Positions 1-41,370 of a stretch of 41,370 nucleotides of DNA are shown one piece after another. The DNA is from a virus. Below the pieces are notes generated by a model. That model had not been told where the DNA came from, ran no database searches, and was given only the letters and a program-made list of their open reading frames with translations. Location of the stretch: the IMG/VR virus record IMGVR_UViG_3300045988_094016, positions 1 to 41,370 of that record; one strand, written 5' to 3'. Made by a program: the position numbers and the translations under genes. The number at the start of each line of letters is the position of its first letter. Positions within the stretch are counted from its first letter, which is position 1.

Positions 1-55
1 AATAAGCTAGAAAAATTTTATCTAAATCAGAGTGCAAACTTTGACGAGCTAAAAA
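1..55. repeat. Terminal direct repeat: bases 1-55 are identical to 41316-41370 (circular-contig overlap or terminal redundancy)
   Basis: Exact 55-nt identity between the first and last bases of the window. Gene order continues across the junction. Confidence 0.9.
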
Positions 56-244
56 AATCATAATTGAGTTTATAAACACGTTGAAAATAAGCGATAATAA
101 AATAATCGAAATGCTAAAACTCGATAGAGAATTAGATAATCGCTATCTAATCAACGAGATTTAATTTAAACAAAGCGCAATAAATTAAACTTAATTGCGC
201 TTGATTTAGATTAATGTTCTTTAAGCAAACTTTAAGCATATTTA

Positions 245-253
245 TGTTATAAT
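245..253 (+). promoter_or_regulatory. Early promoter, extended -10 TGTTATAAT
   Basis: TGnTATAAT read directly from the sequence. It is the first of four tandem promoters upstream of the CDS at 542. Confidence 0.5.
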
Positions 254-296
254 ATAAGATTTTCGATATTATCACTAATTGATAATCTCTATCAAC

Positions 297-325
297 TTGA
301 CAAAATCGAAAAATTATGCTATAAT
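297..325 (+). promoter_or_regulatory. Consensus sigma70 promoter TTGACA-N17-TATAAT
   Basis: TTGACA at 297-302, an exact 17-nt spacer, and TATAAT at 320-325. Confidence 0.7.
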
Positions 326-342
326 ATCAAGTTATGCAAAGC

Positions 343-389
343 GCACAATCTGATTAAATTTAATTCAGTTTAATTTAATCAGATTGTGC
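343..389. promoter_or_regulatory. Operator-like perfect inverted repeat overlapping a promoter
   Basis: Left arm 343-360 (gcacaatctgattaaatt) is the exact reverse complement of right arm 372-389. The 11-bp spacer is taattcagttt. The right arm overlaps the TGCTATAAT -10 element at 387-395. Confidence 0.5.
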
Positions 390-395
390 TATAAT
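387..395 (+). promoter_or_regulatory. Early promoter, extended -10 TGCTATAAT
   Basis: TGnTATAAT immediately 3' of the inverted repeat. Confidence 0.5.
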
Positions 396-463
396 AACAT
401 CATCAAAGTTTAGTTTTGATGAAAATATATCAAGTTTAATTCAGTTTAATTTAAGCAAACTTA

Positions 464-472
464 TGATATAAT
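464..472 (+). promoter_or_regulatory. Early promoter, extended -10 TGATATAAT, inside the conserved element aattcagtttaatttaagcaaa
   Basis: A near-identical block of about 35 bp recurs at 40906-40940. Both are followed by the similar leaders aaagaaagagagataaaacaATG and aaagaaagagagataataaaATG. Confidence 0.55.
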
Positions 473-541
473 CTCATCAAAGCTAAAGAGATAAGCGCGC
501 AAAATCTTTGCTAAATAAAATAAAGAAAGAGAGATAAAACA

Positions 542-1015
542 ATGTTAAGTAAATCAGAGCTAATCGAAAAATTAAACTCAATAGTTGAGAGTGCTAAACT
601 CTCTAAATCAGCAAAATCAGAGTTTGACGAACTTTTAAAAGAGCTAACAACTCGCAAAGCTAGAGAGATTAAAAACCCAGATTATTATAGCGATGAAAAT
701 CAATGCGTAATGCGTTACTGCAAATATCATCAGCGTTATGAACGCGATGACGAAATGATAGCAAAAAAATCTTATTGTCGCGCTGCGAGTTTCATCTCTA
801 ATCAAAGACGAAACGAAATCAAGAGATTAGAAAATGAGCTATTAAGCTTAATTCAAACAAACGCAGACGCGAGCGAAATATCAAAGCTCGCAGACGTTAT
901 AAAAGAAAAGAAGCAAAATATGCACGCGCCCGAAACTTATGATTATGAGCGTGATAATCAATATTACGCTGAAAATTGCAAACAAAGAAAATCGAGCGCA
1001 GACGATAAAGAATAA
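542..1015 (+). CDS. Early hypothetical protein, Cys-containing, 157 aa
   Basis: First ORF after the four tandem promoters. It is followed by an intrinsic terminator. I recognise no domain. Confidence 0.6.
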   Translation: MLSKSELIEKLNSIVESAKLSKSAKSEFDELLKELTTRKAREIKNPDYYSDENQCVMRYCKYHQRYERDDEMIAKKSYCRAASFISNQRRNEIKRLENELLSLIQTNADASEISKLADVIKEKKQNMHAPETYDYERDNQYYAENCKQRKSSADDKE

Positions 1016-1026
1016 ATCAAAATAGA

Positions 1027-1056
1027 GCGCGTTATCTCTTTGATAGCGCGCTTTTA
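1027..1056 (+). terminator. Rho-independent terminator
   Basis: Stem gcgcgttatc/gatagcgcgc with one G.U pair, loop tcttt, then TTTT. Confidence 0.6.
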
Positions 1057-1099
1057 AAACTTCAAACGATAAAATTATACTCTAAAACTTCAAACGCTT

Positions 1100-1860
1100 T
1101 AAATCAAACGCTAGATAGCTTTATTTCGATTGTTAATAAACGTTAAATATTTTTAAATCAATGTTAAACGATAATGATTATAATAATCAAACTTAATTTA
1201 ATCATTTCTATACAATGAAATTTAATAATCATTATCAATTTACACTTATCTAATCATCTAACTATAATTTGCATCTAATGATAATTTGCATCTAGCGTTA
1301 AAATCATCTAGCGTTAATTTAAATGCAATTCAATAGTGAGCTAATACTATTATATTGCTATAGCGTTAAAATGCTTTAAAACGCGCCAAATGCTTTTTAA
1401 ACTATCATTGCAATTTAATTGCGCTTAATTCTTTAATCTAAATCTAGCGCGCTAGAAAAATTATTGATAAGCGTTATCATTATAAGCGTCTAAGCTAAAT
1501 GTAAGCAAACTAAGTTATAAATCGAAAAAATCGAGCTGATTTTTAGCTATGATTTACGCTGAACTATTGATATATCGAGTTTAAATCAAATAAATCAATT
1601 AAATCTAAAAAATCATCTAGTAAAAAAAAAAAGAAATTATAGCGAATTTAGAAAAAGTTGATTTTTTGATTTTTCTTGATTTATTGATTTATTTTCTGAA
1701 ACTAATCTTAAAGTTGATTTATTGATTTGTAACGATTTGTAACACGATTATCAACTAGCTTTATAATTGATAGCATTTCATTGACTTTTAAGCTTTTATC
1801 ATTATTATCACTTTATGATAATCTATAATGGTTATCAACTATCAAAATTTTTCGACGCTA
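1100..1860. other. ORF-free AT-rich iteron region, candidate origin of replication
   Basis: No ORF of 60 aa or more is present across 1.2 kb. Repeats include aatttgcatcta x2, atctagcgttaa x2, ttgatttattgattt x2 and gatttgtaac x2. There is an A11 tract at 1622-1632. The palindrome tgataagcgttatca and many TTATC(A/C)/TGATAA motifs are present. Confidence 0.35.
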
Positions 1861-2174
1861 TAATCTGAGAATCATTATCAATATCACAGCATATCTCAAC
1901 ATATCCCGCTCCACGCTTATCCAGATTTCCCATAATGCCAACTATTTTTACATAATATAATAGCCTCTAGGGAGTTCTCGCGCGCCGAACAAATCTCAGC
2001 CACTCCAGAAAATCTCACGCAAATCTAGCAACTAGCGCGGTCCTAGAACTAGCAGCTACTATCTAGTTTAGGTCGAAACTATCCTTAGTTAGCTATTTCA
2101 ATAAATGCCACACTGCCATATTAAGAATTAAATAAAGAAAATAAAGAAAATTAATCTAATTTTAAGAATAAATT

Positions 2175-2183
2175 TGATATAAT
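2175..2183 (+). promoter_or_regulatory. Promoter, extended -10 TGATATAAT
   Basis: TGnTATAAT lies 35 nt upstream of the ATG at 2218. Confidence 0.45.
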
Positions 2184-2217
2184 AACGTATAAATGAATAT
2201 AGAAAGCGAGCATAATA

Positions 2218-2637
2218 ATGGTATTAACCCTCTTAGAGCTTAAACACTCCTTTAAAGACGAAATTCTGGCTAAATGTTTTTATATCCAGCAAAGCCAGCT
2301 TAAAATCCGGGCATTGAACACGCGTCCTCAAAATGCGCACATACAAGCACTATACCCTAACCTTAAGCAATATATCACAGCCCTAGCCCTATATACAAAC
2401 ACCACTGCTAAGATAATGGATACAATAAACAGCGTATATCTGAAAAATTATAAAATTGATATCCTCTTAGGCATTGAGGATATAGTTGCTATATCTGAGG
2501 ATACTAACCTGCTCTCCCTACTGCCGAAGGACATTCAGGACTACATAGTTAGCTATAGCTCACAAATAGGGCAGGAGCTGCCGCCTGTGCCGACGCCTAC
2601 CGCAACTAAACAATCCATAGCTACTTCAAGTAAATAG
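2218..2637 (+). CDS. Hypothetical protein, 139 aa
   Basis: ORF inside the GC-elevated island. Its stop lies 9 nt before the primase-helicase ATG. Confidence 0.5.
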   Translation: MVLTLLELKHSFKDEILAKCFYIQQSQLKIRALNTRPQNAHIQALYPNLKQYITALALYTNTTAKIMDTINSVYLKNYKIDILLGIEDIVAISEDTNLLSLLPKDIQDYIVSYSSQIGQELPPVPTPTATKQSIATSSK

Positions 2638-2645
2638 GTGGTATT

Positions 2646-4994
2646 ATGGCAAATAACGAAGTGGCCACAGTGCCTAACTATACCGATATATTTTACACAG
2701 TACCACTTACAGCTCAAACGCTGGAGCGTAAGCCTGACGGCAAGAAAACAGACCCAGGTTTCCCTCAGAAAGGGTGGCTACAATACACCACAACTAGAAA
2801 TACCCAGAATACTCCGCTACTCTGCGCAATAGCCCGCCGCGACTTTATCGGCATAGATGTGGATAATACAGAGATGTTCGAGCAGCTGCTTACCATAGAT
2901 AGCTACTCGGCGGATTACATAGCTAAATCCGACCTTAAGGGTGGTCATATACTCTACGCATATAATGAGGAGGACGCGCAAGAACTAGCCCAGATACATA
3001 AATGGGCTAAGCGCGCGTCCATAGATATCCAGCTAGATAATGCGCTCATATACCTAGCTACGCCTGCGAACCACACTAAGACGCTATTAACTCCGCCGCT
3101 AACCGCGCTCCCTCAAAAGCGCATACCGCTAGGTGTTAAGGCCTTCATATATATGTGCGCGGCTAAGGCTCAACTACTCACCCAGAGCGAAACGACCACG
3201 CTAACAACAGCGAGCGACTACAATCCAGAAGTTATGGCGCATAGCACACTAGGTTATATCCTGAATATAAACAACCTCAAAACACTCTCCGACTCCGAGT
3301 TAGCTCAAGCCATAGATAAAATAATACCGCAGAAGCTGGAGTATCGCCACCCACGTGATGTCCCTAACGGAGATGGCACAGCGTGGATGACGTCCGTGCG
3401 GTTTAAATTAGCTCAAGACCCGTCGGTATCTAAAGAGCAGTTTCAGGACTTTATGCTCCTGCTTAACTCACTGTGGCAGAGCCCGATGCCTGAAGAGCGG
3501 GTTATCCACGACTGTAACTATGATATAAATAAGCGCATAAACCCGCTCACTAATAAACCGCTGTGGCAGTATAATCCAGACTGGGCGAAAGAGGGTTTTA
3601 TCTACGAGAATGAATACTCTGACATTATAGAGGTGTTTTTCGACCCTGTAAAGCAGCTGTTTATTCACCATAACCGCCAGACACAAGAGTATCACACTTA
3701 CGACAAGACCAGCGCGGTGATGAATACCGTCCTGACTGAAAGCAAACTAAGACTTAAGGTAACCACCGAGAAACTGCTTAAGAAAGTCCGCGTTATAACA
3801 ATAGTTCATACGCCTGAATACCCGGCCGGCCTGATACCGCAAGTTCAACGCGACCCGCTGTTCAACACATACCAGCCGAGCGAGGGCATAAGAATACTTC
3901 GTGGAGAGCTGGAGCCTACCAACCTGCGGCAGCCGGACACTATCTTAGCTCTGCTCCGTCACCTGATACCAGACGCCGACAACCGCGACCGCTTTTGTAG
4001 GTTCTTGGCGCGTAAGCACTCGACATACGACCACTCTGACCTCTACTTCGTGTTTGCGGGCGTTGGTGGTGCTGGTAAAAATATGTTCATAGATAACGTC
4101 CTGCCATATTTCTCCACCACAGAGCGCATATATAAAGTAAATGTCAGCTCACTAACTAATGGGTTTAATAAGTGGATGGGAGAGACCGACTACGTCATAA
4201 TAGATGAAGCCGGGGAGGGAGATACTAAAAACGAGCAGGCGAAGCTGGTGGCAGAGCTAAAGAAAATAACAGGCTCCCCTCTAGTTTCAATAACTAAGAA
4301 GGGTAAAGACACGACCGCACCACAGCGGCATTATATGACCCCGATACTGAATACTAATATGCAGACTAAGTTGATAACCGATATTGCGCAGAATGACCGC
4401 CGCTTAGTGTTATTTAAATGCCCTACTAAACTAGCTAAGGTATATCCTGACACTACAGCGTTTTACAACAATCTAATATCAGACTTACCACACTTTGCGG
4501 CTTATTTGCGCTCACTAAAGCCGTTATCAAACGAGGATTATAAAGATAACTCAAATTGGAAAAACGAGGATTATGCCGAGTATATAGAGGCGACGACCAC
4601 TCCACTAGATAAACTGCTCGAAGCAGCGGAGAATAAAGACCACACAAAACTACTTGAAGTGCTTACAGAGGACTGCGCCGTCCCTATGCAGGATATAGAT
4701 AGGTTGTTTGAGGTTTCGACCACCGACCAAGCGCGTGCAGTGTTCTACAATACCAGCGCGACTAAGGAGCTAGGGCTACCATCGCTGATTGAGCTGCTAG
4801 ATAGACACTTCTCGGCTATAGAGATAAAAAGCAAGATAGGTAAGTATAAACGCAGGGTAACGCACTATAAGAATAAAAAGCCATATAATGTGTATGTAAT
4901 AGAGTTTAGCAGGCCTTACTCTAAGCTTGATACGGTCGAAGCTATAGAACAGCCTGAAACAGAGCAAACAAACGATAACGAAATTAAGCTTTAG
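2646..4994 (+). CDS. Bifunctional primase-polymerase / SF3-type (D5/P4-alpha-like) replicative helicase
   Basis: 782 aa. The N-terminal FIGIDVDN is a DxD motif typical of primase-polymerases. A Walker A (GVGGAGKN) and Walker B (VIIDEAGEG) lie in the C-terminal half. The RBS is AGGTGG. Confidence 0.65.
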   Translation: MANNEVATVPNYTDIFYTVPLTAQTLERKPDGKKTDPGFPQKGWLQYTTTRNTQNTPLLCAIARRDFIGIDVDNTEMFEQLLTIDSYSADYIAKSDLKGGHILYAYNEEDAQELAQIHKWAKRASIDIQLDNALIYLATPANHTKTLLTPPLTALPQKRIPLGVKAFIYMCAAKAQLLTQSETTTLTTASDYNPEVMAHSTLGYILNINNLKTLSDSELAQAIDKIIPQKLEYRHPRDVPNGDGTAWMTSVRFKLAQDPSVSKEQFQDFMLLLNSLWQSPMPEERVIHDCNYDINKRINPLTNKPLWQYNPDWAKEGFIYENEYSDIIEVFFDPVKQLFIHHNRQTQEYHTYDKTSAVMNTVLTESKLRLKVTTEKLLKKVRVITIVHTPEYPAGLIPQVQRDPLFNTYQPSEGIRILRGELEPTNLRQPDTILALLRHLIPDADNRDRFCRFLARKHSTYDHSDLYFVFAGVGGAGKNMFIDNVLPYFSTTERIYKVNVSSLTNGFNKWMGETDYVIIDEAGEGDTKNEQAKLVAELKKITGSPLVSITKKGKDTTAPQRHYMTPILNTNMQTKLITDIAQNDRRLVLFKCPTKLAKVYPDTTAFYNNLISDLPHFAAYLRSLKPLSNEDYKDNSNWKNEDYAEYIEATTTPLDKLLEAAENKDHTKLLEVLTEDCAVPMQDIDRLFEVSTTDQARAVFYNTSATKELGLPSLIELLDRHFSAIEIKSKIGKYKRRVTHYKNKKPYNVYVIEFSRPYSKLDTVEAIEQPETEQTNDNEIKL

Positions 4995-5066
4995 TTAAGT
5001 TTAATTTCGATATAATAATATTATTTTAGCTATAATATATTAAATAAATGATAAAGAGAGGATACA

Positions 5067-6428
5067 ATGGACATTAAACATTTTCTATCCGACCCTAAAG
5101 AAAACGAGGCATTTATAACAGGCCCTGCAGGGAGCGGTAAAACTACAGCCCTAATCGAGGTGGTTAAACAGCTTAATGATATGGGCATAAAATATAGAGT
5201 GGTGGCATACACCCATAAAGCCAAAAATGTGCTAGTTTCTAAGCTACCAGAGGATACTGATATATCTACCCTACACTCGTGGCTTAAGAAACGCCCTAGC
5301 ATAAATGAAAAAGCTAAGAGCTTGAAAGCCTTAGTTACTACTCATCAGTTCGGGCAGCCGGTATATATCCAGCTCCTGATAGTTGATGAGTTTAGCTTCG
5401 TGGGAGAAAAGGATTATCACTCTATAGGTAAGCTCCAAGACCAGCTAGAGTTAAACTACTGGGAGCACCTAAACAATCACTGCAAAAATGCGTGCTCTAC
5501 GATACCTGCTAACCCGTATCGTAGCCCTGTAGATATACCAGACGATGAAGTGGTGCCTATCTGCGAGCACTGCGGTAAGCCCTACTCCAGAGTGTGCATA
5601 CCACCGATAAAAGTGCTGTATGTTGGCGATTTAAATCAGCTTAGCCCTGTATATGGGCCTTCAGCTGTATATCCACATCAGCCGTATTGGAGAAAATTAA
5701 CTACAGTCCACCGCACGCATAACTCGCTAACTAAACCGCTGGTACTACTTGTAGATATGATGGAGGGACGCAGAAAACAGGCATATTTAGAGCCTACAGA
5801 GGATTTTATCCGCAAAGTTGATATAGTTGAGCTATATAAACAAGACACCGACGAGGATAAAATTATGCTCGCCTACACCAATCAGCGTGTGCAGGAGATT
5901 AACGCACTTATACAAGGGCGAGCGCAGCCACAACCTGGCGATAGGTTATACGATAGCACACTAAAGCAGTTTATAGAAATTGAGGGCATACACGACACTT
6001 GGAAGTGGGATTGTAAAACTGTTAATGGGATTATAAACTACGATACTAAATATAACCCGCTAATGTTTCTTAATAAACTAGATTTTGTTAAGTTCTACCA
6101 GATAGATGAATACTTAGCTATCCCTGCGATTTTTGGTATGTTCGAGAATAAGAAAATCAGAGAGGATATAGGGCGAGAGCTAGTCGAGAAAAACAAAGCA
6201 GGCATTGACAGTAAAGCACAATATCGGCTTTATAAAACAATTAGCGATTATGTATCAATCTTAGATTTTGCGCACTGCGTAACGATACATAAGAGCCAGG
6301 GCAGCGAGTATAATCACGTTTATGTAGATAGTCAAGACTTAAGCCGATGTTTTGACCAAAACGAGCGTATGCGCTTATTATATGTAAGCATTAGCCGAGC
6401 CCGTGAGAAATGCTATTTATCAAATTAA
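5067..6428 (+). CDS. Dda/RecD-like SF1 DNA helicase
   Basis: Contains Walker A GPAGSGKTT, Walker B LLIVDEF and the SF1B motif TIHKSQGSEY. There is a Cys-rich insertion, CEHCGKP...C. Confidence 0.75.
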   Translation: MDIKHFLSDPKENEAFITGPAGSGKTTALIEVVKQLNDMGIKYRVVAYTHKAKNVLVSKLPEDTDISTLHSWLKKRPSINEKAKSLKALVTTHQFGQPVYIQLLIVDEFSFVGEKDYHSIGKLQDQLELNYWEHLNNHCKNACSTIPANPYRSPVDIPDDEVVPICEHCGKPYSRVCIPPIKVLYVGDLNQLSPVYGPSAVYPHQPYWRKLTTVHRTHNSLTKPLVLLVDMMEGRRKQAYLEPTEDFIRKVDIVELYKQDTDEDKIMLAYTNQRVQEINALIQGRAQPQPGDRLYDSTLKQFIEIEGIHDTWKWDCKTVNGIINYDTKYNPLMFLNKLDFVKFYQIDEYLAIPAIFGMFENKKIREDIGRELVEKNKAGIDSKAQYRLYKTISDYVSILDFAHCVTIHKSQGSEYNHVYVDSQDLSRCFDQNERMRLLYVSISRAREKCYLSN

Positions 6429-6441
6429 GAAAGGAGGGAAA

Positions 6442-6672
6442 ATGGTAATATTAGGTTATATATTTATAGGTATATTACTCTGCACAGCTATTATAGGTAA
6501 TGAGTTAATTAGCGAGGTTGTGCTATTATCTATAAGTATAAACGACAGCGAGCCGTATTTTAATACGTTTCTATTCGCTGTAATTATGTATTTATTAGGC
6601 CTTTTAGTTAGTTTATTATTTAGTTATGTAATTTTTATGCTTGTTTATAAAGTTTGCGAAAATATGCTATAA
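6442..6672 (+). CDS. Small hydrophobic membrane protein, 76 aa
   Basis: The track ORF begins at GTG 6403. The ATG at 6442 has the strong RBS AAAGGAGGG. There are two predicted TM segments. Confidence 0.5.
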   Translation: MVILGYIFIGILLCTAIIGNELISEVVLLSISINDSEPYFNTFLFAVIMYLLGLLVSLLFSYVIFMLVYKVCENML

Positions 6673-6708
6673 AATTACGTTTAATTAAGTAATTTTTAAG
6701 ATAGTTTG

Positions 6709-6717
6709 TGTTATAAT
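6709..6717 (+). promoter_or_regulatory. Promoter, extended -10 TGTTATAAT (first of a tandem pair)
   Basis: The context ttaagatagtttgtgTTATAAT is repeated about 90 bp downstream. Confidence 0.5.
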
Positions 6718-6799
6718 ACTATCATAAATAAAGAGAGATTAACTCTTTAGAATAAAAAATCTGAATTAAGTTTAATTAAGATAGATTTAAGCTAAAGTG

Positions 6800-6808
6800 T
6801 GTTATAAT
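6800..6808 (+). promoter_or_regulatory. Promoter, extended -10 TGTTATAAT (second of the tandem pair)
   Basis: TGnTATAAT lies 38 nt upstream of the ATG at 6846, with the RBS AAGGAG. Confidence 0.5.
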
Positions 6809-6845
6809 CTCTTTATAAAACGAAACATCACCCAAGGAGAAACAG

Positions 6846-7406
6846 ATGAAAAAGTCTGAAATTTACGAAAAGGTGCAGGCTATATGCGCTGCTCACAATT
6901 TACCAGCAGATGTTGTGGCTCAACTAAACGAGCTACTAGAGCCTAAAAATGCAGGTCGTTCTTTTAACTGGGACGATATTGTTCGCAAAGATGAAAACGG
7001 TAACGTGGTAGAAATCCAATGCAGCCTTTCAGGCGTATGGCTACCAGCTGATAGCTTACACTTTTATGCCAGCCGAGACGGCAAAGGCGTTATGGGAACT
7101 GATGGTGTAATCCTACAAAAAGTTTCTAAACAGGGCGAAAATGCTCGCAAAGCTTACCAAAAAGCTTATAACGCCAGCAAAAACGCACTTATGGACGATG
7201 TGCTTAATGGCGTTATTAGCAATGAAGAGGCTAAAGCTAAACTAGCGGAGCTAAACGCTACCGGCCCAGACTACAGCGTGGTCCATCCTTTAACTGGAGA
7301 AACATCAAGCGATGAAGTTAAAGATGAAGCCGAAGCACCTAAAAAGGGTAAAAAGGGCAAGAAATCTGCTAAAGTAGAAGCTGACCAAGAGCCAAGTGCA
7401 TACTAA
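6846..7406 (+). CDS. Hypothetical protein with a Lys-rich tail, probably highly expressed, 186 aa
   Basis: Monocistronic unit with two promoters, a strong RBS and a terminator hairpin. The C-terminus carries KKGKKGKKSAK. Codon choice (gct/cgt/ggc) differs from neighbouring genes. Confidence 0.6.
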   Translation: MKKSEIYEKVQAICAAHNLPADVVAQLNELLEPKNAGRSFNWDDIVRKDENGNVVEIQCSLSGVWLPADSLHFYASRDGKGVMGTDGVILQKVSKQGENARKAYQKAYNASKNALMDDVLNGVISNEEAKAKLAELNATGPDYSVVHPLTGETSSDEVKDEAEAPKKGKKGKKSAKVEADQEPSAY

Positions 7407-7822
7407 GAAACGAGCCCACTAATGTGGGTTCTTTAAACCCTCCTGATAAAAATGTTTGAGCGTAGGGTTGCAGGAGGGCTTAAAGAGCTCACGCTCGTTT
7501 CGGCGGGTTTTCTCTCTCAATTCTTACCGCCGATAGAGTTAATCTATTAACTATCTAGTTAATCTTTAACTCCCTAGCATAAGCTAGGTAGCTGCAATCG
7601 AGTATTGTGGCTTCCTAGCCTATGTTGTGTGATATAGGTGAAGGGACATAGTTCCTCCTTTAAATAAGTTGTGCGGCCAGCTTAGTAGTTAGTAAAGACC
7701 CGCTATTAGTTATAAGTCCTCGTCAGGCATACGAACGCGCATAATGAACACGAACGGCCCGCCGCTAAAGTTTCCCAAACGGGTTTAACACAATGTAAAA
7801 CATTTCACGCAAGGAGCGTAAT
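7404..7822 (+). other. GC-elevated, highly structured 417-bp non-coding leader / candidate ncRNA upstream of the SSB gene
   Basis: No ORF. Nested and mutually exclusive helices are present: 7407-7415 pairs with 7493-7501, 7438-7445 with 7471-7478, and 7501-7506 with 7527-7532. Further hairpins and palindromes follow. Confidence 0.3.
7413..7434 (+). terminator. Hairpin terminator (weak U-tract)
   Basis: Stem agcccac/gtgggtt, loop taat, then cttt. Confidence 0.4.
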
Positions 7823-8437
7823 ATGACGAAAGTCAAAACACTGCTAGGCACACTTAAATACGTCTTTATCGACGGAGAGGGCAGAAACACAGCAATGCAA
7901 GGCGAGGAAGAGCGTTTCCGCTATGTGGTTAGTTATGTTGTCCCTAAAGACAGCGAAGCCCATAAACATCTTAAAAAGCTTATCGACGAGGAGTGGGAAG
8001 CTTATAAGAAGCAGTTTGGAATTAAAGGGCAGCCGAAAACCAATGGCATTAAAGAGGAGATGATGAAAGACCCGAAAGGGACCATCGACCCAGAAACCGA
8101 GGACGTTAAGCGCATACCTACAGGTAATATCATAGCTACATTTAGCACAAACACTAAATGGCCTGACGGAAAAGACCAGGTTATTAAAGTGTATGATAGA
8201 AAGGGCGTAAACATTACCGAAGCAGTCCACGCAGCAGAGTGGAAAATTGGTAACGATAGCCAAGGTATTGTGTTCGGTTCAGCCCACGCAAATAACATCG
8301 GCGGCTCGCATAAGGTATCGTTGTATCTAACAGGCCTACAGATAGCTAAGTTAGTTAAATACGAGGGTAACGAGTGTGATGCGGAGGAGATTGAGGGCGA
8401 GGATATCGACGTCGGCGACGCTGCACCTGCACTCTAG
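7823..8437 (+). CDS. T7 gp2.5-like single-stranded DNA-binding protein
   Basis: Blockwise similarity to T7 gp2.5: LLGTLKYVFI...GEEE...YVVSYVVP versus ALGTAEPYAYI...NEE...YKVDLTIP. The C-terminal tail EEIEGEDIDVGDAAPAL is acidic. The RBS is AAGGAG. Confidence 0.6.
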   Translation: MTKVKTLLGTLKYVFIDGEGRNTAMQGEEERFRYVVSYVVPKDSEAHKHLKKLIDEEWEAYKKQFGIKGQPKTNGIKEEMMKDPKGTIDPETEDVKRIPTGNIIATFSTNTKWPDGKDQVIKVYDRKGVNITEAVHAAEWKIGNDSQGIVFGSAHANNIGGSHKVSLYLTGLQIAKLVKYEGNECDAEEIEGEDIDVGDAAPAL

Positions 8438-8443
8438 TAGTTT

Positions 8444-8471
8444 GGGAGCTATTTTGGCTCCCTTTTATTTT
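8444..8471 (+). terminator. Rho-independent terminator
   Basis: Stem gggagc/gctccc followed by TTTTATTTT. Confidence 0.65.
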
Positions 8472-8514
8472 AGTTAATTTATTAACTTCAATTTAACTTA
8501 ATAAGGAGCTGAAA

Positions 8515-8760
8515 ATGCCAAACGATATTTATATAGTGCCTTTAGCAGTGCTGCTGTTTAGTTATGTTGCATTATTTGCGCTAGTGATTTATCTTAGCTA
8601 TTATGCTACGACTGAAATTTGGGCACGTTATACAGCATTACGTGCAAAGATAGATAATATTTATTTGTTATCTCTAGCTGTGTTTGTATTTGTTAGTTTA
8701 AGCGTTTATTTTACGCTTTTTATTTTACCATCATATTTATTTGATTGGTTTGTATATTAA
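8515..8760 (+). CDS. Small membrane protein, 81 aa
   Basis: Very hydrophobic with 2-3 TM segments. The RBS is AAGGAG. Confidence 0.45.
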   Translation: MPNDIYIVPLAVLLFSYVALFALVIYLSYYATTEIWARYTALRAKIDNIYLLSLAVFVFVSLSVYFTLFILPSYLFDWFVY

Positions 8761-8770
8761 AGGATATGTT

Positions 8771-9199
8771 ATGAAATTAGCAAAAGTGTTTTTTGAAAAT
8801 AGCTTAAAAAGTTGGAGTAAAGAAGAGGCATTAAAGCAGGGTAAAAAATTATACTGCTTTTTAGTTAATGAAGCGGATAACGCGAGTGAGGGCGATACTT
8901 GGGCAGCTTGGACTAAAAATGGTTTGCAAATAGTTAAAGTAGTTGAGGTTGTAAAATATGACGAACTAGACGAGGAACACGCTAAAGCGACTCAATACTT
9001 AGTGGACCATATAGCTGTCGCTATAGAAAGAGATAGGCAGCACGCCAGACTTAGAAAGGATTTATTAGAGCAAAAACTAAAAGAGCGTGCCGCAAAAGTT
9101 ATAGAGATGGAGAAATACCGAGAGCTAGCTAAAAATGATAAGACCCTAGCTAACGTGGTTAAAGAATACGACGAACTAGAAACTAAACTAGGCAAATAA
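8771..9199 (+). CDS. Hypothetical protein, 142 aa; the N-terminus looks like an ASCH/PUA-type fold (uncertain), the C-terminus is coiled-coil
   Basis: The ATG at 8771 has the RBS AAGGA. The track ORF starts earlier, at 8741. Confidence 0.5.
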   Translation: MKLAKVFFENSLKSWSKEEALKQGKKLYCFLVNEADNASEGDTWAAWTKNGLQIVKVVEVVKYDELDEEHAKATQYLVDHIAVAIERDRQHARLRKDLLEQKLKERAAKVIEMEKYRELAKNDKTLANVVKEYDELETKLGK

Positions 9200-9200
9200 A

Positions 9201-10916
9201 ATGGTAGAAGTTAAATACAGAATACCTAAATCATTATCTGGGTTTAGTTTTAATCCTAGCGAGCTAGTATTTGCCGATATAGAAACCGAGAAGTTATATA
9301 TTGGCACTCGCTTGGTTCAACTATATCAACCTGGGCAGAACGATGACGAGGTTATAATACTAGATACTGATATAATCCAAGAAGCTGATATAAAAGCGTA
9401 TATCAAGCCTATGTGGACGGTATGGTTTAATGCTAGTTATGACTTCGGGACTTTGAATATGACCACCGATAAGTTCGATGATATTTTCTACCTAGCTAGG
9501 TTAGGCTTCCCGTTTTTCAAGGAGTATAACCTAGATAAAGTTATAGAAAATCTCGGCTTTGCTGGGTTATATGACGGCTTGGATAAAAAGAAACTACAGA
9601 AAGCAGGGTTTGTTAAGGGAGCTTATTTATCGGCTGCCCAACTAAAATACTCAGCCACCGACGTTGTGGCCCTTAGTTTATTGTGGCAAAATGAAACTAT
9701 CCAGAAGTGGAGAAACTCCATAGCTTACCAGGTCGATATTTTAAGCCTTAAGTATGCCGTAGTTTATCAGCAGAACGGCATTATGGTAGATTTACCGCTA
9801 AGGGCTAAGTATGAGAAAGAGGTGGACGAGGATATAGTCCGCTTAACTAAGGAGCTGCCTGAAGGGTTTAACGTCAATAGCCCTAAACAAGTTAAGGCAT
9901 ATCTAGGCACTGAAAGCAGCGACTACGACACGCTAGTTAATTATAGCGTAAGCAATAAACCCTTAGCAGAAAAAGCGCACACGATAATTTATATGCGTAA
10001 AGCGTTAAAAGAAAAAGGGTATTTACAATCTATAAATCACCAGTATATGCAGACACGATTTAACGTGGCTGGAGCTATTACTGGGAGATTTACTTCAAGC
10101 GGTGGAGATTTACCTAACGGGTTTAACTCTCAACAAATACCGCGACGGTTACAGCCGCTATTCAAGCCTGAAACAGAGGACACTGTAGTTGTAGGTCTTG
10201 ACTACTCTACCCTTGAGCTAAGAATTGCAGCTAGCGTGTTTGCAGAGCCTGTTATGTATCAAGAGTTACTTAACGGTGAGGACTTACATACAAATATGGC
10301 TGCACTAGCTACAGGTAAGAAAGTGCACCCTGATGGCCCGTTAGGGGATGATTATGATGCACTATTTACGGGTGATAGAACAAAAGGAGAATACGTAACT
10401 AAAAAGGATAGAACACTAGCTAAAGCTCTCAATTTCGGTTATATTTACGGAATGAGCGCAAAGACTTATCAAAACTATAGCTTAACGCGATATGCGCTTA
10501 AAATCTCGCTAGATGAAGCGACAAAGCTGCGGAATTTATATTTCGGTAAGTATAAAGCGATTAAAAAATATCACGATGAAGTTTGGAAAAATGTGGGTAA
10601 AGCAAACTACATTTATACCACTGCGCTAGGTCGTAGGGTTCACCCAAAGATAGGCACAGACGCTATCAACGGGCCAATTCAAGGTTCTGGTAGTGAAACG
10701 ACCAAACTAGCTGTGCATTATCTTTGCAAAGAATACCCAGAAGCGTTGAAGTTGATTTTTAATGTGGTCCACGACGCTATTTATCTAAGAGTGCCTAGAG
10801 CTGATAAAGATTTATGGCACGAGCGCGTAAGTAAAGCTATGGTTAAGGGTTGGGAGGAAATCTGCAAAACTTCGATATTCAAGTTTAAAGATATCCCAAT
10901 GCCTGTAGGTGATTGA
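9201..10916 (+). CDS. Family A DNA polymerase (Pol I-like)
   Basis: Exonuclease-like FADIETE at the N-terminus. Motif A is LDYSTLELRIAA, motif B is KALNFGYIYGMS and motif C is VHDAIY. Confidence 0.85.
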   Translation: MVEVKYRIPKSLSGFSFNPSELVFADIETEKLYIGTRLVQLYQPGQNDDEVIILDTDIIQEADIKAYIKPMWTVWFNASYDFGTLNMTTDKFDDIFYLARLGFPFFKEYNLDKVIENLGFAGLYDGLDKKKLQKAGFVKGAYLSAAQLKYSATDVVALSLLWQNETIQKWRNSIAYQVDILSLKYAVVYQQNGIMVDLPLRAKYEKEVDEDIVRLTKELPEGFNVNSPKQVKAYLGTESSDYDTLVNYSVSNKPLAEKAHTIIYMRKALKEKGYLQSINHQYMQTRFNVAGAITGRFTSSGGDLPNGFNSQQIPRRLQPLFKPETEDTVVVGLDYSTLELRIAASVFAEPVMYQELLNGEDLHTNMAALATGKKVHPDGPLGDDYDALFTGDRTKGEYVTKKDRTLAKALNFGYIYGMSAKTYQNYSLTRYALKISLDEATKLRNLYFGKYKAIKKYHDEVWKNVGKANYIYTTALGRRVHPKIGTDAINGPIQGSGSETTKLAVHYLCKEYPEALKLIFNVVHDAIYLRVPRADKDLWHERVSKAMVKGWEEICKTSIFKFKDIPMPVGD

Positions 10917-10974
10917 TATTAAACGGGTCTTTAAGGCTCGTTTAATTATTAAGAAAATATTAAGTTTAGTTTAA

Positions 10975-11003
10975 TTGAAAATTAAGTTAAATTTAGTTAT
11001 AAT
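10975..11003 (+). promoter_or_regulatory. Sigma70 promoter TTGAAA-N17-TATAAT
   Basis: TTGAAA at 10975-10980, a 17-nt spacer, TATAAT at 10998-11003. It lies downstream of a hairpin at 10922-10945. Confidence 0.6.
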
Positions 11004-11057
11004 ATTCGTATAAATAAAGAGAGATAATAAACACATTATCAAGAAAGGAGATAATTA

Positions 11058-12020
11058 ATGGAATTTGATGACGGTGAGTTGGTCGATATTGACCTAACCC
11101 AGAACGGCGATGTAGCCGCACCGAAAAACGGTAAGATAGCGTTGATTGACGCTGATACCGTAGTTTTTGGGAGCGTAACTAAGCACCAAGAGGTTATAGA
11201 ACTACTACCCAGGGCTATGTATTCAGACGAGGAGTGGGCAACTATTAGCTCGATGAAAACATACGACCCTGAAGCTGGGACCATAGCCATATGCAATATG
11301 GATAATGCGTACCAATCAACTTTAGATAAGCTTCAAGGCATACTTGACGCTACAGGTTGCGTCGATTGGGAACTTCATTTCACTATTGGTCGTGGCAGCT
11401 TTAGATACACCAAGATTGACCCTATGTATAAAGCTAATAGGCTTGAGATGAAAAGCCCTGATGGGTTAAATGAGTTGAAGGTCAGAATGACTGAAGCGTT
11501 CCCGACTAAGGCATTTATCCACTATGATTTCGAGGCTGATGACGCGGTCATAGCCAAGAAAAAAGCACAACCAGATAAATATTTACTCTGCGCTGTGGAT
11601 AAAGATGTCTTATATACACTGCCGGGTAAGCACTTTAACTACTACAGCAGGGCAGAAACAGTAACAAAAGCAGGTAATCACCTCGATGAAATTAAAATGA
11701 AGTTTTTCGATGTAGAGCCTGAGCAGGCTATGAAGCACCACTTTAAGCAGTGCTTAACCGGGGACACTGGCGACAACGTTATCGGTTTAGCTAAAGTAGG
11801 CCCTAAAACAGCAGATAAAATCTTAGCTGGGGCTAGTTCGGCTGCTGAGTGTTGGGAGAGGGTGGTCAATGAATACGAAGCTAGAGGGCGTGATGTGTTT
11901 GACGCGGTTAAAAATATGAGGTTGGTCAGTATGCACCAGATTAGCTATGACCCTGAAAACGATAGCTATAGTTTAAATCTATGGCGTCCAGAAATTAACA
12001 AAGGAGAAAACGATGAGTAA
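11058..12020 (+). CDS. 5'-3' exonuclease / flap endonuclease (T7 gp6 / Pol I N-terminal-like)
   Basis: PIN-like ALIDADTVVF. The H3TH motif is TGDTGDNVIGLAKVGPKTA. The RBS is AAGGAG. Confidence 0.8.
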   Translation: MEFDDGELVDIDLTQNGDVAAPKNGKIALIDADTVVFGSVTKHQEVIELLPRAMYSDEEWATISSMKTYDPEAGTIAICNMDNAYQSTLDKLQGILDATGCVDWELHFTIGRGSFRYTKIDPMYKANRLEMKSPDGLNELKVRMTEAFPTKAFIHYDFEADDAVIAKKKAQPDKYLLCAVDKDVLYTLPGKHFNYYSRAETVTKAGNHLDEIKMKFFDVEPEQAMKHHFKQCLTGDTGDNVIGLAKVGPKTADKILAGASSAAECWERVVNEYEARGRDVFDAVKNMRLVSMHQISYDPENDSYSLNLWRPEINKGENDE

Positions 12021-12444
12021 TGTAAATGAAACTTTAAAACAACGTGGTGCCGTTTATGGAGATTATAAAGGTGGTTCGGAGTTTAGAGCTAATGTTATGA
12101 AACTAATTAAGGATAGGCACCAAGCAGTTAATGGTAAATTGTTGGACGCTTTGCATATGGTCTATATTTACGATATAGTTAATAAGCTATCTAGGTTAGC
12201 TACAACTCCAGACCACATAGATACTTGGCACGATATTGCTGGGTATGCTATGTTAGTAGAGGAAGCCCTTAAAAAGCAAGAAACTAAGAAGGAGTGCAAT
12301 ACCAAAGAAGCTGATGACGAAGCCGCCGTTATAGAGTTTATTAATTTAATGGAGGCTTTAACAGGTAAGGATAGCGAGATAACTAAAATGTCTAAAGAAG
12401 CTTACGATGACTATAAAAAGGCGAAAGAAAATGGGACGCGTTAA
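12013..12444 (+). CDS. Hypothetical protein, 143 aa; first gene of the nucleotide-metabolism block
   Basis: Strong RBS. Overlaps the neighbouring genes by a few bases. No confident domain call. Confidence 0.5.
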   Translation: MSNVNETLKQRGAVYGDYKGGSEFRANVMKLIKDRHQAVNGKLLDALHMVYIYDIVNKLSRLATTPDHIDTWHDIAGYAMLVEEALKKQETKKECNTKEADDEAAVIEFINLMEALTGKDSEITKMSKEAYDDYKKAKENGTR

Positions 12445-13321
12445 AACTAAATTCGGTAAGAAGCCTGCAACGGCTTATGTAAATCAAATAACTAACTTGA
12501 CGGTCGATTTAGTATCGGCCCCAAGCTGGAAGGAGCTTTGTAGTTATTTACCAGAATTTACTACGGCTACTTGGAGGGACGAAGCAGAAGCGGGTAAGAT
12601 AGATAACAGAGAGGAGATAGTTAAAGCTATATTTAGAGGCGAGATGTTACCCACAGCCTTAGAAACTATAAGGGTTACATTTCTTATTGACGGCTTAGAC
12701 TTAATCGACGTCACCCATTTGATAAGGCATAGAACCCTTAGCTTTAGCGCACAATGCACAGCTGACAGGGATATGCGTAAAGATAATTGTATGGTTAAAC
12801 CTAGCATTTTGGTAAATGACGAGTTTTTTGATAGGTATAAGAAAATAGTTGATGACGCCAAGAAATTATACGCTGATATGGTAGATAGTAAAGAGGTATC
12901 TATTTTTGACGCCAGAACTATTTTACCGAGAAGTTTAAGTAATTTCTATTATGTTAGCGGCAGCTTAAAGGATATAATCGCGTTTATAAAAACCCGCAAG
13001 GACGAGGCGATACAGCCTGAAAGCGATAATATCATAGCTATTCTTATGTGGTTGAAATTGGTTAAGCAATATCCAGCATTGCAGGAGTGCATAGATATGG
13101 ATATAGGTGGGCGAGATGAATTCTTTTGTAAAACAGCCTTGAGTGGGCATAATTCCCTAGCTTATTTACCTAAGCCAGAAAACGAAGTTCCGGGATTAAA
13201 GCCAGAGGACTGCATTTACCAAAAACGCAGGGCTGATTTTCCGGGAGGTAATTATTACGAAAACCGTAAAAGAAATATTCTACAAGTGTTAAAAGGGATA
13301 AAAGATGGCAACAATATTTGA
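12431..13321 (+). CDS. thyX: Flavin-dependent thymidylate synthase ThyX-like, with N- and C-terminal extensions
   Basis: The ThyX signature RHRtlSfSaQ is present, but the conserved Ser of RHR-X7-S is Cys here. The ATG at 12431 has an RBS. The track starts at 12407. Confidence 0.75.
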   Translation: MGRVKTKFGKKPATAYVNQITNLTVDLVSAPSWKELCSYLPEFTTATWRDEAEAGKIDNREEIVKAIFRGEMLPTALETIRVTFLIDGLDLIDVTHLIRHRTLSFSAQCTADRDMRKDNCMVKPSILVNDEFFDRYKKIVDDAKKLYADMVDSKEVSIFDARTILPRSLSNFYYVSGSLKDIIAFIKTRKDEAIQPESDNIIAILMWLKLVKQYPALQECIDMDIGGRDEFFCKTALSGHNSLAYLPKPENEVPGLKPEDCIYQKRRADFPGGNYYENRKRNILQVLKGIKDGNNI

Positions 13322-13727
13322 TTTAGGTGTTTATATAGCAGGTGGTTGGTTTTCTCCAGAACAGGAGAAAGCCTTAGATGAACTAGAGGGCTACGTTAAA
13401 GAGCATTTTGAACTATATTTTAGCCCTAGAGAGCATAATAACGCTAAATGTCAAGATTTAGAGGATATATTCCAAAGAAATATCCAAGCCTTAGATGAAG
13501 CGGAGATTATCATAGCCTCAACTATAGGTAAAGATATGGGCACTCTTTGGGAGTGCGGCTACGCTTATGCTAGAGAGCTTCAAGTTATTTATTACGCTCC
13601 TGGTATAGATAAAGTTAATCTAATGTTGGCTAAGAGCGGCAGAGTGGCTAGAAACCTAAAAGAGCTGGAGCAGATTTTGATAGATGTGGCTAATGTAGGC
13701 TATGTAGCAGATAAGGATATAGAATGA
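13305..13727 (+). CDS. Nucleoside 2-deoxyribosyltransferase / DNPH1(Rcl)-like
   Basis: Contains YIAGGWFSPEQ and the catalytic-Glu motif DMGTLWECGYA of this family. Confidence 0.7.
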   Translation: MATIFDLGVYIAGGWFSPEQEKALDELEGYVKEHFELYFSPREHNNAKCQDLEDIFQRNIQALDEAEIIIASTIGKDMGTLWECGYAYARELQVIYYAPGIDKVNLMLAKSGRVARNLKELEQILIDVANVGYVADKDIE

Positions 13728-14266
13728 TTGAGTTGGACGAACTATCACAAGCTGAAATTGAGGGAATATCAATCCCTCGCAAAGTTTATAACCTGAAGTT
13801 TATTCAGCGTTACTCGATAACGCCTAGAATAATTAACGAAACAGTGGCAGAGCATAGTTTCTTTGTGGCTACCTATGTTATGGAGTTGTATAAGTATTAT
13901 AAGTTTGATTTAAATAAAGCTGTGCAAATGGCTATAATCCACGACTTCGCCGAGAGCTATATAGGTGATGTAACCTTGAGCACTAAAACAATGTGCCCAG
14001 ACTTAGTTAAGGCTGTAGCAGATGCGGAATCTGATGTTATGTTTCAGAACTTCCCTAGTTTTATTTACGAGCTTTACAGGGAATACGAACGGCGCGTTAG
14101 TGTGGAGAGTTTGATAGTCAAGTTGGCAGATACGATGCAGGTCAAACAATACGCCAGTAATGAAATATCACTAGGTAATAATTCGCTTACGATGTCTAAT
14201 ATCCTTAGCCGTGCGGTCGATGATATAGATTTATTTGAGCGCAAACTCGCAGTTTATAAACGCTAA
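13724..14266 (+). CDS. HD-domain 5'-deoxynucleotidase (YfbR-like)
   Basis: Motifs VAEHSF...IIHDFAESYIGD match the YfbR-type HD motifs. Confidence 0.7.
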   Translation: MIELDELSQAEIEGISIPRKVYNLKFIQRYSITPRIINETVAEHSFFVATYVMELYKYYKFDLNKAVQMAIIHDFAESYIGDVTLSTKTMCPDLVKAVADAESDVMFQNFPSFIYELYREYERRVSVESLIVKLADTMQVKQYASNEISLGNNSLTMSNILSRAVDDIDLFERKLAVYKR

Positions 14267-14405
14267 AATTAGCGCATTGCGTGAGCGTAGAGCGATTTAA
14301 ATTTTTAGCTTGATTAATTCATCGAGTTAAGATTAAAATCGCTTTAGCGCGCAATGCTATTAAGAAAACTTTAATATTAAATTAAGTTAAAGTTAAGTAA
14401 GATTA

Positions 14406-14414
14406 TGTTATAAT
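14406..14414 (+). promoter_or_regulatory. Promoter, extended -10 TGTTATAAT
   Basis: Upstream of the HTH gene and downstream of an imperfect hairpin of about 90 nt at 14274-14357. Confidence 0.5.
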
Positions 14415-14464
14415 AAACGTAATTAAAGATAAAAATTTAATTAAAAACAATTCAAAGGAGCGCA

Positions 14465-14713
14465 ATGGATAAAGTTATAACTATCCAAAGTTACATCGAA
14501 AACCTTGAGAACCAGGGTATGACAGGTGTAGAAATCTCTAAACATTTGAGGGTATCAGCCTCTATGATTTCTACTTATAAATCAAATAGGTATAATATTA
14601 GCCTTAAACAAGCTAAGTTAATCTATAAACTTTATGGAGTAACTATACACCCGTATAGTGAAGCTAGTTTAAAAGCCGAACTAAATCTTGACAGGGAGAA
14701 CGAAAATGCCTAA
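14465..14713 (+). CDS. Small HTH DNA-binding regulator (XRE-like), 82 aa
   Basis: Helix-turn-helix GVEISKHLRVSASMISTYKS. The RBS is AAGGAG. Confidence 0.6.
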   Translation: MDKVITIQSYIENLENQGMTGVEISKHLRVSASMISTYKSNRYNISLKQAKLIYKLYGVTIHPYSEASLKAELNLDRENENA

Positions 14714-15269
14714 TTTAAACGAATTGCAAATTAAAATAGAACAGTGGTCAGAGGAAAGAGGTATCTTAGCTAATTCTAAAGCAGTTACCCAATGCCTTAA
14801 ACTTATGAGCGAAATGGGAGAACTAGCTGATAACCTAGCTAAGGGTAAAGACTGCCGAGATGATATTGGTGATTGCTTCGTGGTGCTAGTTAATATAGCT
14901 AGATTGGTGGGTTCTAATATAGCCGAGTGCGCAGAGATAGCCTATAACGATATTAAAGACCGAAAAGGGTTTCTGAACGAAGCTGGGACTTTTATTAAAT
15001 CAACTGACGCAAACTATGAGCGGCTATACCAAGAGTTTTTACAGCGCAATGAAGTGCCTAAAATGAAAAAAGAACTTAATGAAATGGAGCAGGCTACACT
15101 AGATGAAATAGTTAATGCTCCAAAAGATTTAAAGGTGGATAATTTCACGGCTTCTTTACCTACTTTATCTAAGAACCCGACAGACGCAGAGATTATATCG
15201 GCTTGGGAAGCTAAGGGGTATAGAGCACATAAGCGCAAAGATGGCTGGTTCTTCAGTAGGATTCATTAA
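14706..15269 (+). CDS. MazG-like nucleoside triphosphate pyrophosphohydrolase with a ~90-aa C-terminal extension
   Basis: The MazG core is EMGELADNLAKGK...DDIGDCFVVLVNIA. The ATG at 14706 has the RBS GGGAGA. The track ORF starts at TTG 14688. Confidence 0.7.
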   Translation: MPNLNELQIKIEQWSEERGILANSKAVTQCLKLMSEMGELADNLAKGKDCRDDIGDCFVVLVNIARLVGSNIAECAEIAYNDIKDRKGFLNEAGTFIKSTDANYERLYQEFLQRNEVPKMKKELNEMEQATLDEIVNAPKDLKVDNFTASLPTLSKNPTDAEIISAWEAKGYRAHKRKDGWFFSRIH

Positions 15270-15291
15270 AATGGTAAAGGAGAATACACGT

Positions 15292-15549
15292 ATGAAATTT
15301 ACAAATAAAACACCTGAAGTAAGGTATTATTTTATTTTAGATGGGACTAAGACTGCGGGAACTATTTACTATGAAAATTTCGGCACTAGAAAATTTCAAT
15401 GGACTCTAATGTTTGGCAGAAAAATAGAGCCTGCTAATATCTTAGATTTATGCCATAAAGCTAGTAGTGAGAATTGGCCAATATCTATGATGGACGCTAA
15501 AGTTAGCACCGAGCTAGAGTATATAGCTGTAATGCCAAAGGAGTTATGA
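15292..15549 (+). CDS. Small hypothetical protein, 85 aa; first gene of the small-gene array
   Basis: The ATG at 15292 has the RBS AAGGAG. The track start is 15241. Confidence 0.45.
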   Translation: MKFTNKTPEVRYYFILDGTKTAGTIYYENFGTRKFQWTLMFGRKIEPANILDLCHKASSENWPISMMDAKVSTELEYIAVMPKEL

Positions 15550-15821
15550 TGGTTACTGTTGATTATGTTGGAGATGTTCAATACGAGCACGGCATTAGTC
15601 AGGCGTTCGATAATACTAAAGTTATATTTAAAGAGTTCAAGAGCGGTATTTATCAAGGTAGTATTATAGCTCTGCTTAATAACGAAGCCCAGAAGAGTAA
15701 GTTAGCGTTTGTTACTTTAAATATTCTATTAAATATTATAGCCCAGCACAATATACAAAGACAAGAGTTAATGCACCATCTATCTCTTTGGTTTGATAAC
15801 GTCAGTTTTGAGGAGGCTTGA
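15546..15821 (+). CDS. Small hypothetical protein, paralog family A copy 1
   Basis: The C-terminus LSLWFDNVSFEEA matches KMWFDEVSYKKA in the ORF at 16056. The start overlaps the upstream stop. Confidence 0.5.
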   Translation: MMVTVDYVGDVQYEHGISQAFDNTKVIFKEFKSGIYQGSIIALLNNEAQKSKLAFVTLNILLNIIAQHNIQRQELMHHLSLWFDNVSFEEA

Positions 15822-15822
15822 A

Positions 15823-16059
15823 ATGGATAACAAACTAAGACATAGATACGTGGTAGAAACTAGACCAGTATCTATTTTTATACACGTATTTGTAGATGAT
15901 AAACCTGAAGGCAGAATAACGGTCCCTTTTACTGATAGGAAAGCTGTTTATTCTTTATGCGAGGTCGCTGATTGTGGTAAGTTGGAGCTTTATGATTTTT
16001 TAGAGTGTTTAAGATTATATGTTGATGTTACATATACACCTTATAAGGATTTAAAATGA
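15823..16059 (+). CDS. Small hypothetical protein, 78 aa
   Basis: The ATG at 15823 has the RBS GAGGAGG. The track start is 15793. Confidence 0.45.
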   Translation: MDNKLRHRYVVETRPVSIFIHVFVDDKPEGRITVPFTDRKAVYSLCEVADCGKLELYDFLECLRLYVDVTYTPYKDLK

Positions 16060-16328
16060 GTTACGCTATTTATACCCAGTTTAATGCTGGCATAGGTAAT
16101 ACTAAATCGCATACTTTGGTTATAATAGACGAATACGATGAAAATGGTAATTATACTGGTAAAATACTAGCTAAAGCCTATGATGATATAGACCACGGTA
16201 AATCTATGTGGTATGTAACACAAGTATTGGCTTCAGCATTAAATGCCTACGATGATTTAATATCTAGGTTAAAAATGTGGTTCGATGAAGTTTCTTATAA
16301 AAAGGCGAATAGCAATGAGCAAAACTAA
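16056..16328 (+). CDS. Small hypothetical protein, paralog family A copy 2
   Basis: Shares G-Y-G, KS..(F/Y)VT and the WFD.VS C-terminal motif with the ORF at 15546. Confidence 0.5.
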   Translation: MSYAIYTQFNAGIGNTKSHTLVIIDEYDENGNYTGKILAKAYDDIDHGKSMWYVTQVLASALNAYDDLISRLKMWFDEVSYKKANSNEQN

Positions 16329-16593
16329 GTATGGCGTGGAGCTAATAAACTCAATGTTTAGCTCCAAAACAACTGCTATAATAAGAGCGTCTGTTGATAG
16401 TATAGAAATCGGAGCGATTATAATCAAGCTAGATTATAACGAGATGAATAATAAAGCGTTATATAATGCGCTTAAATCGCTAGCGTTATGCGCTGAAATA
16501 ACAGATTTAAGCTTAGTAACGTTGAGCGAGATTATAGCTACTCATTTCGGACACGAGAAAATAAAGCTTTGTATCGGGCAGGAAAACAAATGA
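16315..16593 (+). CDS. Small hypothetical protein, paralog family B copy 1
   Basis: LKSLALCAEITDLSLVTLSEIIATHF matches LSALCELAGMYDISLATIALFLGKHF in the ORF at 16841. Confidence 0.5.
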   Translation: MSKTKYGVELINSMFSSKTTAIIRASVDSIEIGAIIIKLDYNEMNNKALYNALKSLALCAEITDLSLVTLSEIIATHFGHEKIKLCIGQENK

Positions 16594-16850
16594 GCACCTA
16601 TAAATACGAAGCAGTTAAGGATACAAAAGAGTGCTGGTATATAACTATCTCCGAACTTAATGGCGGTGTTAATGAACCGTGGGGATATATAAAGCTAGGT
16701 TTAGTTTTATCGGAGGATTGGCTTAATTTGGTATTAGAGTTAATTAATACTAGGTCAAGGCTAAAGCCTAGCCAAGTGCTCGAATACATAAGGAAAATCT
16801 CACCTAATGCCGGTATAAAACGCGGGTATATCGAGGGACTATGGAAATAG
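16590..16850 (+). CDS. Small hypothetical protein, paralog family C copy 1
   Basis: YKYEAV, PWGYIKLG and LKPSQVLEYIRKIS match YQYELV, QWGYIRIG and VKPTEVLEFMRQMT in the ORF at 17114. The start overlaps the upstream stop as ATGA. Confidence 0.5.
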   Translation: MSTYKYEAVKDTKECWYITISELNGGVNEPWGYIKLGLVLSEDWLNLVLELINTRSRLKPSQVLEYIRKISPNAGIKRGYIEGLWK

Positions 16851-17113
16851 TTTATAAATGTAGCTATGATTATAACCGTAATAATAACATTACGCTTATA
16901 AGAATAGGTCGCTTTGTAAAAGATAAATTTAAAGGCGAGATTATAGTTAAAACTAAGGGTGAAATAGAGCAAACTTACGGGCTTAAAATACTGTCCGCAT
17001 TATGCGAATTAGCAGGTATGTATGACATATCACTAGCCACAATAGCTCTATTTCTTGGCAAACATTTCCTAGATTTAGGAGATAAAGTTGATTATATCAT
17101 TAAGGATAAATAA
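16841..17113 (+). CDS. Small hypothetical protein, paralog family B copy 2
   Basis: See the ORF at 16315. The RBS is GAGGGA. Confidence 0.5.
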   Translation: MEIVYKCSYDYNRNNNITLIRIGRFVKDKFKGEIIVKTKGEIEQTYGLKILSALCELAGMYDISLATIALFLGKHFLDLGDKVDYIIKDK

Positions 17114-17404
17114 ATGAAAAATAATTACCAATACGAATTAGTTACAGGTCAAGGGTTATTTCAAAACGATAACTATGTTAATATAACTAAGGATTATCCT
17201 GGTATGGGCGTTAAGCAATGGGGTTATATACGCATTGGAGATTTACCTGTAGAGGACGAAAAATTCGAGGACGCTATGCGCGTTTTATTTTGCGTGTTTA
17301 ATCATTACAGCCTAGTTAAACCTACAGAAGTGCTAGAGTTTATGAGGCAGATGACAAGAGCCATAGAAATAAATAGAGGAGGAATTGACGATGCTAATGA
17401 TTGA
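17114..17404 (+). CDS. Small hypothetical protein, paralog family C copy 2
   Basis: See the ORF at 16590. The RBS is AAGGA. Confidence 0.5.
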   Translation: MKNNYQYELVTGQGLFQNDNYVNITKDYPGMGVKQWGYIRIGDLPVEDEKFEDAMRVLFCVFNHYSLVKPTEVLEFMRQMTRAIEINRGGIDDAND

Positions 17405-18254
17405 GCAATGTAAGGGTAAAGACATAACTAATATAGCCCAAAGCAAATTGGCTATGGATAAATGGATAGCTACCATTAAATATGACGGTAACTATGTCCA
17501 GATACATAAGTTTAACGGAGATGTTGAGTTTTATACTTCAGGCGGTAAGCAGTTCTATATAAAAGAAATAGCAGACTATCTTTGCGAAAATAACCCAGAC
17601 GATTTTATCCTAGAGTGCGAATACGTAGCTAATACTGACGGCAAACTAGGTAGCCGCGTTAAATGTAGCACTGGTAATTTAAGGAGTAACTTTGAGAAAA
17701 ATATACCTTGCATTGGAACTTTTAGGTTTGTGGTATTTGATATAATACACTTTAACGGGTCTGTTATGGATTGGTCTTACAGCGATAGAATAAGGCTTAT
17801 AGATGAGGAGATAGAGCTTCCACCTGATATGATGATGGCCCAGATAGTAGGTATGGATTTAACTATTGACCAAGCTAAACAGTTAGCCCATAAAGTTATA
17901 AAGCAAGGCTATGAGGGTATTTACTGCAAGCAGATAGACCATACTTATGAGCCTGGTAAGAGGGTAAATACAGCTATCAAGATTAAGTTTAGACCTACAG
18001 CCGACCTGCATTGTATAGATGTTACAGAGGGCACAGGTAAATATTCTGGTATGATAGGTAGCCTAGTTTTAAAAGACAAAGCTGGGCGCGTAGTTCAAGT
18101 TGGTAGTGGTTTAACGGATTACGAGCGTATGCAAAGCCCGGATTATTTCATCGGTAAAGTTATCGAGGTGGAATACGAGCAGCTTTTAGCTACATATATA
18201 CAGCCAACGTTCGTAAGAGTTAGGGACGATAAATCAATCGAGGATATAGACTAA
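17391..18254 (+). CDS. ATP-dependent DNA ligase
   Basis: Adenylation motif I is KYDGNYVQI. The ATG at 17391 has the RBS AGAGGAGGA. The track starts at TTG 17385. Confidence 0.8.
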   Translation: MLMIEQCKGKDITNIAQSKLAMDKWIATIKYDGNYVQIHKFNGDVEFYTSGGKQFYIKEIADYLCENNPDDFILECEYVANTDGKLGSRVKCSTGNLRSNFEKNIPCIGTFRFVVFDIIHFNGSVMDWSYSDRIRLIDEEIELPPDMMMAQIVGMDLTIDQAKQLAHKVIKQGYEGIYCKQIDHTYEPGKRVNTAIKIKFRPTADLHCIDVTEGTGKYSGMIGSLVLKDKAGRVVQVGSGLTDYERMQSPDYFIGKVIEVEYEQLLATYIQPTFVRVRDDKSIEDID

Positions 18255-18562
18255 TGAAAGAGCAGGATATACAGCGCAAGATAATTAAATATCTTGAAAG
18301 TATAGGAGCTTATGTTGTCAAGGTAGTAGCCAGTAATAAATCTGGCACTCCTGACATACTAGCGTGTTATCGCGGCATTTTCTTAGCTATAGAAGTAAAA
18401 AGACCCGAAACTAAAACTAACGTTTCGGAGCTACAGATATATAACATAAAGAAAATTAAAGAGGCTGGCGGTGTAGCAATAGTTAGCTGGGATTTAGATA
18501 CAGTTAAAGCTACAATAGAGGAGATTAATTCTAATCTAATGGTTATAGGAGAATTAAAATGA
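18254..18562 (+). CDS. VRR-NUC domain nuclease (PD-(D/E)xK)
   Basis: GTPDILACYRG...LAIEVKRP. The start overlaps the ligase stop as TAATG. Confidence 0.75.
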   Translation: MKEQDIQRKIIKYLESIGAYVVKVVASNKSGTPDILACYRGIFLAIEVKRPETKTNVSELQIYNIKKIKEAGGVAIVSWDLDTVKATIEEINSNLMVIGELK

Positions 18563-18691
18563 CTAAGCTTATAATTTCAATTATTATAGGGTGGCTATAA
18601 TGTTACATATATTTGGAATAGTTTTAATGGTGTGCATTTCGTTGGTGGTCATTGATGTAATTTGCGTTGTAGTAGCGAGCTTGTTTGACCT

Positions 18692-19144
18692 ATGATTAAC
18701 GGAACTATTAGTGGTGGAGAAGTTAGGGACGTAATAATTGTAGCTTACGTCCTAGGACTTCTTGAAATGGATAAAGAAGGCGTTTTTCTATCTGAGCAGG
18801 ATACGGCTATACTAGCTAGGATAGAAACTGAAATAAGGGCTTTATTGCCGATATATACGTGCGTTAAACCTAAGATTATGAAAAAGCTTGAAAAGGTTAG
18901 CTATACCATAGCTTTTTCAACTAGCAATTATGCTGTAGAATTATCAGTTTTAGGGCTTAATATGCTATACATAAACTTTGCACGTAACGAACGAGGAGCT
19001 AGACCTCTATCTAAAACACTTACAGACTTTTGGAGTAAAATAGAAAAGGATTGTAAGGATTTAATAGATAAACATTACGATGGAGATGAGGATATAGCTG
19101 CTGATAGCTATAATTTTTGCGTTGAAATATTGGAGAAGTTATGA
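18692..19144 (+). CDS. Hypothetical protein, 150 aa
   Basis: ORF whose stop overlaps the downstream helicase start as ATGA. No recognised domain. Confidence 0.5.
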   Translation: MINGTISGGEVRDVIIVAYVLGLLEMDKEGVFLSEQDTAILARIETEIRALLPIYTCVKPKIMKKLEKVSYTIAFSTSNYAVELSVLGLNMLYINFARNERGARPLSKTLTDFWSKIEKDCKDLIDKHYDGDEDIAADSYNFCVEILEKL

Positions 19145-20388
19145 AACCTTATAAACACCAAATAGATAAAGCAGAGGAGTGCTGGCAGATACTTAAACAA
19201 ACCGGGTATGTATATCTAGCTGGTAAGCCTCGCAGTGGTAAAACATTAACATCTCTGCTTATAGCCGAGAAAAGCCAAAAAGTTAGTAATGTTTTAGTTA
19301 TAACTAAGAAGGCTGCGATTTCTGGGTGGGATAAATTCCTAGCAGATAAAGAGCTTGGGCTAACTAAGAAATACCACGTCATAAACTATGAGCAATTAGG
19401 TAAAATGCAAGCCGGGAGATTTATTCTTAAGGTAAATCCTAGCGATTACCAACTAGCTATAATAGACGAGAGCCATAACTTGGGAACTTTAGGTCGCACA
19501 TCACAAAGAACTAAAGTTATAAGAAAAGTGTGCTGGGATTTACCGCATATGCATCTAAGCGGGACTGCTATAGTTGAGAGCCCTAACACTATCTATCACC
19601 AGATGGCTATATCTAAATTTAACCCGTTTAAGTTCTCTAACTTTTACGAGTTTTTCAGATTTTATGGAATACCATACTATATTAAAGTTAATGGTAGGGA
19701 GATAGCTCAATACGATAGGTGCGATGCCGAGCGTTTGATGAAAGAAATAAATTATTTTACTATCTATATGACCCAAGAGGACGCAGGCATTTCGAGCGAT
19801 GTTCAAAGCGTTGATAAATTGCATTATATAGAATTAGATAACTATACTAAAGCATTTTATAATCAGCTACAAAAAGCGCGCGTTATAAGCGATTTTAGCT
19901 ATGCTAACGGAGCTAATAGCGGCCTAGATATTGTCTGCGATAGCACGATGAAACTACGCACTAGCTTACATATGGTCGAGAGTGGTATTTTAAAGATAGG
20001 AGAGGATTATATCGAGATGGGCAATACAGAAAAAATCGACTATATAAAGAAAACTTTTGGCGATACTAAAGATGTAGGTATTATGTGCCACTTTATAGGT
20101 GAGCGTAACTTATTAAAGAAACATTTTAAACACGCGCGTATTTATAGCTCAAACGCACACGCTGAAGGGGTCGATTTATCAGACTTAAAGCATTTCATAA
20201 TCTTAAGCTCGGACTACAGCGGAGCTAAGTTTATACAGCGACGCGACCGGATAGTTAATATTAACGGCTCAAACACTAATCTAGTTAATCATATCTTAGT
20301 AAGAAAAGCTATAAGCGAGCAAGTGTATAATAAAGTAAGTAAGAAAGAGGACTTTAACAATTCTACCTACATAAGGCAGGAGATTTAA
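19141..20388 (+). CDS. SF2 (DEAD/DEAH or SNF2-like) helicase-family ATPase
   Basis: Walker A AGKPRSGKT and a DExH box IIDESHN. It is adjacent to the VRR-NUC gene. Confidence 0.6.
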   Translation: MKPYKHQIDKAEECWQILKQTGYVYLAGKPRSGKTLTSLLIAEKSQKVSNVLVITKKAAISGWDKFLADKELGLTKKYHVINYEQLGKMQAGRFILKVNPSDYQLAIIDESHNLGTLGRTSQRTKVIRKVCWDLPHMHLSGTAIVESPNTIYHQMAISKFNPFKFSNFYEFFRFYGIPYYIKVNGREIAQYDRCDAERLMKEINYFTIYMTQEDAGISSDVQSVDKLHYIELDNYTKAFYNQLQKARVISDFSYANGANSGLDIVCDSTMKLRTSLHMVESGILKIGEDYIEMGNTEKIDYIKKTFGDTKDVGIMCHFIGERNLLKKHFKHARIYSSNAHAEGVDLSDLKHFIILSSDYSGAKFIQRRDRIVNINGSNTNLVNHILVRKAISEQVYNKVSKKEDFNNSTYIRQEI

Positions 20389-20394
20389 CTCCTG
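20375..20394. terminator. Bidirectional terminator hairpin between the two convergent arms
   Basis: Stem gcaggag / ctcctgc with loop atttaa. The loop contains the plus-strand stop codon, and the minus-strand stop follows immediately. Confidence 0.6.
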
Positions 20395-22740
20395 CTATAA
20401 ATCATCTAGGATATCTATAGTTCTAGTATTTTCCCTTAAACTATTTCTAGTTTCTATCCTTAAAGTCCTATCATCTTTAACCTTAGCTATAATGCTTTCC
20501 TTACTTCGTTGTAGGTTCTTTAGTGTTTTCTTTTGTTCGGTTGTTAGTTCTACTCCGTTATATTTATTTATTTTCGAGTTTATATTACTTAATTGATTTT
20601 CATACCCTCTTAATCTATTTTCAACCTGGGTTAATTTGCGTTGTAGTTTTGGTGTTTCATTTCTAGCTACTTGTAGTTGCCCTCGTAATTGATTAATCTC
20701 GCTAGTGTTTCTTATGACCATACCAGAGTCTAGGTTATTTAATTTAACTACAGCTTTTTCTAGTGTATTATTAAACTCCTCCAATACTTGAGACGGCATT
20801 TTATAATCTGTAACTATCTTTGATGAAGTTACAGCAGGAGTATCAGAGCTTTTTAGGTATTTAATTATCCTATCCTGCATAGCTACGTTGTTACCGAATT
20901 CTCCCCATCTAATAACTCGTCTTTGCGCTTCACTAGCTATAAATCCAAGCCAACCCATAATACTACGCCAATTCTCAGAACCTTTCTGAGGCACAAACAT
21001 TGTATCATTACCAAATTTTTTAGCATAATTTTCTAGTAATTCAGACGTGGCTCGTGCTTGCTCGGTATTAAGCCCAGCTTCTTGTATAGTTTCTTTTAGT
21101 TTCTTATAATCTATAACTCCGTGCTCATTAGTTGCCGATTTTACGGCTTGGGATAGTTCTTTATTCTGCATTGCGATTTTATAATCGTTATTAGCTTGCT
21201 TAACTAACCCATAAACATCATCGTCTAAATTATCAACTACGTCATCAAGATTGGATTTAATCTGGTGTATTAATTTCTTTTCGTAAGGAGTGGCTGTATC
21301 ATTTAGTTTATTTAAAGTTTCCCTGAATGTTAGCACTTCGTCCAAATTACTGTAATTTTTATCAGCTAATCTCTTTTCAAACCCTAGAAGCTGTTTTTCT
21401 ACATTACTAAGAAGCTGCACATCTGTGGTTTGTATATCCACTCCTTTGAAAATATTGGCAGTATCTACCTGAATATTTTTATCTTTAATAGTTTCTTTCA
21501 TACGACTAAAATTATCCTTAGCTACTTGCTCCATAGCTTCTACATTTTTCTTATCTGCTACTTTATAAACATCTTGTGCTCGGTGTTTAGCCTTTAAAAG
21601 CCCTTTGTTAGCCATATCGTCGCTTTGTTGCATAGCTCTACCTAACACACCCTGCCCAGCTTCTTCGGTCATCATAGATGCCCTATAAGCTTGTTGCTCG
21701 TAAGGTATTGAAGTCATAGCACTACGTGCCTGCTGTTCAGTATATCCCTTACGTAAGAAAAATTGTAACACTTTAGGGTCTATATCAGGGTTACCGTGTA
21801 GTGTAAGCCAATCTCCAATTTTAGAGGCTGCTACTCCCATAACAGCGCCTATTGCAGCATCTTTAGCTACATCTCCTGTAGTTAATATATCTTTTTTCTT
21901 AGTTTCATCTGTTTGTTTGGCATTTTCTCCTGCTCTATCAGTTACACCTCTTAATATATTACTAAACCCTTCAACTGCAGCAGCTGCCGCCTTAGATTTC
22001 ATAACTGGGATTAACGCATCTACAGCATTTAAAGCCGTTTTAGTATTCACTTCAAAATATTTATTATGACCTACAACTCCTAAGCTTTTATCCACTTTAT
22101 CTAGTCGTTTCATAACATTTTCTAGGTCTTTTCTATAAAAATCACTATCTGTAAGACCTACAGAGTTAGCGAAATTCTCGAATATTATAGCTAACGGGTA
22201 ACCTACCTTAGCATTAAATAAATCTAAGGCAGTTTGCACTTGACCAGCTAGTGCGTCCCCCGAAACTACATCTTTAACGGCTTCTTCGGCTGCTTTTAAT
22301 ACTTTCTTGGAGTGTTTAGCTATAAAGTTTAATGCTCCCTCTTCCTCTTTACTTTCCGGCTCGCTGTTCTTTTTACGGGCATAATACGCGTCCCAAGTTT
22401 CAGGATTAGCTTTTCCTGAACTATCAACATACCCACCTGGCGGAGGTGGTGCTTCAGTTTCTCCATTTAGATTAACTTCAGCAGATTTAGTGGTGTTAGG
22501 TGTCTGCTCTACTTTAGTATCATTAGCTATTAAATCATCTAGCCAACTTAACTGGGTATCATCATCGTCCTCTTTAGGAGCTGTAACTTCTACAGCAGGT
22601 AGAGTTACTTCATCAGTCCCTACTTTATGCTCTATTTTTATATTTTTATCGGCTGATTTTTCTGCTGGTTCACTGTTAGCTTTTCCTGCTGGTTTATCAT
22701 TAGCTATCAATTCATCTAGCCAATCTAAATTATCTGCCAT
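20395..22740 (-). CDS. Large alpha-helical virion protein with N-terminal tandem WLD(E/D)LIAND repeats (internal/ejection or tail protein)
   Basis: 781 aa. Two N-terminal ~35-aa repeats, an acidic linker and a long predicted coiled-coil. It is the last gene of the late operon. Confidence 0.45.
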   Translation of the reverse strand: MADNLDWLDELIANDKPAGKANSEPAEKSADKNIKIEHKVGTDEVTLPAVEVTAPKEDDDDTQLSWLDDLIANDTKVEQTPNTTKSAEVNLNGETEAPPPPGGYVDSSGKANPETWDAYYARKKNSEPESKEEEGALNFIAKHSKKVLKAAEEAVKDVVSGDALAGQVQTALDLFNAKVGYPLAIIFENFANSVGLTDSDFYRKDLENVMKRLDKVDKSLGVVGHNKYFEVNTKTALNAVDALIPVMKSKAAAAAVEGFSNILRGVTDRAGENAKQTDETKKKDILTTGDVAKDAAIGAVMGVAASKIGDWLTLHGNPDIDPKVLQFFLRKGYTEQQARSAMTSIPYEQQAYRASMMTEEAGQGVLGRAMQQSDDMANKGLLKAKHRAQDVYKVADKKNVEAMEQVAKDNFSRMKETIKDKNIQVDTANIFKGVDIQTTDVQLLSNVEKQLLGFEKRLADKNYSNLDEVLTFRETLNKLNDTATPYEKKLIHQIKSNLDDVVDNLDDDVYGLVKQANNDYKIAMQNKELSQAVKSATNEHGVIDYKKLKETIQEAGLNTEQARATSELLENYAKKFGNDTMFVPQKGSENWRSIMGWLGFIASEAQRRVIRWGEFGNNVAMQDRIIKYLKSSDTPAVTSSKIVTDYKMPSQVLEEFNNTLEKAVVKLNNLDSGMVIRNTSEINQLRGQLQVARNETPKLQRKLTQVENRLRGYENQLSNINSKINKYNGVELTTEQKKTLKNLQRSKESIIAKVKDDRTLRIETRNSLRENTRTIDILDDL

Positions 22741-22749
22741 TATCTATCC

Positions 22750-24540
22750 TTATTCTTGTGGTCTATTGTAGCCGTCTGGAGCGGCGTCGTTACTCATACC
22801 TATGGCTGACATTATAGAACCCATATCGACTGCTCCAACGTCAGCACCGCCTACCGCATCGCGAGGGTCCCTAGTTTCAGCTCCAGCAAGTTTATTGGCT
22901 ACTTGCTCAAATATGTCGGCTATATACTCGCTGTTGCGGGTTTTCATTGCTCGCATACTCAAAGCTACTACTTTACCATAACTAGCTGGGTCGGTATTCA
23001 TCAAGAAATTACCTGCTTGTCCGGATAGTAGTTGGTCAAGCTGTAGTTTTTCTATATCATCGGTTTCGTTATAGTTAGCAGTTGTTATTTCGATATCATA
23101 CTCCAGAAACTCTATTTGGGTTTCTTTTTCTATCCAAGGGATTATATTAGCGTTCCCGTGGTCGTCGTATGTTATATCCTTGATAACTATTTCCTCTTGC
23201 CCTGTTTGTTCGTTAGGCATTAAGAAAGGCTTATTTAGTTCTATAAACCTATCTCCCGATCTTTGGTCGGCTATTCTTATCATCTTATAAGCTCTATAAA
23301 ATAGCTTGGCAAAATCTAAGATATTTATACCTATGCACTCATACATATACTCAATATTAGATGTAATGTAATTTAATGCGCTAGCAGTCATATTTTGCTG
23401 TAGCTTAATTTGACGCCCTGAAGCTGATGAACCCATCATACCTAAGAAGCTATCATTTAGATTTAGGATAGTTTTAATTCTCTGTAGCGACCTATCTATG
23501 ATAGTATATTGAGCTATTACGTCGCCGTTTAGATTATCTATTTTTACGCCGTGAATATCTTTCATCGGGATAATAGCATTAACCCTATTAAATACTTTAG
23601 CAAACTCCTCGACGCTATCGACAGCCGTTTTGTTGATATAAACCTTATTAACATTAGCTAATAGTTGTATCTGAATTAGGGCTTGGTTAATAGCTTTTTG
23701 ACTTTCAAGAACTTCCCTAAATATGCCATAAAACCCTTTTTCATCGCGCTCAAGATATATTGGCATAATAGGGAATTTTCGCAGGTGAGTAACTTCAGTT
23801 TTTTCTAGTAACGTATCTCCGCTCCAAACTAACTCCCATATCTTACCGTTCTCTTTTAAATAGCTAGTTATAACTAAAAAACTATCGTTCATCTTATATT
23901 TATAGGCTTTGCCACTAGCAGGGTTATCTATACCAGTAAATCCTACAGACCTGTTTATCTCCTCACTTTTACCTGGCCAAGTATCATCTATATCTTGGGC
24001 AGATATCCATCTATATTTGTGGATATATCTAGCATCTGAATAATCCTCCTCACGAGATTTAGGGTCTGGGATAACTTCGTCCCAAGGTAGATAACGTAGT
24101 TTAATCTGGACGTCTTTAGTCCCAAATTCGTCTTTCTTGCCTGTATCCTCTACTCTTATCTCAAATGCACAAATACCAGCTAGTAATAGGTCATCTATTA
24201 ACCTGGTTTTCATACGGTTAAACTTAGATATTCTTAGCGTGTATTGGACTATATCCTGACCAACCGAAGCTATGTTTATATCCTCTACTCCTACAGGCTT
24301 AACGTTGATGTTAGATATTGTAGAAGCTAGATAACCGCTGATAACACGCTTATACGATTTTATAATGTTAAACGTTTCAGCAGGCTGTTTCCTATTAACT
24401 AAGGTATTAAGCTGTTTAATAGTATAGTGTTGATTGTGATTAAAAGCTATAATCTCCTTAGCTTCCTCTCTGCACTCGCTATGCCAATTAGTGGCATATT
24501 CAAAATACTCCCTTGCTTTTTCTAATAGTTTCTCACTCAT
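22750..24540 (-). CDS. Putative portal protein (assigned by size and position only)
   Basis: 596 aa with an acidic C-terminus, located in the structural operon. No motif confirms the call. Confidence 0.35.
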   Translation of the reverse strand: MSEKLLEKAREYFEYATNWHSECREEAKEIIAFNHNQHYTIKQLNTLVNRKQPAETFNIIKSYKRVISGYLASTISNINVKPVGVEDINIASVGQDIVQYTLRISKFNRMKTRLIDDLLLAGICAFEIRVEDTGKKDEFGTKDVQIKLRYLPWDEVIPDPKSREEDYSDARYIHKYRWISAQDIDDTWPGKSEEINRSVGFTGIDNPASGKAYKYKMNDSFLVITSYLKENGKIWELVWSGDTLLEKTEVTHLRKFPIMPIYLERDEKGFYGIFREVLESQKAINQALIQIQLLANVNKVYINKTAVDSVEEFAKVFNRVNAIIPMKDIHGVKIDNLNGDVIAQYTIIDRSLQRIKTILNLNDSFLGMMGSSASGRQIKLQQNMTASALNYITSNIEYMYECIGINILDFAKLFYRAYKMIRIADQRSGDRFIELNKPFLMPNEQTGQEEIVIKDITYDDHGNANIIPWIEKETQIEFLEYDIEITTANYNETDDIEKLQLDQLLSGQAGNFLMNTDPASYGKVVALSMRAMKTRNSEYIADIFEQVANKLAGAETRDPRDAVGGADVGAVDMGSIMSAIGMSNDAAPDGYNRPQE

Positions 24541-26162
24541 TTAGAACCCTTTTTCTTTCTTTCTTTAGAAATCTTAGCTGCCATAGCTTTCATTTCTGGT
24601 GATAAAGTAGAATACCATTTCTTTTGTTCCTCTGGAGAAGCTTTTTCAATTTCTTTTATCTGCTGCTCCATAAATATTCTGGTTTGTTTTTCGGTTACTT
24701 TATTTATATTACCCTCAAATTTCTCCATACTACCGTAGATATATTTTTGCTTGTAAGGGTCCATAGTTCCTATTTTACCTGCTACTAATGCATCCCAGTT
24801 TTGGATAAATGCTTTAACACCACTTAGAGTAGTATCTATAGATTGAAACTTACCAACCGAGGATTGTAGTATATCTCTGTTCATACCTAATTCGGTTTCG
24901 CTAAATGCTGCTCCTGATTTTAGCTGTATCATATCCGCCGATAGTTGGTCGGCATAACTTTGGATAAATGTAGCTAGGTTGGTAGCTTTCTTTATTTCCT
25001 CGGTTGATACTTCAGGTAAATACCTAGTAATCATTGCAGCCACAGTATCGTCTATTGTGTTATCACCTGTGTAATTCTTGAGTTGTCCTATAAAAACCTC
25101 AAATTTTCTTAGTCTGTTGCCTATAGCTTGAGCTTTTTGGATATCTTGGACTGTTTGCAGTTGTGATGCAGTAGGTGCTATGTGCCTTTTAAACATCTCG
25201 TTATCTTTACCTATAAAATCATAAGCTTCACCGTCCGACATTTCTAAAATTTTTTTATCAGTATCTGCTAATCTTTGTTTGTCTGCTTGCTTTTTATCAA
25301 AATCTGTCATTCTAATTTCAGGGTTCATAGCTTTATACATTTGAGCTTGGGAAGATAGCATATTAGCCTCAGAATTCCTTGCTGCCGCTCCTGCTGTTAT
25401 CATCTTAGCCCGAGCTTCATCATACCCAGTAGCAACTCTCATTTGAGTTTCATCATTTTTAAGCTTGGCTTCAATAACTTTCTGATTAGCAATAAAATCG
25501 TTTCTTTGTTGCTCCATTAGATTTCTATCTGATAAGGACCCTAGTTTATCCATACCAGTAGCTGCATATACTACGGAAGGAGGATAACTAATATAACTTC
25601 CATCTCTAAGCCTGAAATTAATCTCGTCTTGTTGAGGGTCATAACTAACATTGGTAACTGGATTATCTACGGTATTTAAGACGTTATTAATCCATCTAGC
25701 ACCATCTGTATTATATACCCAGCGCTCGTTCATATTCTCCTCGCCTTTTAGTATATCATCTGATTTTCCGTATTTAGCTATTTTGCGCGTATATGTTCCG
25801 TCCTCGTTATGGGTGTAGTTTTTAGGGTCAAACCCTTCAGGTAATTTATCTGGCGAAACTATTTCGTCCTCTATAGTTACGTTTTTGCCTTTATTCTTTT
25901 GGATAGTTTCTACAAAATTTACTAAATCCCTTCTACCTCTGTCTGCTTCAGCTGTAGCTAGAACTTTTTGTATTTCTATATTTTGGAGATATAACTTATT
26001 TTTCATCTCCTGCATTTCAAGCTTATCTTTATCCATAATCTGCTGGGTTCTCTGCCTAGCTAGTTCTCGTTGCTTGGATAACTCCTCATACTCACGCTTT
26101 TCGTCTAGCCCACGATGGTTTTCGTATATACCTTTAGCAAAACCGTCACCTAAATTCCACAT
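24537..26162 (-). CDS. Virion structural protein, 541 aa
   Basis: Its stop overlaps the downstream start as ATGA. Rich in coiled-coil. Confidence 0.4.
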   Translation of the reverse strand: MWNLGDGFAKGIYENHRGLDEKREYEELSKQRELARQRTQQIMDKDKLEMQEMKNKLYLQNIEIQKVLATAEADRGRRDLVNFVETIQKNKGKNVTIEDEIVSPDKLPEGFDPKNYTHNEDGTYTRKIAKYGKSDDILKGEENMNERWVYNTDGARWINNVLNTVDNPVTNVSYDPQQDEINFRLRDGSYISYPPSVVYAATGMDKLGSLSDRNLMEQQRNDFIANQKVIEAKLKNDETQMRVATGYDEARAKMITAGAAARNSEANMLSSQAQMYKAMNPEIRMTDFDKKQADKQRLADTDKKILEMSDGEAYDFIGKDNEMFKRHIAPTASQLQTVQDIQKAQAIGNRLRKFEVFIGQLKNYTGDNTIDDTVAAMITRYLPEVSTEEIKKATNLATFIQSYADQLSADMIQLKSGAAFSETELGMNRDILQSSVGKFQSIDTTLSGVKAFIQNWDALVAGKIGTMDPYKQKYIYGSMEKFEGNINKVTEKQTRIFMEQQIKEIEKASPEEQKKWYSTLSPEMKAMAAKISKERKKKGSK

Positions 26163-26172
26163 TAATTATCCT

Positions 26173-26829
26173 TTAAAATCCGTAGTTATTTGAGCCGCTT
26201 TGGCCGTTATTAGTTCCAAACATATTAGCACCGTTTCTGCCGTAGTTATACATCAATGCTCCAAACACATTACCTGCAGATTGTCCTGCTGCATCTGTTA
26301 TTCTGTTCCAATTGTTTTGTTGGTTATTTAAAGCCCCTAAGGCTTGGGAATTAGCATTAGCTAGTGCTTGAGCTGCTATATTACCTTGACCTGACGCATA
26401 ACCTAAGAAGCCCATCTGCTCGTTACGCACGGATTGTTCTGCTTGTTCAGCTATATTCAATCGGTCGTTTATAGCCTGCTGCTCCATTTGAGCAAATGTT
26501 TCCTGCTCTATACCTGAACCCATAAGCCCGCGTTGAGCTAAATTTTGTTGGACTTTATCCTGAGCCATTTTAAACTGTTTATCATACCTATCTAAGTTTC
26601 GGTTAGTTCTTTGCTCTGGAGTTAGATTTTTATAGTAATTAGCTAAATTTTGCTCTAAATCTCCATAAATAGCCCTTCGTTCAGCATCACGTCTGGCAGC
26701 CATTTCTTGCTGTTGTTTAGCCATTTCTAGCTGCTGCTTACCAAGCTTATTACTTTTGTAAGCACCGTAAAGAGCGGAGCCGGCTTGGGCTGCGCCAATT
26801 CCTGCTCCTAAATAGTTAAGCCAGCTCAT
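26173..26829 (-). CDS. Q/N/A-rich hypothetical virion protein
   Basis: 218 aa of low complexity with its own GGAGG RBS. A TGTTATAAT promoter lies just upstream on the minus strand. Confidence 0.45.
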   Translation of the reverse strand: MSWLNYLGAGIGAAQAGSALYGAYKSNKLGKQQLEMAKQQQEMAARRDAERRAIYGDLEQNLANYYKNLTPEQRTNRNLDRYDKQFKMAQDKVQQNLAQRGLMGSGIEQETFAQMEQQAINDRLNIAEQAEQSVRNEQMGFLGYASGQGNIAAQALANANSQALGALNNQQNNWNRITDAAGQSAGNVFGALMYNYGRNGANMFGTNNGQSGSNNYGF

Positions 26830-26862
26830 AATTTTACGCCTCCATTGTTTTAGTTTAATTGT

Positions 26863-26871
26863 ATTATAACA
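26863..26871 (-). promoter_or_regulatory. Internal early-type promoter (TGTTATAAT on the minus strand) within the late operon
   Basis: The plus-strand attataaca is the reverse complement of TGTTATAAT. It sits about 33 nt upstream of the ATG at 26829. Confidence 0.45.
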
Positions 26872-26886
26872 TAACTTTGTTTAAAA

Positions 26887-29800
26887 TTATCTTAAGTTTC
26901 GATTATCAAAGATATATCTATAGCTATAGATTTTACCTTTGCCCTCAAATTTAAGGTGAATACCTAACCCTTCATTATAATCTACAGGTATGCCTATGCT
27001 AGCAACTTCTTGTTTATTACTAGAAAAATCTCCCTTAGCTACTATCATATCATCAATATAAACCGAAATAGTAAAATCTCCTTTATAAACTATATTAACG
27101 CTATTAAACTCCTTAGTTAAATCCATAGACCCTCCAACGAATTTAACTGTAGTAGCGGTTAGTTTAGAATAGCCTGAGCCTTGGTATGCTCTATATAGGA
27201 TATAATCCTTAATAAAGTAAAGCTCATTATTAACTGAAGCGCCAAAAGCATTAGCTATATCCATTTCAGTTATTATAGGGTGATTAAGACTGAAGTCCAT
27301 TTTAGTTACTTTTTCTTTAGAAAATATGTAATAGATATCCCCTACAGTTATAGCATTTATAATCTCTAGTTTGCCATTATCTTTAAACTTATATCTACCT
27401 TTAGTTAAGTTATTAATTGTAGAACCTATAGACAGCATTACATCTCCATCAAATACCCAAATAACTGCATTTTTAATATTAGCTATTGATGTAGGGTGTG
27501 AACAACCTATTGATTTAGATAGGTTAGATATTGTATAATTAACTCTATCTGTTCCGCCTAATAAATACGTGCTATGTGCTGTGAATATCATCAAACCTAG
27601 TGGGGAGCTAGCTAATCCTGTAATTTGCTCATTTACGGTTACACACTGGAGTTCGTTCCAAATATTAGGACGTCCTGGCTTACTAAAATAAACATAACTA
27701 CCTTTATATGCGAATAACGTAGCTTTATGCTCTACTAATCCTCTTAGCCCAGTTACTTCTTTAATCTCTGTAAAATCTAGGTATTGCGGGCTAGGTATAT
27801 CAGCTAGGTTATCCACAAAGACATTATTTCCTTTATAAGATTGCAAGCTTATAAACTTATACATCGAACTAGATACATCTTTGCGGTATATTTTCAAGCT
27901 GTATTTTTCATTAGGATTTTCTACATATAGATTTATTAGCTTACTGAAATTAAAGCACGAATTAGACTTTACAGGTAAGCTTTCCATACCAGTGGCTTTG
28001 TCGTATGCAGTTACAGCATAATAAATTTCATCTGTTCCCTGATTATTAACATTAAGTATAGAGCCAAACGCATCTAGTAAGTCCACATCAACTTTCCAAG
28101 TTTTATTAGTAGCTACAGTAGTGATAGTAGAACCTCCAACTACTACAGATATCCTTTCTCCATTGTTAGCTTCTGTAGTTCCCTCAAGATGATAAAACCT
28201 CTTTCCCTCTTCTAAGTGTGCACGCATACCTGCATCATAATTAGGTGTAGTTATAGCAGCAGCTATTTCTTTATATTTAGGAGTATCTCCATCTTTTGGC
28301 TTACTCTCATTAACTTTTTCTACCGGGGCAACTACCTTAATTTTTTGTATCATATTTAGAACTTGTTGCATTAAACTATCGGCTATATTATTTCTAATCT
28401 TAATAGATACATTACCTGCATCTATTACAGGTAGTTCTATGTTATTTTCTAATATAAACATACCCGAACGCTTGGTATTAACCTTATAAAGTCTCCCATT
28501 TTTAAGGCAATAAGTTTGATTAGCTATATTAGCAAAACTAACATTATCCCTCTGAAAATAGTTCATACGACCTCTATAGCCATCATCGTCATATTCATAG
28601 CAAGCATCGTAGGTCAATCCTAACGACCAGAAATAGTCGTGGTTGCTAGTGCTTTCTATAGACCCTGATATAGTAGTAGCATTTTCTATGAATTGAGCTT
28701 CATCTGCACTAAGCAAATGGCTTTCCTTAACATTATTCATACCTATTAATGAAGTAGGCATTATTGATTGTTGCATATTGTTATCTCCTTTTTCTATTTG
28801 AGGCTGTTTCTGCTCAAACCTATTATTTATACCATAATTTTGAACCGGCGATAGATACCCTGAATTATAGAAATTATACTCTCCATACATAGGACTACTC
28901 ATAAATGCTCCAGCTAATCCCTCTTTTATAACTCTTTTAGCATCTCCATCACCATTAAAGTAGTGCGAATTAAAATCAGTGCTATATAAGTTATTTAAAG
29001 CCTTATTAATAGTTTTAGCAAACCCAGTTCTACTAGATGCAGGGCTTTTACCTGCTAAGCTATTTACATCACTAATACCTTGAGCTACATTAGCTAAGTT
29101 TTTAAGTGCTGCTAATGCCGCTTGTGGATTAGCTAGATATGGAGCCATCTGAACTATATTATATACAGACATTATAACACTAGCTACAGTAGCTACCATA
29201 TCCACAGTCCTAGCTGTATCTGCTAAGGCTTCAGTATCTGCTGGGTCGCCTACAGCTTCGAGTAAATCTGTAAAAGCTTCGGCAGTAATACCTACTTCAT
29301 AGGCTTGCTCATTTATGTTTAGTGTATGAAAATCAGTAGGTATTGAGCCAATAAATGTATCCCTTTTTCTATCTATGCGGTTAATTTTCTGCTCACCTGG
29401 ATTATAGTGAGCTTGTTCCTCGTATTTACCGTAAAATGTATCTTCGGTAGTAGTTGTAGTATAATCATAACCCTTTTCTATTCCTTTTCTAGTGGTCATA
29501 GATTTAACTACTTTGTTAAAGTTTAAAGTCCCGTCTGGATTTTTCTCGTAAAAATTAAAAGTCTCATCTATAGCTAAAGACTCTGGGTTTCCTTTTTCTA
29601 TTTGCTCCCAAGCTCCAAAGGCTTCATACTCCTCATTATCATTAAGTCGCATACCTGCTACTGCTTCCCCAGTAGCAGCATTATTTAATGTGTATTCACC
29701 AGTTTTAGGATTATACACCATTTGTAAAGCTGGGTTATCTCCATACTCCATAACATTAGTATTAACATCACGATTAGCATTACTTTTAGCTGTATCATAA

Positions 29801-30204
29801 CCATTACCTCCACTCTCAGACCTATCTACTCCCCACCCATACTCTCCATAAGTATCTTCGTCTTCGATTGAATATGTAATTTCTACTCCAGGGAGAGTTG
29901 CTACATCAGTTCCAAAAGGATTATGTTCTATCTGAACTACATAAGGGTCTGTTAGAGTTCCTACAGGAACATTAGGTTCGACAGGAGTTGGAAGTGGTTG
30001 TGCTGGCGTAGGTTGTTTATTTCTTTTTGCTCTATCTCCATTACCGGCGTTATACTCTCCGGTAGCAGTGACACCACCTAGAGTAGCGTGTCCAGTTCCT
30101 GAATTGCTACTACTTCCTTTAGAGCCACCTTTAGAGTTATTTTTAGCTCTTTCAGCAGCTCTTTGTCTGGACCTTTCACTTCTTCCTCCTGCTTTACCAG
30201 CCAT
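26887..30204 (-). CDS. Large tail / host-recognition or ejection protein with a basic Gly/Ser-rich N-terminus
   Basis: 1105 aa. The N-terminal 70 aa are rich in R/K/G/S and the remainder is beta-rich. It sits between the lysis cassette and the virion proteins. Confidence 0.45.
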   Translation of the reverse strand: MAGKAGGRSERSRQRAAERAKNNSKGGSKGSSSNSGTGHATLGGVTATGEYNAGNGDRAKRNKQPTPAQPLPTPVEPNVPVGTLTDPYVVQIEHNPFGTDVATLPGVEITYSIEDEDTYGEYGWGVDRSESGGNGYDTAKSNANRDVNTNVMEYGDNPALQMVYNPKTGEYTLNNAATGEAVAGMRLNDNEEYEAFGAWEQIEKGNPESLAIDETFNFYEKNPDGTLNFNKVVKSMTTRKGIEKGYDYTTTTTEDTFYGKYEEQAHYNPGEQKINRIDRKRDTFIGSIPTDFHTLNINEQAYEVGITAEAFTDLLEAVGDPADTEALADTARTVDMVATVASVIMSVYNIVQMAPYLANPQAALAALKNLANVAQGISDVNSLAGKSPASSRTGFAKTINKALNNLYSTDFNSHYFNGDGDAKRVIKEGLAGAFMSSPMYGEYNFYNSGYLSPVQNYGINNRFEQKQPQIEKGDNNMQQSIMPTSLIGMNNVKESHLLSADEAQFIENATTISGSIESTSNHDYFWSLGLTYDACYEYDDDGYRGRMNYFQRDNVSFANIANQTYCLKNGRLYKVNTKRSGMFILENNIELPVIDAGNVSIKIRNNIADSLMQQVLNMIQKIKVVAPVEKVNESKPKDGDTPKYKEIAAAITTPNYDAGMRAHLEEGKRFYHLEGTTEANNGERISVVVGGSTITTVATNKTWKVDVDLLDAFGSILNVNNQGTDEIYYAVTAYDKATGMESLPVKSNSCFNFSKLINLYVENPNEKYSLKIYRKDVSSSMYKFISLQSYKGNNVFVDNLADIPSPQYLDFTEIKEVTGLRGLVEHKATLFAYKGSYVYFSKPGRPNIWNELQCVTVNEQITGLASSPLGLMIFTAHSTYLLGGTDRVNYTISNLSKSIGCSHPTSIANIKNAVIWVFDGDVMLSIGSTINNLTKGRYKFKDNGKLEIINAITVGDIYYIFSKEKVTKMDFSLNHPIITEMDIANAFGASVNNELYFIKDYILYRAYQGSGYSKLTATTVKFVGGSMDLTKEFNSVNIVYKGDFTISVYIDDMIVAKGDFSSNKQEVASIGIPVDYNEGLGIHLKFEGKGKIYSYRYIFDNRNLR

Positions 30205-30624
30205 TTATTGCTCCAAGTTGTTAATCTCTACAACTGTTTTCTTATCCTTAATTAAAGCAAATACTTTAGCTAAAGTTTTAACGCTATTATAAACACCTTT
30301 ACTATCGTAGCTATCTCCTAGTAAAATACACCCTTCTGTATCTATAGGATAATTTCCTTGATGTATAAGAATACGCCTAGATTTAGAAACTAGCTCATTA
30401 TGAAGTGTAGGCATTAGTTTACCATTATATTTAGGACTAGGAGTCCAATCTAAATTATACAACCCTTGTGGTATACGTCTATCTTTATTAGGAGTTGTAG
30501 TATCAGGGCCTGCAGGCTCTAAGCTAAATCCAGACATTATTTTAACGCCATCATCGCCAACAACATAAAACTTACCTATAGTTCCGTCGTTTATATCCAT
30601 AAACCTATCAATTCTTAGTTTCAT
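30205..30624 (-). CDS. Candidate endolysin: L,D-transpeptidase (YkuD)-like His/Cys peptidase fold
   Basis: ILIHQGNYPIDTEGCILLG resembles the YkuD catalytic motif H.G...(S/T).GC(I/V). It is the only lysis-cassette gene with an enzyme-like motif. Its start overlaps the upstream stop as ATGA, and it has an RBS. Confidence 0.4.
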   Translation of the reverse strand: MKLRIDRFMDINDGTIGKFYVVGDDGVKIMSGFSLEPAGPDTTTPNKDRRIPQGLYNLDWTPSPKYNGKLMPTLHNELVSKSRRILIHQGNYPIDTEGCILLGDSYDSKGVYNSVKTLAKVFALIKDKKTVVEINNLEQ

Positions 30625-30806
30625 TTTATACCTTTCTCTACAAATTTAACGCGCTCTCTATGCTCTCCCGTTTTACCTATGTTAAAGCTTTCAACAGGCC
30701 TATGGTAACCCATCACACGTGTATAAACTACACACTTAGTGCGTTTATTCTCCATTGAAGCTAATATCTCTTTATCAGAGAGGTCTGTCGCTATCGCATT
30801 CGCCAT
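30621..30806 (-). CDS. Stand-alone NrdD C-terminal glycyl-radical domain mini-protein (candidate spare part for class III RNR)
   Basis: TRVMGYHRPVESFNIGKTGEHRERVKF aligns with the NrdD C-terminal region as I recall it, RVCGYLGSP...FNAGKQEEVKRRVKH, with the radical Gly in RV.GY conserved. The RBS is AAGGAG. Confidence 0.55.
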   Translation of the reverse strand: MANAIATDLSDKEILASMENKRTKCVVYTRVMGYHRPVESFNIGKTGEHRERVKFVEKGIK

Positions 30807-31131
30807 AATAATCTCCTTTTCTTTTAGTTGCTTCTATCTTAGCATCTACAAATTTATCGAATTTTTCACCAAACCAAGTGGCGCCTTTCCAAGCAAAAAA
30901 TCCACAGCCTGCTAGAGCCACTCCATTCTCTTTCCAAATAAACAAAATTATTTCGTAGCTAATCCACCCAAAAAATACAGACGATGCTATACCAAGCAGT
31001 AAATCCACCACTTTTCTACCTACGCTTTTATCAGGTCTAGAACCTACGTTAAGTAATCCACCTATAAGTCCGATTGCCAGAACCCATTTGTATTTACCTA
31101 GATAGCTATCTAAACTATTTAACCACTCCAT
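30775..31131 (-). CDS. Holin
   Basis: 2-3 TM segments and a charged C-terminus. The ATG at 31131 has an RBS. The track start TTG is at 31134. It sits in the lysis cluster. Confidence 0.55.
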   Translation of the reverse strand: MEWLNSLDSYLGKYKWVLAIGLIGGLLNVGSRPDKSVGRKVVDLLLGIASSVFFGWISYEIILFIWKENGVALAGCGFFAWKGATWFGEKFDKFVDAKIEATKRKGDYYGECDSDRPL

Positions 31132-31405
31132 CAATACACCCTTTCAATGTTGCCTCTACCCTGGAATAATATATACTTAAATCTTTTGCACTTTGCAAGT
31201 CAGAGGGGTCATAAAAAGGCTTCTCTGGAATTGTAGCGTTACATTTAACAGGAATAACTTTTTCTTGATATTCCACCTTAGTTATGATTTCAGGCTTATT
31301 AGCACAACCACCTAGTAAAACTATTACAGTTACTAAAATTATGAAAATAAAAGCCCGCATTTCTTTATCTTTTGCTTGTTGTATCTTGTAAGCTTCTGTT
31401 TTCAT
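31115..31405 (-). CDS. o-spanin (outer-membrane lipoprotein, Rz1-like)
   Basis: Signal peptide ending LLGGC (lipobox-like). Two further Cys. Overlaps the i-spanin stop. Confidence 0.55.
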   Translation of the reverse strand: MKTEAYKIQQAKDKEMRAFIFIILVTVIVLLGGCANKPEIITKVEYQEKVIPVKCNATIPEKPFYDPSDLQSAKDLSIYYSRVEATLKGCIDGVVK

Positions 31406-31800
31406 TTTTCTATCCTTTCACTACTTAATCCTCTAAATAGGCTTTCATAGTAATCAAGCTTAGACGCACAACTAGCTGGGTCTGGCAATATTATCTTATT
31501 AAACTTGCGAACTATTTTATCCTTTTCTTTTTCAAGATTGGATAAATCTACCCTAGATTTTTCTATCGCAGAGTTTTGCTGTTTAACTACCTCACGGCAC
31601 CTTTCTATTTCGTATTTAATCAACTCTTTTTTAATTATAGTTTGAGCTATATCCTCATTAAGGCTTTTAACTTCTTTATTTAAACTATGTATTTGTATAG
31701 CCTGGCTAGCTAATGCACCAGTATATAAACCAAAAAACAATGCTATAATTATCATTACGCATTTATTACTAGATATAAATCCTAATGCTAATTTCCACAT
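31402..31800 (-). CDS. i-spanin (Rz-like)
   Basis: An N-terminal TM segment followed by a periplasmic coiled-coil. The ATG at 31800 has the RBS AAGGAG. The track start GTG is at 31803. Confidence 0.55.
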   Translation of the reverse strand: MWKLALGFISSNKCVMIIIALFFGLYTGALASQAIQIHSLNKEVKSLNEDIAQTIIKKELIKYEIERCREVVKQQNSAIEKSRVDLSNLEKEKDKIVRKFNKIILPDPASCASKLDYYESLFRGLSSERIEK

Positions 31801-31809
31801 CACTTCTCC

Positions 31810-32316
31810 TTACTCGAACGCAGGCATATCTGCTACAGCTTCTTTAAAAGTTTTAGGTATTTCTCTTTTACCTGCTTGTATATCAGCTAGCATTTTAAAT
31901 CCCCACGACCATACACGAGCTCTCCATTTACCGAATACTTCTCCCTCTTGTCGGAACTCGTTATCATACCCTGCATAACTGCAAGCAGAAACTATGTTAT
32001 CATAGCCCTTTTCTTTAGCTTTATCATCAAGGATAGCTTGAACATACTTCTTAAACTCCTCTTGGAGTAAATGCAATGGTAGCTGTTTAATGACATACTT
32101 TACAATAAATGTCGTAGCGTCCTCTGAATACTCTTTATCCAAATATTCAGTTTCTTTTGGTGCTTGACCATCTGGATACATCTCAACCACTCGCTTATAC
32201 CCATTTTCTATAAGCCCTTCATCTGTAAATACGTGAGGGAATATCTGATTACCGTTTTTAAGGACTATAATATCTACGTCCTCTACAACCTTAGTTTGTA
32301 AATTGTATAATTTCAT
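31810..32316 (-). CDS. Hypothetical protein, 168 aa
   Basis: ORF in the late operon between the tail genes and the spanins. Confidence 0.45.
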   Translation of the reverse strand: MKLYNLQTKVVEDVDIIVLKNGNQIFPHVFTDEGLIENGYKRVVEMYPDGQAPKETEYLDKEYSEDATTFIVKYVIKQLPLHLLQEEFKKYVQAILDDKAKEKGYDNIVSACSYAGYDNEFRQEGEVFGKWRARVWSWGFKMLADIQAGKREIPKTFKEAVADMPAFE

Positions 32317-32326
32317 TAATCACTCC

Positions 32327-32851
32327 TTAGAATATCGGCTGCCAGCCAATGTTTAAAATTTCTACGTCTTTAACTCTAAACTCTATAAAATTTTGAGTAG
32401 AGTCCCAATTTAGAATGCACTGAAACCGAATATATTTACTACCTTGGGCTCTAAACTTATTCCTGCTTATAGTCCCTTCATCATCTACCCATTCCCACAG
32501 CCAAAATTTACTATTTCTACTAACATTTTGAAATCCATATACAGAATTAGTATCAAGACCACCTGCAGGGATAGCATCAGCTAACATAAGCTCATAAGGT
32601 GGATTTTTTAAAGCAGAGCTTTGCATACCATCCCTTAAATTCCAATTTTTAATCCATTGATTAGAATCTTGGTGAAATCTTACAGCCATCCAGATATTGA
32701 AAGCCTTTATATAGCGACCTACCCATTCTGGTTTAAATCCATATCTAAATGCTTGCTCTGTGCTACCTATATTAGATAGGGCTGCATTATCTCTAACTTC
32801 ATATTGAGATACAGAGCTTCCACTGCATCCAATCATAAATGACCCATTCAT
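32327..32851 (-). CDS. Hypothetical tail-associated protein, 174 aa
   Basis: Immediately downstream of the tail fiber, with TAATG coupling. Possibly a fiber assembly or receptor-binding accessory protein. Confidence 0.4.
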   Translation of the reverse strand: MNGSFMIGCSGSSVSQYEVRDNAALSNIGSTEQAFRYGFKPEWVGRYIKAFNIWMAVRFHQDSNQWIKNWNLRDGMQSSALKNPPYELMLADAIPAGGLDTNSVYGFQNVSRNSKFWLWEWVDDEGTISRNKFRAQGSKYIRFQCILNWDSTQNFIEFRVKDVEILNIGWQPIF

Positions 32852-34875
32852 TACGCACGCCCCATAGCTATATACCCATTATTGCATTTAAAATATGCAA
32901 ATGTTTCGATATTTTGTAAGCCTGTCGGCACTTGCCTAAATTTCAAGTCGCTATGGAACCCGGTTATCTTTTCTGCTCCTATTATAACTAGGATACCATT
33001 TTGACCTAGTTCAACATTAAACAATGTTAAAATCCCATTACTAGTTATAGTAATTAACGCGTTATCAGCTATGGACATATCTATAGAAGGGCTACCGCTT
33101 TCCCTTCTATATACTTTAGGAGTATTCCTACCATTCAATCTCATAAAAGCATTTAAATTAAGTGCATTACTAAATTTAGCGTAACTAACTCCTTTAATCT
33201 GATTACCTGAAAAATAAGCTATTTCAGGGTTAGCTGAAAATCCAGAGTCATCATTATGGCTAGAAACAAATAAAGAGCTAAAAACAGCACCTGAGGCAAA
33301 TATATTAGCCGAGCTATCTCTAAGAACTAAAGTATTAGCTGATGAATTGATATTAGGAGCATATCCTCTTAATGTTTGGGCATCACTACCTGCATTAATT
33401 GCTTGGACTGCTTTATCGTATGCTACTTTTACCGCATAAGCACTAGCTGCATTATACCTATCTGTTGAGCTAGTGCTATCTATAATCTTAGTTATACCTG
33501 CAGTTGATGAACTAGCTGAAACCGCAGACCATTTACTATTAGCTAGGGTATAAGCAGCACTAGCCCTGTCGTAAGCTTGTTTTACCGCATTAGGAGTTGC
33601 AGCTCTATCAGTCCTGGTATCATTAACTCCATCTACTAATGTTGTTAATCCCCATTGTCCAGTCGTTGCATTTTGAGGAGTGTATTTAGCATTAGCTGTA
33701 TTAAGAGCTTTTTCAGCTTCTTTATAAGCTAGATTTACAGCTTTAGGAGTTGCGGCCATAGTTTCATTAGTGCTAGTTACAACGCTAGATAATGTTACAA
33801 AACCCTCTGTAGTAGTAGTTGCGCTTTCTCCTGCTTTTAATAACACATAATTAACACCGTCCCAACTATAAACTTTATATGTGCTTTTATCTAGATATAT
33901 AGTACTTTCATCTCCTGTAGTCGGGAATGATGCTTTATTAGAATAACCTGAAACACCTCCAGAACCTTTATCCCCTTTAGGTCCTTGTGGTCCAGGATTA
34001 CCCGCAGGACCTTGAGGACCACGAGGACCAATTGGTCCTACTGCTCCTATCTGACCTGCTGGACCTATAGGACCTACTGGTCCTTGTAGCCCTGCTGGTC
34101 CTTGAGGTCCAACATCCCCCTTAGGTCCTTTGGTCATCGACATCCATTCAGCCCGGCGTTGCTCCGCTGCTTCCCAGTATTCTTTAACCTTACGCTCTGA
34201 CTCTAGTGCTTTATCCTTAGCCGCTATAGCGTCCTCACTAGCCTTTTTAATTTCAGCTATTGTAGCTTGAGCTAATGTTAATTTAGCCGCTATATCGTCA
34301 AATTGAGCTTTAGCCTCTGCTATTTTACTATTTAACTGCTCTCCTTGTTTTACAGCATTAGCTATATCTTGTAAAGCAGTATCTATTTGTGCTTTTACCG
34401 CTTTTACTTGAGTGTGCAGGGTATTAACATCTGTTAAAACCTTATTAACAGAGGTTAGTATAGTGCTGGCTTGGGTAGCAGCTGCATTAGCTCTACTAGC
34501 TGCTTGATTAGCTTCATTTACTTTACCTTGAACTGTAGCTTTTATTCCTTGCAATTCATCTAGGGTTTGTATTGCGCTAGCAACCTTAGATGAAATTTCA
34601 TTTTTAAGGTTTTCAACATCACGCTTAATAATTTTAGCCTCGTTGTTGTTATTAGCTAATTGATTTATTAATTGCTCTGCTTTAGCTAAATCAGCCTGAA
34701 CACTATTTAAGCGTTGTCCCAGCGTTTGGGTGCTATCGTATGGGAAATTTTGTGCATTAATTTTTGTGCGCGTTACCTGAACTCCGCCACGAGTCTGAAC
34801 TACAGACCCTACTCCTATCTCCATATCCTCCAAAGTCAATTTATTTACATAAATTTCTTTTATATTAGATGCCAT
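32851..34875 (-). CDS. Tail fiber with a collagen-like (Gly-X-Y)18 segment
   Basis: N-terminal coiled-coil. The Gly-X-Y run, [13 protein letters not shown]...GPKGDKG, spans residues 253-308 (nt 33964-34131). The C-terminus has three copies of a (T/S)..AV..AY..A repeat. The ATG at 34875 has the RBS GGAGA. The track start TTG is at 34887. Confidence 0.75.
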
Positions 34876-35722
34876 ATTCGTCTCCAAAACCTGTTCTATA
34901 CTGCACTACGTGTTCAGCTATATCCTGATAACTGTTCTTTTCGTGCTCCTGGATATTCTCCAACTCCGTCTTATACTTGTTTATAAACAACATACCTTTA
35001 TTGATATTTTCTCCGCGAGTATCGTCAAGCAATAGCATACCTGAAATGTAATAAACTAGAGTTGTTTTAAACATATCATCTAGGTCGATATTATCGCTTT
35101 TATTTACAACCGCCTTAGGTCTTTTAACATACTTAATATCTAGTAGATTAAATCCATCAGCCATAGACGTCATTGTGCCGTTAGGCTGCATACCGTTAGG
35201 GATATAAATAATTTGTAAGTTATTATCTACTTTAAGTCCTGTAATTATACCATCAAGATTATCCCTAGTTATACCTGGGATATCTATGGCTATGCCATAA
35301 GTTCCATCACTAGAAATAAAGTTATTTAGTTGTCGGTAGTTTGTATATACTGGCTCCTCTAATAGAGGGTATAGAGTTAAATCTCGTGGATTATTAAGAT
35401 TATACACAACAGATTTAAGTTGGGTGCCAACTTCCTCTTCCCATTCAGAGAGTTTGTCCATCGAACTAAATGACTTTACATCTACGGGCCTGTTATTACA
35501 TCTAACTCTTAGAAGTTTAATGAAATCAGGGTCTGGTATTACTAATTTACGTTGATATGGAACTATAGGTAGAACTAACTCTACCTTGTTTATATTAACC
35601 TTGCGAGCGAGGTCATCTAGTCCCTCGTTAATTAGCTCGATTATCCGAACATCGGTAAATTTTGTATTAGGGACATCACCAACCCTATACCTAACGCTAG
35701 AAATTAAACTAGATACTAACAT
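34865..35722 (-). CDS. Virion structural protein (adaptor or tail), 285 aa
   Basis: Position between the head genes and the tail fiber. Confidence 0.4.
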
Positions 35723-35735
35723 CGCTCGCTCCGTT

Positions 35736-36146
35736 TTAACCTACAAAGGTTCCAGTATAGCCCTCAAGCTCTACGAAGTGTATAACAACGCAGCCTTCTC
35801 CTACATTACTAGCGCCCATAGTTACATCACCAGTAACTTCTACAAGGTCTTTAGTTACGGTAGGAACCCAGCTAGCTGATGCCGTTACTCCCGCAGTGCC
35901 CATATCAAATGCTACTGAAGCACCATTTACGTCAAGATTCACGTTACCACCTGTAGCGCCTTCTTTAACTACTAGCGTAACACCAGTAATCAAAGAGTTA
36001 GCAGGGATTTTAGTAAGAACTATCTTATCCCCAGAAGCTACGCCTGTTTCTTTTAAGGCGGCAATTTTAACCGTGCCAACAGCCGCAGCAACGATATTCT
36101 TTTTATTGTTCCCAAGATATTGGGAAATATCTACAGTTTTAGCCAT
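35736..36146 (-). CDS. Small beta-rich head protein (decoration or Ig-like?), 136 aa
   Basis: Gly/Thr/Val-rich. Immediately downstream of the major capsid gene. Confidence 0.4.
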   Translation of the reverse strand: MAKTVDISQYLGNNKKNIVAAAVGTVKIAALKETGVASGDKIVLTKIPANSLITGVTLVVKEGATGGNVNLDVNGASVAFDMGTAGVTASASWVPTVTKDLVEVTGDVTMGASNVGEGCVVIHFVELEGYTGTFVG

Positions 36147-36159
36147 TTATTATCCTTTC

Positions 36160-37317
36160 TTAGTTGCTAAGTTTAGCGTTAAATGTATCTATAACAGCCA
36201 CTGAATAGTCCATATTAGCTACTTTAGCTTCTTTATAGTCCTCAGTTTCTGCGGTTAGACGGCATTTATCAGCCTGCATTGTAAGCAATACCGCACTCTC
36301 GCTAGTAATTCCGAAATCTTGGCTTTCTTGGAATTTATAGTCTGGAGTGTGTCCCATACCTAGTTGGAACGCTCCTGCACCTAGAACTAAGCCACGTGAT
36401 GCAACCTTACCTGTATGTGCTTTACCTGTGCCGCTAAATACGCCGTGCTCGTCGATTGTGCGGAGTCCTTGGATTTCAACCGCTGTTTTAAATAGTTTGT
36501 TATTGATAGACATACCTGCAAATGTGCTGGCCTCTACAATTACAAACGAGCCGACTTGTGTTACATTGTGGCTAATTAGCGCGTTATCTATGCCGCGAAC
36601 CTCAGCGTGCTGATAAATTCTCTGGAATTTTTCATCCTCTAGCAAGTCAGCAATTTGAAACGCGTCAAGAACTAGAAGCCATACTTTGCGACCATCAGCC
36701 AATTTAAACGGTTTCATAGGGCTTCTGCGGCTACCTACAGTATAACCTATACCTGTTTTAATTGTGGTTTCTAGCTGAACTAGGAAATCCCAGCTAAGTT
36801 TATCTCCTGCTGTTAGCGCACCTATATTAGCTCTGCCGTTAGGTCTAATTATATGCGATGGAGCTTGTCCTCTTAGATAACCTTGACCCAAGTCAAAGAA
36901 CATCTGGTCTTTAGCCCTTACGAAGTTATCCGCTAGTTTCTCACGGCTGTCTGCGTGTGTGCTTAGGTCGATATCACCTATGGCTTCAGCATCAAACTCC
37001 ATACCGTTATCTACAGTATAGCGTCCGAACTCTAGCGTTAAGCTATCGCTGAACTTCATTTTCGCTGGGCTGTTACCGAATGCCTGCTCTTTGCCTCTAA
37101 AGCCGGCAGTTGCTAAGTTACCGCTGTAGTCAAATATGATATTATGACCTACTTTTGCTCTGAAATCGTTTTTCTGATAAACAATAGCGTCTGCGCTATT
37201 TCCTGTTAAGCCTCTCCAGAAACTCTCGGAGGCTTTCTGTATCATACCCTCAACCATCCAGCCTTTTCGCTCAAGAGCGTTGCCGTATCGAAGGATACCT
37301 GTGTTTTGTTTTGCCAT
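36160..37317 (-). CDS. Major capsid protein
   Basis: 385 aa, directly after the scaffold gene with the RBS AAAGGA. The size and position fit an HK97-fold major capsid protein. Confidence 0.6.
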   Translation of the reverse strand: MAKQNTGILRYGNALERKGWMVEGMIQKASESFWRGLTGNSADAIVYQKNDFRAKVGHNIIFDYSGNLATAGFRGKEQAFGNSPAKMKFSDSLTLEFGRYTVDNGMEFDAEAIGDIDLSTHADSREKLADNFVRAKDQMFFDLGQGYLRGQAPSHIIRPNGRANIGALTAGDKLSWDFLVQLETTIKTGIGYTVGSRRSPMKPFKLADGRKVWLLVLDAFQIADLLEDEKFQRIYQHAEVRGIDNALISHNVTQVGSFVIVEASTFAGMSINNKLFKTAVEIQGLRTIDEHGVFSGTGKAHTGKVASRGLVLGAGAFQLGMGHTPDYKFQESQDFGITSESAVLLTMQADKCRLTAETEDYKEAKVANMDYSVAVIDTFNAKLSN

Positions 37318-37327
37318 TGTAATTCCT

Positions 37328-38083
37328 TTAGAACGTTATAGTTTTTTCATTGTCCAAAATATTGGACACCTCTGCTTTAGCAGGAGCATTGCTTGACCCT
37401 CTAACACCACTTATATTTGTGCCGTTTGCTGATGGCACATCTCTAGCTAATGTTTTCTCCGAAGCCGTAAGGAATTTCTTAGTTAAACCTAAGAACTCCT
37501 CGAAAGAAATCTCTCCCTTTGCTAGCCTTTTCATATACAAAGGAGGAATTTGGTCTGCGATTTCGTCCTTTGTAAGATTAAGTTCAGGATTAGCGGTGAT
37601 AAATTCCTTTAGCTGCTCTGCCAATCTCTCCCTCTCAAACTCCTCTGCGCTTAGGCTTTTAATGCGCTCTAGCTCTTTAACTATGCTGTCCTCAAACTGC
37701 TTCTTGGCAGATACCTCATAGGCGTCGATTTTAGTTCGCCATTGGTCTGGGTCTGTTAGTTTTAGAGTATCTAGCTCTTCCTGTTGTTCAGGCGTGAGCT
37801 TTATCTGCGCTGCAACCTTGTCCCGCAAAAATGAAGCTTGAGCTTCCACAGCTTTCAACTGCTGTTGGCTCTTGGTGAAGCCTGCGACAGTGCCTCGTCT
37901 CCTTTTTTCTGCCTCAATAAGCTTATTCTTGTAGTATTCTACCGCGTTAGCGTCTTTTGGCATATTCTCCTCAATATTCTTAAGGAAATTAGAAACGTCA
38001 TAGTCCTTATCGCCTGTGCTGGTAGCAGTATCTAGTGTATCAGGAGTTTTAACGTCCTGTTCTGGATTACCATTTTCACCCAT
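37328..38083 (-). CDS. Scaffolding protein
   Basis: 251 aa, acidic, with predicted coiled-coil. It lies between TerL and the major capsid gene. Confidence 0.5.
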   Translation of the reverse strand: MGENGNPEQDVKTPDTLDTATSTGDKDYDVSNFLKNIEENMPKDANAVEYYKNKLIEAEKRRRGTVAGFTKSQQQLKAVEAQASFLRDKVAAQIKLTPEQQEELDTLKLTDPDQWRTKIDAYEVSAKKQFEDSIVKELERIKSLSAEEFERERLAEQLKEFITANPELNLTKDEIADQIPPLYMKRLAKGEISFEEFLGLTKKFLTASEKTLARDVPSANGTNISGVRGSSNAPAKAEVSNILDNEKTITF

Positions 38084-38109
38084 TGTAGCCCTTTCTATAG
38101 TATTTTATC

Positions 38110-38120
38110 GTAAGTATAGC
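38110..38120 (-). promoter_or_regulatory. Late-promoter candidate motif GCTATACTTAC (minus strand), copy 1
   Basis: The 11-mer is identical to 40214-40224. Its 3' end lies 26 nt upstream of the scaffold ATG. It contains a TATACT -10-like hexamer. Confidence 0.4.
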
Positions 38121-38141
38121 ATATTTCAACTTAAACTAAGC

Positions 38142-39740
38142 TTAAAGCCCCGAATACTCGTCCTCTTGGTAATAATCATCAGGGTAGCCCATCTCGTCAT
38201 CTGCTACGAGCTCTTTTTTAGTATAATTCGACGCTATCGCTGTATATCGCAAACTATCCATATAGTTAGAAGTCCAGTCGTGCTCTGGGGTGCGTAGCGA
38301 AACACCTAATCTGGTGTCAAACTTCCAGTGGTATTGCTGTAAAGCTAGTAGGAGGGTTTCGCAACTATCATCTATCAGCGCAACGTTCAGAAAATCCCTT
38401 GTAGCACTTATCCCATCATCTATACTTATGCGCTTTAACACGCGTGCAGGCACTCCAAGCTCCAGAAACTTCTCTAATCTAGTTTTACCGGTGCTAAACT
38501 CCCTTACCATCGCATCGTGAGGGAGAACTACGTCCTGTATGTCGTATCCTTTATCGCGTTTAAGTGCCCACATAACCTCAACATAGTGCTCTAAATTTTC
38601 CCCGCTCGCTGCGTAGCAGTCTATAACCCTAGGGACACCATCCACAACTTGGGAGAAAACTAGCACCGTTTCGTCATTAACACCTATATCGTAGCTAACC
38701 ATTACAGGCACTCCGTGGTAGTGCAAACTAGGGATAACTCTCTTGGACGAATAAAGTCCGTCATACTCTTTCTTGTAGATAGACCCTTCTAGAGACTGCT
38801 CGAACGCCTCCTCTGGAGTCGTCGGGTACTCCTGCTTTATCTCGTAACCTAGCTCCTCATATTTCGACGCATACCACCACTTCTGGGTGTTAGTTAGTGT
38901 TATCCCATACTCCTGCTCAACCTTAGTAAAATACTCCCGCATACCCTCATTTATATCCACTTTTGAACTAAGGTTACAGTCCGGGTCCTCCACCCAGCTA
39001 AGAAATACCGCCTGAAACTCCAGCTGGTTGAGGTCACGGGATAGCTTCGATTTATTATACGCTTTCAGCCACATCTCGTAAAATAGCCCGTTGCGACCCT
39101 CTGCCGTGCTCTCAATAGTTATCTTATTATCCTTGCCTACAGCCTGAAACGCACCCGTTTTAAGCTCTTTCGCCTTATCTGGATATTTCTTAGCTATCTT
39201 ACCTAGCTCGGACACGTGTAGTCCCTGAAGTGTATCACCACGAAAGTTACCTATCTTTAGTATTGAGCCATTACTAAACATCATACGCTTCGAGTTATTC
39301 GCCACCAACTTCAGGTTCAGGAGTGTCTTTATGTCCGGGTCTAAGTCCTCCCACATCAACAGCGCCCTATCCGACAGCTTTTCAGCCTCGTCCTGACCAT
39401 AGCTCTGGATACCCGCCTGAAACCCTGGTTTGAACAGGCAGTCATCTAGGTAATATGCCAGAAATAGCGTCGATATACCCTGCTGCCTGCTTTTCAGTAT
39501 TATTTTGCGGTTGTGCTTAAACTGCATAAGAACCTTATTCTGGCTGTGATTTAGTGTTAATATCCTCTTAACACCGTTCTTATCGCGGATAGTGTAGAGG
39601 TTATTCATTCTCCACAACTTAGACCCGAGCTTACTATCCATAAACTCCTGCTGCTCCTGCGTGAGCGATGTCTGTGCCGCCGAATACTGCTCTGTAAGCT
39701 CCTTCGACTTCAGCTCGTCGTTCTTATCCTCAGCAATCAT
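38142..39740 (-). CDS. terL: Terminase large subunit
   Basis: T4-type deviant Walker A KSRQQGIST (compare SRQLGKT in T4 gp17) and a C-terminal nuclease region. Start ATG at 39740 or GTG at 39743. Confidence 0.8.
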   Translation of the reverse strand: MIAEDKNDELKSKELTEQYSAAQTSLTQEQQEFMDSKLGSKLWRMNNLYTIRDKNGVKRILTLNHSQNKVLMQFKHNRKIILKSRQQGISTLFLAYYLDDCLFKPGFQAGIQSYGQDEAEKLSDRALLMWEDLDPDIKTLLNLKLVANNSKRMMFSNGSILKIGNFRGDTLQGLHVSELGKIAKKYPDKAKELKTGAFQAVGKDNKITIESTAEGRNGLFYEMWLKAYNKSKLSRDLNQLEFQAVFLSWVEDPDCNLSSKVDINEGMREYFTKVEQEYGITLTNTQKWWYASKYEELGYEIKQEYPTTPEEAFEQSLEGSIYKKEYDGLYSSKRVIPSLHYHGVPVMVSYDIGVNDETVLVFSQVVDGVPRVIDCYAASGENLEHYVEVMWALKRDKGYDIQDVVLPHDAMVREFSTGKTRLEKFLELGVPARVLKRISIDDGISATRDFLNVALIDDSCETLLLALQQYHWKFDTRLGVSLRTPEHDWTSNYMDSLRYTAIASNYTKKELVADDEMGYPDDYYQEDEYSGL

Positions 39741-40191
39741 CACGGAACCTATCCACCAAATTCTGTATAGCTATGTTTATTACCGGAGTATTATCCTTAG
39801 GCCTCAAGTCTTTGTAAGTCGCCTCTATCGCTGTAACCGAACTTATTAAATCCTTAAGCTCCTTAGTATCTCCAACCATCGACATCATATCTAGGGCATA
39901 ATCAACCGCCTTCTCTTTGAACGAACTGATTTTCTCCAAGACTCGGACTACGCTCTCGTCCTGCTCAGGCTCTTGTGATGCTGGAGCTATAGTAACTACA
40001 GCAGGAGCTAGTGGTTGCTGAGGTGCCGGCAAGACCGTAACTCTTGGTCTAGTAAGCCACTCAGGCTCTCCAATCTGCTCCTTTGTAACTTTATACTTAT
40101 CTAATACTACTTCTATCTCCGACCCCGCTTCATACTCTAACTTTATAAGGTTTAAGAGTGCGACTGGGACCGGCTTCGGTGCTTTAGCCAC
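39730..40191 (-). CDS. Putative terminase small subunit
   Basis: 153 aa, immediately upstream of and overlapping terL. GTG start with the RBS AAGGAG. Confidence 0.4.
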   Translation of the reverse strand: MAKAPKPVPVALLNLIKLEYEAGSEIEVVLDKYKVTKEQIGEPEWLTRPRVTVLPAPQQPLAPAVVTIAPASQEPEQDESVVRVLEKISSFKEKAVDYALDMMSMVGDTKELKDLISSVTAIEATYKDLRPKDNTPVINIAIQNLVDRFRDDC

Positions 40192-40213
40192 GGATACTCC
40201 TTATGGTTTTTCT

Positions 40214-40224
40214 GTAAGTATAGC
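40214..40224 (-). promoter_or_regulatory. Late-promoter candidate motif GCTATACTTAC (minus strand), copy 2
   Basis: Its 3' end lies 22 nt upstream of the TerS GTG. Confidence 0.4.
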
Positions 40225-40604
40225 TAAGTTTAACTTAAGCTTTGCTTACGTGAGCTAATGATAACTATAGTTTGCAGGCCGTAGTCGATATTCTATTAAG
40301 TTTAATTAAAATTGTGTTGCAATTAAAGTTAATTGAATAATAATTTCGTGAAAATTTTTTTATTATTTTGGTGGTATAAGTTACACGCTGTTATATTGGA
40401 GTGTGGCGTCGTGAAAATGGGTTATATTTCGTTGAATTAGGTTATTATTCCATTGAATTAGATTTAATTAAATATTAATTCCGAAATGGAGTTGCGGATT
40501 TTGGAGTGTTCTGTCGTCGAAAACTCTCGCATCACTTTGTCGCACCCACTCCAAATTCCCAAAGGCCTCAAAATAATCTCGATATTTTCACGCAATCTCG
40601 CAAA

Positions 40605-40656
40605 GTTTCACGTGAAACGCTAATTGATAACGATTATTATATTTAATTTAATTTAA
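40605..40656. repeat. Direct repeat unit 1: palindrome GTTTCACGTGAAAC plus TTGATAA(C/T)GATTATTATATT
   Basis: Nearly identical to 40696-40748. A third partial copy lies at 40749-40774. Confidence 0.7.
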
Positions 40657-40695
40657 CGTCTAGCTTGAAATGCAGTCTGCCACATCGCATTTTAA

Positions 40696-40748
40696 GTTTC
40701 ACGTGAAACGCTTATTGATAATGATTATTATATTCTATTTAATTTAAG
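40696..40748. repeat. Direct repeat unit 2
   Basis: See unit 1. The palindromes are 91 bp apart. Confidence 0.7.
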
Positions 40749-40931
40749 CATTGATAATGATTATTATAATCTACGTCATTATCATAACAACTGCTATTTG
40801 ATAATGTTGCAATTTAAGCGTTTCTTAAGCAAAATTATGCTATTCGCGTAACATATAATATAAGTAATTTTTAGAGCTAGAAAAATATTTTTACAAACGT
40901 TATTTAATTCAGTTTAATTTAAGCAAATTGA

Positions 40932-40940
40932 TGATATAAT
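40932..40940 (+). promoter_or_regulatory. Early promoter, extended -10 TGATATAAT (duplicate of the element at 437-472)
   Basis: aattcagtttaatttaagcaaattgatgatataat, compared with 437-472. Confidence 0.55.
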
Positions 40941-40974
40941 TCTTTCATAAATCAAAAGAAAGAGAGATAATAAA

Positions 40975-41280
40975 ATGCTAGATGATGATAAATATCTAAA
41001 TGCGTTTTTAAAGTTGAATAAACTAAATAATAAGTTTATTCGAGAATATAATCAAAAGATGATAGATTTTGCTAATCAGTCTTTTATCTTTGTTGAATAT
41101 CAAGAAGCAGAGAAATCATTAAGAGATATTCAAGATAGATTATATTTGATAAATGCGATTATGATTAAAATTGCGCATTATTATCAAGTTGATGAATTAA
41201 ATCTAAATGAAATAAGAGAAAATATAAGCAAAGAATTTAAAAGCGTTTATTTAGATGAAATATTAGAATATATCATCTAA
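40975..41280 (+). CDS. First early hypothetical protein, 101 aa
   Basis: ORF behind the duplicated promoter-leader module. No recognised domain. Confidence 0.55.
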   Translation: MLDDDKYLNAFLKLNKLNNKFIREYNQKMIDFANQSFIFVEYQEAEKSLRDIQDRLYLINAIMIKIAHYYQVDELNLNEIRENISKEFKSVYLDEILEYII

Positions 41281-41370
41281 ATTCAGTTTAATTTAAGAGA
41301 TTAGAAATTGAGCTCAATAAGCTAGAAAAATTTTATCTAAATCAGAGTGCAAACTTTGACGAGCTAAAAA

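What the first reader, a model, noticed from the sequence alone, without database searches (positions are those of the whole stretch)
7404..7822. GC-elevated, highly structured 417-bp leader upstream of the SSB-like gene
No ORF is present. GC content is clearly higher than in the flanking sequence. Several stable and partly mutually exclusive helices can be drawn. Helix 7407-7415 with 7493-7501 competes with the terminator hairpin at 7413-7430. Further helices pair 7438-7445 with 7471-7478 and 7501-7506 with 7527-7532, and the hairpin cctagc-ataa-gctagg lies at 7573-7588. There are also the overlapping palindromes GTTAATCTATTAAC and TTAACTATCTAGTTAA and a triplicated AGTTAATC. The region could be a termination/antitermination switch, an ncRNA, or a translational operator for the downstream gp2.5-like SSB, by analogy with autoregulation of T4 gene 32 through its leader.
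Basis: partly seen in the sequence, partly recalled or inferred. Interest (0 to 1): 0.55.

Follow-up and report, generated by a model that had tools for sequence, protein, structure and literature searches.

The report
Structured untranslated leader before phage SSB gene
The 416-base gap is a real, conserved, non-coding chain of stem-loops that most likely forms the untranslated RNA between two co-transcribed replication genes and tunes production of the phage's single-stranded-DNA-binding protein; it is a new example of a familiar kind of mRNA leader, not a new kind of element.

Summary
The gap 7407-7822 is real: it has no ORF under any stop-codon recoding, folds far better than shuffles (z about -5 on both strands), and is kept in all 15 distinct clade relatives found. 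Its GC (44%) equals that of the flanking genes but is the highest of the genome's 13 non-coding gaps. No promoter of this phage's type lies between 7112 and 8721, so SSB is probably the second cistron of an ORF186-gap-SSB message.

Comparison with about 30 divergent relatives splits the gap into three parts.
- 7407-7501: a small GC hairpin fused to a 22-position helix. This is the local form of a long hairpin found before SSB family-wide, and is probably an RNase III or stability signal.
- About 7501-7780: a clade-specific stack of hairpins under moderate constraint that evolves by hairpin-sized indels.
- 7765-7822: a family-conserved A-rich leader with the Shine-Dalgarno sequence in a hairpin loop. 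This is the most constrained part.

The AGTTAATC/TTAAC palindromes are a strain-variable indel. Covariation is modest and there is no Rfam match. A gene-32-like operator remains possible only for the last ~50 nt. Verdict: a cis-acting mRNA leader, a new variant of a known kind, of moderate interest.

The parts
6680..6717 (+). Promoter P1 of the ORF186-SSB unit (extended -10 TGTTATAAT at 6709-6717, upstream TTAAG/TTTAAT repeats)
   Evidence: Member of the genome's promoter repeat family D1/D2. Perfect TGNTATAAT.
6771..6808 (+). Promoter P2, in tandem with P1 (TGTTATAAT at 6800-6808)
   Evidence: No further site of this type on either strand until 8722.
6846..7406 (+). ORF186, the upstream cistron. 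Function unknown (phrog_10459). Has a basic-then-acidic C-terminal tail ending in Y.
   Evidence: Homologs found only inside this clade. Structure model too poor to use (pLDDT 51).
7407..7822 (+). The whole 416-nt untranslated gap, proposed as the intercistronic leader of the SSB mRNA
   Evidence: No ORF. z = -4.9. Kept in all clade relatives. 44% GC against 15-37% in the other gaps.
7412..7431 (+). First hairpin GAGCCCAC-TAAT-GTGGGTTC (8 bp). Terminator-like but with a poor U-tract. Its 3' arm is shared with the long hairpin.
   Evidence: Sequence. Called a terminator only on the minus strand. Invariant in the clade except L084. Counterparts in relatives often carry cUUCGg loops.
7407..7501 (+). 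5' module: long hairpin with arms 7424-7445/7471-7492 (22 positions: 19 Watson-Crick, 2 G-U, 1 A-C mismatch; 25-nt loop), extended by the outer helix 7407-7415/7493-7501
   Evidence: One compensatory G-C to C-G pair in the clade. A long hairpin before SSB is family-wide: median longest helix 20 bp against 14 bp in other gaps, p = 3e-5.
7501..7532 (+). Hairpin CGGCGG/CCGCCG with a pyrimidine-rich loop. TCTCAATTCTTACCGCC is invariant in the clade.
   Evidence: helix 4. The invariant 17-mer is found only in the same 9 IMG/VR contigs.
7536..7572 (.). Palindrome block (GTTAATCTATTAAC, TTAACTATCTAGTTAA, two AGTTAATC). A strain-variable indel, probably a DNA-level protein-binding site.
   Evidence: Absent from all group-2 relatives, and variant in L082. 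Centre TC is GA in L001 and L002. The related palindrome at 8473 tends to be present or absent together with it.
7573..7588 (+). Hairpin CCTAGC-ATAA-GCTAGG, invariant stem
   Evidence: helix 5: never varies, so uninformative for covariation.
7590..7612 (+). Hairpin AGCTGCAAT/ATTGTGGCT. One pair seen as U-A, C-G and U-G across the clade.
   Evidence: helix 6.
7618..7639 (+). Hairpin GCCTATGTT-GTGT-GATATAGGT, nearly invariant
   Evidence: helix 7. Part of the 20-mer found only in this clade.
7640..7674 (+). Variable hairpin region. The sequence is replaced between lineages but a hairpin is kept. Contains a CUCCU anti-SD-like run.
   Evidence: Helix 8 carries 4 of the 7 compensatory pairs. Alignment in this region is uncertain.
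7675..7763 (+). 3' domain of the clade-specific part (helices 9-11). Divergence 0.14 against 0.29-0.37 at four-fold sites. One hairpin (7683-7708) is deleted in L082.
7765..7822 (+). Family-conserved proximal leader. Contains GGTTTAACACAATGTAAAACA (7782-7802), the small hairpin 7792-7804, the motif GTAAAAC at 7795-7801, and the SD AAGGAG (7811-7816) in the loop of hairpin 7807-7819.
   Evidence: Significant similarity to relatives' leaders: best score reached by 4/200 shuffles, mean score by 0/200. Divergence 0.02-0.04. Motif enriched 9-fold family-wide. SD unpaired with p of about 0.85-1.0 regardless of leader length.
7823..8437 (+). gp2.5-like single-stranded-DNA-binding protein gene with an acidic C-terminal tail
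   Evidence: phrog_112, E = 1.1e-12. 117 homologs. Cultured relatives are annotated as SSB or DUF2815.
8444..8462 (+). Strong intrinsic terminator ending the ORF186-SSB unit (GGGAGC...GCTCCC followed by TTTTATTTT)
   Evidence: Conserved in relatives.

Best explanation
The gap is the untranslated RNA between two cistrons of one message. Host RNA polymerase starts at the tandem promoters near 6709 and 6800, reads through ORF186 and the gap into the SSB gene, and stops at the terminator at 8444-8462. This route is inferred from the positions of promoters and terminators.

The gap RNA folds into about ten stem-loops. The fold is shown by prediction, with modest covariation support. It has three parts.

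1. 7407-7501. A weak terminator-like hairpin is fused to a helix of about two turns. I infer that this marks the boundary between the two cistrons: it would be a double-stranded-RNA signal for RNase III cleavage and/or for end protection, letting the SSB half of the message have a different lifetime and yield from the ORF186 half. What is shown is that a long hairpin at this position is a family-wide feature whose sequence is not conserved.

2. About 7501-7780. This stack of hairpins occurs only in this clade. It is under moderate purifying selection and changes by whole-hairpin indels. I infer that it acts as a structured spacer that keeps a long untranslated stretch resistant to Rho and ribonucleases. 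Any more specific role is unknown.

3. 7765-7822. This is the translation-initiation leader shared with divergent relatives. It is A-rich and largely unstructured, carries a TAAAAC-type motif, and presents the Shine-Dalgarno sequence in a hairpin loop. It is the most constrained part. I infer that it drives high SSB translation. It is also the only place where feedback binding by SSB, as in T4 gene 32, would be plausible.
For: Non-coding and structured:
-.

Transcription route:
- The phage encodes no RNA polymerase or sigma factor.
- It has a clear TGnTATAAT promoter family in its AT-rich gaps.
- No such site, even with one mismatch, lies on either strand between 7112 and 8721. Perfect sites lie at 6709 and 6800.
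- A strong terminator follows SSB.
- Divergent relatives have no consistently placed sigma-70 promoter in their gaps.

Conservation and selection:
- The gap is present in all 15 distinct clade relatives recovered (13 in alignment A4 including the window, plus L008, L082 and L084).
- Divergence from group 2 is 0.20 (5' module), 0.25 (7501-7675), 0.14 (7676-7770) and 0.02-0.04 (7771-7822), against 0.29-0.37 at four-fold degenerate sites of the flanking genes.

Structure conservation:
- 97.9% of cells are paired.
- 7 pairs show compensatory double changes, against 2.9 in shuffles (2/500 shuffles reach 7) and 0-4 in slid controls.

Family-wide anatomy:
- Synteny is conserved, with a 100-336-nt gap before SSB in about 30 divergent loci.
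- Those gaps fold with z from -2.5 to -9.4, each dominated by one long hairpin.
- The median longest helix is 20 bp against 14 bp in other gaps of the same loci, p = 3e-5.
- The sense strand is the more stable in 26 of 31 gaps, p = 1.6e-4, and cUUCGg tetraloops are common in the first hairpin.

Proximal leader:
- It is similar across the family.
- The motif is enriched 9-fold.
- The SD is displayed in a hairpin loop.

Broader parallels:
- Cultured distant relatives (VPMS1, ETP-1) show a promoter, then a 5' hairpin, then an A/C-rich leader before SSB.
- An idealised RNase III substrate is about 22 bp (PMC3867540).
Against: - There are no transcript data of any kind. The operon structure is inferred only from consensus matches, and the host is unknown.
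- Inside the clade the consensus fold is equally good on the reverse strand. The single-sequence z-scores are also equal on both strands. A DNA-level or antisense role is therefore not excluded.
- Covariation rests on about four independent lineages, and the structure was derived from the same alignment it was tested on.
- RNase III cleavage is a guess from helix length alone.
- The predicted accessibility of the SD is the same with or without the long leader. Thermodynamic prediction therefore assigns the upstream 350 nt no effect on ribosome access to the SSB start.
- A covariance model of the relatives' two-hairpin core does not hit the window.
- 7501-7766 shows no significant similarity to relatives. 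The middle part therefore has no comparative anchor outside one narrow clade.
Confidence: 0.5

Rival explanations
1. DNA-level element of the replication module. The inverted repeats and palindromes would act in DNA as an origin, a primosome or helicase loading site, or a set of protein-binding sites next to the primase-polymerase, helicase, SSB and polymerase genes.
For: - The gap sits inside the replication module.
- Folding is strand-symmetric in the window and in the clade.
- The hairpin loop is exactly reverse-complemented in L005 and L007, and a palindrome centre is flipped from TC to GA. The repeats therefore behave as DNA inverted repeats.
- GTTAA..TTAAC palindromes flank the SSB gene.
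Against: - The gap is the most GC-rich non-coding stretch in the genome and has no AT-rich unwinding region.
- The direct repeats and palindromes are an indel missing from most relatives.
- Across the family the hairpins favour the sense RNA strand and carry cUUCGg loops.
- Constraint peaks at the ribosome-binding region.
- Better origin candidates exist: AT-rich regions rich in repeats at 40192-41370, 1-541 and 1016-2217, including 91-nt-spaced repeats.
Confidence: 0.15
2. The clade-specific middle part (about 7501-7780) is a stable non-coding RNA in its own right. It would be cut out of the bicistronic transcript and act in trans, for example on host or phage targets.
For: - It is 280 nt long, GC-rich and multi-hairpin.
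- It contains invariant blocks and is under purifying selection.
- It is flanked by a potential RNase III hairpin.
- It has no Rfam family.
- A 41-kb phage with otherwise tight packing devotes 1% of its genome to it.
Against: - It has no promoter or terminator of its own.
- It tolerates deletion of a whole hairpin and replacement of others, unlike compact functional RNAs.
- It is found only at this one locus in one narrow clade.
- Covariation is modest.
Confidence: 0.12
3. Termination/antitermination switch. The hairpin at 7412-7431 would stop transcription after ORF186 unless the competing long hairpin and outer helix form, so SSB expression would be gated at the level of read-through.
For: - The 3' arm GTGGGTTC of the first hairpin is also the base of the long hairpin.
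- The outer helix 7407-7415/7493-7501 uses the 5' arm. The structures are therefore mutually exclusive.
- SSB appears to depend on read-through.
Against: - The first hairpin is followed by TTTAAACC and is not called a + strand terminator.
- In divergent relatives the two hairpins are adjacent and do not overlap.
- No ligand- or protein-sensing element is recognisable.
- The outer helix is only partly maintained in group 2.
Confidence: 0.08
4. A largely functionless spacer: remnants of insertions or duplications, or a decayed gene, with only the ribosome-binding region under selection.
For: - The middle part is clade-specific, rich in indels, and includes a local 21-nt duplication.
- 7501-7675 diverges at 0.25, not far below the neutral proxy of 0.29-0.37.
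- Predicted RBS access does not depend on it.
Against: - Fold z is about -5.
- There are invariant 17-20-mers.
- Hairpins are retained through compensatory change.
- Divergence is only 0.14 in 7676-7770.
- There is no trace of coding potential by tblastx or by recoding.
- Every other spacer in this genome is short and AT-rich.
Confidence: 0.1

Closest known systems
Translational operator of T4 gene 32 (autoregulated SSB leader)
   Same: - It is a leader of a phage SSB gene.
- A structured element lies upstream of an unstructured A-rich tract with a short repeated motif that runs into the ribosome-binding site. T4 has a pseudoknot about 67 nt upstream followed by UUAA(A) repeats (PMC3014915). 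Here a small hairpin is followed by TAAAAC-type motifs that are 9-fold enriched family-wide.
   Different: - The SSB is gp2.5-like, unrelated to gp32.
- No pseudoknot was found.
- The window carries only one copy of the motif, and its SD sits in a small hairpin loop.
- The leader is 416 nt and most of it is GC-rich helices.
- SSB binding to its own mRNA is untested, and to my knowledge has not been reported for gp2.5-type proteins.
RNase III processing signals in the phage T7 polycistronic early transcript
   Same: - It is an intercistronic hairpin of about two helical turns with an internal mismatch, in a phage polycistronic message made by host RNA polymerase.
- The helix rather than the sequence is conserved. 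An idealised substrate is 22 bp, and T7 has five such signals (PMC3867540).
   Different: - Cleavage is untested and the host is unknown.
- Only this junction carries such a GC-containing hairpin in the window genome.
- The loops are large (12-25 nt here, up to about 60 nt in relatives).
5' stem-loop mRNA stabilisers and intercistronic stability hairpins (for example the ompA 5' UTR, and puf or pap operon hairpins; cited from general knowledge)
   Same: - Stable hairpins sit at or near the 5' end of a highly expressed cistron, with differential expression within an operon.
- The cultured relatives VPMS1 and ETP-1 show a promoter, then a 5' hairpin, then an A/C-rich leader before SSB.
   Different: - Here there is no promoter in the gap, so a 5' hairpin would exist only after processing.
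- The leader is several times longer than known stabilisers.
Rfam families (4227 models)
   Same: Nothing specific. The best matches are a generic long hairpin (mir-5429, 32 bits against a 80-bit gathering score) and CRISPR-DR44 (17.9 bits against 35, E = 6.1) on the palindrome block.
   Different: No family reaches its threshold in the window or in a permissive scan of 7300-7950.

Membership tests
T4 gene 32-type autoregulatory SSB operator | Lies in the 5' leader of the SSB's own gene | tested here: met
   The gap directly precedes the gp2.5-like SSB gene.
T4 gene 32-type autoregulatory SSB operator | Pseudoknot (a structured nucleation site) about 60-70 nt upstream of the start codon | tested here: inconclusive
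   Small hairpins exist at 7792-7804 and near 7780. Pseudoknots were not searched for and none is evident. The relatives' GC hairpin motif does not match the window.
T4 gene 32-type autoregulatory SSB operator | Unstructured A/U-rich tract with short repeats overlapping the ribosome-binding site | tested here: inconclusive
   Family-wide, the segment from -45 to -16 is 46% A and 13% G, and the BTARAAC motif occurs at 11.7 per kb against 1.2 per kb. The window has one copy (7795-7801). The same motif occurs upstream of 4 other window genes.
T4 gene 32-type autoregulatory SSB operator | The SSB binds its own mRNA and represses its translation | not testable with these tools
   Needs binding and reporter assays.
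RNase III processing site (T7 type) | Double-stranded helix of about two turns (about 20-22 bp) | tested here: met
   Arms 7424-7445/7471-7492: 19 Watson-Crick pairs, 2 G-U and 1 mismatch. In the family, 16 of 27 gaps have a helix of 20 bp or more.
RNase III processing site (T7 type) | Lies within a polycistronic transcript | tested here: inconclusive
   Inferred from the absence of promoters between 7112 and 8721 and from the terminator at 8444. No transcript data are available.
RNase III processing site (T7 type) | Cleaved by the host RNase III | not testable with these tools
   The host is unknown. An in vitro or rnc-mutant assay is needed.
Intrinsic terminator / attenuator switch | GC-rich hairpin immediately followed by a U-tract | tested here: not met
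   The hairpin at 7412-7431 is followed by TTTAAACC. The scan lists it only for the minus strand.
Intrinsic terminator / attenuator switch | A conserved alternative (antiterminator) pairing | tested here: inconclusive
   The overlap with the long hairpin is present and invariant in the clade but absent in divergent relatives.
Replication origin (iterons plus an AT-rich unwinding element) | AT-rich unwinding region | tested here: not met
   44% GC, the highest of the 13 non-coding gaps.
Replication origin (iterons plus an AT-rich unwinding element) | Conserved repeated binding sites | tested here: not met
   The AGTTAATC repeats and palindromes are missing from group-2 relatives.
Any Rfam RNA family | Score at or above the family's gathering threshold | tested here: not met
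   0 matches at gathering thresholds. The best sub-threshold hits are 32.2/80 and 17.9/35 bits.
Family-wide pre-SSB leader of this phage group (defined here) | Long hairpin after the upstream ORF, plus an A-rich proximal leader similar in sequence to those of relatives | tested here: met
   Long hairpin. 7765-7810 is similar to relatives' leaders (4/200 and 0/200 shuffles).
Family-wide pre-SSB leader of this phage group (defined here) | Two-hairpin core (TAAG..CTTA hairpin, AACACGA box, CCTC-GGTGCNCA-GAGG hairpin), as modelled by R1 | tested here: not met
   R1 finds its own subfamily (E = 1e-10 to 1e-14), L050 and L061 weakly, and nothing in the window gap. 7711-7766 is not similar to relatives.

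The most novel reading that the evidence does not exclude
gp2.5-type SSBs of this phage family feed back on their own translation by coating the A-rich TAAAAC leader next to a hairpin. This would be an independent reinvention of the T4 gene 32 circuit in an unrelated SSB family. In this human-associated clade, an added 280-nt multi-hairpin RNA domain with no Rfam counterpart would be a new cis-regulatory or processed RNA that sets the ORF186:SSB ratio.
Probability: 0.15. Interest if true: 0.6.

Novelty: new variant of a known kind. Interest (0 to 1): 0.38.

Why it matters
If the reading is right, this gives a defined, compact test case for how host-polymerase-dependent podophages raise the output of one abundantly needed replication protein within an operon. 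The proposed means are a double-stranded-RNA boundary, a structured spacer, and an A-rich leader with an exposed ribosome-binding site. It also yields a family-wide pre-SSB RNA architecture that could be added to RNA-family catalogues. Finally, it makes testable the question of whether gp2.5-type SSBs autoregulate as T4 gp32 does. It does not point to a new class of element.

Tried and rejected
- Rfam at gathering thresholds and at E up to 10: nothing credible.
- tRNA and tmRNA scan: none.
- blastn of the gap and its flanks against 50,697 phage records: no match.
- Pattern TGAACACGAACGGCNCGCCG picked up L026, a high-GC actinophage contig. This was a chance match and was discarded.
- Invariant 20-mer against 185k species genomes: no match.
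- SSB profile against the same genomes: one 2.6-kb contig in a Gracilibacteria MAG, too weak to name a host.
- Hidden ORF under TGA, TAG or TAA recoding: none.
- Decayed gene, tested by tblastx against all relatives: none.
- Similarity of the middle part to relatives or to the rest of the genome by blastn-short and nhmmer: none.
- Homology of 7711-7766 with the relatives' TAAG-hairpin/AACACGA/GC-hairpin core, which I first drew by eye. It was rejected after a covariance model and a shuffle test both failed.
- Strand assignment from clade-level alifold energies: inconclusive.
- Masking of the SD by the long leader: not predicted.
- Sigma-70-type promoters inside the gap, in the window and in relatives: none consistent.
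- ORF186 function: no Pfam family, only an unknown-function PHROG, and no PDB relative. The AlphaFold model had pLDDT 51, so no fold search was run.
- The contig break of IMGVR_UViG_7000000479_000052 inside the gap: it falls at a G/T homopolymer and is a single case, so no inference about genome ends was drawn.
Full report
CONTEXT

The window is a circularly assembled phage genome of about 41.3 kb. Positions 1-55 are identical to 41316-41370. GC content is 37.8%.

The + arm carries a replication module:
- primase-polymerase, 2646-4994
- Dda-like helicase, 5067-6428
- ORF186, 6846-7406 (unknown function, phrog_10459)
- gp2.5-like SSB, 7823-8437 (phrog_112, E = 1e-12)
- family A DNA polymerase, 9201-10916
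- 5'-3' exonuclease, 11058-12020

The minus arm carries the virion genes. No RNA polymerase or sigma factor was found.

The AT-rich intergenic gaps hold a clear family of extended -10 promoters (TGnTATAAT with upstream TTAAG/TTTAAT repeats).

CHECK OF THE OBSERVATION

The gap 7407-7822 is 416 nt.

No coding potential:
- Only ORFs of 33 aa or less fall within it, and none is conserved.
- No frame opens if any one stop codon is recoded. The phage's genes use all three stops.

Structure:
- The sequence folds to -134.3 kcal/mol against -106.4 +/- 5.7 for dinucleotide shuffles, z = -4.9.
- The reverse complement folds equally well, z = -5.2. The raw signal is therefore inverted-repeat content, not evidence for a particular strand.

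Corrections to the observation:
- 'GC higher than the flanks' is wrong. The gap is 44.0% GC, and the flanking genes are 43.7% and 46.2%. The gap does stand out among the genome's 13 non-coding gaps, which otherwise run from 15 to 37% GC, and it exceeds the coding mean of 38.9%.
- AGTTAATC occurs twice in the gap, not three times.
- The first hairpin is followed by TTTAAACC and is not called a + strand terminator.

WHAT IT IS NOT

- No Rfam family reaches its threshold. A permissive scan gives only a generic long-hairpin match (mir-5429, 32 of 80 bits) and a chance-level CRISPR-repeat match on the palindrome block (E = 6.1).
- There are no tRNA or tmRNA genes.
- tblastx against all relatives gives nothing, so it is not a decayed gene.
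- Invariant blocks of the gap occur only in the same nine IMG/VR contigs, always at this locus. They occur in none of 185k species genomes.

CLOSE RELATIVES

Using the SSB and ORF186 proteins as bait, I recovered clade members from three sources:
- nine IMG/VR contigs
- further metagenome contigs
- two more divergent members, L082 and L084

Together these give 15 distinct clade relatives. Thirteen sequences including the window are in alignment A4. L008, L082 and L084 are additional.

All of them carry the gap, at 386-419 nt.

Divergence between the window and 'group 2':

| Region | Divergence |
|---|---|
| Four-fold degenerate sites, flanking genes | 0.29-0.37 |
| 7407-7500 | about 0.20 |
| 7501-7675 | 0.25, plus indels |
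| 7676-7770 | 0.14 |
| 7771-7822 | 0.02-0.04 |

(All.) The gap is therefore under purifying selection that strengthens towards the SSB start codon.

On the 13-sequence alignment, RNAalifold keeps 13 helices. The pair counts are:
- 97.9% of cells are paired.
- 7 pairs carry compensatory double changes, against a mean of 2.9 in column shuffles (2 of 500 shuffles reach 7) and 0-4 in slid controls.
- Many one-sided changes are G-C/G-U or U-A/U-G.

This is real but modest support. Only about four lineages are independent, and the structure was derived from the same alignment. Consensus folding of the reverse complement is about as good, so the clade data do not fix the strand.

Three details argue against a compact, tertiary-folded RNA in the middle of the gap:
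- The palindrome/AGTTAATC block (7536-7572) is an indel. It is absent from all group-2 phages and different in L082.
- L082 lacks 21 nt that make up one whole predicted hairpin (7683-7708). That stretch looks like one copy of a local duplication.
- The region 7640-7674 is replaced by unrelated sequence that still forms a hairpin.

The repeats also behave as DNA inverted repeats:
- The loop of the long hairpin is TCATTGTGTTGT in most group-2 phages but its exact reverse complement in L005 and L007.
- The centre of one palindrome is TC in the window and GA in L001 and L002.

The related palindrome after the SSB terminator (8473) is intact mainly in the phages that also have the block in the gap. 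This suits a strain-variable protein-binding site in DNA.

DIVERGENT RELATIVES

SSB homologs at 39-69% identity lie on about 30 further phage contigs with the same gene order: helicase, an ORF of about 100-190 aa, a gap, SSB, polymerase, exonuclease.

Properties of their pre-SSB gaps:
- The gap is 100-336 nt long, with GC at or above the locus mean.
- It shares no detectable sequence with 7501-7766 of the window.
- Nearly all gaps fold significantly, with z from -2.5 to -9.4.
- The shared anatomy is a short GC hairpin right after the upstream stop, often with a cUUCGg loop. It is followed by one very long, near-perfect hairpin whose sequence differs between lineages, and then an A-rich leader.
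- The longest helix has a median of 20 bp before SSB against 14 bp in other gaps of the same loci (p = 3e-5). Several of the long 'other' cases are in fact pre-SSB gaps that escaped my filter.
- The sense strand folds more stably than the antisense strand in 26 of 31 gaps (p = 1.6e-4). This is the main evidence that these are RNA structures on the coding strand.
- The leader from -45 to -16 is 46% A and 13% G.
- The motif [CGT]TA[AG]AAC is 9-fold enriched (11.7 against 1.2 per kb).

The window compared with these relatives:
- 7765-7810 is significantly similar to the relatives' leaders. The best score is reached by 4 of 200 shuffles and the mean score by 0 of 200. The best match is GGTTTAACACAATGTAAAACA, 18 of 21 identical to L027.
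- I had also aligned 7711-7766 by eye to a two-hairpin core of one subfamily. That idea failed a covariance-model test and a shuffle test, and I withdraw it.

Cultured but distant relatives have unannotated gaps of 78-123 nt before SSB (SSB identity 29-38%: Edwardsiella phages KF-1 and ETP-1, Vibrio phage VPMS1, Pseudoalteromonas PH1, Dickeya Amaethon, Nitratiruptor NrS-1). In VPMS1 a textbook TTTACA-N17-TATAAT promoter is followed by a stable 5' hairpin and an A/C-rich leader. ETP-1 is similar.

TRANSCRIPTION LOGIC (INFERRED)

- No TGnTATAAT site, even with one mismatch, lies on either strand between 7112 and 8721.
- Perfect sites lie at 6709 and 6800, just upstream of ORF186.
- A strong terminator follows SSB at 8444-8462.
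- Divergent relatives have no consistently placed sigma-70 promoter in their gaps either.

The simplest reading is a bicistronic ORF186-gap-SSB message.

MECHANISM PROPOSED

(a) 7407-7501.
- The first hairpin (7412-7431) shares its 3' arm with a helix of 22 positions (7424-7445/7471-7492: 19 Watson-Crick, 2 G-U, 1 A-C). A 9-bp outer helix extends it.
- Two helical turns is the size of an idealised RNase III substrate, and T7's early polycistronic RNA is punctuated by such signals (PMC3867540).
- What is conserved is the helix, not the sequence or even the loop orientation. That fits a double-stranded-RNA signal for processing and/or end protection that uncouples the two cistrons.
- Cleavage itself is not shown.

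(b) About 7501-7780.
- This is a clade-specific stack of hairpins, moderately constrained, evolving by modular indels.
- It is probably a structured spacer that protects a long untranslated stretch. No more specific role can be assigned.

(c) 7765-7822.
- This is the family-conserved translation-initiation leader.
- In partition-function folding, the SD (AAGGAG, 7811-7816) sits in the loop of hairpin 7807-7819 and stays unpaired (p of about 0.85-1.0) whether 50 or 420 nt of leader are included. This holds in the window and in L003.
- The upstream structure is therefore not predicted to mask the ribosome-binding site. Any translational control would need a trans-acting factor.
- The T4 gene 32 operator is a pseudoknot about 67 nt upstream followed by an unstructured A+U-rich tract with UUAA(A) repeats overlapping the RBS (PMC3014915). 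The family's hairpin plus TAAAAC-rich tract resembles this in layout only. The window has a single motif copy, and the same motif occurs upstream of four other window genes.

RIVALS

- A DNA-level origin or binding region has some support: its position in the replication module, strand symmetry, and the flipped loops. Against it are the high GC, the non-conserved repeats, the family-wide sense-strand bias, and better candidates in the AT-rich, repeat-dense regions at 40192-41370, 1-541 and 1016-2217.
- A free-standing ncRNA lacks its own promoter and terminator, and tolerates loss of whole hairpins.
- A terminator/antiterminator switch lacks a U-tract, and the hairpin overlap is not conserved across the family.
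- A functionless spacer is contradicted by the selection and structure data.

COMPARISON AND NOVELTY

The element works like known structured mRNA leaders: phage RNase III punctuation, 5' and intercistronic stabilisers, and possibly an SSB operator. It belongs to no described RNA family.

It is best called a new variant of a known kind. It is unusually long, GC-rich and modular, and sits before a gp2.5-type SSB gene in a clade of uncultured, apparently human-associated phages (several source contigs carry Human Microbiome Project identifiers).

Interest is moderate: a good candidate for a new cis-regulatory RNA entry and a testable autoregulation question, but nothing that challenges current categories.

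LIMITS

- There are no transcript data, and the host is unknown.
- Few independent lineages are available.
- ORF186 could not be characterised. Homologs occur only in the clade, there is no PDB or Pfam relative, and the AlphaFold model had pLDDT 51.

Noticed in passing
window 7446-7470 equivalent; L005:1690-2084 and L007:2764-3158: The loop of the long hairpin is TCATTGTGTTGT in most group-2 relatives but the exact reverse complement, ACAACACAATGA, in L005 and L007, with the arms unchanged. Likewise the palindrome centre TC (window 7554-7555) is GA in L001 and L002. These are small DNA inversions between inverted-repeat arms, most likely from template switching or recombination.
   Followed up: partly
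window 12407-15269: A cluster of nucleotide-metabolism genes: thymidylate-synthase-like, nucleoside deoxyribosyltransferase, dATP-triphosphohydrolase-like and MazG pyrophosphatase. Relatives also carry dGTP_diPhyd_N (PF18909). This suggests the phage DNA may contain a modified base.
   Followed up: no
window 40603-40780 (also 1-541, 1016-2217): Large AT-rich non-coding regions lie between the two gene arms. They contain 91-nt-spaced direct repeats (AAGTTTCACGTGAAACGCT.ATTGATAA.GATTATTATAT), many promoters and long AT-rich inverted repeats (for example 343-389, 1589-1685). They are better candidates for the origin or early control region than the gap studied here.
   Followed up: no
window 1-55 and 41316-41370: The two ends are identical over 55 nt. 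The window is therefore a circularised assembly of a genome of about 41,315 bp, and the repeat is probably an assembly overlap.
   Followed up: no
window 8473-8486 and 14617-14630: The GTTAAT-NN-ATTAAC palindrome recurs just after the SSB terminator and inside ORF 14465-14713. The site at 8473 is degraded in most phages that lack the palindrome block in the gap. It may be the operator of an unidentified DNA-binding protein.
   Followed up: partly
L047:466-520, L051:2413-2466, L052:1489-1542, L053:2397-2449, L054:2425-2476, L049:2407-2460, L029:2913-2966: One subfamily of divergent relatives shares a pre-SSB two-hairpin core of about 55 nt. It consists of an AG..CT-clamped hairpin, an AACACGA box, and a CCTC-GGTGCNCA-GAGG hairpin. 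Both stems covary (for example AGCTT/AAGCT with AGTCT/AGGCT, and CCTC/GAGG with CCGC/GCGG). It is a candidate conserved RNA motif (model R1) and is not found in the window.
   Followed up: partly
L056:1712-1862, L066:1644-1849, L060:1706-1804: Some relatives also carry hairpins of 16-27 bp at the junction between the helicase and the ORF186 homolog. Long hairpins may therefore punctuate more than one boundary of the replication operon.
   Followed up: no
L081 (JAOZLT010000331.1): The only bacterial-genome hit for the SSB family is a 2.6-kb contig binned into a Candidatus Gracilibacteria MAG (43% identity). This is weak host evidence. The window phage itself reads correctly with the standard code.
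   Followed up: partly
L008:1 / L012:4651 (IMGVR_UViG_7000000479_000052): This 41,989-bp contig starts and ends inside the gap, at the G4/T5 run just after the 5' hairpin module. It is a single case and is probably an assembly break point rather than a genome end.
   Followed up: yes
window 6846-7406: ORF186 ends in a lysine-rich stretch followed by an acidic tail with a terminal aromatic residue (...KKGKKGKKSAKVEADQEPSAY). This recalls the C-terminal tails of T7 gp2.5 and gp4 that contact the polymerase. Homologs were found only within this clade.
   Followed up: partly

Follow-up and report, generated by a model that had tools for sequence, protein, structure and literature searches.

A tight six-gene block centred on a virus-restricted ThyX-like protein in a human-oral phage, and its possible role in thymidine replacement

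The sequence analysed here, referred to as the window, spans 41,370 nucleotides, positions 1 to 41,370 of virus record IMGVR_UViG_3300045988_094016; it comes from a human-oral phage, and every large open reading frame (ORF) in it was annotated. Surrounded by replication genes lies a tight block of six genes (12013-15269), centred on a ThyX-like protein (ThyXL):

12013..12444, + strand: DUF6378 protein (PF19905), 143 aa, with a conserved helical core of ~90 aa
12431..13321, + strand: ThyX-like (ThyXL) flavoprotein (Pfam Thy1), 296 aa, the signature gene of the module
13305..13727, + strand: nucleoside 2-deoxyribosyltransferase (NDT) of transferase type (PF05014), 140 aa
13724..14266, + strand: HD-domain phosphohydrolase of the YfbR/HDDC2 kind (HD_3), 180 aa, a probable 5'-deoxynucleotidase
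14465..14713, + strand: small DNA-binding protein of HTH_3 (XRE) type (PF01381), 82 aa
14706..15269, + strand: MazG-like protein (PHROG 1992), 187 aa, a predicted all-alpha NTP pyrophosphatase

A first-pass annotation had described five genes here; all five gene types are present and score well above chance, but the ORFs number six, the DUF6378 gene having been missed. Gene callers place the ThyXL start at 12431, an alternative ATG at 12407 giving 304 aa, and the MazG-like start at 14706, where a TTG at 14688 would give 193 aa. The DUF6378 gene overlaps the start of the ThyXL gene by 14 nt in a different reading frame; this separate gene, which the first pass either overlooked or merged with the ThyX, is no N-terminal extension of the ThyX protein. 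The C-terminal extension is genuine, comprising about 75 conserved residues.

ThyXL matches Pfam Thy1 (PF02511) at E=3.8e-16 and 59.9 bits (cut-off 24.8), and scores 41.9 bits against the thyX equivalog TIGR02170, below its cut-off of 87.9. With an AF2 model of high quality (pLDDT 91.5, pTM 0.90), Foldseek returned ThyX and PolB structures exclusively, at probability 1.0, and the modelled fold is confidently that of ThyX. Identity to canonical ThyX is 15-20%. ThyXL retains the RHR motif together with equivalents of R147 and R174 (the invariant R162 and R189 of the 296-aa protein, in T. maritima numbering R147 and R174 respectively) and of the FAD-contacting T55, E58 and N163. The S88/R90/Y91 trio, in contrast, is absent family-wide: the SxRY motif of ThyX reads [CG][TS][AG]DRD, S88 being replaced by C or G and R90-Y91 by an invariant DRD loop without an aligned counterpart, while H53 has become Leu and H59 Thr. 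In ThyX, R174 activates uracil N3 by deprotonation, and S88, R90 and Y91 help methylene transfer (PMC8316439). The replacement of Ser by Cys in RHR-X7-S, noted at first pass, holds for the window protein (RHRTLSFSAQC, i.e. RHR-X7-C), but since the position is occupied by C or G across the family, Cys is not a conserved catalytic residue.

The NDT meets PF05014 (Nuc_deoxyrib_tr; E=1.6e-14, 54.4 bits, cut-off 28.8), its nearest solved structure is the N-deoxyribosyltransferase 6EVS, and it contains the GWF and D.GT..E.GYA motifs previously described. Tyr10, Asn59, Asp77, Glu83 and Asn105 are conserved among ThyXL-linked NDTs, so that the catalytic Tyr10 and the Glu83 nucleophile (D.GT..E.G) are retained and the third triad residue is Asn59. 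Asp77 (KDMGT) and Asn105 (VNLM) are shared by 90% or more of the NDTs linked to ThyXL, align with 6EVS, and correspond to the 5'-OH binders that mark nucleoside substrates, Asp92 and Asn123 in the L. leichmannii enzyme. An Asn in third position is also found in DmtZ and TbPDT; in DNPH1, Rcl and MilB, small uncharged residues replace the 5'-OH-binding Asp/Asn and leave room for a 5'-phosphate (PMC12884076). The DNPH1-like half of the original NDT/DNPH1-like label was rejected because Asp77 and Asn105 are retained and the NDT sequence matched no DNPH1, Rcl or MilB structure; by its residues the protein is of transferase type, with a predicted nucleoside substrate. Profile searches had been proposed for separating NDT from DNPH1 and for classifying the ThyX variant; together with the structure matches and residue alignments they yield a transferase-type NDT and a ThyXL below the TIGR02170 cut-off.

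Identification of the remaining genes agrees in large part with the first-pass annotation. The HD protein, predicted there as here to be a YfbR-like 5'-deoxynucleotidase, matches HD_3 (PF13023; 7.2e-21, 75.2 bits) and the YfbR-like family (PF12917; 1.5e-16, 61 bits), and scores 37.2 against the NCBIfam equivalog PRK03826 (cut-off 122). Its H..HD..D metal ligands can be read as AEH, IHD and LAD and align with 2cqz, HDDC2 and YfbR, which together with 1xx7 and YGL101W are its PDB matches. The top PHROG, 7076, is labelled dATP triphosphohydrolase, although no DatZ chain appears among the PDB matches (E<=1); homologues occur in phages GR1 and GXN1 and as SP-15 gp90 and MP1412_17, the last lying in a Yuavirus directly downstream of an annotated ThyA-type dUMP hydroxymethyltransferase. 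The MazG-like protein, with its long C-terminal extension (~80 aa) as reported, matches PHROG 1992 (7e-37), PHROG 715 (1.5e-26) and, weakly, the MazG-like SSO3215 in the PDB, and its Pfam MazG score of 17.5 falls under the cut-off of 22. The DUF6378 protein just reaches PF19905 (27.6, cut-off 27.1); it had no PDB sequence match, and a poor AF2 model (pLDDT 68.6) gave no fold match. Lastly, the HTH gene embedded in the block exists as described (HTH_3, 6.7e-05, score 23.3, just over the cut-off of 23), but its supposed regulatory part in the module is doubtful: it occurs only in the window's lineage and L005, the two closest lineages, and probably just adjoins the pathway genes without belonging to them.

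ThyXL belongs to a family of about 70-200 clusters (at 50% identity) seen only in viruses, and a search of 185,579 species genomes turned up no cellular homologue. Geobacillus GR1 is the sole cultured phage that has it. Gene linkage was counted over 22 ThyXL lineages comprising 92 loci. An NDT is linked to ThyXL in 21 of the 22 lineages and in 86 of the 92 loci, 52 of these 86 within 150 nt, and DUF6378 lies directly upstream in half of the lineages (11/22). All lineages but one also carry a nucleotidase. It is an HD protein in 19, whereas two marine lineages have in its stead a dUTPase_2::NT5C fusion whose gene immediately precedes that of ThyXL; this exchange of HD for NT5C is a non-homologous replacement. 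Canonical ThyX or ThyA occurs within 10 kb of ThyXL in 6/22 lineages, small TMK-like kinases adjoin it in several, and several have a GT2::ThyXL fusion or GT-like neighbours.

Canonical ThyX (T. maritima TM0449, M. tuberculosis ThyX) and the UMP/dUMP methylase PolB share the ThyXL fold; ThyXL differs from canonical ThyX in its restriction to viruses, its added C-terminal extension and its co-occurrence with canonical ThyX or ThyA. Close parallels in gene content are the T-hypermodified phages SP-15 and YerA41, which combine an NDT, an HD or HAD nucleotidase, MazG and another divergent Thy1 family in a set analogous to that of the window (PMC5977210, PMC9023294, PMC12686479). SP-15 gp127 is homologous to the ThyXL-linked NDTs (HMM E=4.6e-30) and gp90 to the HD protein (1.8e-20), and phage GXN1 matches the module's gene set with NDT, HD and TS-like genes adjacent and in that order. 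The divergent Thy1 proteins of about 390-413 aa (SP-15 gp130, YerA41 gp081 and the GXN1 'thymidylate synthetase') nevertheless form a distinct family without significant similarity to ThyXL; the gp130-type family aligns with canonical ThyX at an hhalign probability of only 71%, and the function of gp130 is itself hypothesised (PMC5977210). These phages are also large (145-222 kb), and the window has no counterpart of their sugar and other hypermodification genes. The logic proposed below for the block underlies SPO1 and phiW-14 (dTTPase), PBS1 and DSS3_VP1 (dTMP phosphatases) and the M6-type dUMP hydroxymethylase cluster: thymidine nucleotides are cleared by a pyrophosphatase acting with a phosphatase of HD or NT5C type, and a thymidylate-synthase homologue makes the replacement (PMC12697855, PMC5977210). 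There, however, the hydroxymethylases are of the ThyA family and no NDT step is described, whereas the window has a ThyX-family enzyme, an NDT, and neither 5-HMUDK nor other post-replicative genes. In Z-genome phages, which possess PurZ, DmtZ/NDT and either DatZ/MazZ or Dut-like/DUF5664, a pyrophosphatase and an NDT-family enzyme degrade the canonical nucleotide to the base (PMC12884076), and restriction-resistant metagenomic contigs are reported on which NDT is found together with YfbR-like HD and Pol A (bioRxiv 10.1101/2025.10.22.683976). That the block is not a Z-genome cluster was recognised at first pass and is borne out, none of the annotated ORFs in the window having a PurZ (adenylosuccinate-synthetase homologue) domain. 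The block differs further in that the HD protein has no DatZ structure among its PDB matches (E<=1), the NDT is nucleoside-type unlike DmtZ, and the signature enzyme presumably acts on pyrimidine C5.

We tentatively favour, at a little short of even confidence, a nucleotide-level thymidine-replacement module that converts dUMP to C5-modified dUMP and dismantles dTTP through dTMP and dT to thymine. What the analysis shows is the gene identities, the ThyX fold, the loss of the S88/R90/Y91 residues, the linkage of the genes across the family and their confinement to viruses; we infer each substrate and product, and likewise a non-canonical base in the virion. ThyXL would be a flavoenzyme giving dUMP a C5 substituent beyond simple methyl, most likely 5-hydroxymethyl. 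The MazG-like protein, perhaps with DUF6378, would take dTTP and also dUTP back to monophosphates. Thymidine would be formed from dTMP by the HD enzyme, and the NDT would strip thymine from thymidine and so place it beyond salvage. Phosphorylation of the new dNMP to a triphosphate would fall to host kinases, relatives bringing a TMK-like kinase of their own, and the phage Pol A would incorporate the product. The pairing of ThyXL with canonical ThyX or ThyA parallels T4 td and gene 42, and phages with dU-DNA draw their dTMP phosphatases from HD and NT5C, the same two families (PMC12697855). Remodelling of the nucleotide pool as in pyrimidine-substituted phages, which the first-pass annotation had proposed, thus finds comparative support that is real, if short of proof, in the ThyXL-NDT linkage, the HD/NT5C replacement, the co-occurring canonical synthases and the SP-15/YerA41/M6-like parallels. 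Also in its favour are the ThyX fold combined with a sub-threshold equivalog score, the R174 equivalent retained without the S88/R90/Y91 trio, the HD gene beside the MP1412 hydroxymethyltransferase, the glycosyltransferases and TMK-like kinases of several lineages, the degradation of a canonical nucleotide to its base in Z-genome phages, and the lack of a second thymidylate synthase among the annotated large ORFs of the window. The near-constant company of NDT and nucleotidase suggests that many uncultured phages may use a modified uracil nucleotide in place of thymidine. Strong avoidance of restriction sites speaks against heavy protective modification. The window genome has one GATC (123 expected), no CATG (87 expected) and five GTAC (83 expected), several 6-mers are likewise avoided, and other ThyXL carriers are similar. 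Such extreme avoidance means that window DNA is evidently exposed to type II restriction; it is compatible with T, U or hmU, and argues only against bulky or cytosine modification. Among the annotated large ORFs of the window there is no glycosyltransferase, dedicated kinase, dCMP/dCTP deaminase or hmU-processing gene. Two further points count against replacement: a dTTP purge fits awkwardly with canonical ThyX in some relatives, although the two are reportedly able to coexist in PhiW-14, and the divergent residues alone may be compatible with dTMP synthesis by ThyXL.

Ordinary thymidylate salvage is a serious rival, somewhat less likely than replacement. Surplus host dNTPs and dNMPs would be reduced to deoxynucleosides by the pyrophosphatases and the HD enzyme, the NDT would shift deoxyribose onto uracil, thymine or adenine, and host kinases with ThyXL, a divergent dTMP synthase, would yield dTMP for an AT-rich genome of canonical DNA. 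Most carriers are indeed AT-rich (21-42% GC), no second thymidylate synthase was found among the annotated large ORFs of the window, and a nucleoside-transferase NDT suits base swapping; site avoidance implies unprotected DNA, and the retained RHR, R147, R174, E58 and T55 equivalents correspond to FAD- and dUMP-binding residues. Yet canonical enzymes already accompany ThyXL in six lineages, and a nucleotidase next to a thymidylate synthase would drain the synthase's own substrate or product. Loss of the methylene-transfer trio (PMC8316439), the sub-threshold equivalog score, the failure to find cellular homologues, the glycosyltransferase fusion and neighbours, and the parallel gene sets of T-hypermodified phages all tell against simple supply.

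The target might instead be cytosine, as in T4, with ThyXL (hydroxy)methylating dCMP, the MazG-like protein or DUF6378 serving as dCTPase, and the canonical ThyX of relatives in the role of td. In various lineages a canonical thymidylate synthase and its paralogue, an all-alpha pyrophosphatase, a small NMP kinase and a glycosyltransferase resemble the T4 set of td, gp42, gp56, gp1 and the glucosyltransferases, and SxRY has given way to invariant Asp residues (the DRD motif). All the avoided sites contain C, however, and most type II enzymes fail to cut at 5mC or hmC, so that the selection behind their avoidance would vanish. The R174 equivalent, which acts by uracil N3 deprotonation, is invariant (PMC8316439), and characterised phage relatives of HD and NT5C are dTMP/dUMP phosphatases (PMC12697855); we regard a cytosine target as improbable. 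Marginally more improbable still is a MilA/MilB- or BcmA/BcmB-like route, in which pyrophosphatase, ThyXL, nucleotidase and NDT would set free a C5-modified pyrimidine, as base or nucleoside, to serve as a metabolite, inhibitor or signal that never enters DNA. One linear route would accommodate every enzyme, ThyXL and NDT are mostly adjacent, and in mildiomycin and bacimethrin biosynthesis an NDT-family glycosidase is known to act after a thymidylate-synthase homologue (PMC4081090). But MilB-type enzymes take nucleotides, whereas the window NDT has nucleoside-type 5'-OH binders; the TMK-like kinases and glycosyltransferases beside ThyXL suggest a nucleotide meant for DNA, and the block is located among replication genes.

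The window looks like a complete podophage-like genome of approximately 41 kb, with a replication arm running rightward and a structural arm running leftward that encodes a P22-type portal, major head protein, terminase and tail fibre. Near-identical contigs of 41.2–41.6 kb derive from human oral metagenomes, and there are more than 100 distinct relatives of about 40 kb; an 11-kb megablast search against 50,697 phage records returned no match. The nucleotide-pool gene block described in the first-pass annotation is present at 12013–15269, but it comprises six open reading frames (ORFs) and not five, the additional one encoding a DUF6378 protein ahead of the ThyX-like protein (ThyXL, a name used also for its family):

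12013–12444, DUF6378 protein
12431–13321, ThyX-like protein ThyXL (296 aa by gene callers)
13305–13727, nucleoside 2-deoxyribosyltransferase (NDT)
13724–14266, HD_3/YfbR-like phosphohydrolase (HD)
14465–14713, HTH_3 protein
14706–15269, MazG-like protein

The first four genes overlap successively by 4–17 nt and are therefore probably co-translated; a gap of 198 nt precedes the HTH and MazG-like pair, and promoter and terminator scans gave results no better than chance. DUF6378 has no match in PDB or NCBIfam, and its AF2 model (pLDDT 68.6) gave Foldseek E-values that were all above 2; it may resemble the N-terminal domains of DUF5664/MazZ.

ThyXL matches Pfam Thy1 (E = 3.8e-16) and falls below the NCBIfam thyX equivalog cut-off (41.9 vs 87.9). 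Against solved ThyX chains the single sequence reaches only E = 0.026 and the family profile 2e-06, and a confident AlphaFold model built with 81 homologues (pLDDT 91.5, pTM 0.90) retrieved through Foldseek only ThyX and PolB structures, at 15–20% identity. Both termini had been read as extended; a C-terminal extension of about 75 residues is indeed conserved, but the sequence upstream belongs to the separate DUF6378 ORF. In alignments (Thermotoga maritima numbering), ThyXL keeps the RHR motif, residues equivalent to R147 and R174, and a number of FAD contacts. An invariant Asp-Arg-Asp loop takes the place of R90-Y91, and Leu and Thr stand at H53 and H59, respectively. The cysteine in place of the RHR-X7-S serine, previously singled out, was discarded as a catalytic novelty, this position (S88) being Cys or Gly across the family. 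In ThyX, R174 activates dUMP through N3 deprotonation, and S88, R90 and Y91 help methylene transfer from the flavin carbinolamine (PMC8316439); given which residues are kept and which changed, the family probably still binds a uracil nucleotide and has a rewired transfer step.

Clustered at 50% identity, the family yields 69 representatives at E ≤ 1e-30 and 197 at E ≤ 1e-10, and IMG/VR contains 168 of its loci. Scanning 185,579 species genomes turned up no relative, and exactly one cultured phage among the 50,697 records carries a member: Geobacillus phage GR1 (OK896991; 43% identity), which also has NDT, HD, a glycosyltransferase-like gene and a kinase. One homologue (P0017) bears the name of an archaeal metagenome-assembled genome (MAG; Ignisphaera sp.) and lies on a 6.7-kb contig, which could stem from a virus binned together with the MAG or from an archaeal virus. 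Another (P0134) has a C-terminal fusion that by eye looks like an HNH-type endonuclease, and is uninformative.

The closest solved structure to the window NDT is the N-deoxyribosyltransferase 6EVS. The NDT retains the catalytic Tyr and Glu along with two residues, Asp and Asn, that contact the 5'-OH of a nucleoside; hence it is of the transferase type and would need a nucleotidase upstream. The DNPH1-like hydrolase suggested earlier was rejected because these 5'-OH binders are conserved. In PDB comparison the HD protein resembles PH0347, HDDC2, yeast YGL101W and YfbR, but not DatZ.

Gene linkage was assessed in 92 fetched loci by means of HMMs derived from the window and from annotated relatives; the ThyXL proteins of these loci form 22 clusters at 65% identity. 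NDT occurs in the fetched flank in 21 of the 22 clusters (86 loci), and lies within 150 nt in 52 loci; 19 clusters have HD and 11 have DUF6378. Two HD-less clusters are marine, on contigs of up to 236 kb, and in 33 of their 38 loci a dUTPase_2 pyrophosphatase gene directly precedes ThyXL. It is usually fused to an NT5C HAD 5'-deoxynucleotidase, although several loci of one cluster have the short pyrophosphatase part alone. Fusions directly upstream of ThyXL include:

8675–9628 of marine locus L056, dUTPase_2::NT5C fusion
8950–9858 of marine locus L085, dUTPase_2::NT5C fusion

This is a non-homologous replacement with the same two predicted activities. The large protein of L085 is a ribonucleotide reductase (RNR) and was uninformative on taxonomy. 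In loci that lack DUF6378, ThyXL is usually preceded by a P-loop protein of about 145 aa with weak thymidylate-kinase/dNK similarity. A canonical ThyX (full RHR...SxRY) or ThyA lies within 10 kb in 6 of the 22 clusters. In one locus (L005 11979–12590) a second Thy1 gene encodes an atypical ThyX of 203 aa, with H53, SxRY, R147 and R174 kept and RHR missing, adjoining Tad2-like and RNR genes. A PolB-type phage encodes a 551-aa glycosyltransferase-2::ThyXL fusion (L092 7726–9381), preceded by NDT and a thymidylate kinase-like gene; in another lineage (L053) a ThyXL neighbour of about 460 aa has weak Glycos_transf_1 similarity, and a GR1 gene annotated as a glycosyltransferase matched no Pfam model.

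Comparable partnerships exist in phages with modified DNA. The homologues of HD include gp90 of SP-15, a phage whose DNA contains 5-dihydroxypentyluracil, and MP1412_17 of the Yuavirus MP1412, which lies directly downstream of an annotated thymidylate synthase/dUMP hydroxymethyltransferase gene; the PLP-enzyme, radical-SAM-like and kinase genes nearby presumably resemble the M6-type thymidine-hypermodification cluster. SP-15 carries side by side an NDT (gp127; L096 1730–2680, two tandem NDT domains), an SDR (gp129) and a divergent 413-aa Thy1 (gp130), the last proposed as hydroxymethyluridylate synthase by Kropinski et al. (PMC5977210). NDT, HD and a gp130 homologue are mutually adjacent in Streptococcus phage GXN1, and the T-hypermodified YerA41 has a gp130 relative (gp081), NDT (gp086), a MazG-like protein and a HAD deoxyribonucleotidase (PMC9023294, PMC12686479). 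YerA41_086 (L097 5983–6519), annotated as a mannosyltransferase, is an NDT homologue with 30% identity to that of the window (E = 1e-10). SP-15 gp130 and the GXN1 'TS' were considered as ThyXL members and rejected; the gp130 family is a second, separate ThyX-derived lineage, so that the same partnership has arisen at least twice. Elsewhere, dTMP phosphatase in dU-DNA phages is an NT5C-like or HD enzyme (PMC12697855), and Z-genome phages break down dATP with a pyrophosphatase and an NDT-family enzyme (PMC12884076). When metagenomes were screened for DNA resistant to restriction, NDT was recovered together with YfbR-like HD and Pol A but not together with PurZ (bioRxiv 10.1101/2025.10.22.683976), a co-occurrence that may partly reflect ThyXL-type modules.

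The best-supported mechanism, to which we give somewhat less than an even chance, is thymidine replacement. ThyXL would convert dUMP to a C5-modified dUMP, most simply 5-hmdUMP, and the MazG-like protein (perhaps with DUF6378), HD and NDT would take dTTP down to thymine; we infer the substrates and products and also what bases the virion DNA contains. Gene linkage and the parallels in modified phages lend partial support to the modified-pyrimidine interpretation already offered in the first-pass annotation. Against thymidine replacement, the annotated ORFs of the window include no glycosyltransferase, deaminase or nucleotide kinase. They include no PurZ either, and with an HD that is not DatZ-like by PDB comparison a Z-genome cluster is rejected, in line with the first-pass annotation. 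The main rival, which we rate as somewhat less likely, is an ordinary supply of thymidylate with deoxyribose recycled by HD and NDT.

Restriction sites bear on these alternatives. The window contains one GATC (123 expected), no CATG (87) and five GTAC (83); it lacks GTTAAC, ATCGAT and TTCGAA altogether, and ACTAGT, AGCGCT, TCTAGA and GGCC are under-represented. GATC and CATG are also avoided in several other ThyXL carriers. Since avoidance is maintained only if sites are cut, it speaks against this phage carrying a bulky or cytosine-directed modification, and the latter appears improbable, below both preceding readings; release of a free modified base, also ranked below them, is more improbable still. 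T, U or plain hmU would each be consistent with such avoidance, and hmU DNA is still cleavable by many enzymes. The avoided set is reminiscent of Haemophilus/Neisseria-type restriction enzymes and may, speculatively, hint at the host.

A broader proposal, held more tentatively than thymidine replacement itself, is that ThyXL might be the first ThyX-fold enzyme shown to produce a non-methyl C5-substituted deoxyuridylate (e.g. 5-hydroxymethyl-dUMP) and, with obligate NDT and nucleotidase, might be the hallmark of a large class of phage genomes with substituted thymidine that has gone unrecognised in viromes of human oral, marine and thermophilic origin. To our knowledge, the proven viral makers of modified pyrimidines are so far ThyA-type enzymes only; viruses would then have recruited a second fold, and the ThyXL and NDT pair would flag hundreds of uncultured phages with chemically non-standard DNA, with bearing on restriction and CRISPR evasion, virome sequencing bias and new modified-nucleotide biocatalysts. 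NDT would acquire a definite function in pyrimidine-pool exclusion, the counterpart of that of DmtZ in Z-genome phages. Even with plain dTMP as product, the family would be a catalytically rewired ThyX worth characterising, and the cultured GR1 makes the question directly testable.

Elsewhere in the window, PHROG gave no match for two large structural-arm ORFs on the minus strand (20395–22740, 781 aa; 24537–26162, 541 aa). Small genes of about 90–100 aa, none with a family match, form a duplicated block at 15546–17404: 15546–15821 resembles 16056–16328 (E = 3e-08), 16569–16850 resembles 17114–17404 (E = 5e-09), and 16285–16593 is weakly like 16841–17113. Gene counts in this block vary among near-identical contigs. 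Both ends of the window (1–2000 and 40001–41000) have 27–32% GC, compared to about 38% overall, and may represent genome termini or regulatory regions.

Follow-up and report, generated by a model that had tools for sequence, protein, structure and literature searches.

Why would a virulent phage carry, between its early and its late genes, the palindrome on which bacteria build the segregation of their own chromosomes? Most bacteria rely mainly on parS and ParB to segregate their chromosomes and to load SMC, and the system is usually considered in the context of chromosomes, plasmids and those prophage-plasmids that have their own ParAB. The question is raised by positions 40192-40974 of a podovirus-like, virulent phage genome of about 41.3 kb, assembled as a circle; by the window we mean the whole stretch of 41,370 nucleotides that was analysed. 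The region is AT-rich and laden with repeats, and it lies at the junction of two gene arms, flanked by TerS, which starts at 40191 on the minus strand, and by the first early open reading frame (ORF), which starts at 40975 on the plus strand and encodes 101 aa without a helix-turn-helix (HTH) domain. It is a divergent early/late transcription-control region, as the original prediction from the sequence had proposed, and both the late and the early promoter were mapped inside it. Most of the other features then described were also found where they had been placed or at most one base away. The absence of ORFs from these 780 bp holds as regards conserved frames: three mechanical ORFs of 43-46 aa fall inside the region and were rejected as genes, since relatives show frame-breaking indels and a missing start codon and the reading frame is not conserved among them. 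Comparison with the phage collection turned up no DNA match, and neither an Rfam family nor a tRNA was found. A structured RNA was likewise rejected, the consensus folds being weak and the late-leader fold having a z-score of -2.2.

The outer parts of the region are predicted to be host-RNA-polymerase promoters of a single phage-wide class. This class, of host sigma-70 type and of the form TTAAG-N6-TTAAG-N8-TGnTATAAT, was mapped throughout the genome with a PWM derived from 14 intergenic instances pointing the same way as their genes, for which shuffled genomes yield 0-1 matches above a score of 12. Within the region the following elements were located:

40217-40238, minus strand: late promoter P_L, TTAAGTTAAACTTAGCTATACT, directly upstream of TerS, PWM score 28.9
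40805-40860, plus strand: promoter look-alike with TTAAG boxes and TGC, TATTCG replacing TATAAT, PWM score 19.6
40899-40940, plus strand: early promoter P_E1, TTATTTAATTCAGTTTAATTTAAGCAAATTGATGATATAAT, an exact pattern match, conserved, PWM score 33.4

P_L has its -10 hexamer, TATACT, at 40222-40217, an RBS, AAGGAG, at 40202-40197 and its GTG start at 40191; it is invariant in 16 distinct relatives, and another element of its class lies upstream of the scaffold and capsid genes, at 38134-38113. In P_E1 the -10 hexamer occupies 40935-40940 and is followed by an RBS and then by the ATG at 40975. The look-alike is unique in the window and conserved at 0.96-0.99, and elements resembling it, TATGGTAATCGCGC, are present in the distant relatives L035 and L036. 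In its architecture the promoter class is similar to the C. jejuni consensus, which is a host lead only. A further candidate, GCTTACGTGAGC at 40244, was ruled out as a third operator; the late promoter has its upstream TTAAG-type box there.

Between these promoters the perfect palindrome GTTTCACGTGAAAC occurs twice, at 40605-40618 and 40696-40709, exactly as originally reported, and no further copy is found elsewhere in the window with up to 3 mismatches allowed. The near-universal chromosomal parS/ParB site, TGTTNCACGTGAAACA, has this palindrome as its 14-bp core, and two 16-bp sites matching it begin at 40604 and 40695:

40604-40619: parS-A, AGTTTCACGTGAAACG, 14 of 16 positions of TGTTNCACGTGAAACA, 14-bp core perfect
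40657-40672: degenerate third site, CGTCTAGCTTGAAATG, recognised from the alignment of relatives and the site table
40695-40710: parS-C, AGTTTCACGTGAAACG, the second perfect-core site, 14 of 16 positions, 91 bp from parS-A
40603-40656 and 40694-40747: duplicated 54-bp unit, consisting of parS, then a 7-1-7 box, then a TTTAATTTAA tail
40750-40780: partial third unit, the whole repeat cluster spanning 40603-40780

Each palindrome is thus embedded in a 54-bp direct repeat, the two repeats being 93% identical, and the near-identical blocks that had been noticed behind the palindromes, together with a partial third block, are indeed present; the copy number of the 54-bp unit varies among relatives. 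Natural parS sites tolerate changes at the outer positions. Published chromosomal sites comprise TGTTNCACGTGAAACA in B. subtilis, AGTTTCACGTGAAACT in S. pneumoniae and GTTTCACGTGAAAC itself in M. smegmatis (PMC7022226), and TGTTCCACGTGAAACA is bound by the ParB of H. pylori (PMC11229316).

At up to 3 mismatches we observed 4 strand-matches to parS against 0.44 +/- 0.77 in dinucleotide-preserving shuffles, and 0 of 100 shuffles reached the observed count, a result to be read in the light of the parS likeness having been recognised after the palindrome was already singled out. The probability that a random perfect 14-bp palindrome is the parS core is about 1 in 16,384. A Noc-binding site was ruled out: the NBS, ATTTCCCGGGAAAT, has a CCCGGG centre and ATTT/AAAT arms, and in the window sites the centre is CACGTG and the arms are GTTT/AAAC. 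The seven CGTGAAA half-sites claimed for the region can be counted there (7 of the 9 copies in the window, for which 3.15 +/- 1.6 are expected), but four of them are the two palindromes, and the remaining three, isolated at 40347, 40410 and 40586, read GTGAAAA instead of GTGAAAC and are not conserved in relatives. Half-parS sequences show no enrichment, with one extra GTTTCAC in the whole genome.

The related loci, about 405 kb of sequence, have parS-like sites at this intergenic position and nowhere else. Site A forms a conservation island amid diverged flanks, and 15 of 16 distinct relatives keep it at the aligned position. Genomes of the window's type have two sites each, including one 15/16 site, at positions that are not always identical: parS-C is present in the window and in L001, L002 and L014, and L010, L023 and L041 have TGTTTCACGTGAAACG (15/16) at the alignment position of 40657-40672. 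A second group of relatives carries one site per genome (10 of 11 distinct sequences) with a central mismatch, AGTTTCACGAGAAACA (centre CACGAG), which is itself conserved, one variant matching at 13/16; lineage L005 is devoid of any parS-like site. The single mismatched site of the second group and the absence from L005 imply that the element is dispensable or differently tuned there. The more distant relatives, L013 and environmental contigs, have no parS site at up to 3 mismatches. Perfect parS sites are also found on unrelated phage contigs, for example L098, which has a P22-like portal and TerL, so that the phenomenon may be general and under-described.

Which protein would read such sites? 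No ParA or ParB domain was detected in any phage ORF scanned against Pfam or PHROGs, and the phage has neither an integrase nor a recognisable repressor module. Sites with the parS core in a phage devoid of its own ParA and ParB imply that it probably recruits host ParB, and the identity of the palindrome with the chromosomal core makes host ParB a likelier ligand than the HTH protein encoded at 14465. We put at roughly 0.6 the probability that the two palindromes are host-type parS sites at which host ParB nucleates on the phage DNA. Searches for the host by TerL gave no match in 185,579 species genomes, and the only homologues found for the tail fibre and for E2, an early protein kept throughout the clade, came from metagenomic or 'Caudoviricetes sp.' records.

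Under this reading, host ParB dimers would nucleate at the parS sites, close into CTP-bound clamps and spread over the neighbouring kilobases. The consequence that we judge most likely is that the phage genome would be treated as a small chromosome, which host ParA would position or partition and onto which SMC might be loaded, either during replication or in an episomal carrier state. The same binding might alternatively titrate ParB off the host chromosome, or nearby promoters might be damped by ParB. We infer both the binding of ParB and every effect downstream of it from the sequence.

Several known systems help to place such a phage. With the chromosomal parS and ParB(Spo0J)-CTP complex it shares the identical 14-bp core and 14-15 of 16 positions; its two to three clustered sites lie near a candidate origin and head two roughly equal arms whose genes point away. 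Unlike the chromosomal sites, these sit on a 41-kb virulent phage that has no ParA or ParB, so that the putative binding would be wholly host-dependent; Enterobacteriaceae and Pasteurellaceae, for instance, are not known to have a ParB. In B. subtilis, a single chromosomal parS reportedly stabilises an unstable plasmid via host Spo0J/Soj (Lin and Grossman, 1998). That plasmid was, as the phage genome would be, an extrachromosomal replicon with the cis site alone and in need of host ParB and ParA, but it was engineered, whereas the phage sites are natural and conserved in a phage clade. Phages P1, P7 and N15 and the cluster-A mycobacteriophage prophage-plasmids also have a ParB-type centromere on a phage genome, but these are temperate and have their own ParA and ParB with an element-specific parS. 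The genomic island SGI1 hijacks the parABS system of IncC plasmids (PMC10954446). Here again a mobile element exploits the partition proteins of another replicon, although SGI1 is an integrative mobilisable island using a plasmid system and the lytic-type phage would use that of the host chromosome. Literature searches yielded no report of a host-type parS on a virulent phage and no precedent for a benefit of ParB recruitment to a lytic phage.

The block behind each palindrome had been taken as part of the same operator pattern. It contains instead a different motif, a Fur-box-like 7-1-7 palindrome, which occurs three times in the region:

40625-40639: TGATAACGATTATTA, 5 bp after parS-A, 2 mismatches to TGATAATnATTATCA
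40716-40730: TGATAATGATTATTA, 5 bp after parS-C, 1 mismatch to TGATAATnATTATCA
40752-40766: third 7-1-7 palindrome, TGATAATGATTATTA, 1 mismatch to TGATAATnATTATCA

Fur boxes are modelled either as the 7-1-7 inverted repeat TGATAATnATTATCA or as NATWAT hexamers. By the sequence definition of a Fur box, either the 7-1-7 repeat or at least three such hexamers, the motif qualifies: the boxes at 40716 and 40752 agree with TGATAATnATTATCA at 14 of 15 positions, which include 13 of its 14 specified bases, and 40753-40770 is a run of three NATWAT hexamers, GATAAT-GATTAT-TATAAT. Ten sites were found where 0.13 would be expected in the 2.5 kb of non-coding DNA examined, a 77-fold enrichment in early non-coding DNA, and the 7-1-7 palindrome is a separate operator family found across the clade. 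It recurs in the other ORF-free region, beside the replication genes; boxes at 280-294 (-35 at 297) and 1223-1237 (-35 at 1239) abut promoter-like elements predicted by consensus, and none of the three boxes of 40192-40974 overlaps a mapped promoter. The candidate binders are host Fur or a phage protein. Compared with a Fur box, the phage motif is kept in relatives from very different environments, a conservation that fits a phage-encoded binder equally well. In RK2, the ParB-family clamp KorB works with KorA at adjacent OB and OA operators. The phage region likewise has a ParB-type palindrome a few bp from a second small palindrome within a promoter-rich control region, a likeness that suggests a possible cooperative silencing module in the pair of parS and 7-1-7 box; proteins, sequences and host dependence differ from RK2, and in the second group of relatives the parS-like site has no 7-1-7 box beside it.

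The part of the region between P_L and the parS cluster contains elements of other kinds:

40239-40342: near-invariant block upstream of P_L with inverted TTAAG-type boxes, arms at 40289-40307 and 40321-40339
40346-40500: variable segment of repeated modules, each pairing an AT-rich TTGAATTAGATTTAATT-type box with a GT-rich box behind it (TTGGAGTGTGGCGTC at 40396)
40396-40417 and 40501-40523: copies of the TTGGAGTG...GAAAA repeat
40501-40553: inverted repeat TTGGAGTG/CACTCCAA, enclosing the invariant GC-richer boxes GTTCTGTCG (40509-40517) and CTTTGTCGCACCCAC (40535-40549)

The inverted repeat of the first block is 89% complementary, and the block is conserved at 0.83-1.00 among 16 relatives, above the flanking coding DNA, which makes it a candidate binding region for a late activator. 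In the variable segment conservation falls to 0.47-0.85, relatives show indels and extra module copies, and several metagenome contigs break. The direct repeat TTGGAGTG...GAAAA described earlier does exist in two copies (76% identity over 25 nt), but its first copy lies one base off. A relationship of the region's conserved core to the GC-rich island at 1900-2100 as its paralogue was rejected, the alignment scores lying within the range of shuffled sequence.

The original prediction saw in the region a multi-operator site for a dimeric regulator. A dimeric helix-turn-helix protein very probably does bind the palindromes, but a private phage operator is not supported: they equal the parS core, and they overlap no mapped promoter. 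A regulator encoded by the phage, either the 82-aa HTH_3 protein or an early protein, could still use them for the early-to-late switch, their identity with parS being then a coincidence or a deliberate competition with ParB. We consider this unlikely, although several perfect palindromes do stand between divergent early and late promoters, their copy number varies among relatives as in operator arrays, the conserved CACGAG centre of the second group fits a private specificity, and the genome encodes one HTH protein of Xre/Cro type (14465-14713, about 15 kb from the palindromes). Against it speak the low chance of hitting the parS core given above and the position of the sites, which lie 190-480 bp from P_E1 and P_L and overlap no -35 or -10 of a mapped promoter; with no repressor or other regulator gene adjoining them, the palindromes do not form an array of the lambdoid OR/OL type. 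Neither the palindrome nor the 7-1-7 motif occurs at the HTH gene's own promoter, which gives no sign of autoregulation. E2 was ruled out as a regulator because its predicted structure (AlphaFold pLDDT 77.5, no significant fold or PDB sequence match) appears to have no DNA-binding fold. The switch region of phi29, with its p4 sites, resembles the phage region in belonging to a virulent podovirus with divergent early and late promoters, host RNA polymerase and several sites for a dimeric protein, but p4 sites are phage-specific and overlap or abut the promoters, whereas the phage palindromes are promoter-distant and identical to the host centromere. That the parS-like sequence is instead a functionless neutral palindrome or a scrap of host DNA carried passively seems to us hardly credible. 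Its loss in L005 and its absence from distant relatives would fit; however, in 15 of 16 distinct sequences the site stands out as a conservation island, it is duplicated, two sites are kept in window-type genomes despite turnover of position, and nothing in the 185,579 species genomes matches the site plus its flank exactly.

Two further functions could be imagined for the repeats. They might be the phage replication origin, with the palindromes and 7-1-7 boxes binding an initiator and the AT-rich tails unwinding, a suggestion that draws on the AT-rich, repeat-laden sequence at the gene-arm junction, on iteron-like tandem arrays upstream of TerS in distant relatives and on the recurrence of the 7-1-7 motif beside the replication genes. 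We regard it as improbable: the repeats, spaced by 91 and 36 bp and present in 1-3 copies, are not iteron-like, their identity to parS would be left unexplained, and a far better candidate origin lies at about 1250-1750. This stretch, ORF-free, iteron-rich and directly upstream of the primase gene, is about 2 kb from the parS cluster and has iteron-like phased short arrays at 1252-1329 and 1582-1728 in inverted orientation around a poly-A tract; the cumulative GC-skew minimum, confounded by gene orientation, falls near 4-6 kb. Even less probable, and without support for what had been suggested of a pac/cos site or physical genome ends, is a packaging signal or the ends of virion DNA, with the repeated boxes as TerS binding sites. 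The region does lie immediately upstream of terS, it combines repeated boxes with a GC-richer invariant core (40509-40549), and several partial contigs terminate within 40261-40549. These ends, however, do not coincide but are spread over that interval, the window, like many relatives, assembles as a circle opened at an arbitrary point, and the palindromes number 0-2 copies among close relatives whose TerS is 80-95% identical. The P22-like portal makes headful packaging plausible, and in phage P22 the pac site is inside the terS gene. The only base-coincident contig ends map near 2092, one of them followed by adapter sequence; most contig ends lie at homopolymers or repeats and adapter sequence also occurs at an arbitrary end (L019), so the coincidence near 2092 is a weak lead.

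Returning to recruitment of host ParB, the parS cluster lies nearly opposite the point at which the gene arms of 20.3 and 21.0 kb converge, and we speculate on a wider picture that is tentative but possible. A widespread human-associated podophage clade may behave as a miniature chromosome in which host ParB, at two parS sites that lie beside the phage origin and head equal diverging arms, recruits ParA and/or SMC, and so positions, individualises or partitions the genomes or keeps an episome; the clamps could be locked or modulated by the 7-1-7 box, which might otherwise link the switch to Fur and iron. If true, this would be centromere mimicry by a lytic-type phage that carries only the centromere sequence of its host, and it would bear on the placing and organisation of phage DNA during replication, on episomal persistence and on the sabotage of host segregation by phages. 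Regulatory annotation of this abundant, uncultured, human-associated group of phages can also make use of the promoter map and of the 7-1-7 operator family.

The inverted repeat at 40501-40553 is a further element of the region that is unique in the window. Its GTTCTGTCG and CTTTGTCGCACCCAC boxes are conservation islands, and among the 7 sequences compared the 40501/40553 stem shows a few two-sided compensatory changes on the minus strand. A related box, CTTTTGTCGCCCGCCCC, is present in the relative L013, whose TerL is 70% identical.

Judged by its sequence, the perfect palindrome GTTTCACGTGAAAC that occurs twice between TerS and the early genes is the 14-bp core of parS, the near-universal chromosomal centromere. 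A full-text literature search with TTTCACGTGAAA led to papers on ParB and parS, in which the published sites are TGTTNCACGTGAAACA for both B. subtilis and C. glutamicum, AGTTTCACGTGAAACT for S. pneumoniae, GTTTCACGTGAAAC for M. smegmatis and TGTTTCACGTGAAACA for Hyphomonas (PMC7022226), while TGTTCCACGTGAAACA is bound by H. pylori ParB (PMC11229316). The window sites, AGTTTCACGTGAAACG, agree with the general consensus at 14 of 16 positions and with the pneumococcal form at 15 of 16. Their occurrence is not random: 0.44 parS matches with up to three mismatches would be expected by chance in the window, and the perfect 14-mer about 1.6e-4 times in 41 kb (an estimate from base composition). No further copies of GTTTCACGTGAAAC were found in the window with up to three mismatches allowed, nor are parS half-sites enriched elsewhere in the genome.

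The original prediction had read the region 40192-40974 as a multi-operator site for a dimeric regulator, and most of its description of the DNA holds. The palindromes are present at 40605-40618 and 40696-40709, each inside a direct repeat of 54 bp whose two copies are 93% identical and spaced by 91 bp, with a third partial block at 40750-40780; the TTGGAGTG...GAAAA pair is real, though only 76% identical; and the region is indeed ORF-free, its three small ORFs having no conservation in relatives. Of the nine CGTGAAA heptamers in the genome, seven are here, but four of the seven are the two palindromes themselves and the isolated copies are not conserved in relatives.

Bases 1-55 of the window are identical to 41316-41370, which makes it a circular assembly with a unique length of 41,315 bp. 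The cut falls in the intergenic stretch that separates E1 (40975-41280) from E2 (542-1015), the two leading early ORFs. The + strand arm starts at 40975, passes the junction and reaches 20388; it carries early and replication functions (DUF5906 primase, Dda-like helicase, gp2.5-like SSB, family A DNA polymerase, 5'-3' exonuclease, ThyX, ligase, Hjc-type resolvase), and the - strand arm runs from 40191 down to 20395 (TerS, TerL, scaffold-like protein, major capsid protein, SU10-type adaptor, tail fibre, internal virion proteins, P22-like portal). No RNA polymerase, integrase, ParA domain or ParB domain was found among the window genes, and the one regulator that could be recognised is an HTH_3 protein of 82 aa (14465-14713), whose own promoter has neither the parS palindrome nor the 7-1-7 motif discussed below. 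E2, an early protein of 147-158 aa adjoining the control region, is conserved throughout the clade, with homologues in all relatives; its AlphaFold model (pLDDT 77.5) shows hairpins of helices plus a small beta element that contains Cys, with no PDB fold or sequence match and no recognisable DNA-binding fold.

The closest cultured relatives are distant, TerL being about 40% identical to those of Pseudoalteromonas phage PH1, Edwardsiella phage KF-1 and Dickeya phage Amaethon, and a phage collection searched with the window DNA gave no match; members of the clade abound in human-associated metagenomes. TerL-based searches gathered 13 IMG/VR loci and 27 metagenome loci, of which 22 span the whole intergenic region and, with the window, give 16 distinct sequences. 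The comparative set as a whole amounts to two sub-lineages and some distant relatives. Conservation across the intergenic region is sharply uneven.

Elements of the intergenic region and their conservation across the 16 distinct sequences
40192-40342: essentially invariant
40238-40217, - strand: TTAAGTTAAACTTAGCTATACT, predicted late promoter (PWM); the ribosome-binding site of TerS follows after ~15 bp
40346-40500: variable, with indels
40509-40517: GTTCTGTCG, invariant
40535-40549: CTTTGTCGCACCCAC, invariant
40603-40618: AGTTTCACG.GAAAC, conserved island amid diverged flanks
40692-40811: found in the window-type group only
40805-40860: TTAAGCAAAATTATGCTATTCGCG, invariant promoter look-alike; its element at 40805-40846 has the full upstream architecture, with TATTCG in the -10 place
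40812-40856 and 40900-40940: nearly invariant
40932-40940, + strand: TGATATAAT, predicted early promoter P_E1 (PWM)

The position of the sites is conserved: across some 405 kb from related loci, no parS-like site with up to three mismatches lies anywhere but at this intergenic position. Each of the five distinct window-type genomes has two perfect-core sites, not always the same two. The window, L001, L002 and L014 have sites A (40604-40619) and C (40695-40710), and L010, L023 and L041 combine site A with a 15/16 site where the window has a degenerate copy (40657-40672). This turnover with the count held at two suggests selection for two sites. The second (L011-type) group has one site, AGTTTCACGAGAAACA, a 14/16 match with a central mismatch (two variants), and its lineage L005 has none; no parS-like site within three mismatches was found in the relative L013 or the environmental relatives. 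TerL of the second group is 95% identical to that of the window type, whereas the tail fibre (window 32851-34887, - strand) is only about 55% identical; genomes with two perfect parS sites and those with one imperfect site divide along the same line, which suggests host-range sub-lineages. The distant relatives L026, L031, L035 and L036 (TerL 49-58% identical) retain the divergent TerS/early-gene layout, with 0.6-1 kb of intergenic DNA upstream of TerS, each with its own tandem array (49 bp x3, 26 bp x6, 16 bp x6 and 29 bp x5, respectively).

Repeated AATTCAGTTTAATTTAAG boxes, considered as operators, were rejected, being the upstream half of a genome-wide class of predicted promoters, TTAAG-N6-TTAAG-N8-TGnTATAAT, that precedes gene blocks on both strands (for example 231-253, 450-472, 2161-2183, 6695-6717, 6786-6808, 14392-14414, 26885-26863 and 38135-38113). 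A PWM trained on 14 instances gave 12 strong matches, all intergenic and co-oriented with downstream genes, against 0-1 in shuffled genomes. The late promoter is the same variant as that at 38134-38113, GCTATACT, without TG. The parS sites are placed off the promoters, none of the TTAAG class being found by the PWM between 40240 and 40805. In distant environmental relatives, elements related to the look-alike (TATGGTAATCGCGC) come as inverted pairs that face each other (L035 2743-2838, L036 2004-2161). A promoter of perfect sigma-70 consensus, TTGACA-17-TGCTATAAT, lies at 278-325, and the palindrome TTGATAATCTCTATCAA abuts its -35, an arrangement kept in all relatives.

That the palindromes are private phage operators is unlikely, as it needs a 1-in-16,384 coincidence with the parS core and is at odds with where the sites lie. 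The reading judged more probable than not is that host ParB dimers nucleate at them and then spread as CTP clamps. About 2 kb away is an ORF-free segment in which short iteron-like repeats form inverted arrays on either side of a poly-A tract. The sites are also almost opposite the point where the gene arms (20.3 and 21.0 kb) converge (20388/20395); as in a bacterial chromosome, genes in both arms point away from parS. This layout is suggestive. Lin and Grossman reportedly showed in 1998 that a chromosomal parS on a heterologous replicon suffices for host-dependent stabilisation. Other mobile elements, such as SGI1, parasitise foreign ParABS systems (PMC10954446). On the layout and these precedents, the consequence we prefer is that the host's machinery for partition or condensation is recruited and would position or partition phage genomes, although even if ParB binds we put this somewhat short of an even chance; ParB titration or promoter damping would be alternative consequences.

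A replication origin at the repeats is another reading, a role that fits better the second ORF-free, AT-rich region (1016-2217, 1.2 kb) directly upstream of the primase module, where many metagenome contigs break. In this candidate origin there are also a number of 7-1-7 boxes and, at 1900-2100, an island richer in GC.

Iteron-like arrays of the region 1016-2217
1252-1329: TAATTTGCATCTA x3, 17-bp spacing
1658-1728: TTGATTTATTGATTT x3; inverted AAATCA arrays (1582-1614) face it from the other side of a poly-A tract

For the suggestion that 40192-40974 is a pac/cos site or holds the genome ends, there is no positive evidence: the assemblies are circular with arbitrary cuts, contig breaks scatter over 40261-40549, the portal is P22-like, and the only contig ends that coincide to the base map near 2092, one carrying adapter. 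There, at window ~2085-2105, where L011, L044 and L016 start, the two ends of a single IMG/VR contig of 40,668 bp abut, and the phage sequence of an independent ENA contig stops at that base and gives way to Illumina adapter. A physical end or cos-like site at this point is possible, a weak lead since a contig with an arbitrary end (L019) has adapter there too.

What follows each palindrome, TGATAA(C/T)GATTATTA, belongs to a motif family separate from parS, a 7-1-7 palindrome 1-2 mismatches from TGATAATnATTATCA, the core of the Fur box. With up to two mismatches, the 2.5 kb of early non-coding DNA contains 10 sites, where same-segment shuffles predict 0.13; besides those next to the parS palindromes, copies lie at 280, 1169, 1223, 1465 and 1866, some abutting consensus-predicted promoter-like elements. 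The second group has 3-6 sites per locus except L044 (a primase-side locus, none), L013 has three at the homologous position, and environmental relatives have sparser copies. The Fur box is conserved across phyla, and the binder could be host Fur or a clade-conserved phage protein.

The literature searched did not describe a virulent phage with host-type parS, though the reach of the search was limited and the phenomenon may already be known. Among the matches listed, the perfect 16-mer TGTTTCACGTGAAACA occurs in more than 120 IMG/VR viral contigs (L051-L170; L071, L111, L056 and L097 were also singled out), some with 3-6 clustered copies. At least two are genuine phage DNA: L098 has a P22-like portal, TerL and two intergenic sites (1886 and 2442), and L093 is a 41-kb podovirus-like contig with one intergenic site (5333); no ParB was found in the visible flanks of these sites. 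Host-type parS on phages may therefore be broader than the window's clade.

The sole host lead comes from the promoter class, in which TTTAAG at about -39 precedes a T-rich stretch that ends with TG at about -15/-14 (the '-16 region') and then TATAAT. It resembles the published C. jejuni consensus of -35 TTTAAGTnTT, -16 TTTTTTG and -10 TATAAT (PMC3824568), and this likeness tentatively points to a Campylobacterota host. A 61-aa ORF (30621-30806, - strand) matches only the C-terminal glycyl-radical segment of NrdD, the anaerobic ribonucleotide reductase. Its product may be a 'spare part' protein and, if so, suggests an anaerobic or facultative host.
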